From assembly GCA_965205015.1 (NCBI GenBank), contig OZ242029.1:4032001-4096000 (forward strand): DNA of 64,000 bases. Reading direction: 5' to 3'. Below are positions 1 to 64,000 of the stretch, piece by piece. The stretch is from Candidatus Poribacteria bacterium (lineage in GTDB: Bacteria > Poribacteria > WGA-4E > WGA-3G). The position numbers and the translations under genes are program-made. How positions within the stretch are numbered: the stretch's first letter is position 1; each line of letters opens with the position of its first letter. The notes below the pieces were generated by a model, which worked only from the letters and a program-made list of their open reading frames with translations, was not told the DNA's origin and ran no database searches.

Positions 1-1
1 T

Positions 2-1432
2 ATCTGGATCACCCCACCCGAGAACTGGGACCGTCATCCCGTGTGCGAAATGGAGCGTCGCCGCAGCATAGGCGGCACCACCTTCCGAACCGACAACCAT
101 CTTATGCGTATCCCGAATCCATGCGATACGCGCAAGTCGCGCATTCATATCATCCAACTGCGTCGCGGGATGGGACGGAGAATAGTCGTCAAAGAGTTCG
201 CCATATGCATCGCAATCGATGAACCACGAGTTGAAATCCGTTGGCATCTGTGCGACAATGCCGTTGACGCGATCTTCGACATAAGGTCGCGCCACAAGAG
301 GACTTAAATGATACCCTTTCTTTTTAAACCCTTTATTTTTCGTGCCATCTGCGTTAACAATCGCCCCGGTTTCATAAAGCGACAGATCAAATTGTGCGGT
401 CTCCCATGTATCCTTTTCGTTAGGATGATGGATACTATGATAGGAATCGTAGGGTCCGATCAGATACCCGAGTTCTCGCGCCTTCGCGACAGCCGTCGGA
501 TGCCGAAACCCGTCCTGCCATGAATCGACACCGAGCCAGAGTCTGTCCAATCCGCTTTCAGCAAACCGCTCCAGGAGTTTCACAGACAGACCGTCGCCCC
601 AGAGGTAGATATGTGCAGCACCGAGCAATTTTTCTGCCGCTGGAGTCTTTTCGATCTTTTCCGCAAATGAAACGAAATCACCGTTCCTGATTAGCCACTG
701 CCGATATTGCTTCGCAGGTTCAACCGGCGATGCTGAACCGAGTGAAATACGCATACCATACGTTTTCCGTTCCCAATTCGGCGTGAAAGCGTGTGATACC
801 CGCATGCCTAAGTCAGACGTTTCCGTCTCACGGAATAGTATTTGATTGTTGAACGGATTTGTGAGAATATAGGTAAGTGTTCTCTCACCGAGGTCGAGTC
901 CCCAAAACGGCATAGAGAGACCCGCCGTTGTGTTTATGGGTCCCTGGTCGCACAAAAAGTCTCGCCATGTGATGTCATCTTTCGGTACATAACTCCCCTC
1001 AAAAAAAGGGAAAATATAGCCGTGGATGGATTCGGTGTTTTCAATGATGGGCCACGTAAAACGCTGCGTGTCGTTTGCCGGGTCATCTTGAATGAATTCA
1101 ATCGTTAGCGAGTTCTTGCTCGGTTCAACGTGAACGGTAAGAGAGTGTTCCGGCAGTTTCCAACTCACACCGGTGCCTTCATGAGAAAAATCCGTCACGA
1201 CACCCAATCCCGTCTGACCCAATGAAGCCCGAACCGTTATATCCGTATCTGCAGGATAGACGTTCATGGCAAGCGACTGCGGAAAGATTTCAACGTCCCA
1301 CACGGCGTTGCTGAAACGAATGCTGTCCCACACATCGTCGCTGAAACGAGTGCTTTTAGGTGTGTCACTCATACCGATAGAAGTCAGCAGAAACATCCCT
1401 ATGGATAGGAGGTAAAATTGCAATCTAAGCAA
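2..1432 (-). CDS. Secreted glycoside hydrolase, GH129-like (alpha-N-acetylgalactosaminidase-related); partial, runs off the window start
   Basis: Not in the ORF track. My manual translation gives an open minus-strand frame from TTG 1432 to the edge: MLRLQFYLLSIGMFLLTSIG (signal-like)...LSMPFWG...GAAHIYLWG...GYLIGPYDSY...SWFIDCDAYGELFDDYSPSHP...VVGSEGG. The family call is from motif recall. Confidence 0.7.
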   Translation of the reverse strand, partial: MLRLQFYLLSIGMFLLTSIGMSDTPKSTRFSDDVWDSIRFSNAVWDVEIFPQSLAMNVYPADTDITVRASLGQTGLGVVTDFSHEGTGVSWKLPEHSLTVHVEPSKNSLTIEFIQDDPANDTQRFTWPIIENTESIHGYIFPFFEGSYVPKDDITWRDFLCDQGPINTTAGLSMPFWGLDLGERTLTYILTNPFNNQILFRETETSDLGMRVSHAFTPNWERKTYGMRISLGSASPVEPAKQYRQWLIRNGDFVSFAEKIEKTPAAEKLLGAAHIYLWGDGLSVKLLERFAESGLDRLWLGVDSWQDGFRHPTAVAKARELGYLIGPYDSYHSIHHPNEKDTWETAQFDLSLYETGAIVNADGTKNKGFKKKGYHLSPLVARPYVEDRVNGIVAQMPTDFNSWFIDCDAYGELFDDYSPSHPATQLDDMNARLARIAWIRDTHKMVVGSEGGAAYAAATLHFAHGMTVPVLGWGDPD

Positions 1433-1438
1433 TGGCGT

Positions 1439-2197
1439 TTACCTTGACAATTCTTCCCACAACGCCCGATAGAAATTCATCACGCGCAAGGGATCGGAAC
1501 TTCCTGCGATCTCTGCCAAACAGTAACCTGAATAACCTGATTCCTTCAGCAACGTAAAGAGCTCTCGCCACGGATACTCGCGCCGGTGGAGTTCCGTGAT
1601 ATGCACCAATCCGATTCTGCCTCTCGCATAGTTGAAATTGTTCAGTATAGAGCCGTCTTCCACCTCTCCAAAGTTAGAATTCCAGCAGACATAGACATTC
1701 TCGTGGTCGGCAACATCAAGAATCGTGCGGATATGAGGGAGTTCAGAGGTGCCACCCCCGTGGACTTCTAACCGAATTTGCACACCAAGATTCGCGGCAA
1801 ATTCACCACACTCGCGTAGTGCCAACCCGATCTGTTCCAATGTCTTTTCGACGGGAACTTCGTTGGGAAGTCCATTCGGACGCACCTTCACGCCGGGGGC
1901 TCCGACATCCGCGGCAAGTTGAGAATACGCCTTTGTCCCCGCGATATTCCGACGAACCACGGCTTGATCGGTCGCATGATAGTCATACGCGGAACCCAAA
2001 CCGGCAATCTCGATTGGGGAGTCATCGAATTGTTGCTTTACCGCTGCCCGTTCGCTTGCGGAGAGGTCCACCTCAACCCCGTGGGCGTGCGTTGTCCGCA
2101 ATTCCACGCCTGAGAACCCTGTCTCTACGCAGTTTTCGATGATTGTTGGGACATCCCAATCTTTTGCCATATTATATGTAACTAAGCCAAGCTTCAT
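1439..2197 (-). CDS. Sugar phosphate isomerase/epimerase, xylose isomerase-like TIM barrel (AP_endonuc_2)
   Basis: 252-aa ORF with GFSGVEL, IRLEVHG, VCWNS, LVHITE and CLAE metal-site-like motifs. Confidence 0.8.
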   Translation of the reverse strand: MKLGLVTYNMAKDWDVPTIIENCVETGFSGVELRTTHAHGVEVDLSASERAAVKQQFDDSPIEIAGLGSAYDYHATDQAVVRRNIAGTKAYSQLAADVGAPGVKVRPNGLPNEVPVEKTLEQIGLALRECGEFAANLGVQIRLEVHGGGTSELPHIRTILDVADHENVYVCWNSNFGEVEDGSILNNFNYARGRIGLVHITELHRREYPWRELFTLLKESGYSGYCLAEIAGSSDPLRVMNFYRALWEELSR

Positions 2198-2206
2198 AAA
2201 ATCTCC

Positions 2207-2786
2207 TTATTCAAAAAGTTGTGCGACTTGACATGAAAAACCTTCAACGACACCTTCGCTAGTGAGTGTGTTGTTGCGTGTGAGCAATTTGATGTCTGTT
2301 TTAGAACGGTAGATCGTCACCGTTCTGGATAACGGCTCGATTACCCAGACAAGACGGGTTCCCGCGTCCAGATAGGCGAAAACCTTCTCAGAAACGTTAT
2401 ACTGCAAATCCATCGGTGCAATTATCTCAACCGCAAGATCAGGCGAGTGCGGAAATACATTACTCAGGTCATCTGGTATCTGGGCTAAGAAAACAAAAGC
2501 AATATCTGGTATTAGCACACAGCCACCGATCTTGAAACCTGTATAGGGCACATAGATGCGTCCCAATTGATTTGCCCGTACATGCTGAATGCTGACCTAA
2601 AGACAAACTGAGATTCATACTAATATTGCCGTGTTCCACTGGCGTAGGTGGTATTGGTACGAGTTTTCCTTCCATATATTCATATATTTCCAACTCGCTC
2701 TCGAGGAAATCGTCCATCGTCATATCAGTTTCCAACGGCGCGAGGGATATTGCCGCTTGTTCGGAACCGTTTTTCGGAATGTCCAT
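2207..2786 (-). pseudogene. Uma2 family (DUF820) endonuclease, frameshifted
   Basis: The N-half (YEYMEGKLVPIPP..EHGNI) and C-half (PDIAFV..PDLAVEII..KVFAYLDAGTRLVWVIEP) lie in different frames. ATGCTGA is tandemly duplicated at 2582-2595, and removing one copy restores the frame. GGAGG RBS precedes ATG 2786. Confidence 0.85.
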
Positions 2787-2885
2787 CAGAATGCCTCCTG
2801 TTTGGATGCCTACCATTTTCAATTGTATTATACCGAATTTTTTGCTACAATGTTCCTTAAATCAATACGTATGGAGAACACCACT

Positions 2886-3713
2886 ATGGCTTATGCACTT
2901 GAAGACGAATTCGGGGACATCATCGGCAAAGCCCGACGCGGGCAAGACTTGTCTCAAAGCCAAGTTGCCACTGCAACGGATATCACAGAGACAGAACTTT
3001 CTCGTATGGAACAGTATACCTTAAAACCGACAGAAACGCAAGTCCTTCGGCTCGCAGAAGTCCTAAATTTAGACGGCACGAAGTTGCTCGATATTGCGAC
3101 GGAACAGTGGGAGCCCGAACCGCCACAACAGATGAGCGATTCAGACCTTGAGGTTATCACAATCAGCGCACCGGTGGGAGGATGGCCCGTCAATGCCTAT
3201 CTCCTCATCTGCCAAGCGACCCATGCCGCTGCGATTATCGACACCGCCGCACATCCAGACCTCATCTTGGAAGGGTTAGATGCCCACAACGTGAATCCCA
3301 CAGCGATTCTTTTGACACATGCCCACAGCGACCACACCGATGGATTACCGAAGATCCAGACCGCTACAGGATGCGCAACTTATATCCATACGGACGAACC
3401 GAAACCGCGGAGCGAGACGAGATTACGCGAGGTGGCACACGGAGACACCCTCACCGTCGGTAAACTCACGGTAACCGTCGTCAATACACCCGGACATACC
3501 CCCGGCGGATGTAGTTTCATCGCAGAGAACGTGGCGTTTGTTGGTGATGCTATTTTCGCTGGCTCGGTCGGGGGTCCTAACATCTCACTTCAGGATGAAA
3601 TCGACAGCGTTCGAGATAATCTATTGTCCCTTCCAGACGCGGTTAGGCTCTTTCCAGGACACGGTCCCTCCACCACCGTGGGTGAAGAGAAATTACACAA
3701 CCCATTTTTCTAA
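2886..3713 (+). CDS. N-terminal XRE-type HTH fused to an MBL-fold metallo-hydrolase (glyoxalase II-like)
   Basis: GGAGA RBS then ATG 2886 (MAYALEDEFGDIIGKARRGQDLSQSQVA.., HTH). MBL motifs THAHSDH, TPGHTPG, GDAIF and PGHG. Confidence 0.85.
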   Translation: MAYALEDEFGDIIGKARRGQDLSQSQVATATDITETELSRMEQYTLKPTETQVLRLAEVLNLDGTKLLDIATEQWEPEPPQQMSDSDLEVITISAPVGGWPVNAYLLICQATHAAAIIDTAAHPDLILEGLDAHNVNPTAILLTHAHSDHTDGLPKIQTATGCATYIHTDEPKPRSETRLREVAHGDTLTVGKLTVTVVNTPGHTPGGCSFIAENVAFVGDAIFAGSVGGPNISLQDEIDSVRDNLLSLPDAVRLFPGHGPSTTVGEEKLHNPFF

Positions 3714-3738
3714 TTTTTGACTACGGCGGGTTCAACTC

Positions 3739-4761
3739 TTGCTCTCCTATCTCCTTCAACGCTTTCTTTCGATCGGTTTATCCCTGTTGGCGGTATCGCT
3801 CCTTGTGTTCCTGATGGTGCACCTCATCCCTGGCGATGCCGCTGTCGCTATTTTGGGGGAACGCGCGACCGAAAGGGCACTCACCGAACTCCGAGAACAG
3901 ATGGGACTTGATAAGCCTCTGTACCACCAATACGCCAAATTTCTCTGGGATGTCGCACACCTCGACTTCGGACGCTCCTTCAAAACAAAGCAACCCGTCA
4001 TCGAAGAAATCAAACGCTATTTCCCCGCAACGGCTGAATTGACCCTCGCCGCAATGGCATTTTCGATCCTGTTCGGCATCGCGGCAGGTATTATTGCGGC
4101 GATCTCGCGTGGAACGTTTTTAGACTATTTCTCCATGTCAATATCCCTCGCTGGCATCTCCATGCCAATCTTCTGGTTGGGATTGATGCTCATCTTGCTT
4201 TTCTCATATTTTCTACCTATCCTACCGAGCACAGGACGCCTGGATGTCGTCTTAGATTTAGATATCCAGTCGCGCACCGGTTTTTATCTCATTGACACCC
4301 TTCTTGCTGGAAACTTTGCCGCCTTTCGGAACGCCGTGGCACACCTCATTCTCCCGGCGATAACGTTAGGCACGATCCCATTAGCGATTATCGCTCGGAT
4401 GACCCGATCCAGCCTCCTCGAAGTGCTAAATCAACCCTACATTACGACCGCTTATGCGAAAGGTTTACCGCGCTGGAAAGTTATCAGTAAACACGCAATG
4501 AAAAACAGCATGGTGCCGGTTCTAACAATTATAGGTTTAGAATTCGGTTATCTATTAGGGGGCGCGATCTTAACCGAGCACATTTTTTCCTGGCCCGGAC
4601 TGGGTTCATGGTTACGTGCTGCCGTCGAGGCTCGCGACGTTCGCGCAGTGCAAGGCGGTGTGCTTTTCGTCGCTACGGTCTTTATGCTCGTCAATCTTAT
4701 CGTGGACCTGCTGTATGCATACTTTGACCCACGCATTCGCGTAGGAAACGAAGCCACATGA
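3739..4761 (+). CDS. dppB: Peptide/nickel ABC transporter permease (DppB/OppB)
   Basis: IPGD..LG, DFGRS, PATAEL, SMPIFWLG, EAA-like TAYAKGL, EHIFSWPGLG and DPRIR. Confidence 0.9.
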   Translation: MLSYLLQRFLSIGLSLLAVSLLVFLMVHLIPGDAAVAILGERATERALTELREQMGLDKPLYHQYAKFLWDVAHLDFGRSFKTKQPVIEEIKRYFPATAELTLAAMAFSILFGIAAGIIAAISRGTFLDYFSMSISLAGISMPIFWLGLMLILLFSYFLPILPSTGRLDVVLDLDIQSRTGFYLIDTLLAGNFAAFRNAVAHLILPAITLGTIPLAIIARMTRSSLLEVLNQPYITTAYAKGLPRWKVISKHAMKNSMVPVLTIIGLEFGYLLGGAILTEHIFSWPGLGSWLRAAVEARDVRAVQGGVLFVATVFMLVNLIVDLLYAYFDPRIRVGNEAT

Positions 4762-5612
4762 ACAATCCAACAACCCCCACCAGTCAACAGTACGTCCTTC
4801 GGAAACTCTTAAGACACCGTTCCGCCACTATTGGGGCATCTATTATACTGTTCTTCATGATCCTCGCCATTTTCGCACCACTTATTGCAACACACGATCC
4901 GAGGCATGCCAACGTCGTTGAGCGTCTCAAAGGCTGGTCTGGCACACATTATCTCGGCACTGATGGCGTTGGACGTGACATCTTTAGTAGGGTTGTCTAT
5001 GGAACGCGTATATCTCTGAAGGTCGGACTGATCGCGATGTCATTTTCCATCGGGTTTGGGACCCTCTTTGGAGCAATCGCCGGATATTACGGTGGACGGC
5101 TCGACAATCTAATTATGCGCGTGATGGATATGATGCTTGCGATGCCGAGCATCCTTCTGGCGATGGTCATTGTCACTATTTTGGGACAGAGTCTCACAAA
5201 TGCTATTATAGCCGTCTCCATTGTCTATATTCCGCAATATGCCCGCATTTTGCGTGCCGCTGTCCTGAAAGTCCGAGAGTTAGATTATGTCGTCGCCGCG
5301 AAGGTAATCGGTGCCAGCAACGGGCGCATTCTTCTGACCACCGTTCTCCCGAACTGTATCGCACCGTTGATCGTCCAAGCGACTTTAGGGATCGGTGCCG
5401 CCATTTTAGATGCCGCAGGACTGAGTTTCCTCGGACTCGGTGCTGAGATTGGCGAGCCCGAGTGGGGAGCGATGCTCAATGAGAACCGCAAGTTTATCCG
5501 CCGTGCCCCCTTGGCTGTCACCGCTCCTGGCATTGCTATCTTCCTCATTGTCTTAGGGTTCAACCTTCTCGGGGACGCGCTCCGAGATGCCCTCGATCCT
5601 CAAATTGATTGA
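4758..5612 (+). CDS. dppC: Peptide/nickel ABC transporter permease (DppC/OppC)
   Basis: HYLGTDGVGRDIFSR, DYVVAAKVIGAS, LSFLGLG..PEWG and GDALRDALDP. ATGA overlap with dppB. Confidence 0.9.
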   Translation: MNNPTTPTSQQYVLRKLLRHRSATIGASIILFFMILAIFAPLIATHDPRHANVVERLKGWSGTHYLGTDGVGRDIFSRVVYGTRISLKVGLIAMSFSIGFGTLFGAIAGYYGGRLDNLIMRVMDMMLAMPSILLAMVIVTILGQSLTNAIIAVSIVYIPQYARILRAAVLKVRELDYVVAAKVIGASNGRILLTTVLPNCIAPLIVQATLGIGAAILDAAGLSFLGLGAEIGEPEWGAMLNENRKFIRRAPLAVTAPGIAIFLIVLGFNLLGDALRDALDPQID

Positions 5613-5662
5613 GGTTGAACGATGTGGGCATGGGTGGACAAGCAGCAATCGTAAGATTTTTT

Positions 5663-5691
5663 TTGACACATCCTGCTTTTTGTGATATAAT
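5663..5691 (+). promoter_or_regulatory. Consensus sigma70 promoter with extended -10, upstream of the multicopper oxidase
   Basis: TTGACA (5663-5668), 17 bp, TATAAT (5686-5691), with TG at 5683-5684. Confidence 0.8.
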
Positions 5692-5729
5692 TCAATGCAA
5701 ATTTAACCCTGTGAGGTTTTTAGTATCTG

Positions 5730-6887
5730 ATGGCGTCTGCTTTAAAAGGTCACTTTTTGAAAATGAGTCTCAATATCATGAGTCTAAACTTAACATGGAA
5801 TACCCGCCAATTACGTTCCCTACTCAATCCGGGAAACTTACAAACCACATCTTATACATTTCTGACACTCCTGAGTGTCTTACTTTACCTCTGCCTTGGT
5901 TCCGCTGAAGCCGCAACACGGGAATACTGGATCTCGGCTGAGAAAGTCGAATGGAACTATGCACCGAGTGGACAAAACCTCATCAGACCCGCGATGGGAT
6001 TGGACGTTTGGGGTAAAGCGCTCGTGTATGAAAAATATCGCTACATCCAATACACCGATGATACCTACACAACACAAGTTGAACAACCCGTGTGGATGGG
6101 TATTCTTGGACCGCAACTGCACGCCGTTGAAGGCGACAGCGTCCGCGTGCATTTTCTCAATCGCGCCGATAAACCGCTCAGTATTCACGTACACGGATTA
6201 CAATACGATGAAGCAAACGAAGGCGCGGATATGAAAGGGACTGGGGCTGCCGTACCGCCCGGTGAAAAGTTCACCTATCACTGGGAAGCAGATAGTGATG
6301 CCGCGCCGGGTCCAAACGATCCTTCGTCTATTGTTTGGCTTTACCACTCGCACGTTGATGCGGTTACGGAGGTTTACGACGGTTTGATTGGAACCGTTGT
6401 CGTTACGAAAAAAGGGATGGAACGCTCGGCGGACGATCCACGTCCGAAAGATATCGACAAAGCGTTCACTACACTGTTTCTGGTCTTCAATGAAAATGAT
6501 CGCACGATCGTCAAAGGTGGACAAAGTGCGGAATATGACTCTCCCGAGGAAGCCGAAGAGGGGAATCTCAAACATGCTATCAACGGCTATATCTTCGGCA
6601 ATCTACAAGGGTTGGAAGTTGAACAGCACGATCAGGTGCGTTGGTATCTTATTGGGTTAGGCACTGAAGTGGATATGCACACCGCGCACTGGCATGGTCA
6701 GACGGTCCTAAACGCTGGAAAACGCACTGATGTGGTAGATCTACTTCCGGGCTCTATGGTTACGGTAGATATGACAGCGAAAACCCCCGGCAACTGGCTC
6801 TATCATTGCCATGTCGCTGATCACATTACGGCGGGTATGAACACCCGTTGGCGAGTGGTGCCAAAACCTCAAGAAAAAGTACGTTAA
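5730..6887 (+). CDS. Secreted two-domain multicopper oxidase, ceruloplasmin/hephaestin-like (T1 site in domain 2); true start may be downstream
   Basis: Signal ..GSAEA-ATREYWISAEKVEWNYAP; WMGILGPQLHA; SIHVHG; WLYHSH; HAINGYIFGNL; DMHTAHWHG; WLYHCHVADHITAGM. Confidence 0.9.
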   Translation: MASALKGHFLKMSLNIMSLNLTWNTRQLRSLLNPGNLQTTSYTFLTLLSVLLYLCLGSAEAATREYWISAEKVEWNYAPSGQNLIRPAMGLDVWGKALVYEKYRYIQYTDDTYTTQVEQPVWMGILGPQLHAVEGDSVRVHFLNRADKPLSIHVHGLQYDEANEGADMKGTGAAVPPGEKFTYHWEADSDAAPGPNDPSSIVWLYHSHVDAVTEVYDGLIGTVVVTKKGMERSADDPRPKDIDKAFTTLFLVFNENDRTIVKGGQSAEYDSPEEAEEGNLKHAINGYIFGNLQGLEVEQHDQVRWYLIGLGTEVDMHTAHWHGQTVLNAGKRTDVVDLLPGSMVTVDMTAKTPGNWLYHCHVADHITAGMNTRWRVVPKPQEKVR

Positions 6888-6906
6888 GCGTCTATTTAAA
6901 AACTTT

Positions 6907-6933
6907 GAACTTTTCGCAATTAAATCTGACTAA
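6907..6933 (+). promoter_or_regulatory. Candidate RpoE-type promoter before the iron-binding protein gene
   Basis: GAACTT-N16-ACTAA, one mismatch to GAACTT-N16-TCTAA. Confidence 0.4.
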
Positions 6934-6987
6934 ATTTATACCAGATTTGATTCGGATGACAGTCTATTAATTGTATAAGGAGACATC

Positions 6988-7998
6988 ATGTTTAACAACC
7001 GATCCAGTTTATTTAGTTACTGTTCGCTTATTTTGCCCTTATTCACCCTCATCGGGGTAGTTCACGCTGAAACGTTGACTATCTATTCCGGACGAAGTAA
7101 GAGCCTCGTTGAACCGATTATTAAGCAATTTGAAGAAAAGAGTGGCATCCAAGTGGAAGTGAGTTATGGTGGGACGACACAACTCGCCGCTGCGCTCCTC
7201 ACAGAAGGCGATAAAAGTCCTGCCGCCCTCTTTTGGGCACAGGACGCTGGTGCTCTTGGTGCCGTTAGCAAAAAAGCGATGTTTGAAAAATTGCCGGAAT
7301 CCATCCTTACACAGGTCCCTTCAGATTTTCGTGATGCCGAAGGTTTCTGGGTAGCAACAAGCGGTAGAGCGCGTGTACTCGCATACGCTCCAGAACGCGT
7401 TAAAATGCAAGAACTCCCAGAGAGCATCTTCGATTTAACACAACCGATGTGGAAAGGCAGAGTCGGGTGGGCACCAACAAATGCGTCCTTTCAGGCGTTT
7501 GTGACGTCCCTGCGTGTGCAGGTAGGTGAAGAAAAAACAGCGGAATGGCTCAAAGGCATGAAAGCAAATGGTGTGAAAAAATATGCGAAGAACACGCCCA
7601 TCATAGAAGCACTCGCCGCTGGAGAAATCGATGTCGGCTTGCCGAATCACTACTACCTCCTTCGCTTCAAAAGCAAAGATGCCGATTTTCCTGTAGAACA
7701 AACCTTCTTTAAGTCGAGTGATCCGGGCAACCTCGTCAATATTGCTGGTGTTGGATTATTAAAAAGCAGCGAAAACAAAGACACCGCACTGAAATTTGTG
7801 GAATTTCTGCTATCTTCTAAAGCACAGCAATACTTCACCAGTGATGTGTTTGAATATCCTGCCATTGAGGGCGTAACGCCGCACGCGAGCTTACTGCCTC
7901 TTTCTGAACTGCTGCAATTGGCACCGACATTCAATCTCAATGATATGGACGATCTTGACGGTACGGTTAAACTGTTGAGAGACGTTGAGATTCTATAG
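6988..7998 (+). CDS. Fe3+ ABC transporter substrate-binding protein (FbpA/FutA family)
   Basis: Signal peptide VHA-ET; LTIYSGR, EGDKSPA, SGRARV, NHYY (tandem Tyr iron ligands) and FEYP. Confidence 0.9.
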   Translation: MFNNRSSLFSYCSLILPLFTLIGVVHAETLTIYSGRSKSLVEPIIKQFEEKSGIQVEVSYGGTTQLAAALLTEGDKSPAALFWAQDAGALGAVSKKAMFEKLPESILTQVPSDFRDAEGFWVATSGRARVLAYAPERVKMQELPESIFDLTQPMWKGRVGWAPTNASFQAFVTSLRVQVGEEKTAEWLKGMKANGVKKYAKNTPIIEALAAGEIDVGLPNHYYLLRFKSKDADFPVEQTFFKSSDPGNLVNIAGVGLLKSSENKDTALKFVEFLLSSKAQQYFTSDVFEYPAIEGVTPHASLLPLSELLQLAPTFNLNDMDDLDGTVKLLRDVEIL

Positions 7999-8038
7999 GC
8001 ACAACAACCGAGTCGGTAGTTGAGGTAACTGGAATTGA

Positions 8039-9610
8039 ATGTCAAAGCCAAAAACAGTAAACGTAAACCACTATCTCCTCATACCGGCAGTTGTAGTAGG
8101 GGTTGGCGGGCTGATCCCGTTGGTTTACCTGCTTGTCAAAGCGTTCTCTGCGGAAGGCACTGCGCTTGTGCAGATTGTCTTCCGCTGGCGAAACGCAAGA
8201 CTTTTCTTTAACACACTCCTACTGACCGTCGGTGTTCTCGCGTTAGATGTGCTTTTAGCAACCCCCGCTGCATGGTTAACGACCCGAGTGAATCTAAAAG
8301 GGAGACGTTTCTTTACGGTGCTGTGCGCCTTACCGCTCGCTATTCCGGGCTATGTGATGGCTTATGCACTGCTGGCGCTCGGCGGGAACACGGGTATCGT
8401 CGCCCAATTTTTCGGCAAAAGCATTCCGCGTCTCGGCGGTTACTGGGGGGCACTCCTTGCACTCAGCGCGTACACGAGTCCCTATCTCTTTTTGAATCTG
8501 CGTACCGCCCTGTTAGGTCTCGACCCAAGCCTTGAGGAGTCCGCCCGAAGTCTCGGCTACCGATATCGCGAAACTTTTTTCCATATTATCCTTCCGCAGT
8601 TACGTCCTGCCCTGTATGCCAGCGGTTTACTCATTAGCCTACATGTCCTCGGAGACTTCGGTGTTGTATCATTGATGCGTTATGAGACCTTCAGTTATGC
8701 CCTTTACATAGAGTATACGCTCTCTTTCGAGCACATCTATGCTGCGTGGCTTGCGCTCATGCTCCTTGTATTTACCGGAGGGCTCCTCTATCTTGAGGCA
8801 AAATTGTTAAATCGGGTGGTGCTCCATCGAGCAGGGAGTGGAGTTTCCCGTCAACTGTCGCAGATCCCGCTCGGTACGTGGCGAGTCCCCTCTTACCTGT
8901 ACCTCAGTATGCTCTCATTTACAACTGTGGTTGTCCCCGCCGGTGCCGTAATCCTCTGGATGTTTAGAGGGTTTGATACTGCCGCGTTGGAGGGACTTAC
9001 GAATGCTCTCATCGGTTCACTGTCGATTGCAATACCTGCGGGGATTTTGTGTGCCTTTCTGGCGGTTCCGTTCGCTTATGTAGGTGTTCGACATCCATCA
9101 CGCCTGTCAAACATATTAGGGCGTGTTGCCTATATCGTTTACGCCATACCGCCACTCGCTTTTGCCCTGTCCCTGATCTTTTTTGTCTTAAACACAGTCT
9201 CTTTTATCTATAAAACGTTACCAGTATTAGTCTATGCATGTACCCTACATTTCCTCGCTGAAGCCATCGGACCGGTGCGGAGTTCGCTCTACCAAGCCTC
9301 GCCCAATTTAGAAGAAGCCGCTCGCTCACTTGGGTATTCACGGGTACAAGCATTTTTCAGGGCACTTCTCCCAGTTCTCATGCGTGGTATGCTGACTGCC
9401 GCGGCACTCGTTTTTCTGGCGACAATGAAAGAATTACCGCTTACCTTTCTTTTATCGCCAGCGGGATATGAAACGCTCGCGCTTAACGTCTGGAGTTACA
9501 CATCAGAAGCAATGTTCGCCGAAGCGGCACCTTACGCGCTTGCAATTCTGGCTTTTTCAGGAATATTCGTTGGGGTCCTAATTCGCCATGAAGAACAAGC
9601 ACAAGAATAG
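8039..9610 (+). CDS. Fe3+ ABC transporter permease (FbpB/FutB family)
   Basis: 523-aa polytopic protein with two EAA loops (LEESARSLG, LEEAARSLG), DFG and MKELP. Confidence 0.9.
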   Translation: MSKPKTVNVNHYLLIPAVVVGVGGLIPLVYLLVKAFSAEGTALVQIVFRWRNARLFFNTLLLTVGVLALDVLLATPAAWLTTRVNLKGRRFFTVLCALPLAIPGYVMAYALLALGGNTGIVAQFFGKSIPRLGGYWGALLALSAYTSPYLFLNLRTALLGLDPSLEESARSLGYRYRETFFHIILPQLRPALYASGLLISLHVLGDFGVVSLMRYETFSYALYIEYTLSFEHIYAAWLALMLLVFTGGLLYLEAKLLNRVVLHRAGSGVSRQLSQIPLGTWRVPSYLYLSMLSFTTVVVPAGAVILWMFRGFDTAALEGLTNALIGSLSIAIPAGILCAFLAVPFAYVGVRHPSRLSNILGRVAYIVYAIPPLAFALSLIFFVLNTVSFIYKTLPVLVYACTLHFLAEAIGPVRSSLYQASPNLEEAARSLGYSRVQAFFRALLPVLMRGMLTAAALVFLATMKELPLTFLLSPAGYETLALNVWSYTSEAMFAEAAPYALAILAFSGIFVGVLIRHEEQAQE

Positions 9611-9646
9611 GAACAACCTTATTAAAAACAATAGGAGAAACCAGTT

Positions 9647-10078
9647 ATGACACACCTCAAAAATTCCGGCTATAGCACTTTCGCACTTGTTCTACTCCCA
9701 TTTGTAATGCTCGGTTGTCTTTCGATGGCAGCACAAAACACAGTTCGTGTTGATAGCGGCATGACGGAGACATTTGAAATGTCCGAGAGCGGCACGGGGG
9801 CAATTCAGAAGTGGATACTTCCCGAAAGACGCTCTATCAGTCGGATCGAAATTCACTTTGATCCAATTGACCCACTGAAGAATATGACCGTCTACGCTCG
9901 GATGGGTGAAGACAATTGGCGAGTCGTCAAGGCAGTCAAAACGCCGATCCGGACATCGCCCTATATCATTCGGGCACCGCTCTCCACAGATGCCATCCGC
10001 GTTGTGTTGACATCGTCAATAGGGACGATCGACCGGATAGTTCTCTACGGGGCAGAATCGAAGCCATCAACTGAATAG
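9647..10078 (+). CDS. Hypothetical exported protein, possible lipoprotein
   Basis: AGGAG RBS; hydrophobic N-terminus ending VMLGC (lipobox-like); small beta-rich body. Confidence 0.6.
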   Translation: MTHLKNSGYSTFALVLLPFVMLGCLSMAAQNTVRVDSGMTETFEMSESGTGAIQKWILPERRSISRIEIHFDPIDPLKNMTVYARMGEDNWRVVKAVKTPIRTSPYIIRAPLSTDAIRVVLTSSIGTIDRIVLYGAESKPSTE

Positions 10079-10156
10079 ATCGTCCGAAATTTTCTCACGC
10101 ACAAACGGGAGGAACCGCGGTAAATTGTTTTAATTTGCCTTTTTGACACAATTTTT

Positions 10157-10183
10157 CAACATTTTCTACATATGTCTGTCTAA
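10157..10183 (+). promoter_or_regulatory. Candidate RpoE-type promoter before DUF4956-cotH
   Basis: CAACAT-N16-TCTAA, same spacing and -10 as the site at 13407. Confidence 0.35.
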
Positions 10184-10234
10184 TTGTGGTAGACTATAGA
10201 ATACAATTTTCTACTTTCTAATTGGCAAACCGGG

Positions 10235-10894
10235 ATGGATATATTATTTAATTTTTTAACGCTACCTCCACTTGTAACACTTGGTGCTGATGCTCTGAGA
10301 GTGTTACTCTCATTTGCGCTCGGCGTTTTCATTGTTAACATCTATGTGTGGACCCACGCCAAAGTCCCACAAAAATCGTTTACCGACACACTCATCATCT
10401 TGTGTATGTTGATTTCTGTGGTGATGGTGGTTATCGGGGACAGCATTGCACGGGCGTTTAGCCTTGTAGGTGCCCTGTCTATTATCCGATTCCGGACTGC
10501 TATTCAAGACCCACGCGATATCGGTTTCGTTTTTTACGCATTAGCGGTTGGAATGGCAGTCGGTGCGGGAAATCCATCTGTTGCAATCCTGGCGACCTTT
10601 CTCATCGGTACCATTATCCTCTGTATGTACCACTGGCATCAACGTTTTGGCAACGATAATGAATTTAGCTTAGAATTCTGCCTGCCACCAGATCAGACTT
10701 CTGAAACCATCTATAGTCCAGTTTTCAATAAGTACTTGATTTACGATCGTCTCCTCGAACAGCGAATCAAAAAAACACAGCAGGTTGAACTCACATTCCG
10801 GGTTAGATTGGCAAATCCACAGGAATGGCTCACTTTCTTTAACGAACTCTCACGGATTGAAAACGTCACAGAAGTAAAAATGGATAAAGAGTAA
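10235..10894 (+). CDS. DUF4956 membrane protein
   Basis: IGDSIARAFSLVGALSIIRFRTAIQDPRD..GMAVG signature. Confidence 0.85.
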   Translation: MDILFNFLTLPPLVTLGADALRVLLSFALGVFIVNIYVWTHAKVPQKSFTDTLIILCMLISVVMVVIGDSIARAFSLVGALSIIRFRTAIQDPRDIGFVFYALAVGMAVGAGNPSVAILATFLIGTIILCMYHWHQRFGNDNEFSLEFCLPPDQTSETIYSPVFNKYLIYDRLLEQRIKKTQQVELTFRVRLANPQEWLTFFNELSRIENVTEVKMDKE

Positions 10895-10944
10895 AGATCA
10901 CCCTGCCAAAGCGTGGGTGCTTTTACATAAAAAAGGAGAATATC

Positions 10945-13398
10945 ATGAAACAACTTAAATCAATAACACTCATTGCGCTCATAATTATGGGGTGGGCAAT
11001 ACACGCCAACGCTCAAGACAATCAGGAACCTCCAAAACTCTCAGACGACCAGAAACGATTTGATCTCAATAGAGATGGCAAACTGAGCAATGAAGAGGGC
11101 GATCTCATGCTCCGGGTTACGAGCATGGAAGCACTCACAGGCAATAAACTAACGCCTGAAGAAATCAAGCGAATGCAGGATGACCAAGGTCCTGACAGGG
11201 GTTTCGGAGGTCCCCCGGGTGGGATGCCCGGTTTTGGAGGGGGACGAGGGGGACGTCGCGGACCGCAACCGCCAGAAAAACTGCGAGATCAATTCGATGA
11301 AAATAAGGACGGGAAACTCACCGGCACCGAGCGGCAAGCGGCACTGGACATGCGCGATGGTGGAACTTTGTCTCTCATGAGTGAAGACAGCTTACGCGAA
11401 GGTGTGCAGAACGATGTGCAGGCAAGCCTTACGACTGCACCAGACGGTTCACCTTCACTCTATAACGCACAAACGCTCCGTACGCTTTATCTCCGATTCC
11501 ATCATGAAGATTGGTACGAGCAGATGACCGCGTTTTATCGCACAGATATTGAAGTTCCGGCAGAACTGATCGTCGATGGAAAGGTTTACCCGAAAGTCGG
11601 TGTCCATTTTCGAGGCACTTCCTCCTACTTTACAGTCGGATCGGAGAAGAAATCCTTCAATATTGCTGTTGACTACAGTGAAGATGGACAACGTCTGTAT
11701 GGTTACAAAACATTGAACCTACTCAACGGACACGTTGATGCATCCTTCCTGCGCGAGGTCCTCTACAATCGAATCTCTCGTGACTATATCCCCGCGATGA
11801 AAACCAACCTCGTAAAATTGGTGATCAACGGTGAAAATTGGGGGGTCTATATCAATCTCCAGCAATACAACAAGGATTTTCTTGCCGAATGGTTCGGCAC
11901 GAAGGGCGGTATCCGCTGGAAGATAGGTCCTGGTAGAGGCGGCGCACTGACTTATGCCGGAGACGACCCAGCATCATATCAAGAAACGTATCAACTCAAA
12001 ACCAACAACGTCGAAAATCCCTGGGACGGTCTTATTGCGCTCACGAAAATGCTTGACGATTCCACGCCTGACGCGGAACTTGTGGAAAATCTTCCATCCG
12101 TCCTGAATATCGACCAGGTCCTGTGGCAACTCGCCGTTTCGAACGTCTTTATGGACGATGATGGTTACATCCACAAAGGCGGTGATTACACGCTCTATCA
12201 AGATGTCAATGGTAGATTCCACCTCGTACCGCACGATAACAACGAAAGTTTCAAATTTGTTCGAAGGAGTCGAGGCGGTCCTGGGGGTGGCTGGTCTTGG
12301 GGCGACTTAGAAAATGGAATGCTATCTCCTATTACGCATGAAGACAATGCGGCACGTCCGCTTATTAAGCGACTGCTCTCAAATCCGCAGTGGCGCGCAC
12401 GGTATCTCGCGCACGTCCGAACCGTCATGGAGGAATGGCTCGATTGGGAAGTGTTGAAACCGATTATCAAGGAATATCAAGCCCTAATTGATGCAGAGGT
12501 TCAGAAAGACGATAAGAAACTGTATGGATATGAGGAATTTGCAACCGGTGTTCCTGCGGAGCTTGAGCGGTTTGTGAACCAACGCCGAGAGTATCTGAGA
12601 AATCATCTTGAACTCAGCAAGCCGGTCCCGGAGATTGTTTCGGTTGAGATTGGATCTGGAACGCCGCCTGTCGCGAATCAATCTGTCTCAGTTAAAGCGA
12701 TACTTGACAAATTAATTGCCGTTGATTCAGTTTTGTTGTACTATAGTACTGATCGGTATGTCGTTTTCAATCAGGTGGCAATGACAAAAGAAGGGGATAC
12801 TTATGTTGGACACATCCCCGGTTTGCCAGCAAACACCACAGTCTACTATTACGTAGAAGCGAATGCGGTCGAGACTTACGGAACGACTGCCTTTTCACCC
12901 GCAAGATCAGAGCAAGGCGCGGCGCAGTACCGAATTGGTGTTCCCGTTGCAAAAGAAACGCCAATCGTTATTAACGAACTCATGGCATCTAACACAAAAA
13001 GTCTGACCGACCCCCAAGGGCAATACGAAGACTGGCTTGAGCTGCACAACCTCACCAGTGACGTAGTGAATCTTACCGGGATGTATCTAACGGATAAGGT
13101 GGACAATCTCAAGAAATGGGCATTTCCTGAGAATACGACGATTCCAGGGCGGGGTTATCTTCTTGTGTGGTTAGATGAAGACGGCAAAGCCGATGTGGGA
13201 CTCCATGCGAACTTCAAGTTGTCCCGTAACGGTGAAACTGTGATGCTCATTGATACCGATATGCATGGTAACCAAGTGCTTGATACAGTGACGTTTGATA
13301 AACAGGAGAAGGATGTTGCCCTCGGCAGATGGCCGAATGGGAGTGGCAAACTCAAACAGGTCCAAACCACGCCGGGTAAAGAAAACGTGCTGAAATAA
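10945..13398 (+). CDS. Secreted CotH kinase family protein with EF-hand-like motifs and a C-terminal lamin-tail domain
   Basis: Signal ANA-Q; FDLNRDGKLS and FDENKDGKLT; GVHFRGTSS, KKSFNI, LREVLY, NGENWGVY and PHDNNESF; IVINELMASN...DWLELHN...LTGMYLTD (lamin tail). Confidence 0.85.
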   Translation: MKQLKSITLIALIIMGWAIHANAQDNQEPPKLSDDQKRFDLNRDGKLSNEEGDLMLRVTSMEALTGNKLTPEEIKRMQDDQGPDRGFGGPPGGMPGFGGGRGGRRGPQPPEKLRDQFDENKDGKLTGTERQAALDMRDGGTLSLMSEDSLREGVQNDVQASLTTAPDGSPSLYNAQTLRTLYLRFHHEDWYEQMTAFYRTDIEVPAELIVDGKVYPKVGVHFRGTSSYFTVGSEKKSFNIAVDYSEDGQRLYGYKTLNLLNGHVDASFLREVLYNRISRDYIPAMKTNLVKLVINGENWGVYINLQQYNKDFLAEWFGTKGGIRWKIGPGRGGALTYAGDDPASYQETYQLKTNNVENPWDGLIALTKMLDDSTPDAELVENLPSVLNIDQVLWQLAVSNVFMDDDGYIHKGGDYTLYQDVNGRFHLVPHDNNESFKFVRRSRGGPGGGWSWGDLENGMLSPITHEDNAARPLIKRLLSNPQWRARYLAHVRTVMEEWLDWEVLKPIIKEYQALIDAEVQKDDKKLYGYEEFATGVPAELERFVNQRREYLRNHLELSKPVPEIVSVEIGSGTPPVANQSVSVKAILDKLIAVDSVLLYYSTDRYVVFNQVAMTKEGDTYVGHIPGLPANTTVYYYVEANAVETYGTTAFSPARSEQGAAQYRIGVPVAKETPIVINELMASNTKSLTDPQGQYEDWLELHNLTSDVVNLTGMYLTDKVDNLKKWAFPENTTIPGRGYLLVWLDEDGKADVGLHANFKLSRNGETVMLIDTDMHGNQVLDTVTFDKQEKDVALGRWPNGSGKLKQVQTTPGKENVLK

Positions 13399-13406
13399 AA
13401 CAAAAC

Positions 13407-13433
13407 GAACTTTTTGTTTTATGACATGTCTAA
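13407..13433 (+). promoter_or_regulatory. RpoE/AlgU-type ECF promoter (autoregulatory)
   Basis: GAACTT (13407-13412), N16, TCTAA (13429-13433): an exact RpoE/AlgU-type consensus in front of the ECF sigma gene. Confidence 0.7.
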
Positions 13434-13586
13434 TAGAACAAATAAGCCCGTTAGTTTCCGCTATATTCACGCTTTTGATTCATCTAAGCGAAATTCGAGA
13501 TGTGAAAGTGCAGGAATATAGGGGAATTGAGCGGTTCTGAAGTGAATAAAAGCATGTTCTTTATTCTGGCAGTTTGGAGAAGAAGT

Positions 13587-14207
13587 ATGTCCGTTGCAAC
13601 CCTTACAGCTACTATGGAAACCTATTCGGAGATAAGCAAGACAGAAGAATTGGATCTCGCACAGGAACGTGAGATTGTTTTGCGCTGTCAAAAAGGTGAT
13701 GCCGATGCAATGGGAACCCTTGTGATTCAATATCAACACTGGGTTTACAATATCGCTTACGGTATGCTCGGTCATCACCAAGACGCTGAAGATGTCGCGC
13801 AAGATGCCTTCCTCTCCGCATGGGAAAATATTGAGAAATTCCAATTCCGTTCCCGATTTTCCACATGGCTCTACCGTATCGTCAAGAATAAGTGTCTCAA
13901 TCATATTGATCAGTATCAACGCCGAAAAACCGACCCGACAGAGATTGACGATTCACAGCCGTGGGTCCCGCTTGATACAGTGACCCCTGAAGAGGAGGCA
14001 CTCCGCACCGAACAGAAAGAAATCGTTCACGCAGCCCTCGCAAAACTCAAGGACAGTCATAGAGAGATCTTGGTGCTGAGAGAACTACGAGATCTACCTT
14101 ACGAAGAAATATCTGAAATTCTGGGATGCACACTGGGACGCGTTAAATCCCGGTTACATGAAGCCCGAAAGGCACTCAAAAAAGAACTGGAGCGAGTTGA
14201 GTGGTAA
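13587..14207 (+). CDS. ECF sigma factor, RpoE/SigW-like
   Basis: GGAGAAG RBS before ATG 13587; DAEDVAQDAF, FSTWLYRI and YEEISEILGCTLGRVKSRLHEAR. Confidence 0.9.
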   Translation: MSVATLTATMETYSEISKTEELDLAQEREIVLRCQKGDADAMGTLVIQYQHWVYNIAYGMLGHHQDAEDVAQDAFLSAWENIEKFQFRSRFSTWLYRIVKNKCLNHIDQYQRRKTDPTEIDDSQPWVPLDTVTPEEEALRTEQKEIVHAALAKLKDSHREILVLRELRDLPYEEISEILGCTLGRVKSRLHEARKALKKELERVEW

Positions 14208-14237
14208 CACCTTTTACCGCTATCCTCGATTGGAGAT

Positions 14238-15011
14238 ATGAACCATCGACGAATCCAAGAGGAATTGTCAGCCTACTTAGATAACGAATTAAGCCCGAAC
14301 AGGCATAAGCAGATTGAAGCACATTTACGTACCTGCGACGAGTGTTCCGAGATGCTACTAACGTTCAAAAAGAACCGTCAGAGAGTCGCAAACATCGCGC
14401 ACCCGGTACCATCGACACTCAAGGACGGCGTGATGGCAAAAATACACACGCAGTTTCAAGATGAACTATCCGCTTATTTAGATGGCGAATTAGAACCGAC
14501 GATGCGCGATCGGATGGAAGCGCATCTCCACGCCTGCGACGAGTGTTCCGAGATGCTGGCGGCGTTCCGTCAAAATCGCGATCGGATCAAAGCACTTGAA
14601 CATCCTGCGCCGCCATCCATTGAAAACGCAGTGATGGCGAAAATATGCCAGCAAGCCTCCCAGGCACGCAAAGAGAAACCTACTCGGACCGGATGGATAC
14701 CTGATATAGGGCGATGGATACCTGACCTTGGACGCTGGTTTTTCCGGCCCCTTACGGCAGGCGCGACCGGTATTCTAACACTCGTCCTGATTTTCGGTGC
14801 CCTCTACTTTTACAATCCCACTGGATCGCAATACGAGGAGACACTCGATTTCTACTTCGGGCTCCACACCGAACAATTAGTCGATAACACATTTGATTTG
14901 AACACTGGGATCTCCTTTAGTACAACATCTTCGGAAGAGGCTCTCTCCACAGAAACTACCGATGACGCTGAACTGTTTCTCAACCTCTATCTGGAGGATG
15001 TAGGGAATTAA
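14238..15011 (+). CDS. Membrane anti-sigma factor with two tandem zf-HC2 (ZAS) domains
   Basis: LSAYLDNEL..HLRTCDEC and LSAYLDGEL..HLHACDEC; TM segment GILTLVLIFGALYFY. Confidence 0.85.
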   Translation: MNHRRIQEELSAYLDNELSPNRHKQIEAHLRTCDECSEMLLTFKKNRQRVANIAHPVPSTLKDGVMAKIHTQFQDELSAYLDGELEPTMRDRMEAHLHACDECSEMLAAFRQNRDRIKALEHPAPPSIENAVMAKICQQASQARKEKPTRTGWIPDIGRWIPDLGRWFFRPLTAGATGILTLVLIFGALYFYNPTGSQYEETLDFYFGLHTEQLVDNTFDLNTGISFSTTSSEEALSTETTDDAELFLNLYLEDVGN

Positions 15012-15042
15012 ATTACGCAATAGGAACTAAACCGGTGCATCT

Positions 15043-16152
15043 ATGCGAATATATTCATATTTTATCCTTCGCAGGGGCTTGAAACCTAAATACTATCTCT
15101 CTTGTATTCCAATTTTAGCTTTTCTGCTCTGGTCACCTCAACCCCTTTTAGCTGATGCCAGTACGCTTGAACACATTGCAGCAGCCGAGCATGAAGTTAA
15201 CTACGTCGGCGTTCGTTTGAAGACGTTCATTTCATCAAGAGGCACCCGCACCTTCGAAGAACTCGTCATCCATAAAGCCCCAGATATTTTCTACGGGAAG
15301 GAACTCTCTGTGGTAGGTGAACGAAAATCATTCGGAGGTCCGCACGATGACGAACGTCGGGATGAAAGTCGCAGAGACAATCGCAGAAGAGACCGGGATG
15401 ACAGCCGCAGAAATGGGCGAGACAGGGATCACGCACATCACAAATGGCATCAGGTGAGACGTCTATTTTCCGAAGAAGAGGTCGAACTGATTGCCCGAAA
15501 CTACAACTTGGAAAAATCGCCGTCTACAGAAGAAATCGCGAATTACGAAACGGATCTGCTAACAATTACCCCCAAATTCGCTGGCAGACCCACACATCGG
15601 ATTTTCTTTGCGCGTAAAAACGGGGTTATCCTGCGGATAGAAACCCTCGACGCCGAAGGTGTACTTCGGGCAATGTCCGTCTATACCCGCATTAGTTTTG
15701 ATCCTGAAATCATAGAACGCAAATGGGAAGTCTTTGAAAAAGAGATAGCACCTGAACCACAACGGAGTCATTCAATTTCGCTTCCGGAAGCAGAAAAGAT
15801 CCTCAAAACCAAACCCATCCAGCCTGAATACTTGCCACCGGGATTCCAGCTGCAGGATATTCATGGTATAAAAGACAAAAAGAACACCATTCATCTGATT
15901 TATACGGATGGCTTGCTACGTTTCTCCATATTTGAAACAACGGACAAACGGGCGCGTCGTGGCAGTGACAGACGCAGAGGATCAGATGTCATTGAAATTA
16001 ATGGCACGCGTGTCCATAAATACCAGCGCGGACCGACATACGCCTTCAGTTGGTCGAGCGCGGATATACACTGTTTCTTGTTCGGCGCAATGCCGCCTAC
16101 CGAAATGCAGAAAGTCGTAGAATCCATCATTCACAAAACAAAGAAAGAATAA
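15043..16152 (+). CDS. RseB/MucB-like periplasmic sigma-E regulatory protein
   Basis: Third gene of the sigma/anti-sigma operon; signal peptide; VNYVG, NGVILRIE, YTRISF, PEYLPPGF and HLIYTDGL..FSIFE. Confidence 0.7.
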   Translation: MRIYSYFILRRGLKPKYYLSCIPILAFLLWSPQPLLADASTLEHIAAAEHEVNYVGVRLKTFISSRGTRTFEELVIHKAPDIFYGKELSVVGERKSFGGPHDDERRDESRRDNRRRDRDDSRRNGRDRDHAHHKWHQVRRLFSEEEVELIARNYNLEKSPSTEEIANYETDLLTITPKFAGRPTHRIFFARKNGVILRIETLDAEGVLRAMSVYTRISFDPEIIERKWEVFEKEIAPEPQRSHSISLPEAEKILKTKPIQPEYLPPGFQLQDIHGIKDKKNTIHLIYTDGLLRFSIFETTDKRARRGSDRRRGSDVIEINGTRVHKYQRGPTYAFSWSSADIHCFLFGAMPPTEMQKVVESIIHKTKKE

Positions 16153-16162
16153 GGAATAAACG

Positions 16163-16972
16163 ATGCAGATACACCATGTTTTTATGTTAGTCCTCTTTTT
16201 TACCAGTCTATTGTTTCTTGGAAACGCAGCGGCTGATAGTATAAAAACGCAACTCGAAGCATCACCGCGTCACGGCGAATGGGTGAAAGTGCCAACGGCT
16301 GATGCACGGACTGTCAACACATTTGTTGTTTACCCAGAGGTGAAAGAACCCGCAACGGCTATTATCGTCATCCACGAAATCTTTGGGCTTACGGATTGGA
16401 TCCGTCTTGTCGCAGACAAGCTCGCCGCTGAAGGGTTTGTTGCAATTTGTCCCGACCTTCTTTCCGGTATGGGTCCCGACGGTGGCGGCACAGAGAGTTT
16501 CGCCTCCGGTGATGACGTCCGACGGACCATCCGTGAACTCTCTTCTTCCCAAGTTACATCCGATCTGGATGCCATCCAAAAATATGCCCGCGACCTACCT
16601 TCAACCAATGAAAAAGTGGCTGTCTCCGGATTCTGCTGGGGAGGCGGACAAACGTTCAGTTACGCCGTTCATTCCGATACAATCGCCGCTGGTTTCGTAT
16701 TCTACGGTCGCGCCGCACCAACAGAAGATGTCCCTAAAATATCAGTACCGGTTTACGGCTTTTACGGCGAGAGCGACAACCGTATCAATGCCACGATTGA
16801 TGCCACTAAAGCCGCAGCGGATGCCGCGAACGTCACCTACGAACCCGTTATCTATGAAGGTGTCGGTCACGCCTTCCTAAGGCGCGGTATGGCAGAGGAC
16901 GCAAATGACGCGCAGAAAACTGCCACCAAAGCCGCCTGGGAGCGGTGGGTATCCCTTCTGCGAGGACTCTAA
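16163..16972 (+). CDS. Secreted dienelactone hydrolase family protein
   Basis: IHEIFGL, GFCWGG, YGESD and GHAF; signal peptide. Confidence 0.85.
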   Translation: MQIHHVFMLVLFFTSLLFLGNAAADSIKTQLEASPRHGEWVKVPTADARTVNTFVVYPEVKEPATAIIVIHEIFGLTDWIRLVADKLAAEGFVAICPDLLSGMGPDGGGTESFASGDDVRRTIRELSSSQVTSDLDAIQKYARDLPSTNEKVAVSGFCWGGGQTFSYAVHSDTIAAGFVFYGRAAPTEDVPKISVPVYGFYGESDNRINATIDATKAAADAANVTYEPVIYEGVGHAFLRRGMAEDANDAQKTATKAAWERWVSLLRGL

Positions 16973-16982
16973 AGGAACACGC

Positions 16983-17747
16983 ATGGCAAACCGACTTAAA
17001 GATAAGATCGCCGTTATCACCGGTGCAGCCCGAGGCATCGGTGCGAAAAGCGCAGAACTCTTTGCGAGTGAAGGTGCCGCTGTGGCTATCTGGGATCTGA
17101 ATGCCGAGCGCGGCGAAGAAACCGTGCAGCAGATCCGATCTTCTGGTGGAACTGCTCTTTTCTCCGAGTGCGACGTAACTGATGCTACACAGATTGAACG
17201 TGCCGTTGCCTATGTCACCTCCGAACTTGGCACGCCGAATGTATTGTTCAACAACGCCGGTATAGCTGTCGTAGGCGAATTAGAAGAGATTTCCGAAGCA
17301 GACTGGGATCACCAATACGCCGTCAATGTAAAGAGTATCTATCTCGTTTCTCGTGCGATAATCCCATTGATGCGCGAAGCCGGGGGCGGTTCGATTATCA
17401 ACATGGCGAGTGAATCGGCGTATGTCGGGTTCCCGATGCACCCCGCCTATACCTCCTCCAAAGCCGCCGTCGTGCATCTCACACGAAGCATGGCAGTCCG
17501 ATATGCTGAGGACAACATCCGTGTTAACAGTCTCTGCCCCGGCACGATTAACACCGAACTCTATCAAGAATTCCTATTGAAGCAACCCGATCCAGAAGCG
17601 ATCAACACAGAGATCAAAGAGATGCATCCCTTAGGCATCGGCGAACCGGAAGACATCGCTTGGGCGGCGGTCTATTTAGCCTCCGATGAATCCAGATACA
17701 TGACGGGTGCCCCGATGCTCGTCGAGGGTGGCATATTGTCCCTTTAG
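16983..17747 (+). CDS. SDR family NAD(P)-dependent oxidoreductase
   Basis: AAGGA RBS before ATG 16983; TGAARGIG, NNAG, YTSSK and VNSLCPG. Confidence 0.9.
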   Translation: MANRLKDKIAVITGAARGIGAKSAELFASEGAAVAIWDLNAERGEETVQQIRSSGGTALFSECDVTDATQIERAVAYVTSELGTPNVLFNNAGIAVVGELEEISEADWDHQYAVNVKSIYLVSRAIIPLMREAGGGSIINMASESAYVGFPMHPAYTSSKAAVVHLTRSMAVRYAEDNIRVNSLCPGTINTELYQEFLLKQPDPEAINTEIKEMHPLGIGEPEDIAWAAVYLASDESRYMTGAPMLVEGGILSL

Positions 17748-17766
17748 GGTTCCTGTAGGAGGGGAA

Positions 17767-17910
17767 GAAATCCGCAGAAATACGCAGAAATACGCAGAAA
17801 TACGCAGAAATACGCAGAAACACCCAAGCAAAGACACCAAGCAAAGACACCAAGCAAAGACACCAAGCAAATACCCCTATCAATACGCAGAAATACCCAA
17901 GCAAAAACAC
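17767..17910. repeat. Compound tandem repeat: (GAAATACGCA) x~5, then (CACCAAGCAAAGA) x~4, then one degenerate copy of each
   Basis: Read directly from the sequence; intergenic, immediately after the SDR stop. Confidence 0.95.
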
Positions 17911-17931
17911 TCCGATTCCCGACCCATCTTT

Positions 17932-17956
17932 GTAGGAGCGATCTCCCGGTCACGAC
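17932..17956 (+). repeat. GTAG-type REP-like element
   Basis: GTAGGAGCGATCTCCCGGTCACGAC matches GTAGCAGTGATCTCCGAATCGCGAC (59994-60018) at 19/25 positions. Confidence 0.55.
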
Positions 17957-18086
17957 TTACCCTTCATTACATTTTCCACAATTTTTACAGAATTAGGCAA
18001 CCGTTTTGCCCTTAACTCGCGTCATTGTATATTACAAAATGGTCCATCTGGTGTTGATACATAGAAGGTACCAGCGTCGAAGGTAT

Positions 18087-18102
18087 TGCACAAATTTGTG
18101 CA
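18087..18102. promoter_or_regulatory. Perfect 16-bp palindrome TGCACAAATTTGTGCA, candidate operator
   Basis: Self-complementary; 150 bp upstream of the ECF fusion start. Confidence 0.5.
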
Positions 18103-18150
18103 TTCGCGAAGGGACTTCAAAAAACTCGGATTCCTTTCTTTTTCACATTT

Positions 18151-18178
18151 TGAACCTTTTTTATTCCAAGATTTCGTC
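18151..18178 (+). promoter_or_regulatory. Candidate ECF promoter TGAACCTTTT..CGTC
   Basis: Same TGMACCYTTT-N16-TC geometry as the sites at 31277 and 34423. Confidence 0.45.
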
Positions 18179-18251
18179 TTAAAATAATAGAGGGTGCAAA
18201 TCGTATGCCCTGCTTAGTTTTGCGAGATTTTGCATTTGATTAGGAGGCACC

Positions 18252-20408
18252 ATGAAAAGGGAAGACGATGTTCAATTGATTTACAGAATATTATCGGGCG
18301 ATGCAGCAGCGTTTCGCGTTTTAGTCGAAAAGCACCAAAAGGGTGTTCACGCGCTTGTGTGGCGAAAGATCGGGGACTTTCACTATGCTGAAGAGATCAC
18401 ACAAGACACCTTCCTACGAGCCTACAAGAAGCTCTCAACGCTCAAAGATCCGAATCAGTTTACTGGATGGCTTTATGTCATCGCAAATCGACTCTGTATT
18501 GATTGGCTCCGAAAGCAAAAGTTTACAATGCAATCGTTGGAGGATACACCTGTGGAGGAAATTGACAAGGCCGCTTATGCCCGTCATATAGCCGAGCAAC
18601 GACAGACGGAGACCGCCGAGAATCACCGCGAAATAGTGAAAAAACTCTTGGCAAAGCTGCCAGAGAGTGAACGCACAGTTGTGACGCTCTACTATCTCGG
18701 CGAGATGACGACTAAAGAGATTAGTAAATTCTTGGGGGTGTCCGTGGATACGATTAAGACTCGGCTCCGACGCGGACGAAAACGCTTACAGGAACAACAG
18801 GTAGAACCTTTAGTTTCTGAAACACTCGGAACTATTCAATTCCCCGCACACATAACCGAGCGGATCATGCAGCAGGTCGCCGACATGGGTCCGATACAAC
18901 CGCCGGTTGGTAAACCGTTGCTACCGTGGATAGTTTTCGGCACAGTTGTCGTTGTGGTTATGTCAATGCTCGGTGTGAGTAACCAGTATCTTGCTCGGTT
19001 TCAGAAACCGTATAGTTTTGAGGCGGAAGCTGAGCCGACTATCGAAATCATTGATGCGTTTATCGTTCTTGATATTGCGGCAAAACCATCTGTGCGCAAT
19101 CAAGCTGGACGGGCTGATACCGCCCAAGAAAGCAGAGGTATCGGCACCCAAACCTCCCACACGACCGCAGCATCTCTGACATCAGGGGATACCGTCGCGT
19201 TTGCCCGAACAGCAGAACTCAAAATCGAGCGGACGCTGACCCAAGCGGATGGCTTAGCATCCGACACGGTTCTTACTGTTTTTGAAGATAGCCACGGCAC
19301 GGTGTGGTTTGGAACGACTGACGGACTCACCCGTTATGACGGCAAGAATTTTCAAACTTTCACAACGGAAGATGGATTGGCAAAAAACACGATAGGGCTT
19401 ATCTTTGAAGATCAGCGAGGCATGCTTTGGTGTGCTGATGGTGTACTCTCAAGTTTTCTGGAGAGAGGAAAGCCTATAGACATGTCATGGATGGAAACGC
19501 CATTGAGTGAACTCGATATCGCACTGCGTAACGAAACGCCCGAAGGAATGACAAGACGTATTCCATCAAAAGGCGTGAGTCGCTACGACGGCGAAAAGTT
19601 CAGGGTTTTTACAACCGCCGACGGGCTCGCTGGTGATACCGTTAAGGATATCTTTGAAGACGAAACTGGTACGCTTTGGTTCGCGACATCATTTGGTGTG
19701 AGCCACTATGATGGAGAAACTTTCAAAACTATCACTGTGGACGGACCGATGGGCATGGACGTATTACCTGACTGGTGGAGTCAAATCACGGCAGTTGCCC
19801 AGGATGCAGCAGGCAATTTTTGGTTCGGCAGCACTGCTGGAATTACCTACTATAGTACCGAAACGTCCCAATTCCGTCATTTTGCTATTGACCCGGATTT
19901 CGCCGCTTTCCAAGAGATGGGGCAAGTACGAAGCGCACACATAACCGACCTGCAGTTCGATGCGAACGACAACCTTTGGATGAGTCAAAGTCGTGGAGGT
20001 GATAAGAATAGCGGCATTCGTCAGTTCAATGGCAAAAAACTGGCGATTTTTCCGCAAAGTGAGCAACTTCCGATGAATAGCGTTGACAACATTATGCAGG
20101 ATAGGAACGGTAATCTTTGGTTTACGGGTGTTAAGAATGATGTGAATCAGCCGCCAATGGTACACGAAACCGAAGATAGTGTTAGCATGGTTTTTCCTGA
20201 AACTGAATCCAGCATAAGTGTATACGATGGCAAAACCTTCAAAAACTTTAACACCGCCGACGGTCTGCCGAGTAACCGCGTCTGGTCGGTATTTGAAGCC
20301 AGCGACGGCAAACTTTGGTTCGCTACCGATAAAGGTGTTGGCGTAGGCGTTTATACGCCTGCCCCAGCACACAAAAAAAATAACTTGATACCTTTGTTGA
20401 ATAATTAG
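18252..20408 (+). CDS. ECF sigma factor fused through a TM helix to a two-component-regulator (Reg_prop) beta-propeller domain
   Basis: AGGAGG RBS; sigma2 (AEEITQDTF, FTGWLYVIA), sigma4 (EISKFLGVSVDTIKTRLRRGR); TM LLPWIVFGTVVVVVMSMLG; repeats DGLASDTV..IFED..G.LWFAT. Confidence 0.9.
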   Translation: MKREDDVQLIYRILSGDAAAFRVLVEKHQKGVHALVWRKIGDFHYAEEITQDTFLRAYKKLSTLKDPNQFTGWLYVIANRLCIDWLRKQKFTMQSLEDTPVEEIDKAAYARHIAEQRQTETAENHREIVKKLLAKLPESERTVVTLYYLGEMTTKEISKFLGVSVDTIKTRLRRGRKRLQEQQVEPLVSETLGTIQFPAHITERIMQQVADMGPIQPPVGKPLLPWIVFGTVVVVVMSMLGVSNQYLARFQKPYSFEAEAEPTIEIIDAFIVLDIAAKPSVRNQAGRADTAQESRGIGTQTSHTTAASLTSGDTVAFARTAELKIERTLTQADGLASDTVLTVFEDSHGTVWFGTTDGLTRYDGKNFQTFTTEDGLAKNTIGLIFEDQRGMLWCADGVLSSFLERGKPIDMSWMETPLSELDIALRNETPEGMTRRIPSKGVSRYDGEKFRVFTTADGLAGDTVKDIFEDETGTLWFATSFGVSHYDGETFKTITVDGPMGMDVLPDWWSQITAVAQDAAGNFWFGSTAGITYYSTETSQFRHFAIDPDFAAFQEMGQVRSAHITDLQFDANDNLWMSQSRGGDKNSGIRQFNGKKLAIFPQSEQLPMNSVDNIMQDRNGNLWFTGVKNDVNQPPMVHETEDSVSMVFPETESSISVYDGKTFKNFNTADGLPSNRVWSVFEASDGKLWFATDKGVGVGVYTPAPAHKKNNLIPLLNN

Positions 20409-20518
20409 GGAACCCTTATAACACTTACGCAATAATGTTGACATAGACATCCAAAAATACTAATGAAGATATCTCAACAATTAGATGGCTTCATATTTCT
20501 GATAGAAGGAGTTTTCCA

Positions 20519-21742
20519 ATGCGAAAACGATTACATACCATATGGCTGGCTGTATTTCTGCTATTATTGCATTGGACGGTATCCATTGCCCACGCAGCAG
20601 AACTCAAAATCGAAAAGACCCTAAACGAAACGGATGGGTTGGCATCTAACACAGTGCTTACCATTTTTGAAGATAGTCGCGGTAATATGTGGTTCGGAAC
20701 AACTGATGGACTCACTCGTTATGACGGAGAAAATTTTCGGACCTTCACAACAGAAGATGGATTATCACGTAACACAACGGGACTTATCTTTGAAGACCGA
20801 CATGGAATGCTCTGGTTTGCGAATGGTGTAGTCTTAAGTACCTTGGAAAGAGGGAAGCCAATAGACATGTCGTACATGGCAATGCCTTTGAGTGAACTTG
20901 CAAAAGAATTAGAAAACGAAATTCCAACAGAAACACTGACCCCTACTCCACCAAGAGGTGTCAGTCGTTATGATGGAGATATGTTCAGAATCTTTACGCC
21001 TGCCGATGGTCTCCTCCGAGATAACGTCAAGGACATACTTGGGGACAAAACAGGAATGCTTTGGTTCGCGACATCGTCTGGGGTGAATCGCTACGAGGCC
21101 GAAAGTTTTACCGGTATGGCCTTCAATGGTCCCATGGGGATGGATATATTACCCGACTGGTGGAATCAAGTTACGACAATTACACAGGATACAGCAGGAA
21201 ACTTCTGGTTTGGGAGTACTGCCGGCATCACCTACTACGATGTCCAAACGTCTGATTTCCGATACTTTGATGTAAATTTCATGCCTTTCCAAGAGATGGG
21301 GAAGGCGCAAATCGGACATGTGACAGATCTGCAGTTTGATGTAAAGGATAATCTCTGGATTAGCCGAGAAGGAATGGGTGATGAAAGGAGTGGTATTCGT
21401 CGCTACGATGGCGAAGTATTAGTTTCCTTTCCACAAAGTGAAGCACTTCCGATGAATAGTGTTCACAATATTCTATTAGATACCAGCGGCAACCTGTGGT
21501 TTGCGGGTACCAAAAAGCTACCGCCGACGCTGCATGACACCGAGGATAGTCTTAGCATGACTTATGCTGAAGCCGGCGTTGGTGTAAGTGTCTATAACGG
21601 TGAGACCTTTCAAAACTTTAACACAGATGACGGTCTACCGGGCAACAAGGTCTGGTCTGTCTTTGAGGATAGCAGGGGCAAACTCTGGTTCGCCACGGAT
21701 GCTGGTGCCGCAGTTGGCGTTTATCTACCCTCTGAAAAATAG
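20519..21742 (+). CDS. Secreted Reg_prop beta-propeller protein, copy 1
   Basis: AAGGAG RBS; signal ending SIAHA-AELKIEK; Reg_prop repeats; paralog of the sigma C-terminus and of 25803-27038. Confidence 0.9.
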   Translation: MRKRLHTIWLAVFLLLLHWTVSIAHAAELKIEKTLNETDGLASNTVLTIFEDSRGNMWFGTTDGLTRYDGENFRTFTTEDGLSRNTTGLIFEDRHGMLWFANGVVLSTLERGKPIDMSYMAMPLSELAKELENEIPTETLTPTPPRGVSRYDGDMFRIFTPADGLLRDNVKDILGDKTGMLWFATSSGVNRYEAESFTGMAFNGPMGMDILPDWWNQVTTITQDTAGNFWFGSTAGITYYDVQTSDFRYFDVNFMPFQEMGKAQIGHVTDLQFDVKDNLWISREGMGDERSGIRRYDGEVLVSFPQSEALPMNSVHNILLDTSGNLWFAGTKKLPPTLHDTEDSLSMTYAEAGVGVSVYNGETFQNFNTDDGLPGNKVWSVFEDSRGKLWFATDAGAAVGVYLPSEK

Positions 21743-21833
21743 CTGTCGGCCGTCAACTGTCGCTGTTTGTAAAAAAGAAACAATTCTGAGACGCTTGCGT
21801 CTTTGCGGGTTGCTACTAAAGGAGACAAAACAG

Positions 21834-24800
21834 ATGAAAAAGATTTTTCAAAACATCACTTGTTTTTGGATGGCGATTCTCTTTGGAATCCCTTTCCTGT
21901 TGATCGGTTGTGTTAAAAAGGAGATTACTCGCCAAGCGGATTGGGAAACCCATTTTATGGACCTCCACTTTGCGGATGCCAAAAACGGATGGATCGTCGG
22001 GCATGGAGGCTGGATTCTCCATACCGTTGATGGCGGGGAAAGTTGGGAGAAACAGACAGTCAATACGACCGAAGATTTCAAATCGGTTTATTTCACAAAC
22101 CTCCGTAACGGTTGGGCAGTTGGAGACAAGGGGGTAATTGCGATTACAGACGATGGCGGCCGGCATTGGACAGTCCAAAAAACTGAGGTTTCTATGCTGC
22201 TTTTGGATGTCTTTTTCCTCAACGCAAAGATCGGTTGGATTGCTGGACAGGATGGGATGCTCTACACAGAAAACGGTGGAAAAACATGGCATCATCAAGA
22301 TGTAAGTGACTTTCAAATTAAGGGAGTTTTCTTTGTAAATAAAGATCGCGGGTGGACAGTCGGGGACTATGACCGAATCTTTGTTACCACTGACAGCAGT
22401 GATACGTGGCGGAGACAGGATAACCTCGTTAAAACGGATACCACGTCGACGGTTTGTAACCTTCACACCGTATTTTTTGTCAATCCTTACAAGGGATGGT
22501 GCGGGGGCACAGATGGCACGATTTTTCATACCACCAATGGTGGCGCAGAATGGAGCACCCAGGTGAGTAAACTGCCGCCGATTTATGGACATGTAGGTCC
22601 GATTGTGAACAACTTCCATTTTCTCAGCGAGGATTACGGTCTCGTCGTCGCACAGGGTGGATTTATTAATCGAACGGAGGACGGCGGAAACGACTGGCAA
22701 TTGGTAGAGAGTCCCACAAAAAACGATTTGATGGGGGTTCAGTTTATAAGCCATCAACAGGCGTGGGCTGTCGGTATGAACGGAACACTCTTGCACTCAG
22801 AAGATGGCGGTGTAACCTGGGACATGAAAAGCGGCACGACAGCCGATGCCCTACAGAGCGTCGCCTTTGCGGATGCAAACCGTGCGGTTGCCGTTGGAGA
22901 GAAGGGCACAATCACAACAAGCGATGACAGTGGTAAGACCTGGACGGATATAGAGATGGACACGTGGCACCGCATCCGGAACTTATCTTTTGTCACCGAC
23001 AAGGAAGGCTGGGCGGTTGGCGATGGTGGACTCATTCTCCACACGACCGATGCAGGTCAAACATGGGAACGGCAAACCAGCGGGTGGTGGTATACGCTGA
23101 ATGCCCTCCATTTCATTAACCCTCAGAAAGGGTGGATCGTTGGCGATTTGGGGACTGTGCTGCATACTGCGGACGGCGGTGAAACGTGGGTCCAACAAGT
23201 ACCGCGCTACTTCCACGAAATGATAAAGGGCATCTTTTTCCTCGATGAGAAAGAAGGCTGGGTGGTCGGATGGCCCGGTATTATTTTTCACACTATAGAC
23301 GGCGGTCGAACTTGGAAACGGCAGAACAGCAAGAGTTACAATGAACTCTACGCCGCTTACTTCATTGACAGACATACCGGCTGGGTGGTCGGACAACTCG
23401 GTGAGATTCTATACACACTCGACGGTGGAAAAACCTGGAAATTTCAACGGAGTGGGACGCAGGCGAATCTGAACAAAGTCTACTTTGCCGATGCAAATCA
23501 CGGGTTAATTGTTGGAGATGAAGGTGTTATTTTGACCACTGTCAATGGTGGGGTGACCTGGGAATCACAGAGGAGTGGTACATCTAACGACCTCTACAGT
23601 TTTTCGCTTTCTCCGGATGGTATTCTTGCTGTCGGTGAAGATGGTATCGCAATGCGATATTCTGTGGATACGGAGAAGTTTATCGTCGAGTTACCGCCTG
23701 CCGCGCAGGAGATAGAAGCAGCGGCACAACTCGAAGAAGCCGTTGAATATCATTGGGAGATTATCCGATCAGGAGCCTCGCAGACGTATTTTACCGATAC
23801 TTATTTCCTGTCGGCTATGCGCGGATGGACGGTCGGCCACGGGGGTGTTATTTTAAATACAATAGATGGCGGCAAAACCTGGTATCCACAACAAAGTGGT
23901 GTAACGGAGGATTTGCAGCGTATCGTCTTCATTGATGAGAAACACGGCTGGATCGGGGGCGATAGGATCGTGCTGCGGACCGAAAATGGCGGTGAGACAT
24001 GGCAGATAATCCGTGAAGGTTTGGAATCTATCTCCTATATCAGTGCGATGCACTTTATTAATCCGCAAGTGGGTTGGCTCGGTGCGAATGATGCACAAAC
24101 GCTTCACACAAGCGATGGCGGCAAAACCTTCCGATTGCAGAAAACAGGGCTTGGGAGCATGCCTATTAGCGACTTACACTTTATCAATACCGAAGAGGGG
24201 TGGGCAGTAATATCACGCATGATGAGAGAAGGTAGCTACATTCTGCATACCGTGGACGGTGGTGATAACTGGCAGGTCCAAACCAGAACACATAAATATG
24301 GTGTCGGTATTCATTTTATGAATGAAACTGCTGGTTGGGTGGTCCTGGCGAATGGGGCATCACTTCTCACAACAGATGGCGGCGCGACATGGAAACAGAC
24401 ACTGCCCCAAATGTCCGATGGCACTCGACTCCACGCCGTGAAATTTCGTAATCACACGGAAGCTTGGGGTATAGCGAATGACAAGAGACTTCTCATTACG
24501 CACAACCAAGGCAAGCGTTGGGAGATACTAAATGACTCGCTTGTTAACCCACGTTCAACCGTTGGCGATGAAAGCTGGGTTCACCAAATGGCAAAGGAAC
24601 AATTTCTCCCCGCCTTCAACGTGACGAACGCGCACATCCTTGAGGATGGACACGGTTGGATAGTCGGTGTGATTGTGGCATCACCTCGCACTACCACTGA
24701 ACCGGGTATTGATATTGACGATCAAGCGCAAGATACGATAGGCCAGATTTATGGCACAACAGATTTCGGAAAAAACTGGGACCACCGACTCGGCAAACAG

Positions 24801-25655
24801 CGGAATACCCTCCGTGATGTGTTGTTTATTGATGGGCAACACGGTTGGATTGCCGGGGATAACGGGGCCTTATTTTCGACTGAAGATGGCGGAGAGACTT
24901 GGCAATCTTTAGAGAGTGATACCATCCAACGTATTGTCGATGTCCACTTCACCAGTCTTGAACCGAAATGGGGATGGCTGATGCTCCGGGACGCAACATT
25001 ACTTTACACGCAGGATGGATCGCAATGGTCAGCACAAAACAAGCAAGAACGATTCTCACACCAGAACTCGTTCGCCATAAATGAGGTCGCATTCGGTAAC
25101 TTTTCTGAAGGATGGGCTGTCGGAGAGGGGGGTGATATTATACACAATCCAGACGGCGGCACAATTTGGGCACCGCAACGCACCTCAACCAGTAAGAACC
25201 TCACGAGCATTGATATGAAATTCGCACCCCTCGGTTGGGCAGTTGGGAGCAATGGTGTAACCCAGCGAACCGTCAATGGCGGCGAATATTGGAAGTTCCA
25301 TGAAACCGATACCGGTTCCGATCTGAACGCAGTGTCATTCATAACAAAACGCAAGGGGTGGGCAGTTGGACGGGGTGGAATTATCCTATCTACCACTGAT
25401 GGGGGGTTCACGTGGACATCAGAAGCAAGCGGCGTTAACCACACCCTTTACGATATTCTACCACTCTCTGAACAGGAAATCTACGCTGTCGGTGCCTCTG
25501 GAACTATCATTCGCTCGACAGATGGCGGAAAAACGTGGGAACCCGAGCATACCAGGACCAGTAAAAACTTGTATGCAATCACGCAGGTCAAAGATGGGGG
25601 GTCCCTCTGGGTGGTTGGGCAATTAGGTGTTGTGATGCGGCACTCCATGCAATAA
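21834..25655 (+). CDS. Giant YCF48/BNR(Asp-box)-repeat lipoprotein, copy 1 (~1273 aa)
   Basis: AAGGAG RBS before ATG 21834; lipobox FLLIG-C; many F.d...GW.VG..G.ILHT.DGG.TW repeats. Confidence 0.9.
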   Translation: MKKIFQNITCFWMAILFGIPFLLIGCVKKEITRQADWETHFMDLHFADAKNGWIVGHGGWILHTVDGGESWEKQTVNTTEDFKSVYFTNLRNGWAVGDKGVIAITDDGGRHWTVQKTEVSMLLLDVFFLNAKIGWIAGQDGMLYTENGGKTWHHQDVSDFQIKGVFFVNKDRGWTVGDYDRIFVTTDSSDTWRRQDNLVKTDTTSTVCNLHTVFFVNPYKGWCGGTDGTIFHTTNGGAEWSTQVSKLPPIYGHVGPIVNNFHFLSEDYGLVVAQGGFINRTEDGGNDWQLVESPTKNDLMGVQFISHQQAWAVGMNGTLLHSEDGGVTWDMKSGTTADALQSVAFADANRAVAVGEKGTITTSDDSGKTWTDIEMDTWHRIRNLSFVTDKEGWAVGDGGLILHTTDAGQTWERQTSGWWYTLNALHFINPQKGWIVGDLGTVLHTADGGETWVQQVPRYFHEMIKGIFFLDEKEGWVVGWPGIIFHTIDGGRTWKRQNSKSYNELYAAYFIDRHTGWVVGQLGEILYTLDGGKTWKFQRSGTQANLNKVYFADANHGLIVGDEGVILTTVNGGVTWESQRSGTSNDLYSFSLSPDGILAVGEDGIAMRYSVDTEKFIVELPPAAQEIEAAAQLEEAVEYHWEIIRSGASQTYFTDTYFLSAMRGWTVGHGGVILNTIDGGKTWYPQQSGVTEDLQRIVFIDEKHGWIGGDRIVLRTENGGETWQIIREGLESISYISAMHFINPQVGWLGANDAQTLHTSDGGKTFRLQKTGLGSMPISDLHFINTEEGWAVISRMMREGSYILHTVDGGDNWQVQTRTHKYGVGIHFMNETAGWVVLANGASLLTTDGGATWKQTLPQMSDGTRLHAVKFRNHTEAWGIANDKRLLITHNQGKRWEILNDSLVNPRSTVGDESWVHQMAKEQFLPAFNVTNAHILEDGHGWIVGVIVASPRTTTEPGIDIDDQAQDTIGQIYGTTDFGKNWDHRLGKQRNTLRDVLFIDGQHGWIAGDNGALFSTEDGGETWQSLESDTIQRIVDVHFTSLEPKWGWLMLRDATLLYTQDGSQWSAQNKQERFSHQNSFAINEVAFGNFSEGWAVGEGGDIIHNPDGGTIWAPQRTSTSKNLTSIDMKFAPLGWAVGSNGVTQRTVNGGEYWKFHETDTGSDLNAVSFITKRKGWAVGRGGIILSTTDGGFTWTSEASGVNHTLYDILPLSEQEIYAVGASGTIIRSTDGGKTWEPEHTRTSKNLYAITQVKDGGSLWVVGQLGVVMRHSMQ

Positions 25656-25729
25656 TGAAGTTTAGAACGCAGACAATATACACAGAGCGTATCTCACATT
25701 GATGCGCGCTGAAGTCTAACACAGGCGAT

Positions 25730-25748
25730 TATAGTAAAGCCCACAATT
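25730..25748 (+). repeat. Solitary left end of the TATAGTAAA shell element
   Basis: TATAGTAAAGCCCACAATT resembles the left ends at 27059, 40470 and 43513; no matching right end seen. Confidence 0.4.
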
Positions 25749-25802
25749 TGCGCGTTTAACGCTAATATTCTAATCATAACGCTAATGAAAGGGGTTATCT
25801 CA

Positions 25803-27038
25803 GTGAAAAAACACTCGTGTTTAACAACCTTCGTTTTACTACTATTGTTAAACTGGATAGTATCCGTTGCTCACGCAGCAGAACTTAAAATCGAAAAGAC
25901 GCTCACCGAAAGTGACGGTTTGGCATCTAACACAGTGCTCACCGTTTTCGAGGACAGCCACGGTAATATATGGTTCGGAACAACTGATGGACTCACCCGT
26001 TATGACGGAAACAATTTCCAAACCTTCACGACGGAAGATGGATTGGTGCAGAACACGATAGGTCTTATCTTTGAAGACCAGCGAGGAATCCTCTGGTTCG
26101 CTGGTGGTGTGCTTTCAAGTGTTCCGGAAAGAGGAAAACCGATGGACATGTCTTGGATGGAAACGCCATTAAGCGAACTCGATATCACGCCGCATGACGA
26201 ACCACCCGAAGGAATGACGAGGCGTATTCCATTAAAAGGCGTGAGCCGCTACGACGGACACGAATTCAGAATCTTTACGACTGCCGACGGCCTCGCCGGT
26301 GATACCGTTAAGGATATCTTTGAAGACGAAGCCGGTACGCTTTGGTTCGCAACAGGGTTCGGCGTGAGTCGCTACGACGGTGAAAATTTCGACACGCTCA
26401 TGGCGGACGGACCTATAGGGATGTTTACATTACCTGAGGCATGGAACGCGGTTGAGGCAATCGCACAAGATACCGCTGGAAATTTTTGGTTCGGAAGCCA
26501 AGCGGGTATCAGTTACTACAATATCCAAAGGTCTCATTTCCGTTATTTTGCTGTTGATCCGGATTTCACACCTTTCCAAGAGATGGGGCAAGCACGGAAC
26601 GCTCATATAACCGATCTGCAGTTCGATGCGGAGGAAAACCTCTGGATGAGCCAAGATGATACAGACGAGGAATATGTCGGCATTCGTCAATACAACGGCA
26701 AAAAACTGACGATTTTTCCACAAAGTGAAGCACTTCCGATGAATAGCGTTAACAACATCATGCAGGATAGTAAAGGTAACCTCTGGTTTACGGGTGTTAA
26801 GAAACTACCTCCCAAGATGCATGAAACCGAAGACAGTGTTAGCATGATTTTTCCTGCAGTTGAATCCGGTGTAAGTGTATACAATGGCAAAACGTTCCAA
26901 AATTTTAACAAAGACGACGGTCTGCCGAGCGATCGTGTTTGGTCGGTATTTGAGGACAGCCGCGGCAAACTCTGGTTCGCCACGGATGCCGGTGCCGCAG
27001 TTGGGGTTTATCTTCCATCTCAAAACTCGGACAACTAA
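25803..27038 (+). CDS. Secreted Reg_prop beta-propeller protein, copy 2 (GTG 25803, or ATG 25785)
   Basis: Signal ending SVAHA-AELKIEK; same repeat architecture as copy 1. Confidence 0.9.
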   Translation: MKKHSCLTTFVLLLLLNWIVSVAHAAELKIEKTLTESDGLASNTVLTVFEDSHGNIWFGTTDGLTRYDGNNFQTFTTEDGLVQNTIGLIFEDQRGILWFAGGVLSSVPERGKPMDMSWMETPLSELDITPHDEPPEGMTRRIPLKGVSRYDGHEFRIFTTADGLAGDTVKDIFEDEAGTLWFATGFGVSRYDGENFDTLMADGPIGMFTLPEAWNAVEAIAQDTAGNFWFGSQAGISYYNIQRSHFRYFAVDPDFTPFQEMGQARNAHITDLQFDAEENLWMSQDDTDEEYVGIRQYNGKKLTIFPQSEALPMNSVNNIMQDSKGNLWFTGVKKLPPKMHETEDSVSMIFPAVESGVSVYNGKTFQNFNKDDGLPSDRVWSVFEDSRGKLWFATDAGAAVGVYLPSQNSDN

Positions 27039-27058
27039 TCAATACTACAAAAATCCTT

Positions 27059-27177
27059 TATAGTAAAACCCGTAATTACTTATACACTAACACAAGGGCG
27101 AGGATACAATCCTCGCCAGCGGTGGTGGGGTGTTTGTTCCCTGACGAACTGTAAACATATTTTTGGATTTTACTATA
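27059..27177. mobile_element. MITE-like element (119 bp), ends TATAGTAAAA/TTTTACTATA, internal hairpin GGCGAGGAT-ACA-ATCCTCGCC
   Basis: 10-bp perfect terminal inverted repeat with a longer imperfect extension; hairpin at 27097-27117; homologous to 43513-43629. Confidence 0.75.
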
Positions 27178-27218
27178 ATATTCCTAAGGCAATGGCAATA
27201 ACGAAGGGGGCAAAACAG

Positions 27219-30200
27219 ATGAAAAAGATTCTTCAAAACATCACTTGTTTTTGGATGGCGATTCTCTTTGGAATCCCTTTCCTGTTGATCGGTTGTGTTA
27301 AAAAAGAGATTACCCGCAAAGCCGATTGGGAGACCCATTTCCAAGGCATCCATTTTGTGGATGCCAAGCACGGATGGATCGTCGGGCATCAAGGCTGGAT
27401 TCTCCATACCGCTGACGGGGGCGTGAATTGGGAAAAACAGACGGTGAACACAAATGAGGATTTCAAAGCCGTTTATTTCACAAACGTGCGCAACGGCTGG
27501 GCAGTTGGGGACAAGGGGTTAATCGCCACGACTGACGATGGTGGACGGCATTGGACGCTACAGAACAGCGGAAGCCATGCTTTGCTTTTGGATGTTTTTT
27601 TCGTCAATTCGAAGCTGGGGTGGGTTGTCGGACGCGATGGCGCCCTTTACACAAAAAATGGTGGAAAAACGTGGCATCATCAGGCGATAAGCGAGTTTGG
27701 ACTTGGGGGCACCTGGTTCGTGAGCAAATATCGCGGCTGGACGGTTGGCGACTATAACCGGAGTTTTTTGACAAATGATGGAGGACAGACTTGGCACAGA
27801 CAGGGGAGTTTGGTGAGAGAAGACCAAATGCTTTTCAACGTCCAGACAGTCCATTTTATCGGTGATTCTAAGGGATGGTGCGGTGGCACAGATGGAACCA
27901 TCTTTCACACCACCACAGGCGGCACACAATGGCAACAACAGGTGAGTCGATTTCCGCTGGTGATGGGGCATATCGCTCCAACTGTTAATGACATTGATTT
28001 CATGAACGATGACCAGGGTGTAATGGTCGCTCAGGGTGGATTTATCAATCGAACAGAGGATGGTGGAGACAATTGGCAATTGGTGGAAAGTCCGACCAAG
28101 AATGACTTAACCGGTGTTCAATTCATAAGTCCAAAAGAGATATGGGGGGTCGGTTTAAATGGTACGCTGCTGCACTCGATTGATGGGGGGACGACGTGGG
28201 ACATGAAAAGCGGCACGACAGCAAACGACCTGAACAGTGTTGCGTTTGCAGACGCAGACCGCGCGGTTGCTGTTGGTGAACATGGTGCTATCACGATGAG
28301 CCAAGACGGTGGTAAAACTTGGACCGACCTGGATATGGATGTTTGGCATCGGATTCGGAACCTATCTTTTGCCACTGACAGGGAAGGTTGGGCAGTTGGA
28401 GATGGCGGACTCATCCTCCACACCACCGATGCAGGTCAAACGTGGGAACGGCAAACCAGCGGTTGGTGGTATACCCTCAATGCCCTTCATTTCATCAATT
28501 CAAAAAAGGGCTGGGTCGTCGGAGATTTAGGCACAGTGCTTCATACAGTGGATGGTGGAGAAACGTGGATTCAACAAGCACCCCGCTACTTTCATGAGAT
28601 GATTAAAGGGATCTTTTTCCTTAACGAGGAAGAGGGCTGGGTGGTCGGATGGCCCGGTATTATTTTTCAGACACAGGATGGTGGGATCACCTGGAAACGA
28701 CAGAATAGCAACAGTTACAACGAGCTCTATGCCGCCTACTTTGTTGACAGACACACCGGCTGGGTTGTTGGACAATTCGGCGAAATTTTACATACCTTAG
28801 ATGGCGGCAAAACGTGGAAGTTTCAACGGAGCCGAACACAAGCACATCTCAACAAAGTCTATTTTGCGGATGCAAATCACGGGTTAATCGTCGGCGATGA
28901 AGGCGTGATTTTAACCACCACCAATGGAGGCGTGACGTGGGAGTTGCAGAAAAGCGGCACGTCTAACGATCTTTATAGTTTCTCGCTTTCCCCCGATGGT
29001 ATCCTTGCTGTCGGTGAAGGCGGGATTGCGATGCGATACTCTGTGGATACGGAGCAGTTCACTGTCGAGTTGCCGCCTGCTGCGCAAGAGATGGAAGCGG
29101 CGTCCGAATCGGTGGAACCGGTTGAATATTATTGGGAGGTTGTTCGTCAGGGAAACTGGCGCTCCCATTTCACTGATATCTATTTCCTGTCGGCACAGCA
29201 GGGGTGGGCAGTCGGGGGTGGCGGCATCATTTTACATACTGTAAATGGCGGCAAAACGTGGCAACCCCAACAAAGTAGTGTCACAAAGGATTTGCAGCGG
29301 ATTCTCTTTATTGATAAAAACTACGGTTGGGTTACCGGTCAGGGTGTGTTACTACGAACGGAAAACGGGGGTGAGACATGGCAAGCGATTCATGAGGGGC
29401 TACAAAACTTCCGAAGTATCCGGGCGATCTACTTCGTCAACCCCAAGGAGGGTTGGATCGGGGTCGATAAGGGGCAAATCTTGCGCACCAGCGACGGCGG
29501 CAAAACCTTCCGCTTGCAGAAAACCGGGACAACGAATCAGCCAATCGCGGACCTACATTTTATTGATAGCAAAGAGGGGTGGGCGGTTACCCCCCAACGG
29601 CGAGAGGGTGGATTGATTCTGCACACCCTTGATGGGGGGGATTATTGGCAAATTCAGGCACGGACACATCAACGGGGCGTCGGTGTCCATTTTTCAAATG
29701 CCCAATCGGGTTGGGTGGTTATGAAAGATGGGAGTTCCCTGCTCACGACAGATGGCGGGGAGACATGGGAACAAACCTCGAGAATAGATTTCGGAATCCG
29801 TCTCCATACCGTGAAATTCCGCAATCACACTGAGGCGTGGGGATTTATTGAGGGGGAAGCAATTTTCACGACGCAAAATCGAGGCAAAAGCTGGGAAACA
29901 GTCCGTTTTTCGCTTGGAACTGAAGCTGCTGACACCGAGGCACAAAGTTGGATAGAACAGATGATAGAGGAACGTCCCTTCAATTTGATGCCCCAAATTA
30001 CCAACGCACATTTCTTGGCGGATGGCAGAGGTTGGGCAGTCGGCGGCGTGCTGGTTCAAGAGGGGGCTCCCGATGGGAAGGATTTTGACAGTCTTAATAA
30101 GACACAAGCGTCTGGCGGTCAGATTTATTATACGACAGATGGTGGGAAGACTTGGGCGCATCAATTTGGTGAATCGCTTGATGACTTACGCGATGTCCTG

Positions 30201-31058
30201 TTTCTTGATGAACAGCGAGGGTGGGTTGTCGGAGATAATGGAGCCTTATTTTCAACAGCAGATGGCGGAGAAAGTTGGAGGCGTTTGAGGAGTGGTACCA
30301 CCCAACGCATTGTCGATGTCCACTTTGTGAGTCGTAATCCGGAGTGGGGGTGGGCGATGACCCGCAATGGGTCCTTGCTTTACACTGTTGACGGTGAGGA
30401 TTGGTCAACAAACTTGCCAGATGGGCTTGCAAGCGACATTCTGGATAAGCGGGAACTCCGTCCGGGTGCTGCGACTTCCATAAACGATGCTGCCTTTGGC
30501 AAGTTTTCTGAGGGATGGGCTGTCGGTCAGAGTGGAGAGATTTTCCACAATCAGGATGGCGGTTTAATTTGGACACTTCAACGCACTTCAACCGGAAAAG
30601 AGCTCATGGGTATCGATATGAAATTCGCACCGCTCGGCTGGGCGGTTGGAGCCAACGGTGTCATCCAGCGAACTGTCAACGGCGGTGACTATTGGAAATT
30701 TCACGAGACCGACACGGGCTATGATCTCTATGCGGTATCCTTCATCAGTAAACGGAAAGGGTGGGCAGCTGGGCGGGGTGGGATTCTTTTGTACACTTCT
30801 GACGGTGGATTTACTTGGACACCACAGTTGAGTCGTCTACCAGAATCCCTGTACGATATTTTGGCACTCTCTGAACAGGAACTTTACGCTGTCGGCGCCT
30901 CTGGAACCATTATTCATTCCGCAGACGGTGGGGAAACGTGGGAGCGGGAGCATACCGAAATTGACAATGATCTGTACGCAATCACGCAGGTCAAAGAGGG
31001 TAATACACTGTGGGTCGTTGGGCAAGGCGGCGTTGTGCTGCGGCGTCCTAAACGCTGA
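27219..31058 (+). CDS. Giant YCF48/BNR-repeat lipoprotein, copy 2 (~1279 aa)
   Basis: Near-identical signal/lipobox to copy 1; collinear repeats. Confidence 0.9.
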   Translation: MKKILQNITCFWMAILFGIPFLLIGCVKKEITRKADWETHFQGIHFVDAKHGWIVGHQGWILHTADGGVNWEKQTVNTNEDFKAVYFTNVRNGWAVGDKGLIATTDDGGRHWTLQNSGSHALLLDVFFVNSKLGWVVGRDGALYTKNGGKTWHHQAISEFGLGGTWFVSKYRGWTVGDYNRSFLTNDGGQTWHRQGSLVREDQMLFNVQTVHFIGDSKGWCGGTDGTIFHTTTGGTQWQQQVSRFPLVMGHIAPTVNDIDFMNDDQGVMVAQGGFINRTEDGGDNWQLVESPTKNDLTGVQFISPKEIWGVGLNGTLLHSIDGGTTWDMKSGTTANDLNSVAFADADRAVAVGEHGAITMSQDGGKTWTDLDMDVWHRIRNLSFATDREGWAVGDGGLILHTTDAGQTWERQTSGWWYTLNALHFINSKKGWVVGDLGTVLHTVDGGETWIQQAPRYFHEMIKGIFFLNEEEGWVVGWPGIIFQTQDGGITWKRQNSNSYNELYAAYFVDRHTGWVVGQFGEILHTLDGGKTWKFQRSRTQAHLNKVYFADANHGLIVGDEGVILTTTNGGVTWELQKSGTSNDLYSFSLSPDGILAVGEGGIAMRYSVDTEQFTVELPPAAQEMEAASESVEPVEYYWEVVRQGNWRSHFTDIYFLSAQQGWAVGGGGIILHTVNGGKTWQPQQSSVTKDLQRILFIDKNYGWVTGQGVLLRTENGGETWQAIHEGLQNFRSIRAIYFVNPKEGWIGVDKGQILRTSDGGKTFRLQKTGTTNQPIADLHFIDSKEGWAVTPQRREGGLILHTLDGGDYWQIQARTHQRGVGVHFSNAQSGWVVMKDGSSLLTTDGGETWEQTSRIDFGIRLHTVKFRNHTEAWGFIEGEAIFTTQNRGKSWETVRFSLGTEAADTEAQSWIEQMIEERPFNLMPQITNAHFLADGRGWAVGGVLVQEGAPDGKDFDSLNKTQASGGQIYYTTDGGKTWAHQFGESLDDLRDVLFLDEQRGWVVGDNGALFSTADGGESWRRLRSGTTQRIVDVHFVSRNPEWGWAMTRNGSLLYTVDGEDWSTNLPDGLASDILDKRELRPGAATSINDAAFGKFSEGWAVGQSGEIFHNQDGGLIWTLQRTSTGKELMGIDMKFAPLGWAVGANGVIQRTVNGGDYWKFHETDTGYDLYAVSFISKRKGWAAGRGGILLYTSDGGFTWTPQLSRLPESLYDILALSEQELYAVGASGTIIHSADGGETWEREHTEIDNDLYAITQVKEGNTLWVVGQGGVVLRRPKR

Positions 31059-31087
31059 TAGGCGTTAACCTATCTCATAAACGTTTG

Positions 31088-31141
31088 AATATCGTGCGGA
31101 AACACGCGAAATACACAGCCGTCTCTGCACGATATTTTTTT
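31088..31141 (+). terminator. Possible intrinsic terminator (long-loop stem plus T run)
   Basis: AATATCGTGCGGA / TCTGCACGATATT 13-bp stem (one G-U) followed by a T tract, 30 bp after the stop; the loop is unusually long. Confidence 0.5.
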
Positions 31142-31251
31142 GTTTATTACATTTTCCCAATTTCCTCAAAATCACACAACAACATCCCCTTCCTAAATGG
31201 CGTTTACGTCAGTCCTGACTTTAACAATTTCAGATACTTTTAATTCCTCAG

Positions 31252-31316
31252 ATAAAAATCCAGATTTTTCGCTTTATGCACCCTTTCCATTCTTAAACCG
31301 TATCATTAATTATAAA
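31252..31316 (+). promoter_or_regulatory. Conserved promoter module, copy 1
   Basis: ATAAAAATCCAGATTTTT + TTATGCACCCTTTCC-N11-GTATC..TTAATTATAAA; repeated at 34387-34463. Confidence 0.65.
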
Positions 31317-31427
31317 AGCGTGCCACATACCCTTCACGAAAGTTGGTTGTGCAAAACCTGATTCTCTGAACAATAAATGAAAGAGCATCCGTATCGTAAT
31401 ATAGAATAGAATTAAAGGAAGTCCAAT

Positions 31428-32840
31428 ATGTTAATGACCATGATTCAAAAAGAGATTATGCATCACATTCTGAGCGTCCGTTTTGTCGCCCTCCTTTTGA
31501 TGTGTCTCCTCCTCGTCCCGCTGACCCTTTCTACCAATTACCGAAATTATCGCCAGAACTTAGTGGATTATCAAGAAGCCGTTAAACTCGCCAACATTGA
31601 AGAGACCACCGTAAATCCGAAGCTACCGCCGCAACCGGAAGTTGAAGTTTCCAAACTTTTTTTCAAACCGACACCGTTGAGTGTCTTCGCAAATGGATTG
31701 GAGGACTCACTCCCGAGTTACCTCGGCATGACGCGTAATGGAATCACACAGGGACCGCCATCTACGTTTTCAGCACCTCTTACCCAACTTTTAGGACATC
31801 TCGATTTTCTATTTGTGGTAGGTACTGTCTTCAGTCTCCTGGCACTACTGTTCACATTTGATGCCGTTGCTGGAGAAAGAGAAGCGGGCACATTGCGGAT
31901 CACTTTAGCGAATTCCTTGCCGCGCGATCTATTTTTATGGAGCAAATTGATTGGCGGATACTTGGTATTCGTTGTTCCATTTTTGGTTTCTCTTCTATTC
32001 GGCTTACTCGTGCTGGTTTGGCAAGGGTTTCCCCTCGGTGAACCCGAAATTTTTCCACGCGTGCTTAGCATAACCCTCGCATCACTACTCTACATTGGGG
32101 TGTTTTTTGCGATAGGAACAGTGATTTCTACCTACTTCGACAGTCCTAAGACCGCACTCATCATCGCCTTCACTGTCTGGGTATTCGCCGTGCTAATTAC
32201 ACCACGCCTCGGTTTTCTGGCTGCGAAAATTATCACGCCGACACGCACTTCACAGAGCGTCTATATGGAAAAGACAGCGATGCGAGATAATTTCGATGCC
32301 GAACTCAAAGATCAAAAAATGAAATTCTTCATGGAGGTCCCCCCAAATAAGGACGGCGCACGCATTATAGGTCCGGAAATTGCGGAAAAAATCGATGAAC
32401 GTATGAAACCCTTGGAAGAGGAATATCGACTGAAATTCCAGAACCGTGCGAACAAATTGGATCGAGATTATGAACGTGAAACAGAGCGACAAGAACAGTT
32501 GGGCGAGACGTTTTCCCGAATTACCCCTACATCTTCCTTAATCTATCTTACCACGAACTTAACACAGACAGGAAAAGTAGAAAGAAGCAACTATTTTCAA
32601 ACAGGGGATCGCTATTATGAGATGCTTCATACAGATTTCTTTAGCAAAATTTCAGATCATATTTCTCATAGAGTGCACCGCCCGGAAGATAATGTCAAAA
32701 TCACACAACCGCCACCTTTGGCAACAACACCCTTAGGGGAGATATTCAGTCAATCGGTGATAGATGTGCTGTTGCTCTGCTTCTTTGCTGTGGTATTGAC
32801 AACCGTAGCATTTCTGAAATTCTTCCGCTCCGATATTTGA
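31428..32840 (+). CDS. ABC-2 type transporter permease with large extracytoplasmic loops, copy 1
   Basis: IQKEI.., FDAVAGEREAGTLRITLANSLPR..LWSKLIG, ITP and a C-terminal FFRSDI. Confidence 0.85.
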   Translation: MLMTMIQKEIMHHILSVRFVALLLMCLLLVPLTLSTNYRNYRQNLVDYQEAVKLANIEETTVNPKLPPQPEVEVSKLFFKPTPLSVFANGLEDSLPSYLGMTRNGITQGPPSTFSAPLTQLLGHLDFLFVVGTVFSLLALLFTFDAVAGEREAGTLRITLANSLPRDLFLWSKLIGGYLVFVVPFLVSLLFGLLVLVWQGFPLGEPEIFPRVLSITLASLLYIGVFFAIGTVISTYFDSPKTALIIAFTVWVFAVLITPRLGFLAAKIITPTRTSQSVYMEKTAMRDNFDAELKDQKMKFFMEVPPNKDGARIIGPEIAEKIDERMKPLEEEYRLKFQNRANKLDRDYERETERQEQLGETFSRITPTSSLIYLTTNLTQTGKVERSNYFQTGDRYYEMLHTDFFSKISDHISHRVHRPEDNVKITQPPPLATTPLGEIFSQSVIDVLLLCFFAVVLTTVAFLKFFRSDI

Positions 32841-32957
32841 TGTCGATCATAACCGAATTGCCGACACCGTTTAAAAAGTCAGGACTTATAGCAGCGACCT
32901 CACAATAACGGCCCCTCCTGACGAGTCAAATTAGAAAAAAATTAAAGGGAGTTCAAT

Positions 32958-34376
32958 ATGTTAATGACGATGATTCAAAAAGAGATTAGGCAGCACATTC
33001 TGAGCGTCCGGTTTGTTGCGCTCTTGTTGATGTGTCTCCTACTAATCCCGCTGACCCTTTCTATTAACTATCGAAACTATCGCCAAAACCTTGTCGACTA
33101 TCAAGAAGCCGTTAAACTGGCAAATATTGAAGAAAAGACAGTAAACCCGAAGATGCCGCTGGAACCGGAGGTTGAGATTTCTAAACTCTTTCTCAAACCG
33201 ATACCTTTGAGTGTGTTTGCAAATGGATTAGGAGACGCGCTGCCAAGCTACCTTGGCATGACCCGTAATGGGATTATTCAAGGAGCTCCAGTTTTGGTTT
33301 CGGATTCCCTTTCCTATCTTTTCGGACATCTCGACTTTCTTTTTCTGGTAGGCACTGTTTTCAGTTTGCTCGCGCTGCTATTTACCTTTGACGCGGTTGC
33401 CGGGGAACGAGAAGCGGGTACCCTTCGGGTCACCTTAGCGAATTCTCTGCCGCGTGATCTCTTTCTGTGGAGTAAATTAATTGGCGGATATATAGTGTTC
33501 GTAGTGCCGTTTTTGGTGTCCCTTCTATTCGGCTTATTGGTACTTGTTTGGCAAGGGTTTCCCCTCGGTGAATCCGAAATTTTTCCACGTGTGTTCAGTC
33601 TAACGCTCGCCTCGCTGCTCTATATTGCGGTCTTCTTTGCGATAGGGACAGTCATTTCAACCTACTTAGATAATTCCAAGACAGCCCTCATCGTCGCCTT
33701 TACGGTTTGGGTGTTTGCCGTGCTGATTACGCCGCGCGTCGGATTTATCGCAGCGAAATTTATCGCGCCAACGCGAACATCACAGAGTGTCTATCTGGAA
33801 AAGACGGCTCTCCGTGAGAATTTCAACGCAGAACTTGAAGAGAAAAAAAGGGAAATACACAAAGAAGTCTGGAAGGATCGTCGGCAACCTTCCTTTGAAG
33901 AACAGGGGGAAATCGGAAGAAAGGTGGATGAACGGATGAAACCTCTTGAAGAGGAATTTCGGCAGAAATTCAAAGCGCGCACTGATGAAATAGATCGAAA
34001 CTATCAACGTGAAAAAAAGCACCAAGAGCAGGTAGGTGAAACGCTTTCACGAATCACACCGACATCCTCCCTAACCTATCTCGCTACAAATTTAACACAG
34101 ACTGGAAAACGAAAGAGAAATACCTACTTTCAAGCAGGTGAGCGTTACTATGATGCGCTTCATACAGATGTGTTCAGCAAAATTATAGATCATGCTAGCG
34201 TGAGAATGTTCCACCCAGAGAGAGACATCATAAAAATCAGGCAGCCATCATCTTTAGAAACCCCAACCTTAGGAGAGACATTCCGTCAATCGGCAGTGGA
34301 TGTGCTGTTGCTCTGCTTCTTTGCTGTGGTATTAACAACCGTAGCATTCCTGAAATTCTTCCGTTCCGATATTTGA
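32958..34376 (+). CDS. ABC-2 type transporter permease, copy 2
   Basis: Close paralog of 31428-32840; shares the RBS region and the 3' end. Confidence 0.85.
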   Translation: MLMTMIQKEIRQHILSVRFVALLLMCLLLIPLTLSINYRNYRQNLVDYQEAVKLANIEEKTVNPKMPLEPEVEISKLFLKPIPLSVFANGLGDALPSYLGMTRNGIIQGAPVLVSDSLSYLFGHLDFLFLVGTVFSLLALLFTFDAVAGEREAGTLRVTLANSLPRDLFLWSKLIGGYIVFVVPFLVSLLFGLLVLVWQGFPLGESEIFPRVFSLTLASLLYIAVFFAIGTVISTYLDNSKTALIVAFTVWVFAVLITPRVGFIAAKFIAPTRTSQSVYLEKTALRENFNAELEEKKREIHKEVWKDRRQPSFEEQGEIGRKVDERMKPLEEEFRQKFKARTDEIDRNYQREKKHQEQVGETLSRITPTSSLTYLATNLTQTGKRKRNTYFQAGERYYDALHTDVFSKIIDHASVRMFHPERDIIKIRQPSSLETPTLGETFRQSAVDVLLLCFFAVVLTTVAFLKFFRSDI

Positions 34377-34386
34377 TCGCAATGAA

Positions 34387-34463
34387 ATAAAAATTCAGGT
34401 TTTTGTTATTTTTTCTAAGTTATGCACCCTTTCCCTCTCAAAATAGTATCTTTTAATTATAAA
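34387..34463 (+). promoter_or_regulatory. Conserved promoter module, copy 2
   Basis: ATAAAAATTCAGGTTTTT + TTATGCACCCTTTCC-N11-GTATC..TTAATTATAAA. Confidence 0.65.
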
Positions 34464-34524
34464 CGAGCTCGAGTAACGTGAGTTTAAAAATAAAACGGAA
34501 ATTATATTGGAAAGGAATACCATC

Positions 34525-35274
34525 ATGAAAGCCTTAAGCATTGGATTGGGCATATTTATTCTAACCTGTTCCGCAGGGGCAGAGGTGTTTCTGGAAACTT
34601 TTGATGATAGAAATATTATAAAACAGTGGCAGGAACTGACAATATTCCATGGACCTCCCGGTGTCCATTCTTGGAAAATTGTTGGCGGTCAACTTGAGTC
34701 TTTAGTAATTGGTGCTGATCGTGTGACGCGTTTATTTGTGATCGGGGATGAAGAGTGGCAAGATTACGATATTGAAGTTGACGTTAAACCGCTCCGAAAA
34801 CATGGACCTGCCCATATTGTGATTGCATCGCGGATTCATCAGGCCAAAAAAGATCAGACATGGGGAGTCCTCTGTACAATTGGAGACGTGCCGATGCTCG
34901 AACCTAAATCCATGGCTCGCTGTTCTGGGCGTCGCTTGCCGAATGGAGTGGCTATTCTGGATTATAAAAAGAAACCTTATCCTTCCTTAAGCGTGAAAAA
35001 ATGGTCTCACCTGAAGTTGAGTGTTCATGGAAAACACTTGACTTTTTGGATTAATGGCGAGCAAGTTCTCGGACCCGTAATTTTAGAAGCGAAAAAATTT
35101 GAACACATGGAGGTTGAGTTTCCTGACTATCCGAGGGGTAAAGTCGGTTTCGGAGTCTCAAATTACTCTGTGCTTTTTGATAACCTTAGCATCACCACCG
35201 GGGACGATATTCCAAAATCTGTAACACCGAGAACAAAACTTGCGACCACTTGGGGAAACTTGAAGCAGTTTTAG
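34525..35274 (+). CDS. Secreted ConA/DUF1080-like beta-sandwich protein with a C-terminal KLATTWGNLK motif
   Basis: AAGGA RBS before ATG 34525; signal SAGA-E; ETFDD, W.I.GG.L, GDEEWQDYDIEVDVK, GKVGFG and FDNLSI. Confidence 0.7.
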   Translation: MKALSIGLGIFILTCSAGAEVFLETFDDRNIIKQWQELTIFHGPPGVHSWKIVGGQLESLVIGADRVTRLFVIGDEEWQDYDIEVDVKPLRKHGPAHIVIASRIHQAKKDQTWGVLCTIGDVPMLEPKSMARCSGRRLPNGVAILDYKKKPYPSLSVKKWSHLKLSVHGKHLTFWINGEQVLGPVILEAKKFEHMEVEFPDYPRGKVGFGVSNYSVLFDNLSITTGDDIPKSVTPRTKLATTWGNLKQF

Positions 35275-35419
35275 AGAAATATCTTTTATAGGTCGAATTC
35301 ACGTTAACGCTAATTCAATTTTTTTCCTATCACTCATTAAGTCCGAAAAACGCGTTGATAGAACAAAGTTTCGTGCCTCACCCATAATAACAGGCAAGAC
35401 ACGAGAAATTTGCTATGTC

Positions 35420-36358
35420 CTACAGCGCATGCTCTTCCGGACGGACACCTTTTGTAAACGTGCCGAAACCGAAGAACGTCGGGGCATAATCGCCGACATA
35501 ATCGACTACACTCTTATCGGCAATCGCATCCTCCATTCCCATACACCAATAGCAACCGTTGACGAGGAGACGGCGAAGTCCTTCGCTCTCCAAATCAACA
35601 GAAGCACCCATCGTCGTATTGAGGACGCGCGAGGTGTTGCCTTCATCGCCCGTATAGGTTTTAATCCACACCATCGGCATTGTGATGGTATCCGGTTTCG
35701 GTGCATCTGTTGGATCCATACCGACCAATACCTGCCCGTGGATGAGCACTTGGGAATCACCTGTCAAATCATTAATACCGTAAACATCGGACGGACCCCA
35801 AACGTCGTCAACGCCTTTGAGAATCGGATGGTCCTGCATCGCTGCGTCAATGACACCGCGTGCGCTCTCTTTGCCGTGATGTCCATGGTGGTTAACCCAT
35901 GTCTCGCCGAGGACCTGTCTGCCGTATCCACCCTCAAATTCCTCACTGTCAAAACTGTATTTTGCGTAGGGACTCTCGAGGTTGCGGCTATAACTGAAAG
36001 CGTGGGTCGCCGTGCGGAGCCCCATTACGGGTTTGCCGGCGTTCGTATAGTCAACGACATATTTCATCTGTTCATCGGGCAGTTCGCGGAAACGCGTGAA
36101 CAGCACCATCATATCCGCGGATTCTAAATGGTGGAGTCCGGGAATGTTCGTCTGCACCTCCGGATCGATGACGCCTGTTTCCGGATCGATAGCAAACAGC
36201 ACGGTACATGTAAATCCGTGGTGTGTGGCTAACACCTTCCCCAGCATCGGTAACGCTTCCTCAGAGCGATACTCTTCATCGCCACTGACGAGAACGATAT
36301 GCTTGCCCTTTCCGGGACCTTCGTTTCCTTCGTAAACAACCCATTCATTTTTCATCAA
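35420..36358 (-). CDS. ThuA-like (class I glutamine amidotransferase-like) domain protein
   Basis: HIVLVSGDEEYRSEE, LFTRFR, GLRTATHAF and WVNHHG. Confidence 0.75.
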   Translation of the reverse strand: MMKNEWVVYEGNEGPGKGKHIVLVSGDEEYRSEEALPMLGKVLATHHGFTCTVLFAIDPETGVIDPEVQTNIPGLHHLESADMMVLFTRFRELPDEQMKYVVDYTNAGKPVMGLRTATHAFSYSRNLESPYAKYSFDSEEFEGGYGRQVLGETWVNHHGHHGKESARGVIDAAMQDHPILKGVDDVWGPSDVYGINDLTGDSQVLIHGQVLVGMDPTDAPKPDTITMPMVWIKTYTGDEGNTSRVLNTTMGASVDLESEGLRRLLVNGCYWCMGMEDAIADKSVVDYVGDYAPTFFGFGTFTKGVRPEEHAL

Positions 36359-36560
36359 AAGATAAACTCCATAAAATAAGATTTTGCATAAGTATATCAG
36401 ATTTTCCTGAGAAAGTCACGTCGAATCTGTTTAGAGGGCATTCAAGGTTCTGTAGACATAGAGAAAAATTTTGACAAATATCCGAAGTTACCTTAAAATT
36501 AAAGGACAAGCTCGAAAACAGGATCCAAAACCGACTGGCAACCTGCAGGAGAACTCGTCC

Positions 36561-37280
36561 ATGCACTTAACGCCTCAGCAGCGAGACCACTATAAAGAGC
36601 AGGGTTTCGTGGTCATTCCTCATCTTTTTAGTCCAGCCACAGTAACCTTGATGCGTGAACATTACATGAAACGCCGCGCAGAAGGTCCAAAACCCGGCGA
36701 CTCCGGCGGCACAACCGACCACGCCGATGATCCAAATCATCAATTCCCACGTATGATCAATATGCACAACTGGGACGAATTAACCCAAGAATGGTCAACC
36801 GATATCGACTTACTTGCCATTACGGAACAACTGATTGATGATACGCCGGTGCTTTTACAAACAATGCTCTATTTCAAACCACCCGGCGCACGAGGTCAAG
36901 CGCTACACCAAGACGAACAATACATCCCCATAGATCCGATCATCGGTGTTTGGGTAGCATTGGATATATCGGACGAAGCTGTTGGACGTATGGTGCTCAT
37001 CCCACGTTCCCATCTATCCGGGCTGCTACCTGTTGAAACAGCAGACACCGCTATCTCGTTTACAAATGTACAAGCCGTCAAACCGAAGGACGCTGAGGAA
37101 TTGGGAATTGACATGTCGCCTGGTGATACACTTTTTTTTGACGGTAAGGTTATACACGGTTCCTACATGAATAAAACAGATGATCGGTGGCGGCGGAGTT
37201 TTATATGCCACTATATGGGCGAGAACTCACAACGGTTTGAACCAGCCGAAGGCACGCACGTCTCACATATAAAAAAATAG
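36561..37280 (+). CDS. Phytanoyl-CoA dioxygenase (PhyH) family protein
   Basis: AGGAG RBS before ATG 36561; YFKPPG, HQD, WVALD, PRSH, IHGS.N and RR. Confidence 0.9.
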   Translation: MHLTPQQRDHYKEQGFVVIPHLFSPATVTLMREHYMKRRAEGPKPGDSGGTTDHADDPNHQFPRMINMHNWDELTQEWSTDIDLLAITEQLIDDTPVLLQTMLYFKPPGARGQALHQDEQYIPIDPIIGVWVALDISDEAVGRMVLIPRSHLSGLLPVETADTAISFTNVQAVKPKDAEELGIDMSPGDTLFFDGKVIHGSYMNKTDDRWRRSFICHYMGENSQRFEPAEGTHVSHIKK

Positions 37281-37301
37281 CATAAAATTGGAGGATCTGG
37301 A

Positions 37302-38654
37302 TTGTTAAAAGTATCAAAGTTCGGCGGAAGTTCACTTGCATCAGCGGAGCAAGTCCGTCGTGTTTGCGACATCATCACTGCCGATCCAGGACGCCGGCTC
37401 ATTGTCGTTTCTGCGCCTGGAAAACGCTATAGTCAAGACATCAAAGTAACAGACCTACTCATCGCTGCTGCATCCGAACGACTGACAGGAAAAATCGGTG
37501 CCTCGGAATGTGCTGAAGCGATTGAGCGGTATAGAAGCATTGCCGCTGAATTAGGGCTCCCGCTGGAGGTGGTCGAGCCTATCGCTCGTGATCTAACGGA
37601 ACGTTTGGAAAACAGCACAACCAATGCCGACCTCTATATGGACACAATGAAGGCAGGGGGTGAAGACAACTGCGCTCGTCTCATCGCACAAGTGCTGCAG
37701 GCACGCGGTGTAGACGCACATTATGTGAATCCGAAGGATGCGGGTTTATTACTTTCGGACGAGCCGGGCAACGCCCAAGTGCTACCCGAAGCATACAACC
37801 GATTGCGGGATTTACACGAGCGGCCCGGCATCACCATTTTTCCCGGCTTCTTCGGCTACTCGAAACAGGGCAACGTTGTAACGTTCTCACGTGGGGGGTC
37901 AGACATTACAGGTGCCATTCTCGCCAGTGCCGTTCGGGCGGAAGTCTATGAGAACTTTACGGATGTCGATTCCGTGTTCGCTGCGAATCCATCTATCGTT
38001 AAAGCGCCAGTGCCGATCGCCGAGTTAACCTACCGTGAGATGCGTGAGCTCTCTTACGCCGGGTTCTCTGTGTTCCACGATGAGGCACTTGAACCCGTCT
38101 ACCGAGCACAGGTGCCTGTCAACATTCGCAATACGAATAATCCGAAAGCAGACGGCACGCTGATCGTTCCAAACCGCACGTCGACGGATATGCCCGTTGT
38201 CGGTATCGCGGCAATGGACAGTGTGTGTTGTATCTATCTCAGCAAGTATCTGATGAACCGTCAAATCGGGTTCGGTCGGCGACTGTTGCAGATATTAGAA
38301 GCCGAAGACATCTCTTTTGAACACATTCCCTCCGGGATAGACAACATGTCCGTCATCCTTCGGGAAGATAATCTCTCGGCGCAGAAAGAGAAGAGAATTG
38401 TCGAACAGGTTCGACAGACGCTCGCACCGGAAGATATTTCCGTGGAACGCGGGTTATCCCTCATCATGGTCGTCGGTGAAGGCATGCGTCACACTGTCGG
38501 CATCGCCTCGCGTGCAACAGGAGCCTTAGCTGGCGCGAAAGTTAACATTGAGATGATTAACCAGGGTTCCAACGAAGTCAGTATGATGTTCGGCATAAAA
38601 TCTGAAGATATGGAGACTGCCGTTCAAGCCCTCTATGCCGAATTTTTTGGCTAA
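37302..38654 (+). CDS. lysC: Aspartate kinase with C-terminal ACT domains
   Basis: GGAGG RBS, TTG start; KFGGSSLA, VVSAPG, TFSRGGSDITG, TDVD and MINQGSNEVSMMF. Confidence 0.9.
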   Translation: MLKVSKFGGSSLASAEQVRRVCDIITADPGRRLIVVSAPGKRYSQDIKVTDLLIAAASERLTGKIGASECAEAIERYRSIAAELGLPLEVVEPIARDLTERLENSTTNADLYMDTMKAGGEDNCARLIAQVLQARGVDAHYVNPKDAGLLLSDEPGNAQVLPEAYNRLRDLHERPGITIFPGFFGYSKQGNVVTFSRGGSDITGAILASAVRAEVYENFTDVDSVFAANPSIVKAPVPIAELTYREMRELSYAGFSVFHDEALEPVYRAQVPVNIRNTNNPKADGTLIVPNRTSTDMPVVGIAAMDSVCCIYLSKYLMNRQIGFGRRLLQILEAEDISFEHIPSGIDNMSVILREDNLSAQKEKRIVEQVRQTLAPEDISVERGLSLIMVVGEGMRHTVGIASRATGALAGAKVNIEMINQGSNEVSMMFGIKSEDMETAVQALYAEFFG

Positions 38655-38664
38655 AGGAAACATT

Positions 38665-39504
38665 ATGGAAATAACCGTTCAACCGGAAGAATTAGTCGCA
38701 GGAAAACTGACAGATGCACACGTGGCACAAGCCGTTAAGGCGATCTGTGTTGATGGCTACGTTGTCTTGGAGAACGTCGTCAGCCATGAGCACTTAGACA
38801 TTCTTCGCGAGCGGATGGATGCCGATTCACAAATCCTTATTAATGCGGAAAAATGGGGGGGCGCAGGCAAACTCGTAGGACATCTCCAACAGGGACCGCC
38901 ACCCTATGCGCCCTACATTTTTAAAGACATCGTCGCGAATCCTTATGTTGTGCAGGTGACCAAGGAACTGTTGGGTCCTGGACTCTATAATAACTTCTAC
39001 AACGGCAATACGAACTGTCCCGGTAGCATAACCCAACCGCTCCACAGAGACGGCGCGCACCTTTGGGATGATCAAGAGATCGCGCATCCGACAACGGAAG
39101 TTGTCGTCAACATCTCACCCCAGGATACAGCAGAGGAAAATGGCAGTGTCGAACTCTGGCCCGGTTCACATCTTCAGGTCGGTAATGGAGGGGTGGATGC
39201 GGAACAGGAGGAAGCCCGTCGCAAAATCTGTCCCCCGATCCGTGGAAATGCGAAAAAGGGGAGCGCCCTCATTCGAGATATGCGACTGTGGCACCGAGGG
39301 GTCCCCAATCCATCCGATAAGCCACGCCACATGATCGCGATGATTTACCGTGTCAATTGGCTGAAATCCAACCGGCGACTGAAGTATAAAATCGGGTGTG
39401 AAGCGGCTTTTGAAAACAGCGATCTCGATCACAATGCCGAGTTTCTTGACTTCGCCGAGAGAAAAATAGGTGATTACGATTATCTTTTCAATCCGAGTTT
39501 CTAA
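38665..39504 (+). CDS. Phytanoyl-CoA dioxygenase (PhyH) family protein
   Basis: AAGGA RBS before ATG 38665; QPLHRD, NGSVELWPGSH and RLWHRG.PN....R. Confidence 0.9.
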   Translation: MEITVQPEELVAGKLTDAHVAQAVKAICVDGYVVLENVVSHEHLDILRERMDADSQILINAEKWGGAGKLVGHLQQGPPPYAPYIFKDIVANPYVVQVTKELLGPGLYNNFYNGNTNCPGSITQPLHRDGAHLWDDQEIAHPTTEVVVNISPQDTAEENGSVELWPGSHLQVGNGGVDAEQEEARRKICPPIRGNAKKGSALIRDMRLWHRGVPNPSDKPRHMIAMIYRVNWLKSNRRLKYKIGCEAAFENSDLDHNAEFLDFAERKIGDYDYLFNPSF

Positions 39505-39554
39505 ATATGTATCGGCGGTGCTAACGCCGCTCTGAGTCCCGGACGGAGGTTACC

Positions 39555-40391
39555 ATGAACGCCCAAAGCACATGGCTCCCCGCTGAGCCTGACCTCGAAA
39601 CGGTTTGTAAAACCTACAGCGACCCGATTTACGCACTCTCCCAAGCTGAAATGCCCGCTATCATCCTTCGGAACGCCTATTCACCGGCGCACTGCCAAGC
39701 GCTTATCAACCGATTCACAAATATGGGCTTGATGCGAGACGAAGCCGACATCAACTCTCCTGACAAGCGGACCCGTATTGACATCGGCACCAGTCTCGGC
39801 AACCGCGGTAGCGATAAAGCAAAGTTTTTGGCACACGCCAAGGCGACACATCACCTTTTTAAATTTCTGTTTGATGGTTTCGATAATCCTGTCAATCTCA
39901 TCTACGATTCACTGACTGCGCTTTCCCCCAAACAAGAGGTGAAGGTCGCGCGGGAACCGGACGGTTCGCTCTACGGGCCCGCGATCTTCCGCGTCCACTA
40001 CGAAACGCACAGTTATAAGCCGCACATCGATCACGTCAAGTACCGTGAGAAGCGCACTGATTATCAAGTCTACCGCTTTGAGCATCAGTTTGCAGGCGTG
40101 TTGTGCGTCCAAAACGCAGATGAAAACGGAAAAGGCACGCAAGCCCTTTTACATCGCTGCCTCTGGTCTGAGGAGATTCAACCCCATATCATCGAAGAAA
40201 CCTTTGATGAATACGCCGCTGACAACGGGGTAGAGAACTATCAGGTCGATCTGCAGCAGGGGGATCTCTACTTTTTCAACACGCGATGTATCCACGAAGT
40301 GCCACCCGTGCAAGGCACACGCGCCCGAATTGTCTTGGCAGTATTTATCGGGTATTCCCCTGACGACGGCGAAATTTTCGTCTGGTCATAA
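39555..40391 (+). CDS. Putative Fe(II)/2-oxoglutarate-dependent oxygenase
   Basis: GGAGG RBS; PHID ... GDLYFFN...IHEV..V...RAR (HxD...H...R arrangement). Confidence 0.7.
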   Translation: MNAQSTWLPAEPDLETVCKTYSDPIYALSQAEMPAIILRNAYSPAHCQALINRFTNMGLMRDEADINSPDKRTRIDIGTSLGNRGSDKAKFLAHAKATHHLFKFLFDGFDNPVNLIYDSLTALSPKQEVKVAREPDGSLYGPAIFRVHYETHSYKPHIDHVKYREKRTDYQVYRFEHQFAGVLCVQNADENGKGTQALLHRCLWSEEIQPHIIEETFDEYAADNGVENYQVDLQQGDLYFFNTRCIHEVPPVQGTRARIVLAVFIGYSPDDGEIFVWS

Positions 40392-40400
40392 ATGCAACCT

Positions 40401-40471
40401 TTATGGATACATTGTCGTCCGGCGAGGTTAAGAAACCTCGCCTCCCGCAGTGAAACGTTTTTATCCATTTA
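40401..40471. mobile_element. Small inverted-repeat element (ATGGATA/TATCCAT ends) with internal hairpin GGCGAGGTT-AAGA-AACCTCGCC
   Basis: Perfect 9-bp stem at 40421-40442; abuts the next element at the TA 40470-40471. Confidence 0.5.
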
Positions 40472-40594
40472 TAGTAGAGTCAATAATTACTTGGGCACCC
40501 CGATTGTAGCGCAAACTGTTAGTTTGCGTGCCTCCCCTGCACAAACTGGACAGTTTGTGCTACGAATGTTCACTTATTTTTGGGTTTTACTATA
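40470..40594. mobile_element. MITE-like TATAGTA shell (125 bp) containing an inverted pair of GTAG-type REPs
   Basis: Ends TATAGTAGAGTC / GGGTTTTACTATA; GTAGCGCAAACTGTTAGTTTGCG at 40506-40528 and GCACAAACTGGACAGTTTGTGCTAC at 40539-40563. Confidence 0.7.
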
Positions 40595-40843
40595 AAATGC
40601 AAACTGGATGAAGTAATAGGAGATTCCACAATCACGAATACACGTTAGTTTGGCGTTGTCTGTTCAAATTGTGGACATTTCGTGCATCCGATGCACAATT
40701 CAGGACATCCGCCTCACCGTATTTTCACGTCAAACCGCACGCCGTACTACCCAAAATATCCACCATCCCACGCTACTGCTATACACTAAGTGCTACCGTT
40801 CTCAACCGCACCGAAGCGGACAGTGTGCAGCGCCTCCTTCAGT

Positions 40844-40859
40844 TGGCACGATACTTGCT
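40844..40859 (+). promoter_or_regulatory. Sigma54 (-24/-12) promoter
   Basis: TGGCACG-ATAC-TTGCT, an exact match to TGGCACG-N4-TTGCW, 52 bp before GTG 40912. Confidence 0.75.
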
Positions 40860-40911
40860 ACATCCTTGTGTAAATGATGTAAATGCGAAAAACCAACAGG
40901 AGGGCAGACCC

Positions 40912-43434
40912 GTGAAACACTCTCTTTCCCTCATCTATTTGCTGTCTGTTGTTTCGGTTTTGTACCTATCAACAAATTTTGGGTTACGAACCGCTGTGGC
41001 AGTGCCAAACAGTGCGTACATGGCGTTACCAGAAGGTGCCCGCGCTCGCCTCGGAAAGGGGATTATTCGTGGGATCGCATACACACCAGACGGAAACCAT
41101 CTCATCGTATCAAGCTCCATTGGTACTTGGACTTACGATGCTCACACTGGAGAGGCACTCGACCTGTTCAACGCGTATCCATTGACGGGGGACATCTCAG
41201 GCTTGAGCTCCGATGGCAGTAGGATCGCAATTGGAAGTCGGGATCACACGGTAGCACTGTGGGATCTCACCACTCGCCAACAGAAATCAAATCTAATAGG
41301 ACACACGGGTCCTATTTATAGGATGGCGTTCAGTTCGGATGGCAAAACATTCGCAAGCGGTAGCTGGGATAAGACAGTGCGGTTGTGGGACATTGACACT
41401 GGGCAACACTTAACCACCTTCGGTGGGAATACAGATGATGTCAGACTTGCTGCCTTCAGTCCTGATGGGAAAACGCTTGCAATTGGAGGCGAAAGTGGCA
41501 CAATACATCTGTGGGATATTGACAGTGGAAAACGCAAGGCAACCCTCAAAGAACATATCAGAAGTATCTCAGCACTCGCCTTCAGCTCGGATGGGAAAAC
41601 GCTCGCAAGTGTGAGTTCCCAAGAAAACAACGTGGAGTTGTGGCATGCAGTCACAGGGGAACACATACAGACACTCAAAACAGAAGGCGGAATCTCTTCT
41701 TTAGCATTTAGTCCGGACAGCCGGACCCTCGCAGGTAGCAGGGGGGCAGATTTACGGCTATGGGACGTTGCCAGTGGCACGCAAAAAGTTGCGTTCACGG
41801 GACATATAGAGCGGATCACTTCAATTGTCTTCAGTCCGGATGGGCACACAATGGCAAGTGGCGGGTACGACGAGTTATATCTGTGGGACAGTGTCACCGG
41901 TGCGCAAAAAGGAACGATTACCGGACATACAATAGGTGGGTCTGGATTTGCCCTCAGTCCGGACGGTCGAACCGTTGCAACTGGAAGCATAGAAAAGATC
42001 CGCTTGTGGGACACCGTCACTCTATCCCAAAAAGCAATACTCTTTGAGGACAGATGGGGGAATACGAGCTTAGCCTTCAACCCGGATGGACGCACACTCG
42101 CAAGTGAAATTGACTGGAACATACGGTTCTGGAATGTTGCGACTGAAACACACAAGTCAATCCTCAAAGCGTATATCGGAAGAAGTACCAGCGGCGTGAA
42201 ATCGAGCGGACGCCCAATAGCCTTTAGTCCAGACGGACGTTTCTTTGCAAGCGGAAACAGTCAAACGACGATACAGCTCTGGCTCGCCGATGGGCGCACA
42301 CATATAGCCACACTTTCTGGGCATGTATTAGGTGTCACCGCAATCGCTTTCAGCCCCGATAGCCGGACCCTTGCCAGTGGGAGTGAGGACGATTCCGTCC
42401 GGATATGGGATGTTAACACCAAAACGCACATAGCGACACTTACTGGGCACACAGACCGAATTCAGGCCGTCGCGTTTCGTCCGGATGGGAAAATTCTCGC
42501 CAGTGCAAGCTGGGATCAAACAATAAGACTCTGGGATACAATGACGGGTGAACACATACGAACGCTTGTTGGGCATACAGGTTGGATTACAGGAGTTGTG
42601 TTCAGTTGGGACGGGAAAACCCTCGCCAGTGGTGGTGGTCCGAATGACGGCACTGTCCGGTTATGGGATGTTGACACCGGTATACACAAAGCAACGTTTC
42701 CCATACAAACCTACGCGATTTCAGGTGTTAGCTTCAGTCCTGATGGCACTACGCTCCTAACTGGGAGTTCCGATGGAACAGTGCTGCTATGGGATTTCAC
42801 ACCAGCAACAGATACAACCGTAAAACGTGAAGACGTAAATCGGGATGGTGTGGTGAACGACCACGATCTAACTTTTGTTGCTTCGCGTTTCGGACAATCG
42901 GGGGCGAATGACGCCGATGTGAACGCGGACAGCATGGTCAACATCGTGGACCTCGTTCTGGTTGCTGGTTCACTTGGTGCCGGAGATAGCGCTCCTGCCG
43001 TACATTCCAAGATGAGAGAGATGTTCACCGCGGCGGACGTGCAGTTGTGGCTAACGCATGCGCAGCAAGTTAGCAGCACAACGCCTACTTTCCAGAGAGG
43101 CATCGCAATTCTTGAACGTCTGTTGGTAGCACTGTCCCCAGAAGAGACGGTGCTGCTGCCTAACTACCCAAATCCATTCAATCCAGAGACGTGGATACCC
43201 TATCAACTTTCAAAGCCTGCAGAAGTCACCGTGCATATCTATACGGCAAACGGAACACTGGTACGGACACTCGGATTGGGATACAAACCCACAGGAAGAT
43301 ATCAGGACCGAAAAGCCGCAGCGTATTGGGATGGGAAAAATTCTTTCGGTGAACCTGTCGCAAGCGGTGTCTATTTCTACGCGCTGTCTGCGGGTGAGTT
43401 CACGGCTACACGACGAATGGTAATCAGGAAGTAA
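40912..43434 (+). CDS. Secreted WD40-repeat protein with dockerin-like motif and C-terminal FlgD-Ig/T9SS-type-A-like domain (type A)
   Basis: AGGAGG RBS before GTG 40912; GH...AFSPDG..LAS.S.D.TVRLWD repeats; EDVNRDGVVN..D, ADVNAD..VNIVDL and NYPNPFNPETWIPYQL. Confidence 0.9.
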   Translation: MKHSLSLIYLLSVVSVLYLSTNFGLRTAVAVPNSAYMALPEGARARLGKGIIRGIAYTPDGNHLIVSSSIGTWTYDAHTGEALDLFNAYPLTGDISGLSSDGSRIAIGSRDHTVALWDLTTRQQKSNLIGHTGPIYRMAFSSDGKTFASGSWDKTVRLWDIDTGQHLTTFGGNTDDVRLAAFSPDGKTLAIGGESGTIHLWDIDSGKRKATLKEHIRSISALAFSSDGKTLASVSSQENNVELWHAVTGEHIQTLKTEGGISSLAFSPDSRTLAGSRGADLRLWDVASGTQKVAFTGHIERITSIVFSPDGHTMASGGYDELYLWDSVTGAQKGTITGHTIGGSGFALSPDGRTVATGSIEKIRLWDTVTLSQKAILFEDRWGNTSLAFNPDGRTLASEIDWNIRFWNVATETHKSILKAYIGRSTSGVKSSGRPIAFSPDGRFFASGNSQTTIQLWLADGRTHIATLSGHVLGVTAIAFSPDSRTLASGSEDDSVRIWDVNTKTHIATLTGHTDRIQAVAFRPDGKILASASWDQTIRLWDTMTGEHIRTLVGHTGWITGVVFSWDGKTLASGGGPNDGTVRLWDVDTGIHKATFPIQTYAISGVSFSPDGTTLLTGSSDGTVLLWDFTPATDTTVKREDVNRDGVVNDHDLTFVASRFGQSGANDADVNADSMVNIVDLVLVAGSLGAGDSAPAVHSKMREMFTAADVQLWLTHAQQVSSTTPTFQRGIAILERLLVALSPEETVLLPNYPNPFNPETWIPYQLSKPAEVTVHIYTANGTLVRTLGLGYKPTGRYQDRKAAAYWDGKNSFGEPVASGVYFYALSAGEFTATRRMVIRK

Positions 43435-43503
43435 TCGGTTGCCAGTCGTCAGTTATCGGTTAAGAGGTTTTCAATTACCCAACCTATCTCTTAATCGACA
43501 AGC
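43434..43503. repeat. Degenerate heptamer run plus a GGTTAAGAG/CTCTTAATC inverted repeat
   Basis: atcggtt-gccagtc-gtcagtt-atcggtt-aagag...ctcttaatcg, directly after the stop codon. Confidence 0.45.
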
Positions 43504-43512
43504 GATACCTAT

Positions 43513-43629
43513 TATAGTAAAGTTTAGAATTAATTAGACACTTTAAAGAGGCGAGGATACAATCCTCGCCAGCGGCGGAGAGGATTGTTTCGCTAAGCAA
43601 CTGTCTACATATTTTTCGACTTTACTATA
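43513..43629. mobile_element. MITE-like element (117 bp), ends TATAGTAAAGT/ACTTTACTATA, internal hairpin GGCGAGGAT-ACA-ATCCTCGCC
   Basis: 11-bp perfect terminal inverted repeat; hairpin at 43550-43570 identical to that at 27097-27117. Confidence 0.75.
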
Positions 43630-43646
43630 AAACAGGAGCAGAACCC

Positions 43647-45899
43647 ATGAAAGTCAAACTGTTGCCGATCATAACGCTACTTATGGTTCCAATCCTATTT
43701 TTAAAAAATATCTCCGCTCAGGATTACAGACAGTGGGGATTACCGACGGGTGCCAAAACACGCTTCGGAAAAGGCTGGATATCCGGTAATATCGCATTTT
43801 CACCCGATAATAACCTACTCGCTGTAGGCGCTGCTATTGGGATTTGGATTTACGATGCACAAACGGGTAAGGAACTGAAACTACTCACGGGGCATACAGA
43901 TGTCGTCCGTAGTGTTGCGTTCAGCCCTGATGGAAAAACGCTCGCAAGTAGTGGCGGTTATGACGACCCCACAGTGCGTCTGTGGGATGTCGCCACTGGG
44001 AAGCACAAAACGACCTTCACTGGGCATACGAGTTGGATTGGCAGTGTCGCCTTCAGTCCGGACGGCCACACACTGGCGAGCACTGGAGGATATGGGGATG
44101 GGACGGTGCGGCTATGGGATGTCACCACTGGAAAACATAAAGCAACATTCATCGGACATGCGGATAGTGTTAACAGTGTCGCCTTCAGTCCGGACGGAAA
44201 AATGCTCGCAAGCGGTGGAGATTACGATGACGACTCACCGCAATTAGACACCTCATTACAATTGTGGGATGTCGCGACTGGCGAACACATAATTACACTC
44301 ACTGGACATACAGGGGATATCGGGGCTATCGCCTTTAGTCCGGACGGGAAGACGCTCGCAGCGGGTTGCAGATGGACAGATGAAGCGATCCGATTATGGG
44401 ATGTTAGCACCGGTGAATTGAAAGCAACACTCACCGGACATACGGGGGGCATCAATCACGTTGGCTTCAGTCTTGATGGCAAAACGCTCGCAAGTGCAAG
44501 TGATGATGGCACGGTCTGTCTGTGGGATGTTGTAACCGGAACTTACAAAACCACGCTCGTTGCGCATACAGATGCCGTTAGCAGCGTTGCTTTTAGTTCG
44601 GATGGATACCAACTCGCAAGTGGTAGTTTGGACGGTACCGTGCGGCTATGGGATGCGGTGAGTCTACATCAGAACAGAGTGATTACCGGACATCTGACAG
44701 ATATTTCCTGTATCGCCTTTAGTCCGGACGGTCGCACGCTTGCGACAGGAGGTTGGGATCAAAAAGCGCGATTGTGGGACATCGCCACCGGTAATACCAA
44801 ACTTACCCTCGTTGGACATATCGGCAAAATTGAGTCGGTTGCTTTCAGTCCAGATGGTACGACACTCGCCACTGCCGGAGGTTCCGATGACCCTACAGTG
44901 AAATTCTGGGATACAACCACTGGCAGACACAAAATCACTCTCTTCGGGCATAGAAGCACTATCCATGACATTACATTCAGTCCCGATGGATACACCCTCG
45001 CAAGTACGAGTTGGGACACAAAGGTCTGTCTCTGGGACGTTGACACTGGCAATAACAAAATGACGCTGACCGGAGGGGCTAGCGAAGTCTCAAATGTCGC
45101 GTTCAGTCCGGATGGACAGATACTCGCAATCGGAGGTTGGTTAGGGATACGGTTATGGCATATCACCACCGGACCTTACAAAATCGGCGAAATAGATACA
45201 CAGTCAATCGACAGTATTGCCTTCAGTCCGGATGGAAAAACAATCGCTGGCGGAAAAAGAGATGGTACATTGACACTGTGGGATGCTTTCAACGGAGTAG
45301 AGAAAGCGACCTTCACAGGACATATAGGCGGTCGTGGGGCTGGGGTCAGCAGTGTTGTTTTTAGTATTGATGGTAGGATTCTTGCGAGTAGTGGTGGGTA
45401 TGGGGACAAAACAGTCCGTTTATGGGATGTCACAACTGCTACGCCTCATGCAACGCGCATCGGACATACGAGAGAGGTTTCAAGTGTCGCCTTCAGCCCT
45501 GATGGCACTATGCTCGCCAGTGCAAGTCGCGACGGCACAATATTACTCTGGGAATATCCGCTGCCGCAGCAAATCGCAGGAGCTCCCATGCAGCTGTTAA
45601 CCCGTGCAGAAACGTCTGTGTCGCAAAATTACCCGAACCCGTTCAATCCTGAAACGTGGATACCGTATCAATTGGCGAAGCCCGCGGAAGTCACTGTGTG
45701 TATCTATGCTGCAAATGGCACCTTGATTCGTACCTTAGTTGTCGGACACCGATCTGCTGGTAATTATCAGCAACGACACAGTGCTGTCTATTGGGATGGC
45801 AAAAATGCGAGGGGTGAACCCGTCTCAAGCGGTGTCTATTTCTATACCCTGACGGCAGGCGAGTTCACCGCCACAAAGAAAATGGTCATACGGAAATAG
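43647..45899 (+). CDS. Secreted WD40-repeat protein with C-terminal FlgD-Ig-like domain, no dockerin (type B)
   Basis: Signal ISA-Q; WD40 repeats; QNYPNPFNPETWIPYQL. Confidence 0.9.
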   Translation: MKVKLLPIITLLMVPILFLKNISAQDYRQWGLPTGAKTRFGKGWISGNIAFSPDNNLLAVGAAIGIWIYDAQTGKELKLLTGHTDVVRSVAFSPDGKTLASSGGYDDPTVRLWDVATGKHKTTFTGHTSWIGSVAFSPDGHTLASTGGYGDGTVRLWDVTTGKHKATFIGHADSVNSVAFSPDGKMLASGGDYDDDSPQLDTSLQLWDVATGEHIITLTGHTGDIGAIAFSPDGKTLAAGCRWTDEAIRLWDVSTGELKATLTGHTGGINHVGFSLDGKTLASASDDGTVCLWDVVTGTYKTTLVAHTDAVSSVAFSSDGYQLASGSLDGTVRLWDAVSLHQNRVITGHLTDISCIAFSPDGRTLATGGWDQKARLWDIATGNTKLTLVGHIGKIESVAFSPDGTTLATAGGSDDPTVKFWDTTTGRHKITLFGHRSTIHDITFSPDGYTLASTSWDTKVCLWDVDTGNNKMTLTGGASEVSNVAFSPDGQILAIGGWLGIRLWHITTGPYKIGEIDTQSIDSIAFSPDGKTIAGGKRDGTLTLWDAFNGVEKATFTGHIGGRGAGVSSVVFSIDGRILASSGGYGDKTVRLWDVTTATPHATRIGHTREVSSVAFSPDGTMLASASRDGTILLWEYPLPQQIAGAPMQLLTRAETSVSQNYPNPFNPETWIPYQLAKPAEVTVCIYAANGTLIRTLVVGHRSAGNYQQRHSAVYWDGKNARGEPVSSGVYFYTLTAGEFTATKKMVIRK

Positions 45900-45950
45900 T
45901 ATCAAATGACCATAGGAGACCCAACCGATGAAAACGATGCGACTTTCGAT
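45881..45950 (+). repeat. 70-bp gene-junction direct repeat, copy 1
   Basis: Identical to 48441-48510 except for one base; contains ATGGTCAT-N16-ATGACCAT. Confidence 0.95.
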
Positions 45951-48459
45951 TTTGATGCCGCTTCTAATTTCAACGCTATTTTTACCAAATACTTCCGCGC
46001 AAGATTACGCACAATGGGATCTACCTGAAGGTGCCAGAACGCGCTTGGGTAAGGGACACATAGGGGAGATAGCGTATTCCCCAGATGGAAACCGCTTGGC
46101 AGTCGCCAGTAGCATCGGAATTTGGATTTACGATGCACACAGTCTTGTAGAACTTGACTTGTTCACTGGACACACAGATTCAATCACAAGCATTGCGTTC
46201 AGTCCGGATGGTAGCACCCTTGCAAGTAGCAGTTATGACAAGACAGTCCGACTGTGGGATCCTGCTACCGGTGCCCTTAAATCTATCCTCACTGGGCATA
46301 CGCACCGGATTATGAGCATAGTGTTCAGTCCGGATGGCAGTATCCTTGCGGGTGGGGGGTCAGATGATAGCGTGCACCTCTGGGATCCTGTGAAGGGTGA
46401 ACACATAACGGCACTCTCTGGGCATACCCGCCCTATCAGTACAATCGCGTTTAGTCCGGACGGAGAAACCCTCGCGAGTGGGGCTTGGGACAACACAGTG
46501 CGACTGTGGGACATCGCGACTGGAAAACAGAAATCTACCTTCATGGGGCATCCCTTCTTCGGTCAGCACACCTCTGGCATTTCTCGTGTAGCTTTCAGTG
46601 CTGATGGACAGACATTGGCGAGTGCGGCTTTCAACGAAGATGGGGTTCGTCTCTGGGATGCTGACACGGGAGAACTCGAAAGAATCCTTGAGATGGATAA
46701 AATTACAAGCCTTGCCTTCAGTCCGGACGGGAAAACACTCGCAATCACAGGGCGATACGAATTGAATCTATGGGATATTGCGAGTGGTGAACACAAAGTG
46801 GCACTCTCCGGGCACACCCGGTATGTTGGTTCCGTTGCCTTCAGTCCCGATGGTCAAACGCTCGCAAGTGAAGACGGGGAGCAAGTGTTTTTATGGGATG
46901 CGATGAGTGGTGCACAAAAGGGGGCAATTACCGGACATCTGCCAAATGGACGGCGTATCGCATTTGCCCCTGATGGCATCACGCTCGCCAGCACGGGAAA
47001 CCGACATATCGTGCATCTGTGGGATATCACCAACGGACACCACAAGGCAGCACTCATTGGCGCGAGAGTTGATGACTGGATCTCGAGTATTGCCTTCAGT
47101 CCGGACGGTCAAACGCTCGCAGGCGGAAGCGGATGGCGGATATGGCTCTGGGATATTGAAAAGAGATACCTCAAAACAGTCATCAAAGGGTTCACAGGAA
47201 GTGGTGCCTCCGGTGGAGGAATTACCGCTGTTGTGTTCAGTCCCGATGGACGCTTCTTGGCAAGTGGCAGTGGACATGGGGATAGAAAGGTACAGGTCTG
47301 GTACGGCGGTCGGACACATAAAGTGACGCTCACCGGGCATCGAGAAGGGATTACTGCTATCGCCTTCAATCGGGACAGCCGCACGCTCGCAAGTGGAAGT
47401 CAGGATCACACAGTGCGTCTGTGGGATGTTGTCAGTGGCACGCATAAAATGACGCTCACCGGACATACCGACTGGGTCAAGAGCATTGCGTTCAGTCCGG
47501 ATGGAAAACGCCTCGCGAGTGGCGGTGGACGAGATGACAAAACAGTACGGCTCTGGGATGCTGCTACGGGTGCACACGAAATCACACTGATAGGACACAT
47601 AGACAGTGTTGAAAGTGTTGCGTTCAGTCCGGATGGGAAGACCCTCGCGAGCGGCGGCGGTGGGCGAGATGGCAAAACAGTACGGCTCTGGGATATTGAC
47701 ACAGGTATTCACAAAAAGACGCTCGCCGGACATACGGACGCTGTCTCAAGTGTCGTATTCAGCCCAGACGGTCGCACACTCGCAAGCGGCAGTTGGGATG
47801 GCACGGTGATACTATGGGATTTTACATCTGAAGTAGAAATGCAGCGACTTGCTGAGGACGTAAACCGCGACGGCGTGGTAAACCTACAAGATTTGAGAAT
47901 CGTCGCATCGCAGTTCGGGCAGCACGAAACAAATGATGCGGATGTCAACGCCGATGGCGTTGTGAACATCGTGGATCTCGTTCTGGTCGCTGGGGCATTC
48001 GAGGTGGGAGGGGGCGCGCCGGATGCACATTCTAAAACGATAGAGATGTTCACCGCAGCAGATGTCCAAGCGTGGCTAACAAATGCACGGCACGTCTACA
48101 ATCCAACGCCCGCTTTTCAGAGAGGGGTCGCTATTCTTGAAGGTCTGTTGGTAGCACTGACTCCAAAAGAAACCGTGCTCCTGCCAAACTATCCGAACCC
48201 GTTCAATCCGGAGACATGGATACCGTATCAGTTGGCAAAGCCTGCGGAAGTTACTGTAGATATCTATACGTCAAACGGAATACGGGTGCGAACACTCGCA
48301 TTGGGATATAAACCTGCCGGCATCTATCATCATCGGAGCCGCGCAGTCTATTGGGACGGGAAAAATGAGGTCGGTGAACAGGTGGCAAGTGGTATCTATT
48401 TCTGCACACTCTCTGTAGGACAATCCGCAATGACACGAAGAATGGTCATACGGAAATAG
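45928..48459 (+). CDS. Secreted WD40-repeat protein with dockerin-like motif and FlgD-Ig-like domain (type A')
   Basis: Collinear paralog of 40912-43434. Confidence 0.9.
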   Translation: MKTMRLSILMPLLISTLFLPNTSAQDYAQWDLPEGARTRLGKGHIGEIAYSPDGNRLAVASSIGIWIYDAHSLVELDLFTGHTDSITSIAFSPDGSTLASSSYDKTVRLWDPATGALKSILTGHTHRIMSIVFSPDGSILAGGGSDDSVHLWDPVKGEHITALSGHTRPISTIAFSPDGETLASGAWDNTVRLWDIATGKQKSTFMGHPFFGQHTSGISRVAFSADGQTLASAAFNEDGVRLWDADTGELERILEMDKITSLAFSPDGKTLAITGRYELNLWDIASGEHKVALSGHTRYVGSVAFSPDGQTLASEDGEQVFLWDAMSGAQKGAITGHLPNGRRIAFAPDGITLASTGNRHIVHLWDITNGHHKAALIGARVDDWISSIAFSPDGQTLAGGSGWRIWLWDIEKRYLKTVIKGFTGSGASGGGITAVVFSPDGRFLASGSGHGDRKVQVWYGGRTHKVTLTGHREGITAIAFNRDSRTLASGSQDHTVRLWDVVSGTHKMTLTGHTDWVKSIAFSPDGKRLASGGGRDDKTVRLWDAATGAHEITLIGHIDSVESVAFSPDGKTLASGGGGRDGKTVRLWDIDTGIHKKTLAGHTDAVSSVVFSPDGRTLASGSWDGTVILWDFTSEVEMQRLAEDVNRDGVVNLQDLRIVASQFGQHETNDADVNADGVVNIVDLVLVAGAFEVGGGAPDAHSKTIEMFTAADVQAWLTNARHVYNPTPAFQRGVAILEGLLVALTPKETVLLPNYPNPFNPETWIPYQLAKPAEVTVDIYTSNGIRVRTLALGYKPAGIYHHRSRAVYWDGKNEVGEQVASGIYFCTLSVGQSAMTRRMVIRK

Positions 48460-48510
48460 TATCAAATGACCATAGGAGACCCAACCGATGAAAATGATGC
48501 GACTTTCGAT
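48441..48510 (+). repeat. 70-bp gene-junction direct repeat, copy 2
   Basis: Matches 45881-45950 at 69/70. Confidence 0.95.
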
Positions 48511-50704
48511 CTTAACGCTACTTACGGTTTTAGCCCTATTTTTACAAAATACGTCTCCCGAGGAGTACACGCAATGGCATCTGCCTGAAAGCGCGAAAGC
48601 ACGGCTCGGAAAGGGTAGAATATCGGGCAATATCGCCTTTTCGCCCGATAGTAAGCTGCTCGCCGTTTCAAGCTCCATCGGGATCTGGATTTACGACATT
48701 CATACAAGGGAAGAGGTGAATCTGCTCACGGGGCATACAAGCCATGTTGAGAGTATTGCGTTCAGTCCAGATGGGAGCACGCTTGCGAGTGCGAGTGACG
48801 ACCATACAGTACAGGTGTGGGACGTTGCCACTGGCACACACAAAATGACCCTTATGGGACATACTTCCTGGGTTGGCAGTGTCGTTTTCAGTCCAGATGG
48901 ACAAACGCTCGCAAGTGGTGCAGGATATTGGGATAATCGGCTGCAGCTCTGGGATGTTGCTACGGGCGAACCCAAAGTCGATCCTATCAAGTTTACAAGT
49001 GCCGTTGATGCTATTGCGTTCAGTCCTGATGGACATCTACTCGCAAGTGCAAGTGACGGAATCGTGCATCTGTGGGATACGACCACTCTTGAAATCGAGA
49101 CAACCTTCGCCACAGATATAAATGATGAACGTACGGGTGATGTTAATTCAGTCGCCTTCAGTCCGGATGGCAATATTCTCGCAACCGGGAATTGGGACAC
49201 CACCGTGTCTCTATGGAGTGTTTCAACAGGTGAACGCAAAACTACACTGACTGGACATGTCGGGAGCATCAGTAGTGTTGCGTTCAGTCCGGATGGCACC
49301 ACCCTCGCCAGTGGGGGCGGGTGGAAAGATAGTACAGTGTGTCTGTGGGATGTGGCTACCGGTGCCTACAAAACCACTCTCACCGCACATACACATGAGA
49401 TCCTCAGCGTTGCGTTCAGCCCCGATGGGCGCCTGCTTGCGAGTGCAAGTTCAGATGGTACAGTGCGATTATGGGATGCCCTCAGCTACGATCAGAAGGG
49501 GGTGCTCACAGAGCATATAGTAGAAATTGAGGGTATCTCCTTTAGTCCGGATGGCACCACCCTCGCCAGTGCCGGAGGGTGGGACAAAAAGGTATACCTG
49601 TGGGATATCGCCAGTAGAAAACCCAAAGCCCCTCTTGTCGGTCATACCAATTTCGTTACATCAGTCGCTTTCAGTCCGGATGGACAAACGATCGCAAGTG
49701 GTGGCAGCTGGGATGATGAGACGGTACGATTGTGGGATGCCGTCAGTGGGAAACTCAAAATGATACTCACTGGACATAGACAAGGGGTCAGGAGTATTGC
49801 GTTTAGTCCTGATAGCCGTCTGCTCGCGAGTACCGGCAGCGGCGAAAAGGTGCGTCTGTGGGAGGCTGTTACCGGCTATCACTACGCCACATTTCTTGGG
49901 CATATAGATAGTGTTGCAAGTGTCAGGTTCAGTCCCGACGGGCAAATCCTCGCAAGCGCGGGCGGACAGCAGGACCAGACAGTACGACTGTGGAATGTTA
50001 TCAATAGACAACACGTGGCTACCCTCCGCGCACGCACACGGAGCCTCGCGTTCAGCCCCGATGGGAAAACCCTCGCCACTGGGTGGACAGACATATTATT
50101 GTGGGACGTTGCCAGCGCAATGGAGAAGGCGACACTCACAGGACCTACCGATGGGGCATTAAGTCTTGCGTTTAGCCCGGATGGCACCATCCTCGCAAGT
50201 GGCAGTTCCGACGGCACGGTGTGTTTGTGGGATGTTCCGAATGGCACGCAAGATACCACACTCCGGGGTCATATCGATGCGATCACCAGTCTTGCGTTTA
50301 GTCCCGATGGACGCACACTCGCAAGCGCGAGTCGTGATGCTACTATATTACTCTGGGAATATCCGCTGCGACAGCAAATCGCAGGAGTACCCGGGCAGCT
50401 GCTAACTCGTGCAGAAACATCTGTGTTACAAAATTATCCGAACCCGTTCAATCCGGAGACGTGGATACCTTATCAGTTGGCAAAGCCCGCGGAAGTCACT
50501 GTGTGTATCTATGCCACAAATGGCACCTTGATTCGCACGCTGGCACTCGGACACCGGTCTGCTGGCACCTACCACCAGCGGGGTGAAGCTATCTATTGGG
50601 ATGGTAAAAATGAGAAGGGTGATCCCGTCTCAAGTGGGGTCTATTTCTATACCCTGACGGCAGGCGAGTTCACCGCCACAAAGAAAATGGTGATTGTGAG
50701 GTAG
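48488..50704 (+). CDS. Secreted WD40-repeat protein with FlgD-Ig-like domain (type B')
   Basis: Collinear paralog of 43647-45899 (GxISGNIAFSPD; LWEYPL.QQIAG). Confidence 0.9.
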   Translation: MKMMRLSILTLLTVLALFLQNTSPEEYTQWHLPESAKARLGKGRISGNIAFSPDSKLLAVSSSIGIWIYDIHTREEVNLLTGHTSHVESIAFSPDGSTLASASDDHTVQVWDVATGTHKMTLMGHTSWVGSVVFSPDGQTLASGAGYWDNRLQLWDVATGEPKVDPIKFTSAVDAIAFSPDGHLLASASDGIVHLWDTTTLEIETTFATDINDERTGDVNSVAFSPDGNILATGNWDTTVSLWSVSTGERKTTLTGHVGSISSVAFSPDGTTLASGGGWKDSTVCLWDVATGAYKTTLTAHTHEILSVAFSPDGRLLASASSDGTVRLWDALSYDQKGVLTEHIVEIEGISFSPDGTTLASAGGWDKKVYLWDIASRKPKAPLVGHTNFVTSVAFSPDGQTIASGGSWDDETVRLWDAVSGKLKMILTGHRQGVRSIAFSPDSRLLASTGSGEKVRLWEAVTGYHYATFLGHIDSVASVRFSPDGQILASAGGQQDQTVRLWNVINRQHVATLRARTRSLAFSPDGKTLATGWTDILLWDVASAMEKATLTGPTDGALSLAFSPDGTILASGSSDGTVCLWDVPNGTQDTTLRGHIDAITSLAFSPDGRTLASASRDATILLWEYPLRQQIAGVPGQLLTRAETSVLQNYPNPFNPETWIPYQLAKPAEVTVCIYATNGTLIRTLALGHRSAGTYHQRGEAIYWDGKNEKGDPVSSGVYFYTLTAGEFTATKKMVIVR

Positions 50705-50769
50705 GAAGAGGTTGATAACGAGGCAAATCGCATTATTTTATAACCGAAAACACATTTTTCGGAAATGTC

Positions 50770-50829
50770 TGTCAAGAAAAAGAATTATATGACTTTTTCT
50801 TGACATTTTTTTTACAAATATGTTAACAT
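50770..50829 (+). promoter_or_regulatory. Sigma70-like promoter overlapped by a perfect 13-bp inverted repeat
   Basis: TGTCAAGAAAAAG (50770-50782), N10, CTTTTTCTTGACA (50793-50805); TTGACA at 50800-50805 and TGnTAACAT at 50821-50829. Confidence 0.55.
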
Positions 50830-50955
50830 TTTGTCAAATGAGGGCGGTAGCACTCATTTTATAACGTAGTATCAGTTCCATGATAAAATGGTCAGTGAGC
50901 TCTTATGTCTTGGAACATACAGTTTTCCATGGCATCAAAAGGAGGTATTCAAGAA

Positions 50956-51738
50956 ATGGAAAGGGTTACAATAACGAGATTTAATACTGTTTCGGTGTAT
51001 TTTTTCTGTTTTCTCCTGACTTTAGTGACGTTCTCCGTTACAGCAATGGCTGCGACAAAAAAAGTACTGATGTTGGGGAACAACATAACCAAGGTTGAAG
51101 CACCAACGATTAGTAAAGGTGTGAAAAAAGTTAAGAATTATACCTTCGATTACGAGATTACGCAAGATTCGAAACTCGCGAAAGCAGATGCCAAGGACTT
51201 TGATATCCTCTGGCTTGGGCAAGGTGAGATTTGCGAAGGTGGATGGCGTTTCACTGACCAGGGGTCAGATGCCGTTTTAGCGTTTGTTGAGGAGGGTGGG
51301 GTTTGCATTGTCGTTGAGCAGGACCACGATGATGCTGTGGGATGCCCAACCCCTTGGCTCCCGAAACCATTAAACGGTGATGAAACCGATGGCACACAGA
51401 ATTTTGAACCGACAAAAGCACCGGAGGTAGGAACGCTTTTCACCGAGCCAAACAAGATAAAAGTGATTGTGACGAACGATAAATGGCACAACCCCGATCG
51501 CGCGTATATTCCACTCGCGACACTCGGTAAGCATCTCATTGTTGCGCTCCTATATCATGATAAAGGCGCATATATCATCACATCGATGCAAAATGAAGAT
51601 CAAGCACAGGTCGATCTGAATCTTCCGTTTATTGAAAACCTGTTGTTCTATTCCGCTACCCTTCAGGATAAAATTCTTGCGGTTGAACCGCACCACAAAC
51701 TTGCTGTGGCATGGGCGCAACTCAAAACGAATCCATAA
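50956..51738 (+). CDS. Hypothetical secreted protein (GATase-like fold possible) with a C-terminal VEPHHKLAVAWAQLK motif
   Basis: AGGAGG RBS before ATG 50956; signal TAMA-A; FDILWLGQ and FVEEGG. Confidence 0.7.
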   Translation: MERVTITRFNTVSVYFFCFLLTLVTFSVTAMAATKKVLMLGNNITKVEAPTISKGVKKVKNYTFDYEITQDSKLAKADAKDFDILWLGQGEICEGGWRFTDQGSDAVLAFVEEGGVCIVVEQDHDDAVGCPTPWLPKPLNGDETDGTQNFEPTKAPEVGTLFTEPNKIKVIVTNDKWHNPDRAYIPLATLGKHLIVALLYHDKGAYIITSMQNEDQAQVDLNLPFIENLLFYSATLQDKILAVEPHHKLAVAWAQLKTNP

Positions 51739-51814
51739 AACAATAGATGGATACAGTTTTCAGTAAGCCTTGCCAAGAACACAATAGTGCTTTAGCAATA
51801 TAGAGAGGGCTCTC

Positions 51815-52777
51815 ATGAAACTGCAACATATATTTACCCTCTGTTGTCTCGTCTTTGGGGTGCTATGCCCTGTTTTGGCAGAACAACTTGACAGCGAAAA
51901 GATTGTGTTTTCGTCAAATCGCGACGGCAATTGGGAAATTTACATGATGAACCCCGATGGCACTCGGCAAGAAAGGTTAACATACGACCGCGCCGTCGAT
52001 TGCGATCCAGTCATCTCACCAAAAGGTGACCAGATTCTCTTCAACTCCAACCGCAACGGAACACGCGACCTGTATCTGATGGACATAGATGGCAGAAATG
52101 TACGTCCGCTGTTTGGGTTCAGTGAAGCCTACAGAACCCATCCAACGTGGTCGCCCGATGGGAAGAGGATCGCCTATTCTCAGCGTGCTTTAGGTGGCAC
52201 AAACATTCACACCGCGAACGCTGATGGAACAGCAGTGAAACTGATTGTGCACTTAGAGAACGCCCTCAGTGGATATCCAACGTGGTCGTCGGATGCCAGG
52301 GAAATGGCGTTTGTTGTGGCGGATGAGATTCATTGGGCAAGCCGCCAAATCCGGTTTATGAATTTAGAAACCCGCAAACAGGAAACCCTTTTCCCTGACG
52401 ACTTCCCGCGAATGTTTAATCCTTCATGGGCACCCGTCGGCACCAGAATCGCATTCGTTTGGTTTAGACCGGCAGAAAAGCAGCAGGCCTTGTTCACTGT
52501 TAACCGGGACGGAAGCTACCTCAGACATATTGAGTCTTTCGTGGCGAATACGCCTGCTTGGGCACCCTTTGGGAACGAACTCATCTACGCCGAAGGTGTC
52601 ATCGGAAGTAATTCGCAGATCCTCAAAATCAATCTGGTAAGCCGGAAGGTTACACGACTTACAAAAGACGGAAGCAATTATCCCGGGAACTGGTTTGCCC
52701 CGAGGCAGCTGCCCGTTGCGCCATCGACATCGTTCTTAAGCACGGCGTGGGGTGATGTAAAAAACCCGACGAGGTAG
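51815..52777 (+). CDS. TolB-like PD40 beta-propeller secreted protein
   Basis: KIVFSSNRDGNWEIYMMNPDG and PTWSPDGKRIAY; C-terminal VAPSTSFLSTAWGDVK. Confidence 0.85.
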   Translation: MKLQHIFTLCCLVFGVLCPVLAEQLDSEKIVFSSNRDGNWEIYMMNPDGTRQERLTYDRAVDCDPVISPKGDQILFNSNRNGTRDLYLMDIDGRNVRPLFGFSEAYRTHPTWSPDGKRIAYSQRALGGTNIHTANADGTAVKLIVHLENALSGYPTWSSDAREMAFVVADEIHWASRQIRFMNLETRKQETLFPDDFPRMFNPSWAPVGTRIAFVWFRPAEKQQALFTVNRDGSYLRHIESFVANTPAWAPFGNELIYAEGVIGSNSQILKINLVSRKVTRLTKDGSNYPGNWFAPRQLPVAPSTSFLSTAWGDVKNPTR

Positions 52778-52827
52778 CGAATGAACACCCGCCACCTTCA
52801 AACCAAAACCCATGGAGGTTGTATCTC

Positions 52828-53523
52828 CTATAACAATGCCGCCGCTAATTCCGTAAAATCGCTCACCGTTACGTCGGGTTGATAGGGTGTATTCTCATAC
52901 GGAAGTCGATAGCGATTCACAAACGCGCCTCTAAAGCCGCACGCCCGCGCCCCCATGATGTCAAACGAGTTCGCGGACACCATCAAGCACTCGCCAACTT
53001 CAAGCTTTAACTTCCCTGCCGCAGCACGGTAGACCGCCGGATGCGGCTTAAACGCACCCACCGATGTCACCGAGATCACATCGTCAAACTCCCACGCAAC
53101 CCGTTCCGTGACGAGATATTCTAAAAACGACGGATCCCCGTTGGACAATACCACTAACTGATACCAAGATTGCATCTCCGCAAGGGCATCCAACACTTCT
53201 GGAAAGGGAGAGAGGTGCTGCCAGCCGCGCATAAACTCTTCCACTGTTCCAGGCGTTGCGTCAATACCGTTTGCCCTCAGAACATAGTGCACCGCACGCT
53301 GAACCGTCTCTAAGTAACCGCTATGCCCGAGCATGACAATCGTATCTTGATACTGCTCGATCCGCTGACGGTACCGCCACTGCGCCCAGAATTCATCCGC
53401 TGATACATCGGCAGCACGTGCTTTCAACGATTCGTCAATGAAGGGGGTAAGACTCCCTCCCAAATCCAAAATCGTACCGAACAGGTCAAAGGTAAGAGCC
53501 TTCGTCTCTACAAAATTCGACAT
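52828..53523 (-). CDS. Haloacid dehalogenase, type II
   Basis: Start MSNFVETK (53523); FDLFGT, LSNG, FKPHPAVY and VSANSFDIMGA. Confidence 0.85.
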   Translation of the reverse strand: MSNFVETKALTFDLFGTILDLGGSLTPFIDESLKARAADVSADEFWAQWRYRQRIEQYQDTIVMLGHSGYLETVQRAVHYVLRANGIDATPGTVEEFMRGWQHLSPFPEVLDALAEMQSWYQLVVLSNGDPSFLEYLVTERVAWEFDDVISVTSVGAFKPHPAVYRAAAGKLKLEVGECLMVSANSFDIMGARACGFRGAFVNRYRLPYENTPYQPDVTVSDFTELAAALL

Positions 53524-53527
53524 TCTG

Positions 53528-54547
53528 TTATCCCAATTCGACTGTTCGTCCAGTTGCCATTGCTTCAAATGCCGCATCAATGACACGCATCTGATTCACG
53601 CAACTCTCTGGTGAGATACGGTGCGGTTTTCCGGTCGCTACAACCTCGCACATATGCTCCAATTGCAGGGCAAACTGGAAACAGGGTTCAAAATCAATGA
53701 CTTCTGTGCCTTCTCGCGTGGTCAGCTCAATGTTGACTGCTGAGTTCTCATTGTTCCAAACCCGATCGAGTCGGCACATACCGCCGGTACCTGACATTTC
53801 GGCATACTGTCCACCGGCGCAATTAAAACCGGTAGAAATTTGTGCAACCCGTTCACCCGGGAATACTAACAATAGATAGGAACCATCGTCCACTTCTAAC
53901 CCGGCTTGAGACATCCCCGACACCCGAATCGGTTCGGCGCCAAACATAAAGCGGGCGTGGTGGATATTGTAACACGCCAGATCGTAAATACTGCCGCCAC
54001 CTTTCGCTTTATTAAACCGCCAATTCATCTCAGGGCGTCGCGTTTCGGGTCCGCCGCCACCGCCGCCTGTACAGAAGGTACTGCGGATCGCCTTAAAGTC
54101 CCCAATTGCCCCCGAATCAATAAGTTCTTTCGCCTTCAGGTGCATCGGATGATGCCGGAATTTAAATGCTTCCGCCACCAGCACACCGTTCTCTTGCGCC
54201 GCACCCACGAACGCTTCCGCCTCCGCAGCTGTTGACGTGAACGGCTTCTCACATAAAATCGCTTTGACTTGACGGGACTCAGAAAGCTGGATACCGACCT
54301 CAGCGTGGAAAGCACCCCAGGTACAAATAACCGCTATATCCAAGTCTTCAGCGTCTAACATCTCTTCTAAAGAGAGGTAGCGGTTTTCAGGAGCCACATC
54401 GAATCGTTCACCGAAATTTGCTAATGCGTTTTCCGACACGTCACAGATCGCAGCCAATTCAGCACTGGGGGCTTGTTGGCACGCGTTGCCGTGTGCGTTG
54501 GCGATGCCACCTGCGCCGACAAGTCCGACACGGTAAGTAGTTGACAT
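53528..54547 (-). CDS. Gfo/Idh/MocA family oxidoreductase
   Basis: GLVGAGGIA, CEKP and GGGSIYDLACY. Confidence 0.9.
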   Translation of the reverse strand: MSTTYRVGLVGAGGIANAHGNACQQAPSAELAAICDVSENALANFGERFDVAPENRYLSLEEMLDAEDLDIAVICTWGAFHAEVGIQLSESRQVKAILCEKPFTSTAAEAEAFVGAAQENGVLVAEAFKFRHHPMHLKAKELIDSGAIGDFKAIRSTFCTGGGGGGPETRRPEMNWRFNKAKGGGSIYDLACYNIHHARFMFGAEPIRVSGMSQAGLEVDDGSYLLLVFPGERVAQISTGFNCAGGQYAEMSGTGGMCRLDRVWNNENSAVNIELTTREGTEVIDFEPCFQFALQLEHMCEVVATGKPHRISPESCVNQMRVIDAAFEAMATGRTVELG

Positions 54548-54564
54548 AATAGTTCCTTTCTCTG

Positions 54565-55323
54565 TTACGTTGCTGTTAAGGGATAACCGTTTTCAACGAT
54601 TGCTTTTTTCAGAAACTCAAACTCGTATTGTGGTAACGCTGCGCCCGGCTCCAATGCTGCGACATCTTTTTTCCAACGCGCGATTGCGTCTGCCCGGACG
54701 ATTATCCTACCCAATGGGATTCCCAAGAACACCTCAAGCTTTTTGAGGGTTGCCTCCTGATTCAGGACGAAGTCCTCAAAACGGATCTGGATGACATTCT
54801 TGGGCATCGGTGTGGCTTGCATAAGCTTATACTGATAGATCCACGAAATCGCCCGTCTTTCATAGATATCGTCCGTTTCAGGATAGAAGACCCCAAAATC
54901 CCGAAGGTCATCGGTTTTATGACTGCCCCGGATACAATCCCGTGGATCCCGAATCCAGTGGATGAACTTTATCTCAGGAAACATCCGAATTATCCATGGA
55001 TAGACTAACGTCGTCTCTGGTATCTTCCAGCCTTTATGGGGTGCCGGATTCTGTAGCACGTCTTCAAGATAGGTAGTGATGAGCCGCTCAAATTCCGGAT
55101 CAATCGGCATCGTAAACAGGGGTTCAAAATCCCATGAGAGTCCGCCTTCCCACTTGACATATTGTGCCATCACTCGGCACGCATCATACATCGCGAACGG
55201 TGGAATCTTATCACCGGAGGGGTTCAGCTGGCTTCCCATGAAAACCCCACTGGCGTATAACGTATGAGAAATGGCGCGCGTCCCAGAATGACCGCGTCCA
55301 ATCACTGTAATCAAACTTTTCAT
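54565..55323 (-). CDS. Sulfotransferase family protein
   Basis: GRGHSGTR (5'-PSB loop), GWKIP, IRDPRD and IRFEDF. Confidence 0.8.
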   Translation of the reverse strand: MKSLITVIGRGHSGTRAISHTLYASGVFMGSQLNPSGDKIPPFAMYDACRVMAQYVKWEGGLSWDFEPLFTMPIDPEFERLITTYLEDVLQNPAPHKGWKIPETTLVYPWIIRMFPEIKFIHWIRDPRDCIRGSHKTDDLRDFGVFYPETDDIYERRAISWIYQYKLMQATPMPKNVIQIRFEDFVLNQEATLKKLEVFLGIPLGRIIVRADAIARWKKDVAALEPGAALPQYEFEFLKKAIVENGYPLTAT

Positions 55324-55660
55324 AGTAGAGAGTGTAACATAGAAATCACTTGTTTATTTCAGGAAATTAAAGGATAATAAGTATAGAAAAGGGCACGCAT
55401 TGCTCTCAGAGACTTACCCAATTTTTGTCTCCAATTGTTTGAAAGATATTGTAGCAAATATCTAAAACAAAACAAATCATTTTTTACAAAGGGTTTCATA
55501 CCATGTGCAAATTCCTATCATTAACGCGTCTCATTGTCCTATTAGTCGCACTCGTCAAATGTGACAGTGTCCAAGAAACGGCAAAAAGCAGTTTCACAAG
55601 CAGAGCGATCCCTTCTAACCCGAACAGCAATGGACCCAAGTTTCTCCAACACATTCTGAT

Positions 55661-57673
55661 ATGAGAATTTCTATTTTCCTGAGATTGACACTACTGACAC
55701 TCTTTATCTGCTGTTTCTCGGCTATCGCTCAAGATTCCACCCAATTCAGTCTACCCGAGGGGGCAATCGCACGGCTCGGTAAAGGAACGTTAGGCAAAAT
55801 CCATTTCTCTCCGGATGGCAGTCGATTTGCGGTTTCGAGTTCTATCGGTATCTGGTTCTATGATCCAAAAACCGGTAAAGAATTAGAGCTGCTGCGGTAC
55901 ACAGACGGGGTCTCTCCTTTCGCGTTTGCGTATTCACCCGATGGAAACACCATCGCCAGTGCGGGCACCAACGAGATGACAGTGATAACAGGAACACGCG
56001 AGGCGAGGCTTCCGTCAATTTCTGGGCATGTAGTACAGATGCGCGATGTTACAACCGGAGAGAAAAGAACGACAGTCAGCGTCCAGACCCAGCGAGTTGC
56101 TAACATCGTATACGCGCCCGATGGAAACACGATCGCGACGGCAAGAAAGCAGGACCACACGGTCTATTTGTGGGACACTGCGACAGGAAAATCCAAGGGA
56201 ACACTCCAAAGGGTGGGGAGAGGAAGCGTTCAGTCTTTCGTATATGCACCCGATGGGAAGACGATCGCGACGGCTGGTGGTTGGACAGGCACCTTTGTGC
56301 AGGTGTGGGACGCACAAACGGGTGCCCACAAAAAAACATTTACTGGACATACGAAGCAAGTCAATGCCGTTGCATATTCACTTGATGGCAAGACGCTCGT
56401 TTCTGGGAGCACAGATGGCACAGTGCGGCTGTGGGAGGTAACCACCGGAGCACAGAAAGTCGTTCTGGGACGGACGAGTTGGATTAATTTTCTGTTTCCG
56501 TGGCTGAATCCCCCTGTTAATTCTGTGGCATATTCACCCGATGGGAAGACCGTGGCTGCTGCAAGTTGGGATCGCAAATTACGCTTATGCGATACACGAA
56601 CAACAAAACTTAAAGCAACACTTATTGGACATACGGGTCCAGTAGACGCTGTCGTATATTCACCCGATGGAAAGACAATTGCCACTGCTGGAGGTTGGGA
56701 AGACCATACTGTGCGATTATGGGATGCTCGCACGGGTGAAACCACAGCCGTTCTCACAGGATATACCCATATCAGTTCTGTCGCATATTCGTCTGATGGC
56801 AAGACGCTCGCCACGGGTGGGGGATCTCGTAGCAACTCACTGCAGTTGTGGGATGTTCCGACAAGGAAACGCAAAACGACATATACCGAACACACGGACG
56901 GCATGCTCTCTTCTATCGTGTATTCGCCTGATGGCAAGACGCTCGCTGCGGTGGACCTGGAAAATGATACGGTTCGGTTGTGGAGTAGCGGAACGGGCAA
57001 ACACAAAGCCACATTCAAACATACCAACGCAAGGCGTGAGTACGACATATCCTCGGTGGTATACTCACCCGATGGACATACCCTTGCTGTCGTCGGCGGA
57101 TATTATAAACAGCATAAAGGGACGGTGTACCTCTGGCACGTGCAGACACGGAGACGCAAGATCATATATGAAGGACCCGATTATATATCTTCGGTAGCGT
57201 ATTCGCCAGACGGCAGAACGATCGCTACCGGAAGCTGGAACGGCAAGATACAGGTGTGGCATACTGTAACGGGTGAGGAACTTAAAGCAATCCCTACAAA
57301 ACACAAAGGCGGGGTCGAGTCATTAGCCTATTCACCCGATGGAAAGACCCTCGTTTCTGGTGGAGGCTATCGCGACGATCTTGTGCAATTGTGGGACGCA
57401 ACAACGGGGGAACATAAAACCATACTCAGGGGACATACGCAGACTGTCAGTGCTGTCGTGTATTCACCCGATGGTAAGACGATCGCTTCTGGGAGTACAG
57501 ATGGCACGCTTCGTCTCTGGGATGCGATAACAAGGGAACACAAAGCCACTTTCACCGCACATACGGACATCGTTTCTGTCGTGTATTCACCTGACGGAAA
57601 GACGATCGTTACCAGAAGTACCGACGGCACAGTACTCCTCTGGAAAATCAAACCGATAACTGATAGCCATTAA
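55661..57673 (+). CDS. Secreted WD40-repeat protein without a C-terminal Ig/dockerin tail
   Basis: Signal AIA-Q; LPEGAIARLGKG; YSPDG-type repeats. Confidence 0.9.
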   Translation: MRISIFLRLTLLTLFICCFSAIAQDSTQFSLPEGAIARLGKGTLGKIHFSPDGSRFAVSSSIGIWFYDPKTGKELELLRYTDGVSPFAFAYSPDGNTIASAGTNEMTVITGTREARLPSISGHVVQMRDVTTGEKRTTVSVQTQRVANIVYAPDGNTIATARKQDHTVYLWDTATGKSKGTLQRVGRGSVQSFVYAPDGKTIATAGGWTGTFVQVWDAQTGAHKKTFTGHTKQVNAVAYSLDGKTLVSGSTDGTVRLWEVTTGAQKVVLGRTSWINFLFPWLNPPVNSVAYSPDGKTVAAASWDRKLRLCDTRTTKLKATLIGHTGPVDAVVYSPDGKTIATAGGWEDHTVRLWDARTGETTAVLTGYTHISSVAYSSDGKTLATGGGSRSNSLQLWDVPTRKRKTTYTEHTDGMLSSIVYSPDGKTLAAVDLENDTVRLWSSGTGKHKATFKHTNARREYDISSVVYSPDGHTLAVVGGYYKQHKGTVYLWHVQTRRRKIIYEGPDYISSVAYSPDGRTIATGSWNGKIQVWHTVTGEELKAIPTKHKGGVESLAYSPDGKTLVSGGGYRDDLVQLWDATTGEHKTILRGHTQTVSAVVYSPDGKTIASGSTDGTLRLWDAITREHKATFTAHTDIVSVVYSPDGKTIVTRSTDGTVLLWKIKPITDSH

Positions 57674-57690
57674 AAAAACAGGAGATTGAT

Positions 57691-58695
57691 ATGAACAGAC
57701 CACCAGAAGCCTTCGTTCACGTAGACGAAGAGCGTTTGCTTAACTTTTCTACCGCTTGTTTTGAAAAAGCTGGTATTACACACGAACACGCCGCACTCAT
57801 CAGCCGCTTGCTCGTCAATTCCGACTTACGGGGTGTCCGGAGTCACGGTACCCGAACCGTCAACGGATATTGTGGCGGTTTTGAAAACGGGAGTTTCAAT
57901 CCCAACCCCGATATCCGTGTCATCCGTGAAACGCCAACCGCTGTCGTGTTGGATGGCAACGGTACCCTCGGCTATCTCCCGATGGTGCGCGCCACCGAAC
58001 ACGCCATCGCCAAAGCGAAAGAGGTCGGCATCGGGATGGGGCTCGTCCGCTACATTGGACACTACGGATCTGCAGGACACTATGCGCGTATCTGTAACGA
58101 AGCCGGGTGTATCGGTTTTTCAGTGCAGGGGTATCAGAACCAAGGCAACGCTGAAAACCAAGACCCGAAACCGCAACTCGGCTACTACGGCAATCCACCC
58201 ATCTGTTTCGCGATCCCCGCTAACGAGGAACCCCCGGTCGTGCTGGATGCCGCAACCTGTATCATGGCGGATTACCAACGCGGTCCCGATTTCGATACCC
58301 TGCTTTCGATGATACCAGCGGCTTTCTTCAAGAGCGTCGGCTACACCGCCGTCGCGAGTCTGCTCGGGGGTGCTTTAACCGGTTTCACTGAACCCCCACC
58401 CGAAGATACCGCAAAATGGGGTGGGGCAGGCATGGGCGGAATGGTGCTCGCTATAGACATCGAATCCGTTGTGCCATCTGCTGTTTTCCACGCCGAAGTC
58501 GACCGCATGGTGCATGATGTTCGTGAAACTTACGAACCGATGCCGGGGACAGACAGAGCGCTCCTACCGGGTGCGATCGAAACGGAGCGCACGGAACAGC
58601 ATCGTCGTGACGGCATCCGTTACGGTGAGATGGAACAGGAATCCGCCCGCGGAGTCAGTGAACGGTTAGGGGTGCCACTCCCTTGGGACGAATAA
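57691..58695 (+). CDS. Ldh_2 family (type 2 malate/L-lactate dehydrogenase-like) oxidoreductase, copy 1
   Basis: DLRGVRSHG, LDGNG.LG, HYGSAG.Y, GNPPI, LDAAT and LPG. Confidence 0.9.
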   Translation: MNRPPEAFVHVDEERLLNFSTACFEKAGITHEHAALISRLLVNSDLRGVRSHGTRTVNGYCGGFENGSFNPNPDIRVIRETPTAVVLDGNGTLGYLPMVRATEHAIAKAKEVGIGMGLVRYIGHYGSAGHYARICNEAGCIGFSVQGYQNQGNAENQDPKPQLGYYGNPPICFAIPANEEPPVVLDAATCIMADYQRGPDFDTLLSMIPAAFFKSVGYTAVASLLGGALTGFTEPPPEDTAKWGGAGMGGMVLAIDIESVVPSAVFHAEVDRMVHDVRETYEPMPGTDRALLPGAIETERTEQHRRDGIRYGEMEQESARGVSERLGVPLPWDE

Positions 58696-58714
58696 CCTTG
58701 CTCAGGAGGAAAAC

Positions 58715-59716
58715 ATGAATAGACCACCAGAAGCTTTCGTCGTCGTAGATGAGGAACGACTTCTCAACTTCTCTACCGCTTGCTTTGAGAAAGCCGGCGT
58801 TCCCCATGAACACGCCGCACTCATCAGCCGCTTGCTCGTCAATTCCGACTTACGGGGTGTCCGCAGTCACGGCACGCAGACTGTGAATCGGTATTGTGCA
58901 GGCTTTGAAAACGGAAACCTCAACCCGAACCCGGATATCCGCATCATCCATGAGACACCGACTGCTGTTGTGCTTGATGGCAACGGCACGCTCGGCTATC
59001 TCCCGATGGTGCGTGCCACCGAACACGCCATCGCCAAAGCGAAAGCGGTCGGCATCGGAATGGGACTCGTTCGTTACATTGGACACTACGGGTCTGCAGG
59101 GCATTATGCACGTATGTGTAACGAAGCCGGATGCATCGGTTTTTCGGTCCAAGGATCCCGGAACCACGGCAATGCCGGAAACCAAGACCCGAAACCGCAA
59201 CTCGGCTACTACGGCAACCCACCCATCTGTTTCGCCATTCCCTCCGATGAGGAACCCCCGGTTGTGCTGGATGCTGCAACCTGTATCATGGCGGATTACC
59301 AACGCGGTCCCGATTTCGATGCCCTGCTTTCGATGATACCCGCTGCTTTCTTCAAGAGTATTGGCTATACCGCCGTGGCACACCTCCTTGGTGGTGGACT
59401 CACCGGCTTCACGGAACCCCCACCGGAGGACACCGCAAAATGGAAACCTCCACAAGGTGGAATGGTCCTCGCCATAGATATCGAATCCGTTGTACCACTT
59501 GATGTTTTCCGTGCCGAAGTCGATCGGATGGTGCACGACGTTCGTGAAACATACGAACCGATGCCGGGAACCGACAAGGCACTCCTACCCGGAGCAATTG
59601 AAACGCAACGCACAGAACTGCATCGGCGTGAAGGCATCCGTTACGGGGAAGCGGAACAGGAATCCGCACGTGCGGTCAGTAAACGTTTAGGCGTGCCACT
59701 CCCTTGGGACGAATAA
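58715..59716 (+). CDS. Ldh_2 family oxidoreductase, copy 2
   Basis: Close tandem paralog of copy 1. Confidence 0.9.
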   Translation: MNRPPEAFVVVDEERLLNFSTACFEKAGVPHEHAALISRLLVNSDLRGVRSHGTQTVNRYCAGFENGNLNPNPDIRIIHETPTAVVLDGNGTLGYLPMVRATEHAIAKAKAVGIGMGLVRYIGHYGSAGHYARMCNEAGCIGFSVQGSRNHGNAGNQDPKPQLGYYGNPPICFAIPSDEEPPVVLDAATCIMADYQRGPDFDALLSMIPAAFFKSIGYTAVAHLLGGGLTGFTEPPPEDTAKWKPPQGGMVLAIDIESVVPLDVFRAEVDRMVHDVRETYEPMPGTDKALLPGAIETQRTELHRREGIRYGEAEQESARAVSKRLGVPLPWDE

Positions 59717-59722
59717 CTTTTA

Positions 59723-59847
59723 TCGGACTTACGCAGGCCGCTCTTTTGTAGCATAGGAGACCTTTAGTTTCCTCTGCTACGAGAACGTCTGCGTTTTTTA
59801 TACGCGCGCTCATGGCACCGGCGTTGATCAAAATTGCGTCCATCCTG
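59723..59847. mobile_element. Degenerate inverted-repeat element (GGACTTACGCA...TGCGTCCATCC) with internal GTAGCA...TGCTAC hairpin
   Basis: 14-bp imperfect stem at 59748-59780; the outer ends match only partially. Confidence 0.45.
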
Positions 59848-59993
59848 TTTTATACTGTTGTAGAAGAAAGAAAATCAAAAAACAGATGAGATTTTCATTG
59901 TCTTTTTTTGGAAAATGTTGCATACTTTCTTACAGGATTTTTGGATACCCCAAGATAGCCTGTCTATATGACATTGCCAAAACACGTGTTCCA

Positions 59994-60018
59994 GTAGCAG
60001 TGATCTCCGAATCGCGAC
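59994..60018 (+). repeat. GTAG-type REP-like element
   Basis: Related to 17932-17956; GTGAT/ATCGC stem. Confidence 0.55.
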
Positions 60019-60125
60019 ACTCAACAGAAAATCGGTAGAAAACCGAAAACTGAATGGCTCTGGAAGAGGGTACCTAATATACTATTTTTTATCTTTGAGT
60101 TTTACATTTTAAGAAAGGTTTCGTT

Positions 60126-62831
60126 ATGCACACTCCTATTAAAACCAGATTTTTATTTTACACATTCACATTGCTTATATGCCTCAATTCCTTTTTCATA
60201 AGGAACACCGCTGCACAAGTCAGCGATGAACCCGTTGTCGCACCCGCCAATGCCAACTATACCTTTGAGACGATCGACGTTCCCGGTGTAGACTTCTTAG
60301 CAGTGACGGCAAGTAGCGACTTTGAGGACTACGCCGGCAACACCCCGAGTGCGGATGGTGAAAAAATGGTCGGTTTTACACTCATTGATGGCGTTTTTAC
60401 CACCCACGATTTCCCTGGGGCACAAGGCACGTATTTCTATGCGCTCGGTAATAATGGGGTCGCCGCTGGACACTACCAGGATAGCAACGGACTGTACCAC
60501 GGTGTCATCTTAGGAGAAGATGGTGAGTTGCGGCAATACGATTTTCCAGGTGCCGTCGAAACCCAAATCTTCGGTTATAGTGACGCCACCGGGAGACTGA
60601 CGGGTAATTTTACAGATACGTCCGGCGTTCGTCGTGGATTCTCAGGAGAGACAATAATTGAGTTCCCGGGGGCAACGGAAACTTATGCCGATTTTGTGAG
60701 CAGCTTAGGAAATGTCGTGGGTAGCTACGTAGATGCTGAAGGTACATATCATGCATACCTACGGGGTCCGAGCGGTAGTTTTGCAACATTCGACCTTCCA
60801 CTCGAAGGAGAGTTGGACTACTTTTTTCTCCACGGTCTCAACGATAGAGTGATTGCTGTTGGCCGCGCCAAACCGGTAGAGGGTGTCCCGCGCACTTATG
60901 TCGGCAACTTCCTCAACCTACAAGAATTACGGGTTCCGGATAGCGTTGGCACAGAGGGGTGGAATGTCAATCAGGACGGTTCCGTCGTCGGACACTATGA
61001 CTCCGCCGATGGGCGCAGACACGGATTTATTGCAAGACCCGTCCAGGACACTGCCCCACCAGTTAGCAATAGACGATCTGGCGCACCGCCCGGCTTTACT
61101 TTTGAGAGTATTGATGTTCCGGGTGTAGCGTTTTTAGCGTTGACGGCGAGTAGCGACTTTGAGGATTACGCTGGCTACACGAAAAGTGCCGATGGTGAAA
61201 AAATGGTCGGTTTTACGCTCATTGATGGGGTTTTTACCACTTATGATTTCCCGGGTTCGCAGAACACCTATTTCTATGCGCTCGGTAATAATGGGGTCGC
61301 CGCCGGACACTACGAGGATAGCGAAGGTCTCTACCACGGTGTCATCCTACAAGATGGCGAGTTGCGCCAATACGATTTCCCAGGTGCTGTTGAAACCCAA
61401 ATCTTCGGTTATAGTGATGCGACGGGTGCACTGACGGGTAATTTCATAGATGCTTCGGGTGTTCGCCGTGGTTTCTCAGGAGATTCAATAATTGAAGTCT
61501 CCGGAGCATCAACAACTTATGCCAATTTTGTGAATTGGACAGGCAATATCGTGGGTAGCTATGCTGATGCTGCAGGCATATATCACGCATACGTACGGGG
61601 TCGGACGGGTAGGTTTGTATATATCGACCTTCCAACAGTACTCAATCTGGAATACTTTTTTCTCCACGGTAACAACGAATCAAGAAGTGTCGTTGGCCGC
61701 GCGAAAGAGGTGGGGGATGTCCCGCGCACTTATGTCGGCAATCCCCTTAATCTACGTGAGTTGCGGTTTCCGGGCAGCGTTAGCACGGAGGGCTGGAATA
61801 TCAATCAGGACGACTCTGTCGTTGGGTACTACGACTCACCGGATGGGCGCAGACACGGGTTCATCGCAAAACCCGCTGATGAGACAGAGAGCCATCATTT
61901 TGGCAACTTCTACACTGTTACGCTCTCAAAAGGGTTGAACATGCTCTCTGTACCACTGGCATCTCCAACACCGATGAATGCGAAATCACTCGTCGCTATG
62001 GCAGGGGCGACAACCATCATCAGGTTTGATGCGCCAAACCAAAAATTCGTTGCGTGGACCCCAGATGCACCCAATGATGGTTTCTCAATTGAGGGTGGAC
62101 ACGGCTATATCGTTAATGTTCCAGAAACTCGTAACTTCGCCTTCGTCGGCGCACCGTGGACGGATCCAGTTCCAGAAACAACGGAGGTTTCCGCTGCCGC
62201 ACCCTCTGCGCTCTCTACAGGGAATCCCCAAGCAGCGTGGGCATTCGTTGTGAGTGGGAATTTGGCAGGCAAACCCGCACTTCTTGACGGATACAAAGTC
62301 ATCGTCCGCAATCTGAGAACAAACACCACCATAACCGCCGCAGTGCAAGGCGATTACTTCGCCGCCGCAACTGCCGATTTACAAAAACGGAGCGTCGTCC
62401 AAGTTGGAGACGTGGTTGAGCTGCGCGTTATCGGTCCGAGTGGAAACTTTGAATCACAAACTGTGAGTTTTGAAGTGACCCCTGAACATTTGGCGAACGC
62501 TGTTCTATCTGTCAGACTTGATGGCATAGGTCAACCGGAACAGAACCTGTTGCTACAGAACTACCCGAATCCGTTCAACCCTGAGACTTGGATTCCCTAT
62601 CAACTCTCGGAAGGCAGTCCCGTATCAATATCCATATACGATACAACAGGTAAGTTAGTTCGCACGCTTTCGCTGGGTTTTCAATCCGCGGGCTTCTACA
62701 ATAGTCAGGGACGTGCGGCGTATTGGGATGGGCGCAATGCCCTCGGGGAACGTGTTGCGAGTGGTATCTATTTCTACCAGCTGACAACCCCCTCCTTCCA
62801 GCAAACACGGCGGCTCGTCATTCTAAAGTAA
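60126..62831 (+). CDS. Secreted protein with two ~280-aa beta-repeat (HAF-like propeller) domains and a C-terminal FlgD-Ig-like domain
   Basis: Signal TAA-Q; duplicated FE.IDVPGV.FLA.TASSDFEDYAG...DGRRHGFIA; LSKGLNMLSVPL and QNYPNPFNPETWIPYQL. Confidence 0.85.
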   Translation: MHTPIKTRFLFYTFTLLICLNSFFIRNTAAQVSDEPVVAPANANYTFETIDVPGVDFLAVTASSDFEDYAGNTPSADGEKMVGFTLIDGVFTTHDFPGAQGTYFYALGNNGVAAGHYQDSNGLYHGVILGEDGELRQYDFPGAVETQIFGYSDATGRLTGNFTDTSGVRRGFSGETIIEFPGATETYADFVSSLGNVVGSYVDAEGTYHAYLRGPSGSFATFDLPLEGELDYFFLHGLNDRVIAVGRAKPVEGVPRTYVGNFLNLQELRVPDSVGTEGWNVNQDGSVVGHYDSADGRRHGFIARPVQDTAPPVSNRRSGAPPGFTFESIDVPGVAFLALTASSDFEDYAGYTKSADGEKMVGFTLIDGVFTTYDFPGSQNTYFYALGNNGVAAGHYEDSEGLYHGVILQDGELRQYDFPGAVETQIFGYSDATGALTGNFIDASGVRRGFSGDSIIEVSGASTTYANFVNWTGNIVGSYADAAGIYHAYVRGRTGRFVYIDLPTVLNLEYFFLHGNNESRSVVGRAKEVGDVPRTYVGNPLNLRELRFPGSVSTEGWNINQDDSVVGYYDSPDGRRHGFIAKPADETESHHFGNFYTVTLSKGLNMLSVPLASPTPMNAKSLVAMAGATTIIRFDAPNQKFVAWTPDAPNDGFSIEGGHGYIVNVPETRNFAFVGAPWTDPVPETTEVSAAAPSALSTGNPQAAWAFVVSGNLAGKPALLDGYKVIVRNLRTNTTITAAVQGDYFAAATADLQKRSVVQVGDVVELRVIGPSGNFESQTVSFEVTPEHLANAVLSVRLDGIGQPEQNLLLQNYPNPFNPETWIPYQLSEGSPVSISIYDTTGKLVRTLSLGFQSAGFYNSQGRAAYWDGRNALGERVASGIYFYQLTTPSFQQTRRLVILK

Positions 62832-62930
62832 GGGTCATCCGTACCTACTTTTTTAAGGCGAGCTCACGTAATTTTAAATACAAAACAAGCAAGTCCCAGC
62901 GGGACGGCATGTCTATAGAAAGGTTTCGTT

Positions 62931-64000
62931 ATGCATATTCATATTAAAAAAACCAGCATTTTATTTTACATGTTTACGTTGTTCATGTGCCTCAATTTCT
63001 TTTTCCTAAGGAACACCGCCGCACAAGACAACGCTGAACCCGCTGACGCACCTGCCAGTGACACCTATACTTTTGAGACGATTGAGGTTCCGGGTGTAGA
63101 CTTCTTAGCACTGACGGCGAGTAGCGACTTTGAGGACTACGCTGGCTACACGAAAAGTGCCGATGGTGAAAAAGACGTCGCCTTTACCCTCATTGATGAC
63201 GTTTTTACGACCTATGAGTTCCCGGACGCACAGAATACTTATTTCTACGCGCTCGGTAATGATGGGCGCGCTGCGGGCTACTACGAAGATAGCGAGGGTT
63301 TGCACCACGGTGTTATCTTGGAAAATGGCGAGTTACGTCAATACGATTTCCCTGATGCTGTGCAAACAGAGATATACGGTATTTCTGATGCGACGGGCGT
63401 ATTGACGGGTAATTGGATAGATGCTGCGGGTGTTCGGCGTGGATTTACAGGAGACACCATCCTTGAGTTTCCCGGGGCAATAGCAACATTCGCCGATTTT
63501 GTCAACTCGGATGGTAATTTGTTTGCCAGCTACATAGATGCTAACGGGGTATTTCAAGAATACGCATATTCCTCGGATGGCAGGTATGTAGCTTTTGAAC
63601 TCACAAATGCAGAAAACCTTGAATTCTTTTATGTCCATGGTGTTAACGATGCATTAGTAAGGATCGCCCGAGGTAAAGTGTTCGGTGATGTCATTCGCAC
63701 GTATCTGGGTACATTTACTGACGGTCTACGAGAATTGAAGGTTCCGGACAGTGTTAGCACACAAGGTTATAATATCAATCAGGATGGCTCTGTTGTCGGG
63801 TTCTATGACTCCCCTGATGGACGGAGACACGGGTTTATCGCCAAACCCATTGAAGTCGTTAATCAACCCGTTTTCCAAATCAGTGGTTTCAACTATACTT
63901 ACGAGAGTATTGATGTGCCGGGCGTAGATTTTTTAGCATTGACGGCGAGTTCTGACTTTGAAGATTATGCGGGTTACACGAAAAGTGCCGATGGCGAAAA
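62931..64000 (+). CDS. Tandem paralog of 60126-62831; partial, runs off the window end
   Basis: Not in the ORF track. Same AGAAAGGTTTCGTTATGCA start context; MHIHIKKTSILFYMF...TAAQ...YTFETIEVPGVDFLALTASSDFEDYAG; a second repeat begins near 63890. Confidence 0.85.
   Translation, partial: MHIHIKKTSILFYMFTLFMCLNFFFLRNTAAQDNAEPADAPASDTYTFETIEVPGVDFLALTASSDFEDYAGYTKSADGEKDVAFTLIDDVFTTYEFPDAQNTYFYALGNDGRAAGYYEDSEGLHHGVILENGELRQYDFPDAVQTEIYGISDATGVLTGNWIDAAGVRRGFTGDTILEFPGAIATFADFVNSDGNLFASYIDANGVFQEYAYSSDGRYVAFELTNAENLEFFYVHGVNDALVRIARGKVFGDVIRTYLGTFTDGLRELKVPDSVSTQGYNINQDGSVVGFYDSPDGRRHGFIAKPIEVVNQPVFQISGFNYTYESIDVPGVDFLALTASSDFEDYAGYTKSADGE

Follow-up and report, generated by a model that had tools for sequence, protein, structure and literature searches.

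The sigma factor gene at 18252-20408 of the window (the whole 64,000-nt stretch of Candidatus Poribacteria DNA analysed, contig OZ242029.1) encodes a predicted membrane-tethered ECF protein whose ectodomain is best read as a copy of an adjacent secreted Reg_prop protein, joined at its mature N-terminus. It belongs to a greatly expanded family of predicted single-pass tethered ECF factors, seen in this analysis only in Poribacteria, with a constant body and an exchangeable head. The overall reading, which we consider rather probable, is that a member of this family with a neighbour-derived Reg_prop head and its own helix-matched promoter would be released by ligand-triggered proteolysis. The parts of the gene are as follows.

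18252..20408, plus strand: membrane-tethered ECF sigma factor with Reg_prop ectodomain (open reading frame of 718 aa; Pfam domains; orthologs)
18321..18794, plus strand: sigma-2 (residues 24-90) and sigma-4 (residues about 127-181) (Pfam)
18804..18887, plus strand: two cytoplasmic juxtamembrane helices, residues 185-193 and 199-212 (AF2 pLDDT about 80-88)
18915..18980, plus strand: single transmembrane (TM) segment, residues about 222-243 (sequence reading; AF2 confidence low)
18981..19106, plus strand: conserved outer juxtamembrane linker, residues 244-285 (conservation over 106 chassis rows)
19107..19211, plus strand: variable linker, residues 286-320, up to the fusion junction (alignment with BNR-type paralogs)
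19212..20366, plus strand: Reg_prop beta-propeller ectodomain, residues 321-705 (Pfam PF07494, E 2.6e-28)

Assignment to the ECF (group 4) factors is given by Pfam matches to Sigma70_r2 (residues 24-90), Sigma70_r4_2 (residues 127-179) and Sigma70_ECF and by a score of 106 bits with NCBIfam sigma70-ECF (cut-off 42.9); the sigma-2/sigma-4 part is modelled at pLDDT 80-92 and is matched by Foldseek to SigW in complex with RsiW. Pfam found no anti-sigma domain in the 718-aa protein, neither the FecR family (E up to 0.01) nor zf-HC2, and only about 35 residues separate sigma-4 from the TM helix; it is a guess that the two juxtamembrane helices act as a built-in inhibitor. A conserved G-K-P-L-L-P-W directly precedes the TM segment in the alignments. 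The whole linker measures 77 aa (residues 244-320), in agreement with the earlier note, which had described a sigma factor, TM helix, linker of ~75 aa and propeller. Linker and TM helix have pLDDT below 50, with no fold predicted for residues 244-285; the linker sequence holds no Asn-Pro, the self-cleavage motif of RsgI, and no cleavage motif could be named in the linker/TM region. The propeller is modelled confidently except for an insert at residues 400-439; in fold it most resembles the periplasmic sensor of BT4663 (Foldseek, E 1e-14, about 394 aligned columns), with further matches to BT3049 and BT4673, and Pfam found no kinase, receiver or DNA-binding domain of the hybrid two-component type in the protein. 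The charges flanking the TM segment do not by themselves decide its topology; the orientation with the N-terminus inside and the propeller outside is taken from the size and folding of the N-terminal domain and from the donors being secreted proteins, and an extracytoplasmic propeller is plausible because every donor checked has a signal-peptide-like N-terminus.

That the fusion is an artefact of assembly, a risk raised in the earlier note, or of gene calling is refuted by independent loci and a bridging contig, and we give it virtually no credence; nothing was found in its favour. Among the best 120 protein clusters, 25, drawn from many contigs, show the same sigma-Reg_prop architecture; loci L001, L002, L003 and L081 carry the fusion; three chromosome-level genomes and one metagenome contig contain it; and a DNA contig from another study bridges 19067-20321, junction included, differing at 8 of 1255 bases.

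Behind the sigma gene lie four further genes on the same strand, with gaps of 91-153 nt between the five.

20519..21742, plus strand: secreted Reg_prop protein A, 407 aa, predicted signal peptide residues 1-26 (open reading frame, Pfam, alignment)
21834..25655, plus strand: giant YCF48/BNR-like lipoprotein 1, 1273 aa, lipobox L-I-G-C (start set by alignment with the second copy)
25785..27038, plus strand: secreted Reg_prop protein B, 417 aa, predicted signal peptide residues 1-31 (open reading frame, Pfam, alignment)
27192..31058, plus strand: giant YCF48/BNR-like lipoprotein 2, likely start 27219 (open reading frame, Pfam, alignment)

When sigma residues 321-718 were compared by BLASTP with all open reading frames of the window, only two other matches were obtained, both at E = 0.0: protein B (75% identity over 384 aa, subject residues 32-412 of 417) and protein A (64% identity over 384 aa). 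The matched regions are the mature parts of the two secreted proteins, and the DNA strings quoted in the earlier note are present in the window. Both free genes encode a basic n-region, a hydrophobic core and A-H-A immediately before a common A-E-L-K-I-E start. With cleavage sites judged by the -3/-1 rule only, the proposed fusion at the signal-cleavage site is right to within about 3 residues. The A-R-T that precedes the junction in the sigma factor (A-R-A in relatives) may be a relic of an A-x-A site; the stretch upstream of the junction is assigned to the sigma body because it can be aligned with BNR-type paralogs. At the DNA level the junction lies at 19211/19212, and it is conserved in 22 of the 24 Reg_prop-type protein clusters examined, the motif search having failed in P0008 and P0026.

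The body of the protein (sigma domains, TM helix and linker, here called the chassis) has at least 547 relatives in genome contigs. The loci examined were the best 80 of these, with 10-kb flanks and some cut by contig ends; 75 were from Poribacteria and 5 from 'uncultured bacterium'. Five complete Poribacteria genomes hold 29-71 chassis matches each, and the TM-linker module was found in 244 of 1.84 billion representative proteins, mostly starting near residue 183-186. The signature of the family is K-P-L-L-P-W, TM helix and an F-Q-K-P-Y-S-F ... E-P-T-I-E-I-I-D linker after sigma-4, with the head beginning near residue 320; the 18252-20408 protein fits it in alignments of 12 and 115 sequences, and its chassis is 60-74% identical to those of its paralogs. 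Over 106 chassis rows the mean frequency of the top residue is 0.80 in the outer linker (residues 244-285), 0.80 in sigma-2 and 0.84 in sigma-4, so that the outer linker is conserved like the sigma domains; it is 0.52 in the variable linker (residues 286-320). Eight ectodomain classes were distinguished (BNR/Sortilin; Reg_prop; Kelch; WD40; LRR; LRR with GHL15; M16_C-like; one of unknown type), and the chassis tree implies at least 6 switches of class. On this tree the background state is BNR/Sortilin, and Reg_prop forms a single derived clade (SH-aLRT 99) inside a clade (96) that also contains 7 BNR-type rows. The notion of a generic sigma-TM-linker chassis is supported. Searches of the open-access literature turned up no description of the family; the words Poribacteria, propeller, BNR and WD40 are absent from the main text of the 2021 ECF re-classification (PMC7826278).

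The earlier note had further proposed, as a general rule, that the sensor is a copy of the neighbouring cargo gene. This rule fails for 73 of the 74 BNR/Sortilin-type members, which have no look-alike within about 10 kb (the one adjacent look-alike being itself a fragment of a broken sigma gene), and for 11 of the 21 members of other classes. The remaining 10 of the 21 do have a secreted neighbour copy, and in 9 of these 10 adjacent pairs, across four ectodomain types, homology starts at the mature N-terminus of the neighbour. In four whole genomes, full-length close paralogs of the ectodomain are found only in the same locus, which speaks for a local origin of the head; as this propeller subfamily is confined to the locus, its best match must be a neighbour. 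Copying from a neighbour, which holds for this gene and for roughly half of the non-BNR members, seems to preserve the way in which new sensors come about.

No anti-sigma gene lies between 17748 and 20519, as had been noted; the sole zf-HC2 protein (14238-15011) follows, and belongs to, another ECF sigma factor at 13527-14207. Lipoprotein 1 matches Pfam PSII_BNR (E 3e-125) and NCBIfam Ycf48. The single strand and the short gaps, with no terminator-like sites found in those between sigma and A, A and lipoprotein 1, and lipoprotein 1 and B, hint at an operon, and the free Reg_prop and YCF48-like genes are probably co-transcribed with the sigma gene; contigs from RNA libraries of related strains (90-95% identity) make visible neither a transcript start nor a single transcript. 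The free copies may be the "own cargo" of the sigma factor. Candidate promoters of the window are listed below.

18006..18033, plus strand: sigma-70-like promoter candidate, TTGCCC, 16 nt, TATATT (consensus scan match only)
18150..18184, plus strand: the sigma factor's own ECF-type promoter variant, -35 TTGAACCTTT, 14-nt spacer, -10 TCGTCTTAAAA (PWM)
31276..31310, plus strand: canonical family promoter ATGCACCCTT, 14 nt, GTATCATTAAT (PWM, 29.8 bits)
34422..34456, plus strand: canonical family promoter (PWM, 29.2 bits)

The site at 18150-18184 (23.2 bits) is the only match of its variant in the window and stands in front of the sigma gene itself; the variant is otherwise found only upstream of orthologs or remnants in L001, L002, L004 and L005. 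The candidate at 18006-18033 sits in a stretch shared with relatives that lack the sigma gene. The promoter at 31276-31310, which precedes an ABC-2 permease-like gene (31428-32840; Pfam), is of the type of the BNR-type paralogs, not of the 18252-20408 sigma factor; that at 34422-34456 precedes a 3-keto-disaccharide-hydrolase-like gene (34507-35274; Pfam). The PWM scan found no family-type promoter before the free Reg_prop copies or the YCF48-like genes in the window. Of the 130 sites of at least 20 bits found across the 80 loci (0 after shuffling), 54 precede chassis sigma genes and 65 precede other genes; since 27 family members supplied the upstream sites for the PWM, matches in front of these are circular. 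The recognition helix of sigma-4 and the -35 element vary together: N-T-x-K-S with GCACC[CT] in 29/29 sites, [NH]-T-x-T-S with GCACGT in 11/12 and D-T-x-K-T, the type of the 18252-20408 protein, with GAACC in 4/4, counts that include orthologs and so are not independent events. Motif and co-variation show a predicted ECF-type promoter of the gene's own, matched to its sigma-4 helix, which points to positive autoregulation.

Comparison with relatives suggests how the fusion arose. Loci L010 and L014 show the synteny SDR - Reg_prop - YCF48 without a Reg_prop-type sigma gene, and L013 has the Reg_prop and YCF48 pair without one, its upstream side being cut by the contig end. Window positions 17990-18110 align with the sequence that precedes the free Reg_prop gene in L010 and L014; after this stretch the sigma gene with its own promoter follows as an insertion relative to those loci. 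Decayed sigma genes are seen in L004, where 44 N-terminal codons are fused directly to roughly the final 40, and in L005, which retains residues 1-267 and a C-terminal remnant. The sigma gene is thus dispensable in some lineages, and the Reg_prop and YCF48 pair, kept in sister genomes with a decayed sigma gene or none, does not depend on it. Sigma-borne propellers fall into at least 2 separate clades, yet all have one junction; that of P0014 is sister to a free copy (support 100), and that of L003 is not sister to its neighbour copy. Trees and synteny suggest that the head in this lineage was exchanged a single time for a copy of the mature portion of the secreted Reg_prop protein next to it, and that the propeller would later have been re-templated from free copies by recombination between tandem paralogs.

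On the model of IutY and RsgI, the propeller would bind an extracellular ligand, perhaps a glycan; proteolysis at or close to the conserved linker, and next within the TM helix, would then release the sigma domain for binding to RNA polymerase. A rival design, proposed in the earlier note and in our view unlikely, is that the sensor is deliberately kept identical in specificity to the co-expressed free copies, which compete with it for the ligand or a partner such as the YCF48-like lipoprotein and give titration feedback. It would fit with the order of genes in all five loci with an intact Reg_prop-type sigma gene (window, L001, L002, L003, L081), where a free Reg_prop gene and a YCF48-like giant follow directly, and with the free copies having no family-type promoter of their own, so that the promoter of the sigma gene may express them. 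The apparent re-templating, at least once more, would keep both alike; neither the sigma propeller of L003 nor the free copy beside it has the insert of roughly 40 residues present in the window copies; and neighbour copies with a like junction recur in four ectodomain types. However, tandem duplication, fusion and gene conversion yield likeness to a neighbour without selection for matching, and a best match at this locus is necessarily a neighbour. The many members without a neighbour copy, the difference of 25-36% of residues between the sigma factor and the free copies, the position of the L003 propeller in the tree and the sigma-less pairs of L010 and L014 also speak against it.

We regard it as very unlikely that the fusion arose as a side effect of rearrangement among tandem genes, neutral or already in decay, with a propeller that senses nothing and a factor that is, for instance, constitutive, membrane-bound or inactive. 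The internally deleted versions in L004 and L005 and the variable copy number of the Reg_prop and YCF48 unit among relatives would be expected from such a process, but dN/dS values of 0.11-0.33 in each of the three parts (sigma, linker and propeller) indicate purifying selection throughout, and the junction kept in the 22 clusters, the promoter variant matched to the recognition helix and the maintenance of the family at tens of copies per genome argue in the same direction. The widest reading, speculative and in our judgement improbable, is a plug-and-play one-component system of 29-71 tethered sigma factors per genome, with one body, distinct promoter channels, recruited heads, and sensor and free copy held alike. 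If true, secreted 'eukaryote-like' repeat proteins (WD40, Kelch, LRR, BNR/Sortilin, Reg_prop) would be the source of the heads, the donor often being the adjacent gene, and promoter specificities would have diverged in step with the recognition helix, giving mutually distinct channels; at loci that retain a free copy next to the sensor, such as this one, recombination would hold the two alike, the cell would measure exactly what the secreted protein binds, and the free copies would feed back on the signal.

Fused membrane-spanning ECF factors are known from few cases; here one body recurs 29-71 times in each genome, bearing eight or more types of head, and its several promoter specificities follow the recognition helix. 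Work on signal transduction thereby gains a naturally occurring collection of matched sigma/promoter pairs and a natural experiment on exchanging sensors at a fixed junction; for sponge symbiosis, some "eukaryote-like" repeat domains would be sensor heads controlling transcription.

Several known systems share single traits with the poribacterial protein. IutY of Pseudomonas putida (ECF243) is likewise one polypeptide with an N-terminal ECF sigma domain, a membrane-spanning part and an outer sensing part, and in this sigma/anti-sigma hybrid regulated proteolysis through Prc and RseP frees the sigma domain; it has a FecR-type anti-sigma part and a TonB-dependent receptor as partner (passages of PMC8999054), whereas the poribacterial factor has no FecR/anti-sigma domain, its short sigma-4-to-membrane segment and a propeller head. 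ECF48, ECF52 and ECF53 of Actinobacteria (e.g. SCO4117) also combine sigma, TM helices and a long outer extension, which includes a carbohydrate-binding domain, and proteolytic activation has been proposed for them (PMC8999054; PMC5826349); their zinc-finger anti-sigma domain before the membrane is absent from the poribacterial protein, and the passages compared mention no comparable expansion or head-swapping. ECF57 is an ECF factor with a propeller-type, WD40-like C-terminal repeat extension, regulated through protein interaction and conserved cysteines in a passage that mentions neither a membrane helix nor an outer location (PMC8999054). The hybrid two-component system BT4663 of Bacteroides (PDB 4a2l/4a2m) shares the Reg_prop repeat and an outer ligand-binding propeller that controls transcription, and its periplasmic domain is glycan-sensing; it has two propellers, further domains and a kinase/response regulator, where the poribacterial protein has a single propeller on a sigma factor. 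In SigI/RsgI of Clostridium thermocellum, several paralogous systems have a conserved N-terminal part (cytoplasmic domain, TM helix and a conserved membrane-proximal periplasmic domain) followed by C-terminal sensing modules that vary; self-cleavage of the periplasmic domain at Asn-Pro, beside the membrane, comes before intramembrane cleavage by RseP (PMC10328401). There, carbohydrate-sensing modules control cellulosome genes, and the polysaccharides sensed relate to the secreted enzymes regulated. In the parts of that work compared, sigma factor and sensor are separate proteins, the sigma factor is of the sigma-I type, nine paralogs stand against tens in Poribacteria, and the RsgI modules are not copies of the adjacent gene, whereas the poribacterial factor scores as ECF and is fused to its sensor; SigI/RsgI is thus a partial precedent for the variable-sensor concept.

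The sigma fusion lies in a row of five genes on the + strand within 18252-31058, called as open reading frames in the window.

Genes of the row (positions in the window, strand, product; families according to Pfam).
18252-20408, + strand: sigma fusion, a membrane-tethered ECF sigma of 718 aa; Sigma70_r2, Sigma70_r4_2, Reg_prop
20519-21742, + strand: secreted Reg_prop protein A, 407 aa; Reg_prop
21834-25655, + strand: YCF48/BNR-like lipoprotein, 1273 aa; PSII_BNR/Sortilin/BNR
25785-27038, + strand: secreted Reg_prop protein B, 417 aa; Reg_prop
27192-31058, + strand: second giant YCF48-like lipoprotein; PSII_BNR/Sortilin/BNR

The earlier note had described a copy of a secreted protein fused to a sigma factor at the signal-peptide end. 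This is confirmed, since in the window sigma residues 321-718 (the head) match only B (75% identity) and A (64%), over 384 residues, and the match starts one residue after A-H-A of both signal peptides. The note had also seen no anti-sigma gene beside the sigma fusion; the nearest one (14238-15011, doubled zf-HC2) is indeed located 3' of a different ECF sigma (13527-14207).

Several other features of the region were recorded. That second ECF sigma opens a stretch (13527-16152) in which the anti-sigma with two tandem zf-HC2 comes before a MucB/RseB-like protein that has a long insert rich in Arg and Asp; the 817-aa product of 10945-13398 combines CotH kinase and lamin-tail domains with an EF-hand-like match. 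Two short tandem arrays (17770-17875) lie between the SDR and sigma genes, with units like CGCAGAAATA and like CACCAAGCAAAGA; the ORFs called over them look spurious. The sigma tail in the window (20382-20405) reads K-K-N-N-L-I-P-L-L-N-N, unlike the K-E-N or K-E-D ends of orthologs. Between B and the second YCF48-like gene, a short element (~27057-27180) containing the hairpin GGCGAGGATACAATCCTCGCC is found at 5-8x flank depth in 4/4 runs with many loose ends, and looks like a high-copy small repeat.

The fusion is real and not an assembly chimera. Reg_prop stands behind the same body in 25 of the best 120 protein clusters matching residues 1-320; one identical junction, F-[AP]-R-[TA] followed by A-E-L-[KR]-I-E, is present in 22/24 Reg_prop-type proteins examined; the gene is intact in four loci of relatives (L001, L002, L003, L081); and a DNA contig of a separate study covers 19067-20321 of it. 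Contigs from three RNA runs (X15, X16, X19) match parts of the sigma gene, mostly at 90-95% identity, without a start, strand, or single transcript, and none was found to bridge the junction by 31 letters on each side. The gene is under purifying selection, with dN/dS of the window copy against these orthologs at 0.11-0.14 in the sigma part, 0.19-0.33 in the juxtamembrane-TM-linker part, and 0.17-0.31 in the propeller. A DNA alignment had suggested homology reaching 20-40 nt into the signal peptide, that is, a signal-peptide relic further 5' of the junction; this was rejected, as the stretch belongs to the common body in the protein alignment with BNR-type paralogs. The last three residues before the junction (A-R-T/A) are a possible relic.

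The constant sigma-TM-linker body (the chassis) defines a large family. In the alignment with BNR-type paralogs it extends to about residue 320, beyond which the heads diverge. The remaining 95 of the best 120 clusters have residues 1-320 in common at ~68-78% identity, are mostly ~1000 residues long, and carry Sortilin/BNR-type families in place of Reg_prop. A scan of one genome per species gave at least 547 relatives; of the best 80 loci, 75 are titled Poribacteria and five 'uncultured bacterium'. The census and the searches for head paralogs were run on whole genomes of relatives; five complete genomes held 48, 38, 47, 29, and 71 chassis matches (E up to 1e-30), almost all spanning ~300 residues. 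The 80 loci and the window together contain 107 chassis ORFs, many of them in runs of two or three, and in 95 of these the head is at least 200 residues long and falls into one of eight classes. The outer linker (244-285) is as conserved as sigma-2 (mean top-residue frequency 0.80 for both; sigma-4, 0.84; 106 chassis rows). Among 1.84 billion representative proteins, only 244 match the TM-linker module, mostly from near residue 183-186, i.e. behind a sigma domain; where the match starts at residue 1-3, the protein may be a split form or its gene call may be truncated.

Head classes (Pfam names) among the 95 chassis ORFs with a head of at least 200 residues, and members with a look-alike in the same locus.
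BNR/Sortilin-like: n = 74; look-alike 1/74
LRR + GHL15: n = 6; look-alike 3/6
Kelch: n = 5; look-alike 1/5
Reg_prop: n = 4; look-alike 4/4
Peptidase_M16_C-like: n = 2; look-alike 1/2
Remaining classes (LRR, n = 2; WD40, n = 1; unknown, 230-aa head, n = 1): look-alike 0/4

The earlier note had proposed as a general rule that the sensor is a copy of the adjacent secreted cargo. Look-alikes were non-sigma proteins of the same locus with 35% identity or more across at least half of the head, sought in the best 80 loci with 10-kb flanks, some cut by contig ends, and in ORFs called by a simple longest-frame rule. One was found for 1/74 BNR-type members (in L020, where a sigma gene is broken and the look-alike is its second half) vs 10/21 members of the other classes; the rule does not hold. 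Ten adjacent pairs were compared, from seven loci plus two window pairs (A and B counted apart). A basic n-region followed by a hydrophobic core was seen in all the neighbours, and in 9/10 pairs homology starts 0-3 residues from the leader end and 0-3 from the chassis end. A junction at the signal site of the donor is upheld for these nine pairs; a head copied from the neighbour is not upheld as a family-wide rule, most members being without a neighbour copy. The interpretation given in the note is partly supported. Complex prediction for the sigma ectodomain with free copy B gave a score of 0.00 (mark 0.32), which speaks neither for binding nor against it.

When 89 chassis sequences are placed in a tree, the four bodies that carry Reg_prop heads group as a single clade (SH-aLRT 99), which lies within another (96) that also includes seven BNR-type bodies. 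BNR heads occur in all parts of the tree; the distribution of all classes takes eight changes, vs a minimum of six. Gene order around the fusion compares as follows.

Synteny of the locus in the window and in relatives.
Window, L001, L002, L081: dienelactone hydrolase, SDR, sigma::Reg_prop, Reg_prop, YCF48
L010, L014: SDR, Reg_prop, YCF48, ABC-2 permease, DUF1080-like, BNR-type sigma; without Reg_prop-type sigma
L013: downstream order as in L010 and L014; contig end before the upstream side

Window positions 17990-18110 align with the stretch 5' of the free gene in L010 and L014; in the window, extra DNA comes next, which carries the sigma gene and its own promoter. Remnants occur in two further loci: in L004 the promoter is kept and the first 44 codons of the sigma gene run directly into its last ~40, and L005 has kept residues 1-267 and a C-terminal remnant. 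Across four whole genomes of relatives, all full-length close paralogs of the head reside in the same locus, and distant matches cover only ~60-80 residues at 40-49% identity. When 24 propellers were placed in a tree, those borne by sigmas required two separate positions at the least: eight of the long type make up a clade nested among free copies, one cluster (P0014) groups as sister with the L003 free copy (support 100), and a clade of six of the short type stands apart. Our reading of these sequence comparisons is that the mature domain of a neighbour would have been captured once, with later exchange between tandem copies. Possible co-variation of propeller length between sigma and neighbour is seen in a single locus, L003; a metagenome scan for short-propeller loci added one locus, L081, which is of the long type. 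At synonymous sites, the window and L003 diverge by 0.40 at 18807-19211 (juxtamembrane-TM-linker) vs 1.65-1.70 in the sigma and propeller parts, which suggests paralog recombination or a DNA-level constraint in the linker.

A motif, ATGCACCCTT, 13-14 nt, GTGTCTTTAAT, is shared among the upstream regions of family genes. The 80 loci (1.47 Mb) contain 130 sites of at least 20 bits vs 0 after shuffling; 54 of them precede chassis sigma genes and 65 precede other genes, and the remaining 11 have no called ORF behind them. The biggest cluster among the other genes is an ABC-2 permease-like family (23/61); the rest include PD40 and WD40 propellers, an ABC exporter, a GT4 glycosyltransferase, and patatin-like and DUF1080-like proteins. 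The -35 box is predicted by the sigma-4 recognition helix of the same gene; the counts below are inflated by orthologs, and the partition is clean across clades.

Sigma-4 recognition helix, -35 box upstream of the same gene, and count.
N-T-x-K-S: GCACC[CT], 29/29
[NH]-T-x-T-S: GCACGT, 11/12
D-T-x-K-S: GCACCT, 4/4
D-T-x-K-T (Reg_prop type): GAACC[CT], 4/4
E-T-x-R-T: GTAACG, 2/2
K-T-x-H-S: without a site of this kind, 10/10

The K-T-x-H-S genes of L021, L030, L046, L052, and L059, which have no canonical promoter, have a common upstream word ending in GTTTCTGAAAT, perhaps a further promoter class. A DDE transposase ORF of L007 (5017-6228) has a canonical family promoter 281 nt upstream; either the two are neighbours by chance or a regulated site has received an insertion.

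The Reg_prop-type promoter variant occurs once in the window, at 18150-18184. Canonical sites precede an ABC-2 permease-like gene (31276-31310) and a DUF1080-like (3-keto-disaccharide-hydrolase-like) gene (34422-34456); no family-type promoter of at least 14 bits was found in the window before A, B, or either YCF48-like gene, and a GGAACC-like word before A was discarded for its wrong spacing. The gaps among the five genes measure 91-153 nt, and a simple scan found no terminator-like site in the first three, so co-transcription of A, B, and the YCF48-like genes from the predicted promoter of the sigma gene is plausible; between B and the second giant there is a hairpin. A near-perfect palindrome, TTGCACAAATTTGTGCA (18086-18102), stands upstream of the sigma promoter; it is kept in the aligned L010 and L014 regions, with a near copy in L004, and could be an operator for some regulator. 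A paralog follows the ABC-2 permease-like gene (31276-35274 region). In L010, L013, and L014 the same permease and DUF1080-like genes are followed by a BNR-type chassis sigma, absent at that place in the window.

The AF2 model of the sigma fusion (mean pLDDT 68.7) is confident for residues 10-215, with two helices at 185-193 and 199-212, and for the propeller except an insert (400-439); residues 217-319 are below 50. The best solved match of the sigma part is SigW in complex with RsiW, that of the head the periplasmic heparin/heparan-sulphate sensor of BT4663 (E 1e-14). The head would lie outside the cell, since a single TM helix follows a large folded cytoplasmic domain and the donors have leaders, and would bind a ligand there. 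The sigma domain may then be freed by cleavage near the conserved linker and subsequently in the membrane, as in two systems described elsewhere: proteolysis frees the sigma domain of IutY (PMC8999054), and a conserved membrane-adjacent domain of RsgI is cut before RseP acts (PMC10328401). No cleavage motif could be named in the sigma fusion, and the model, which leaves both the conserved linker and the TM helix without a predicted fold, offers no structural clue to the site.

The sigma fusion passes domain tests as an ECF sigma. As far as searches of the open-access literature go, four features are new: propeller and repeat heads fused to this body, the large size of the chassis family, the fixed swap junction at the mature N-terminus of the donors, and the co-variation of the sigma-4 helix with the -35 box. 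The main text of the 2021 ECF re-classification (PMC7826278) does not mention Poribacteria or propellers; its supplements may list chassis proteins in an ECF group. The defining feature of the FecR-hybrid type is absent from the sigma fusion, as are those of the zinc-finger fused sigma types, SigI/RsgI, and hybrid two-component systems. The RsgI system partly anticipates the sensor principle of the earlier note, and the sigma fusion would, by analogy, work most like a fused version of it, with a constant transmitter and variable sensing heads.
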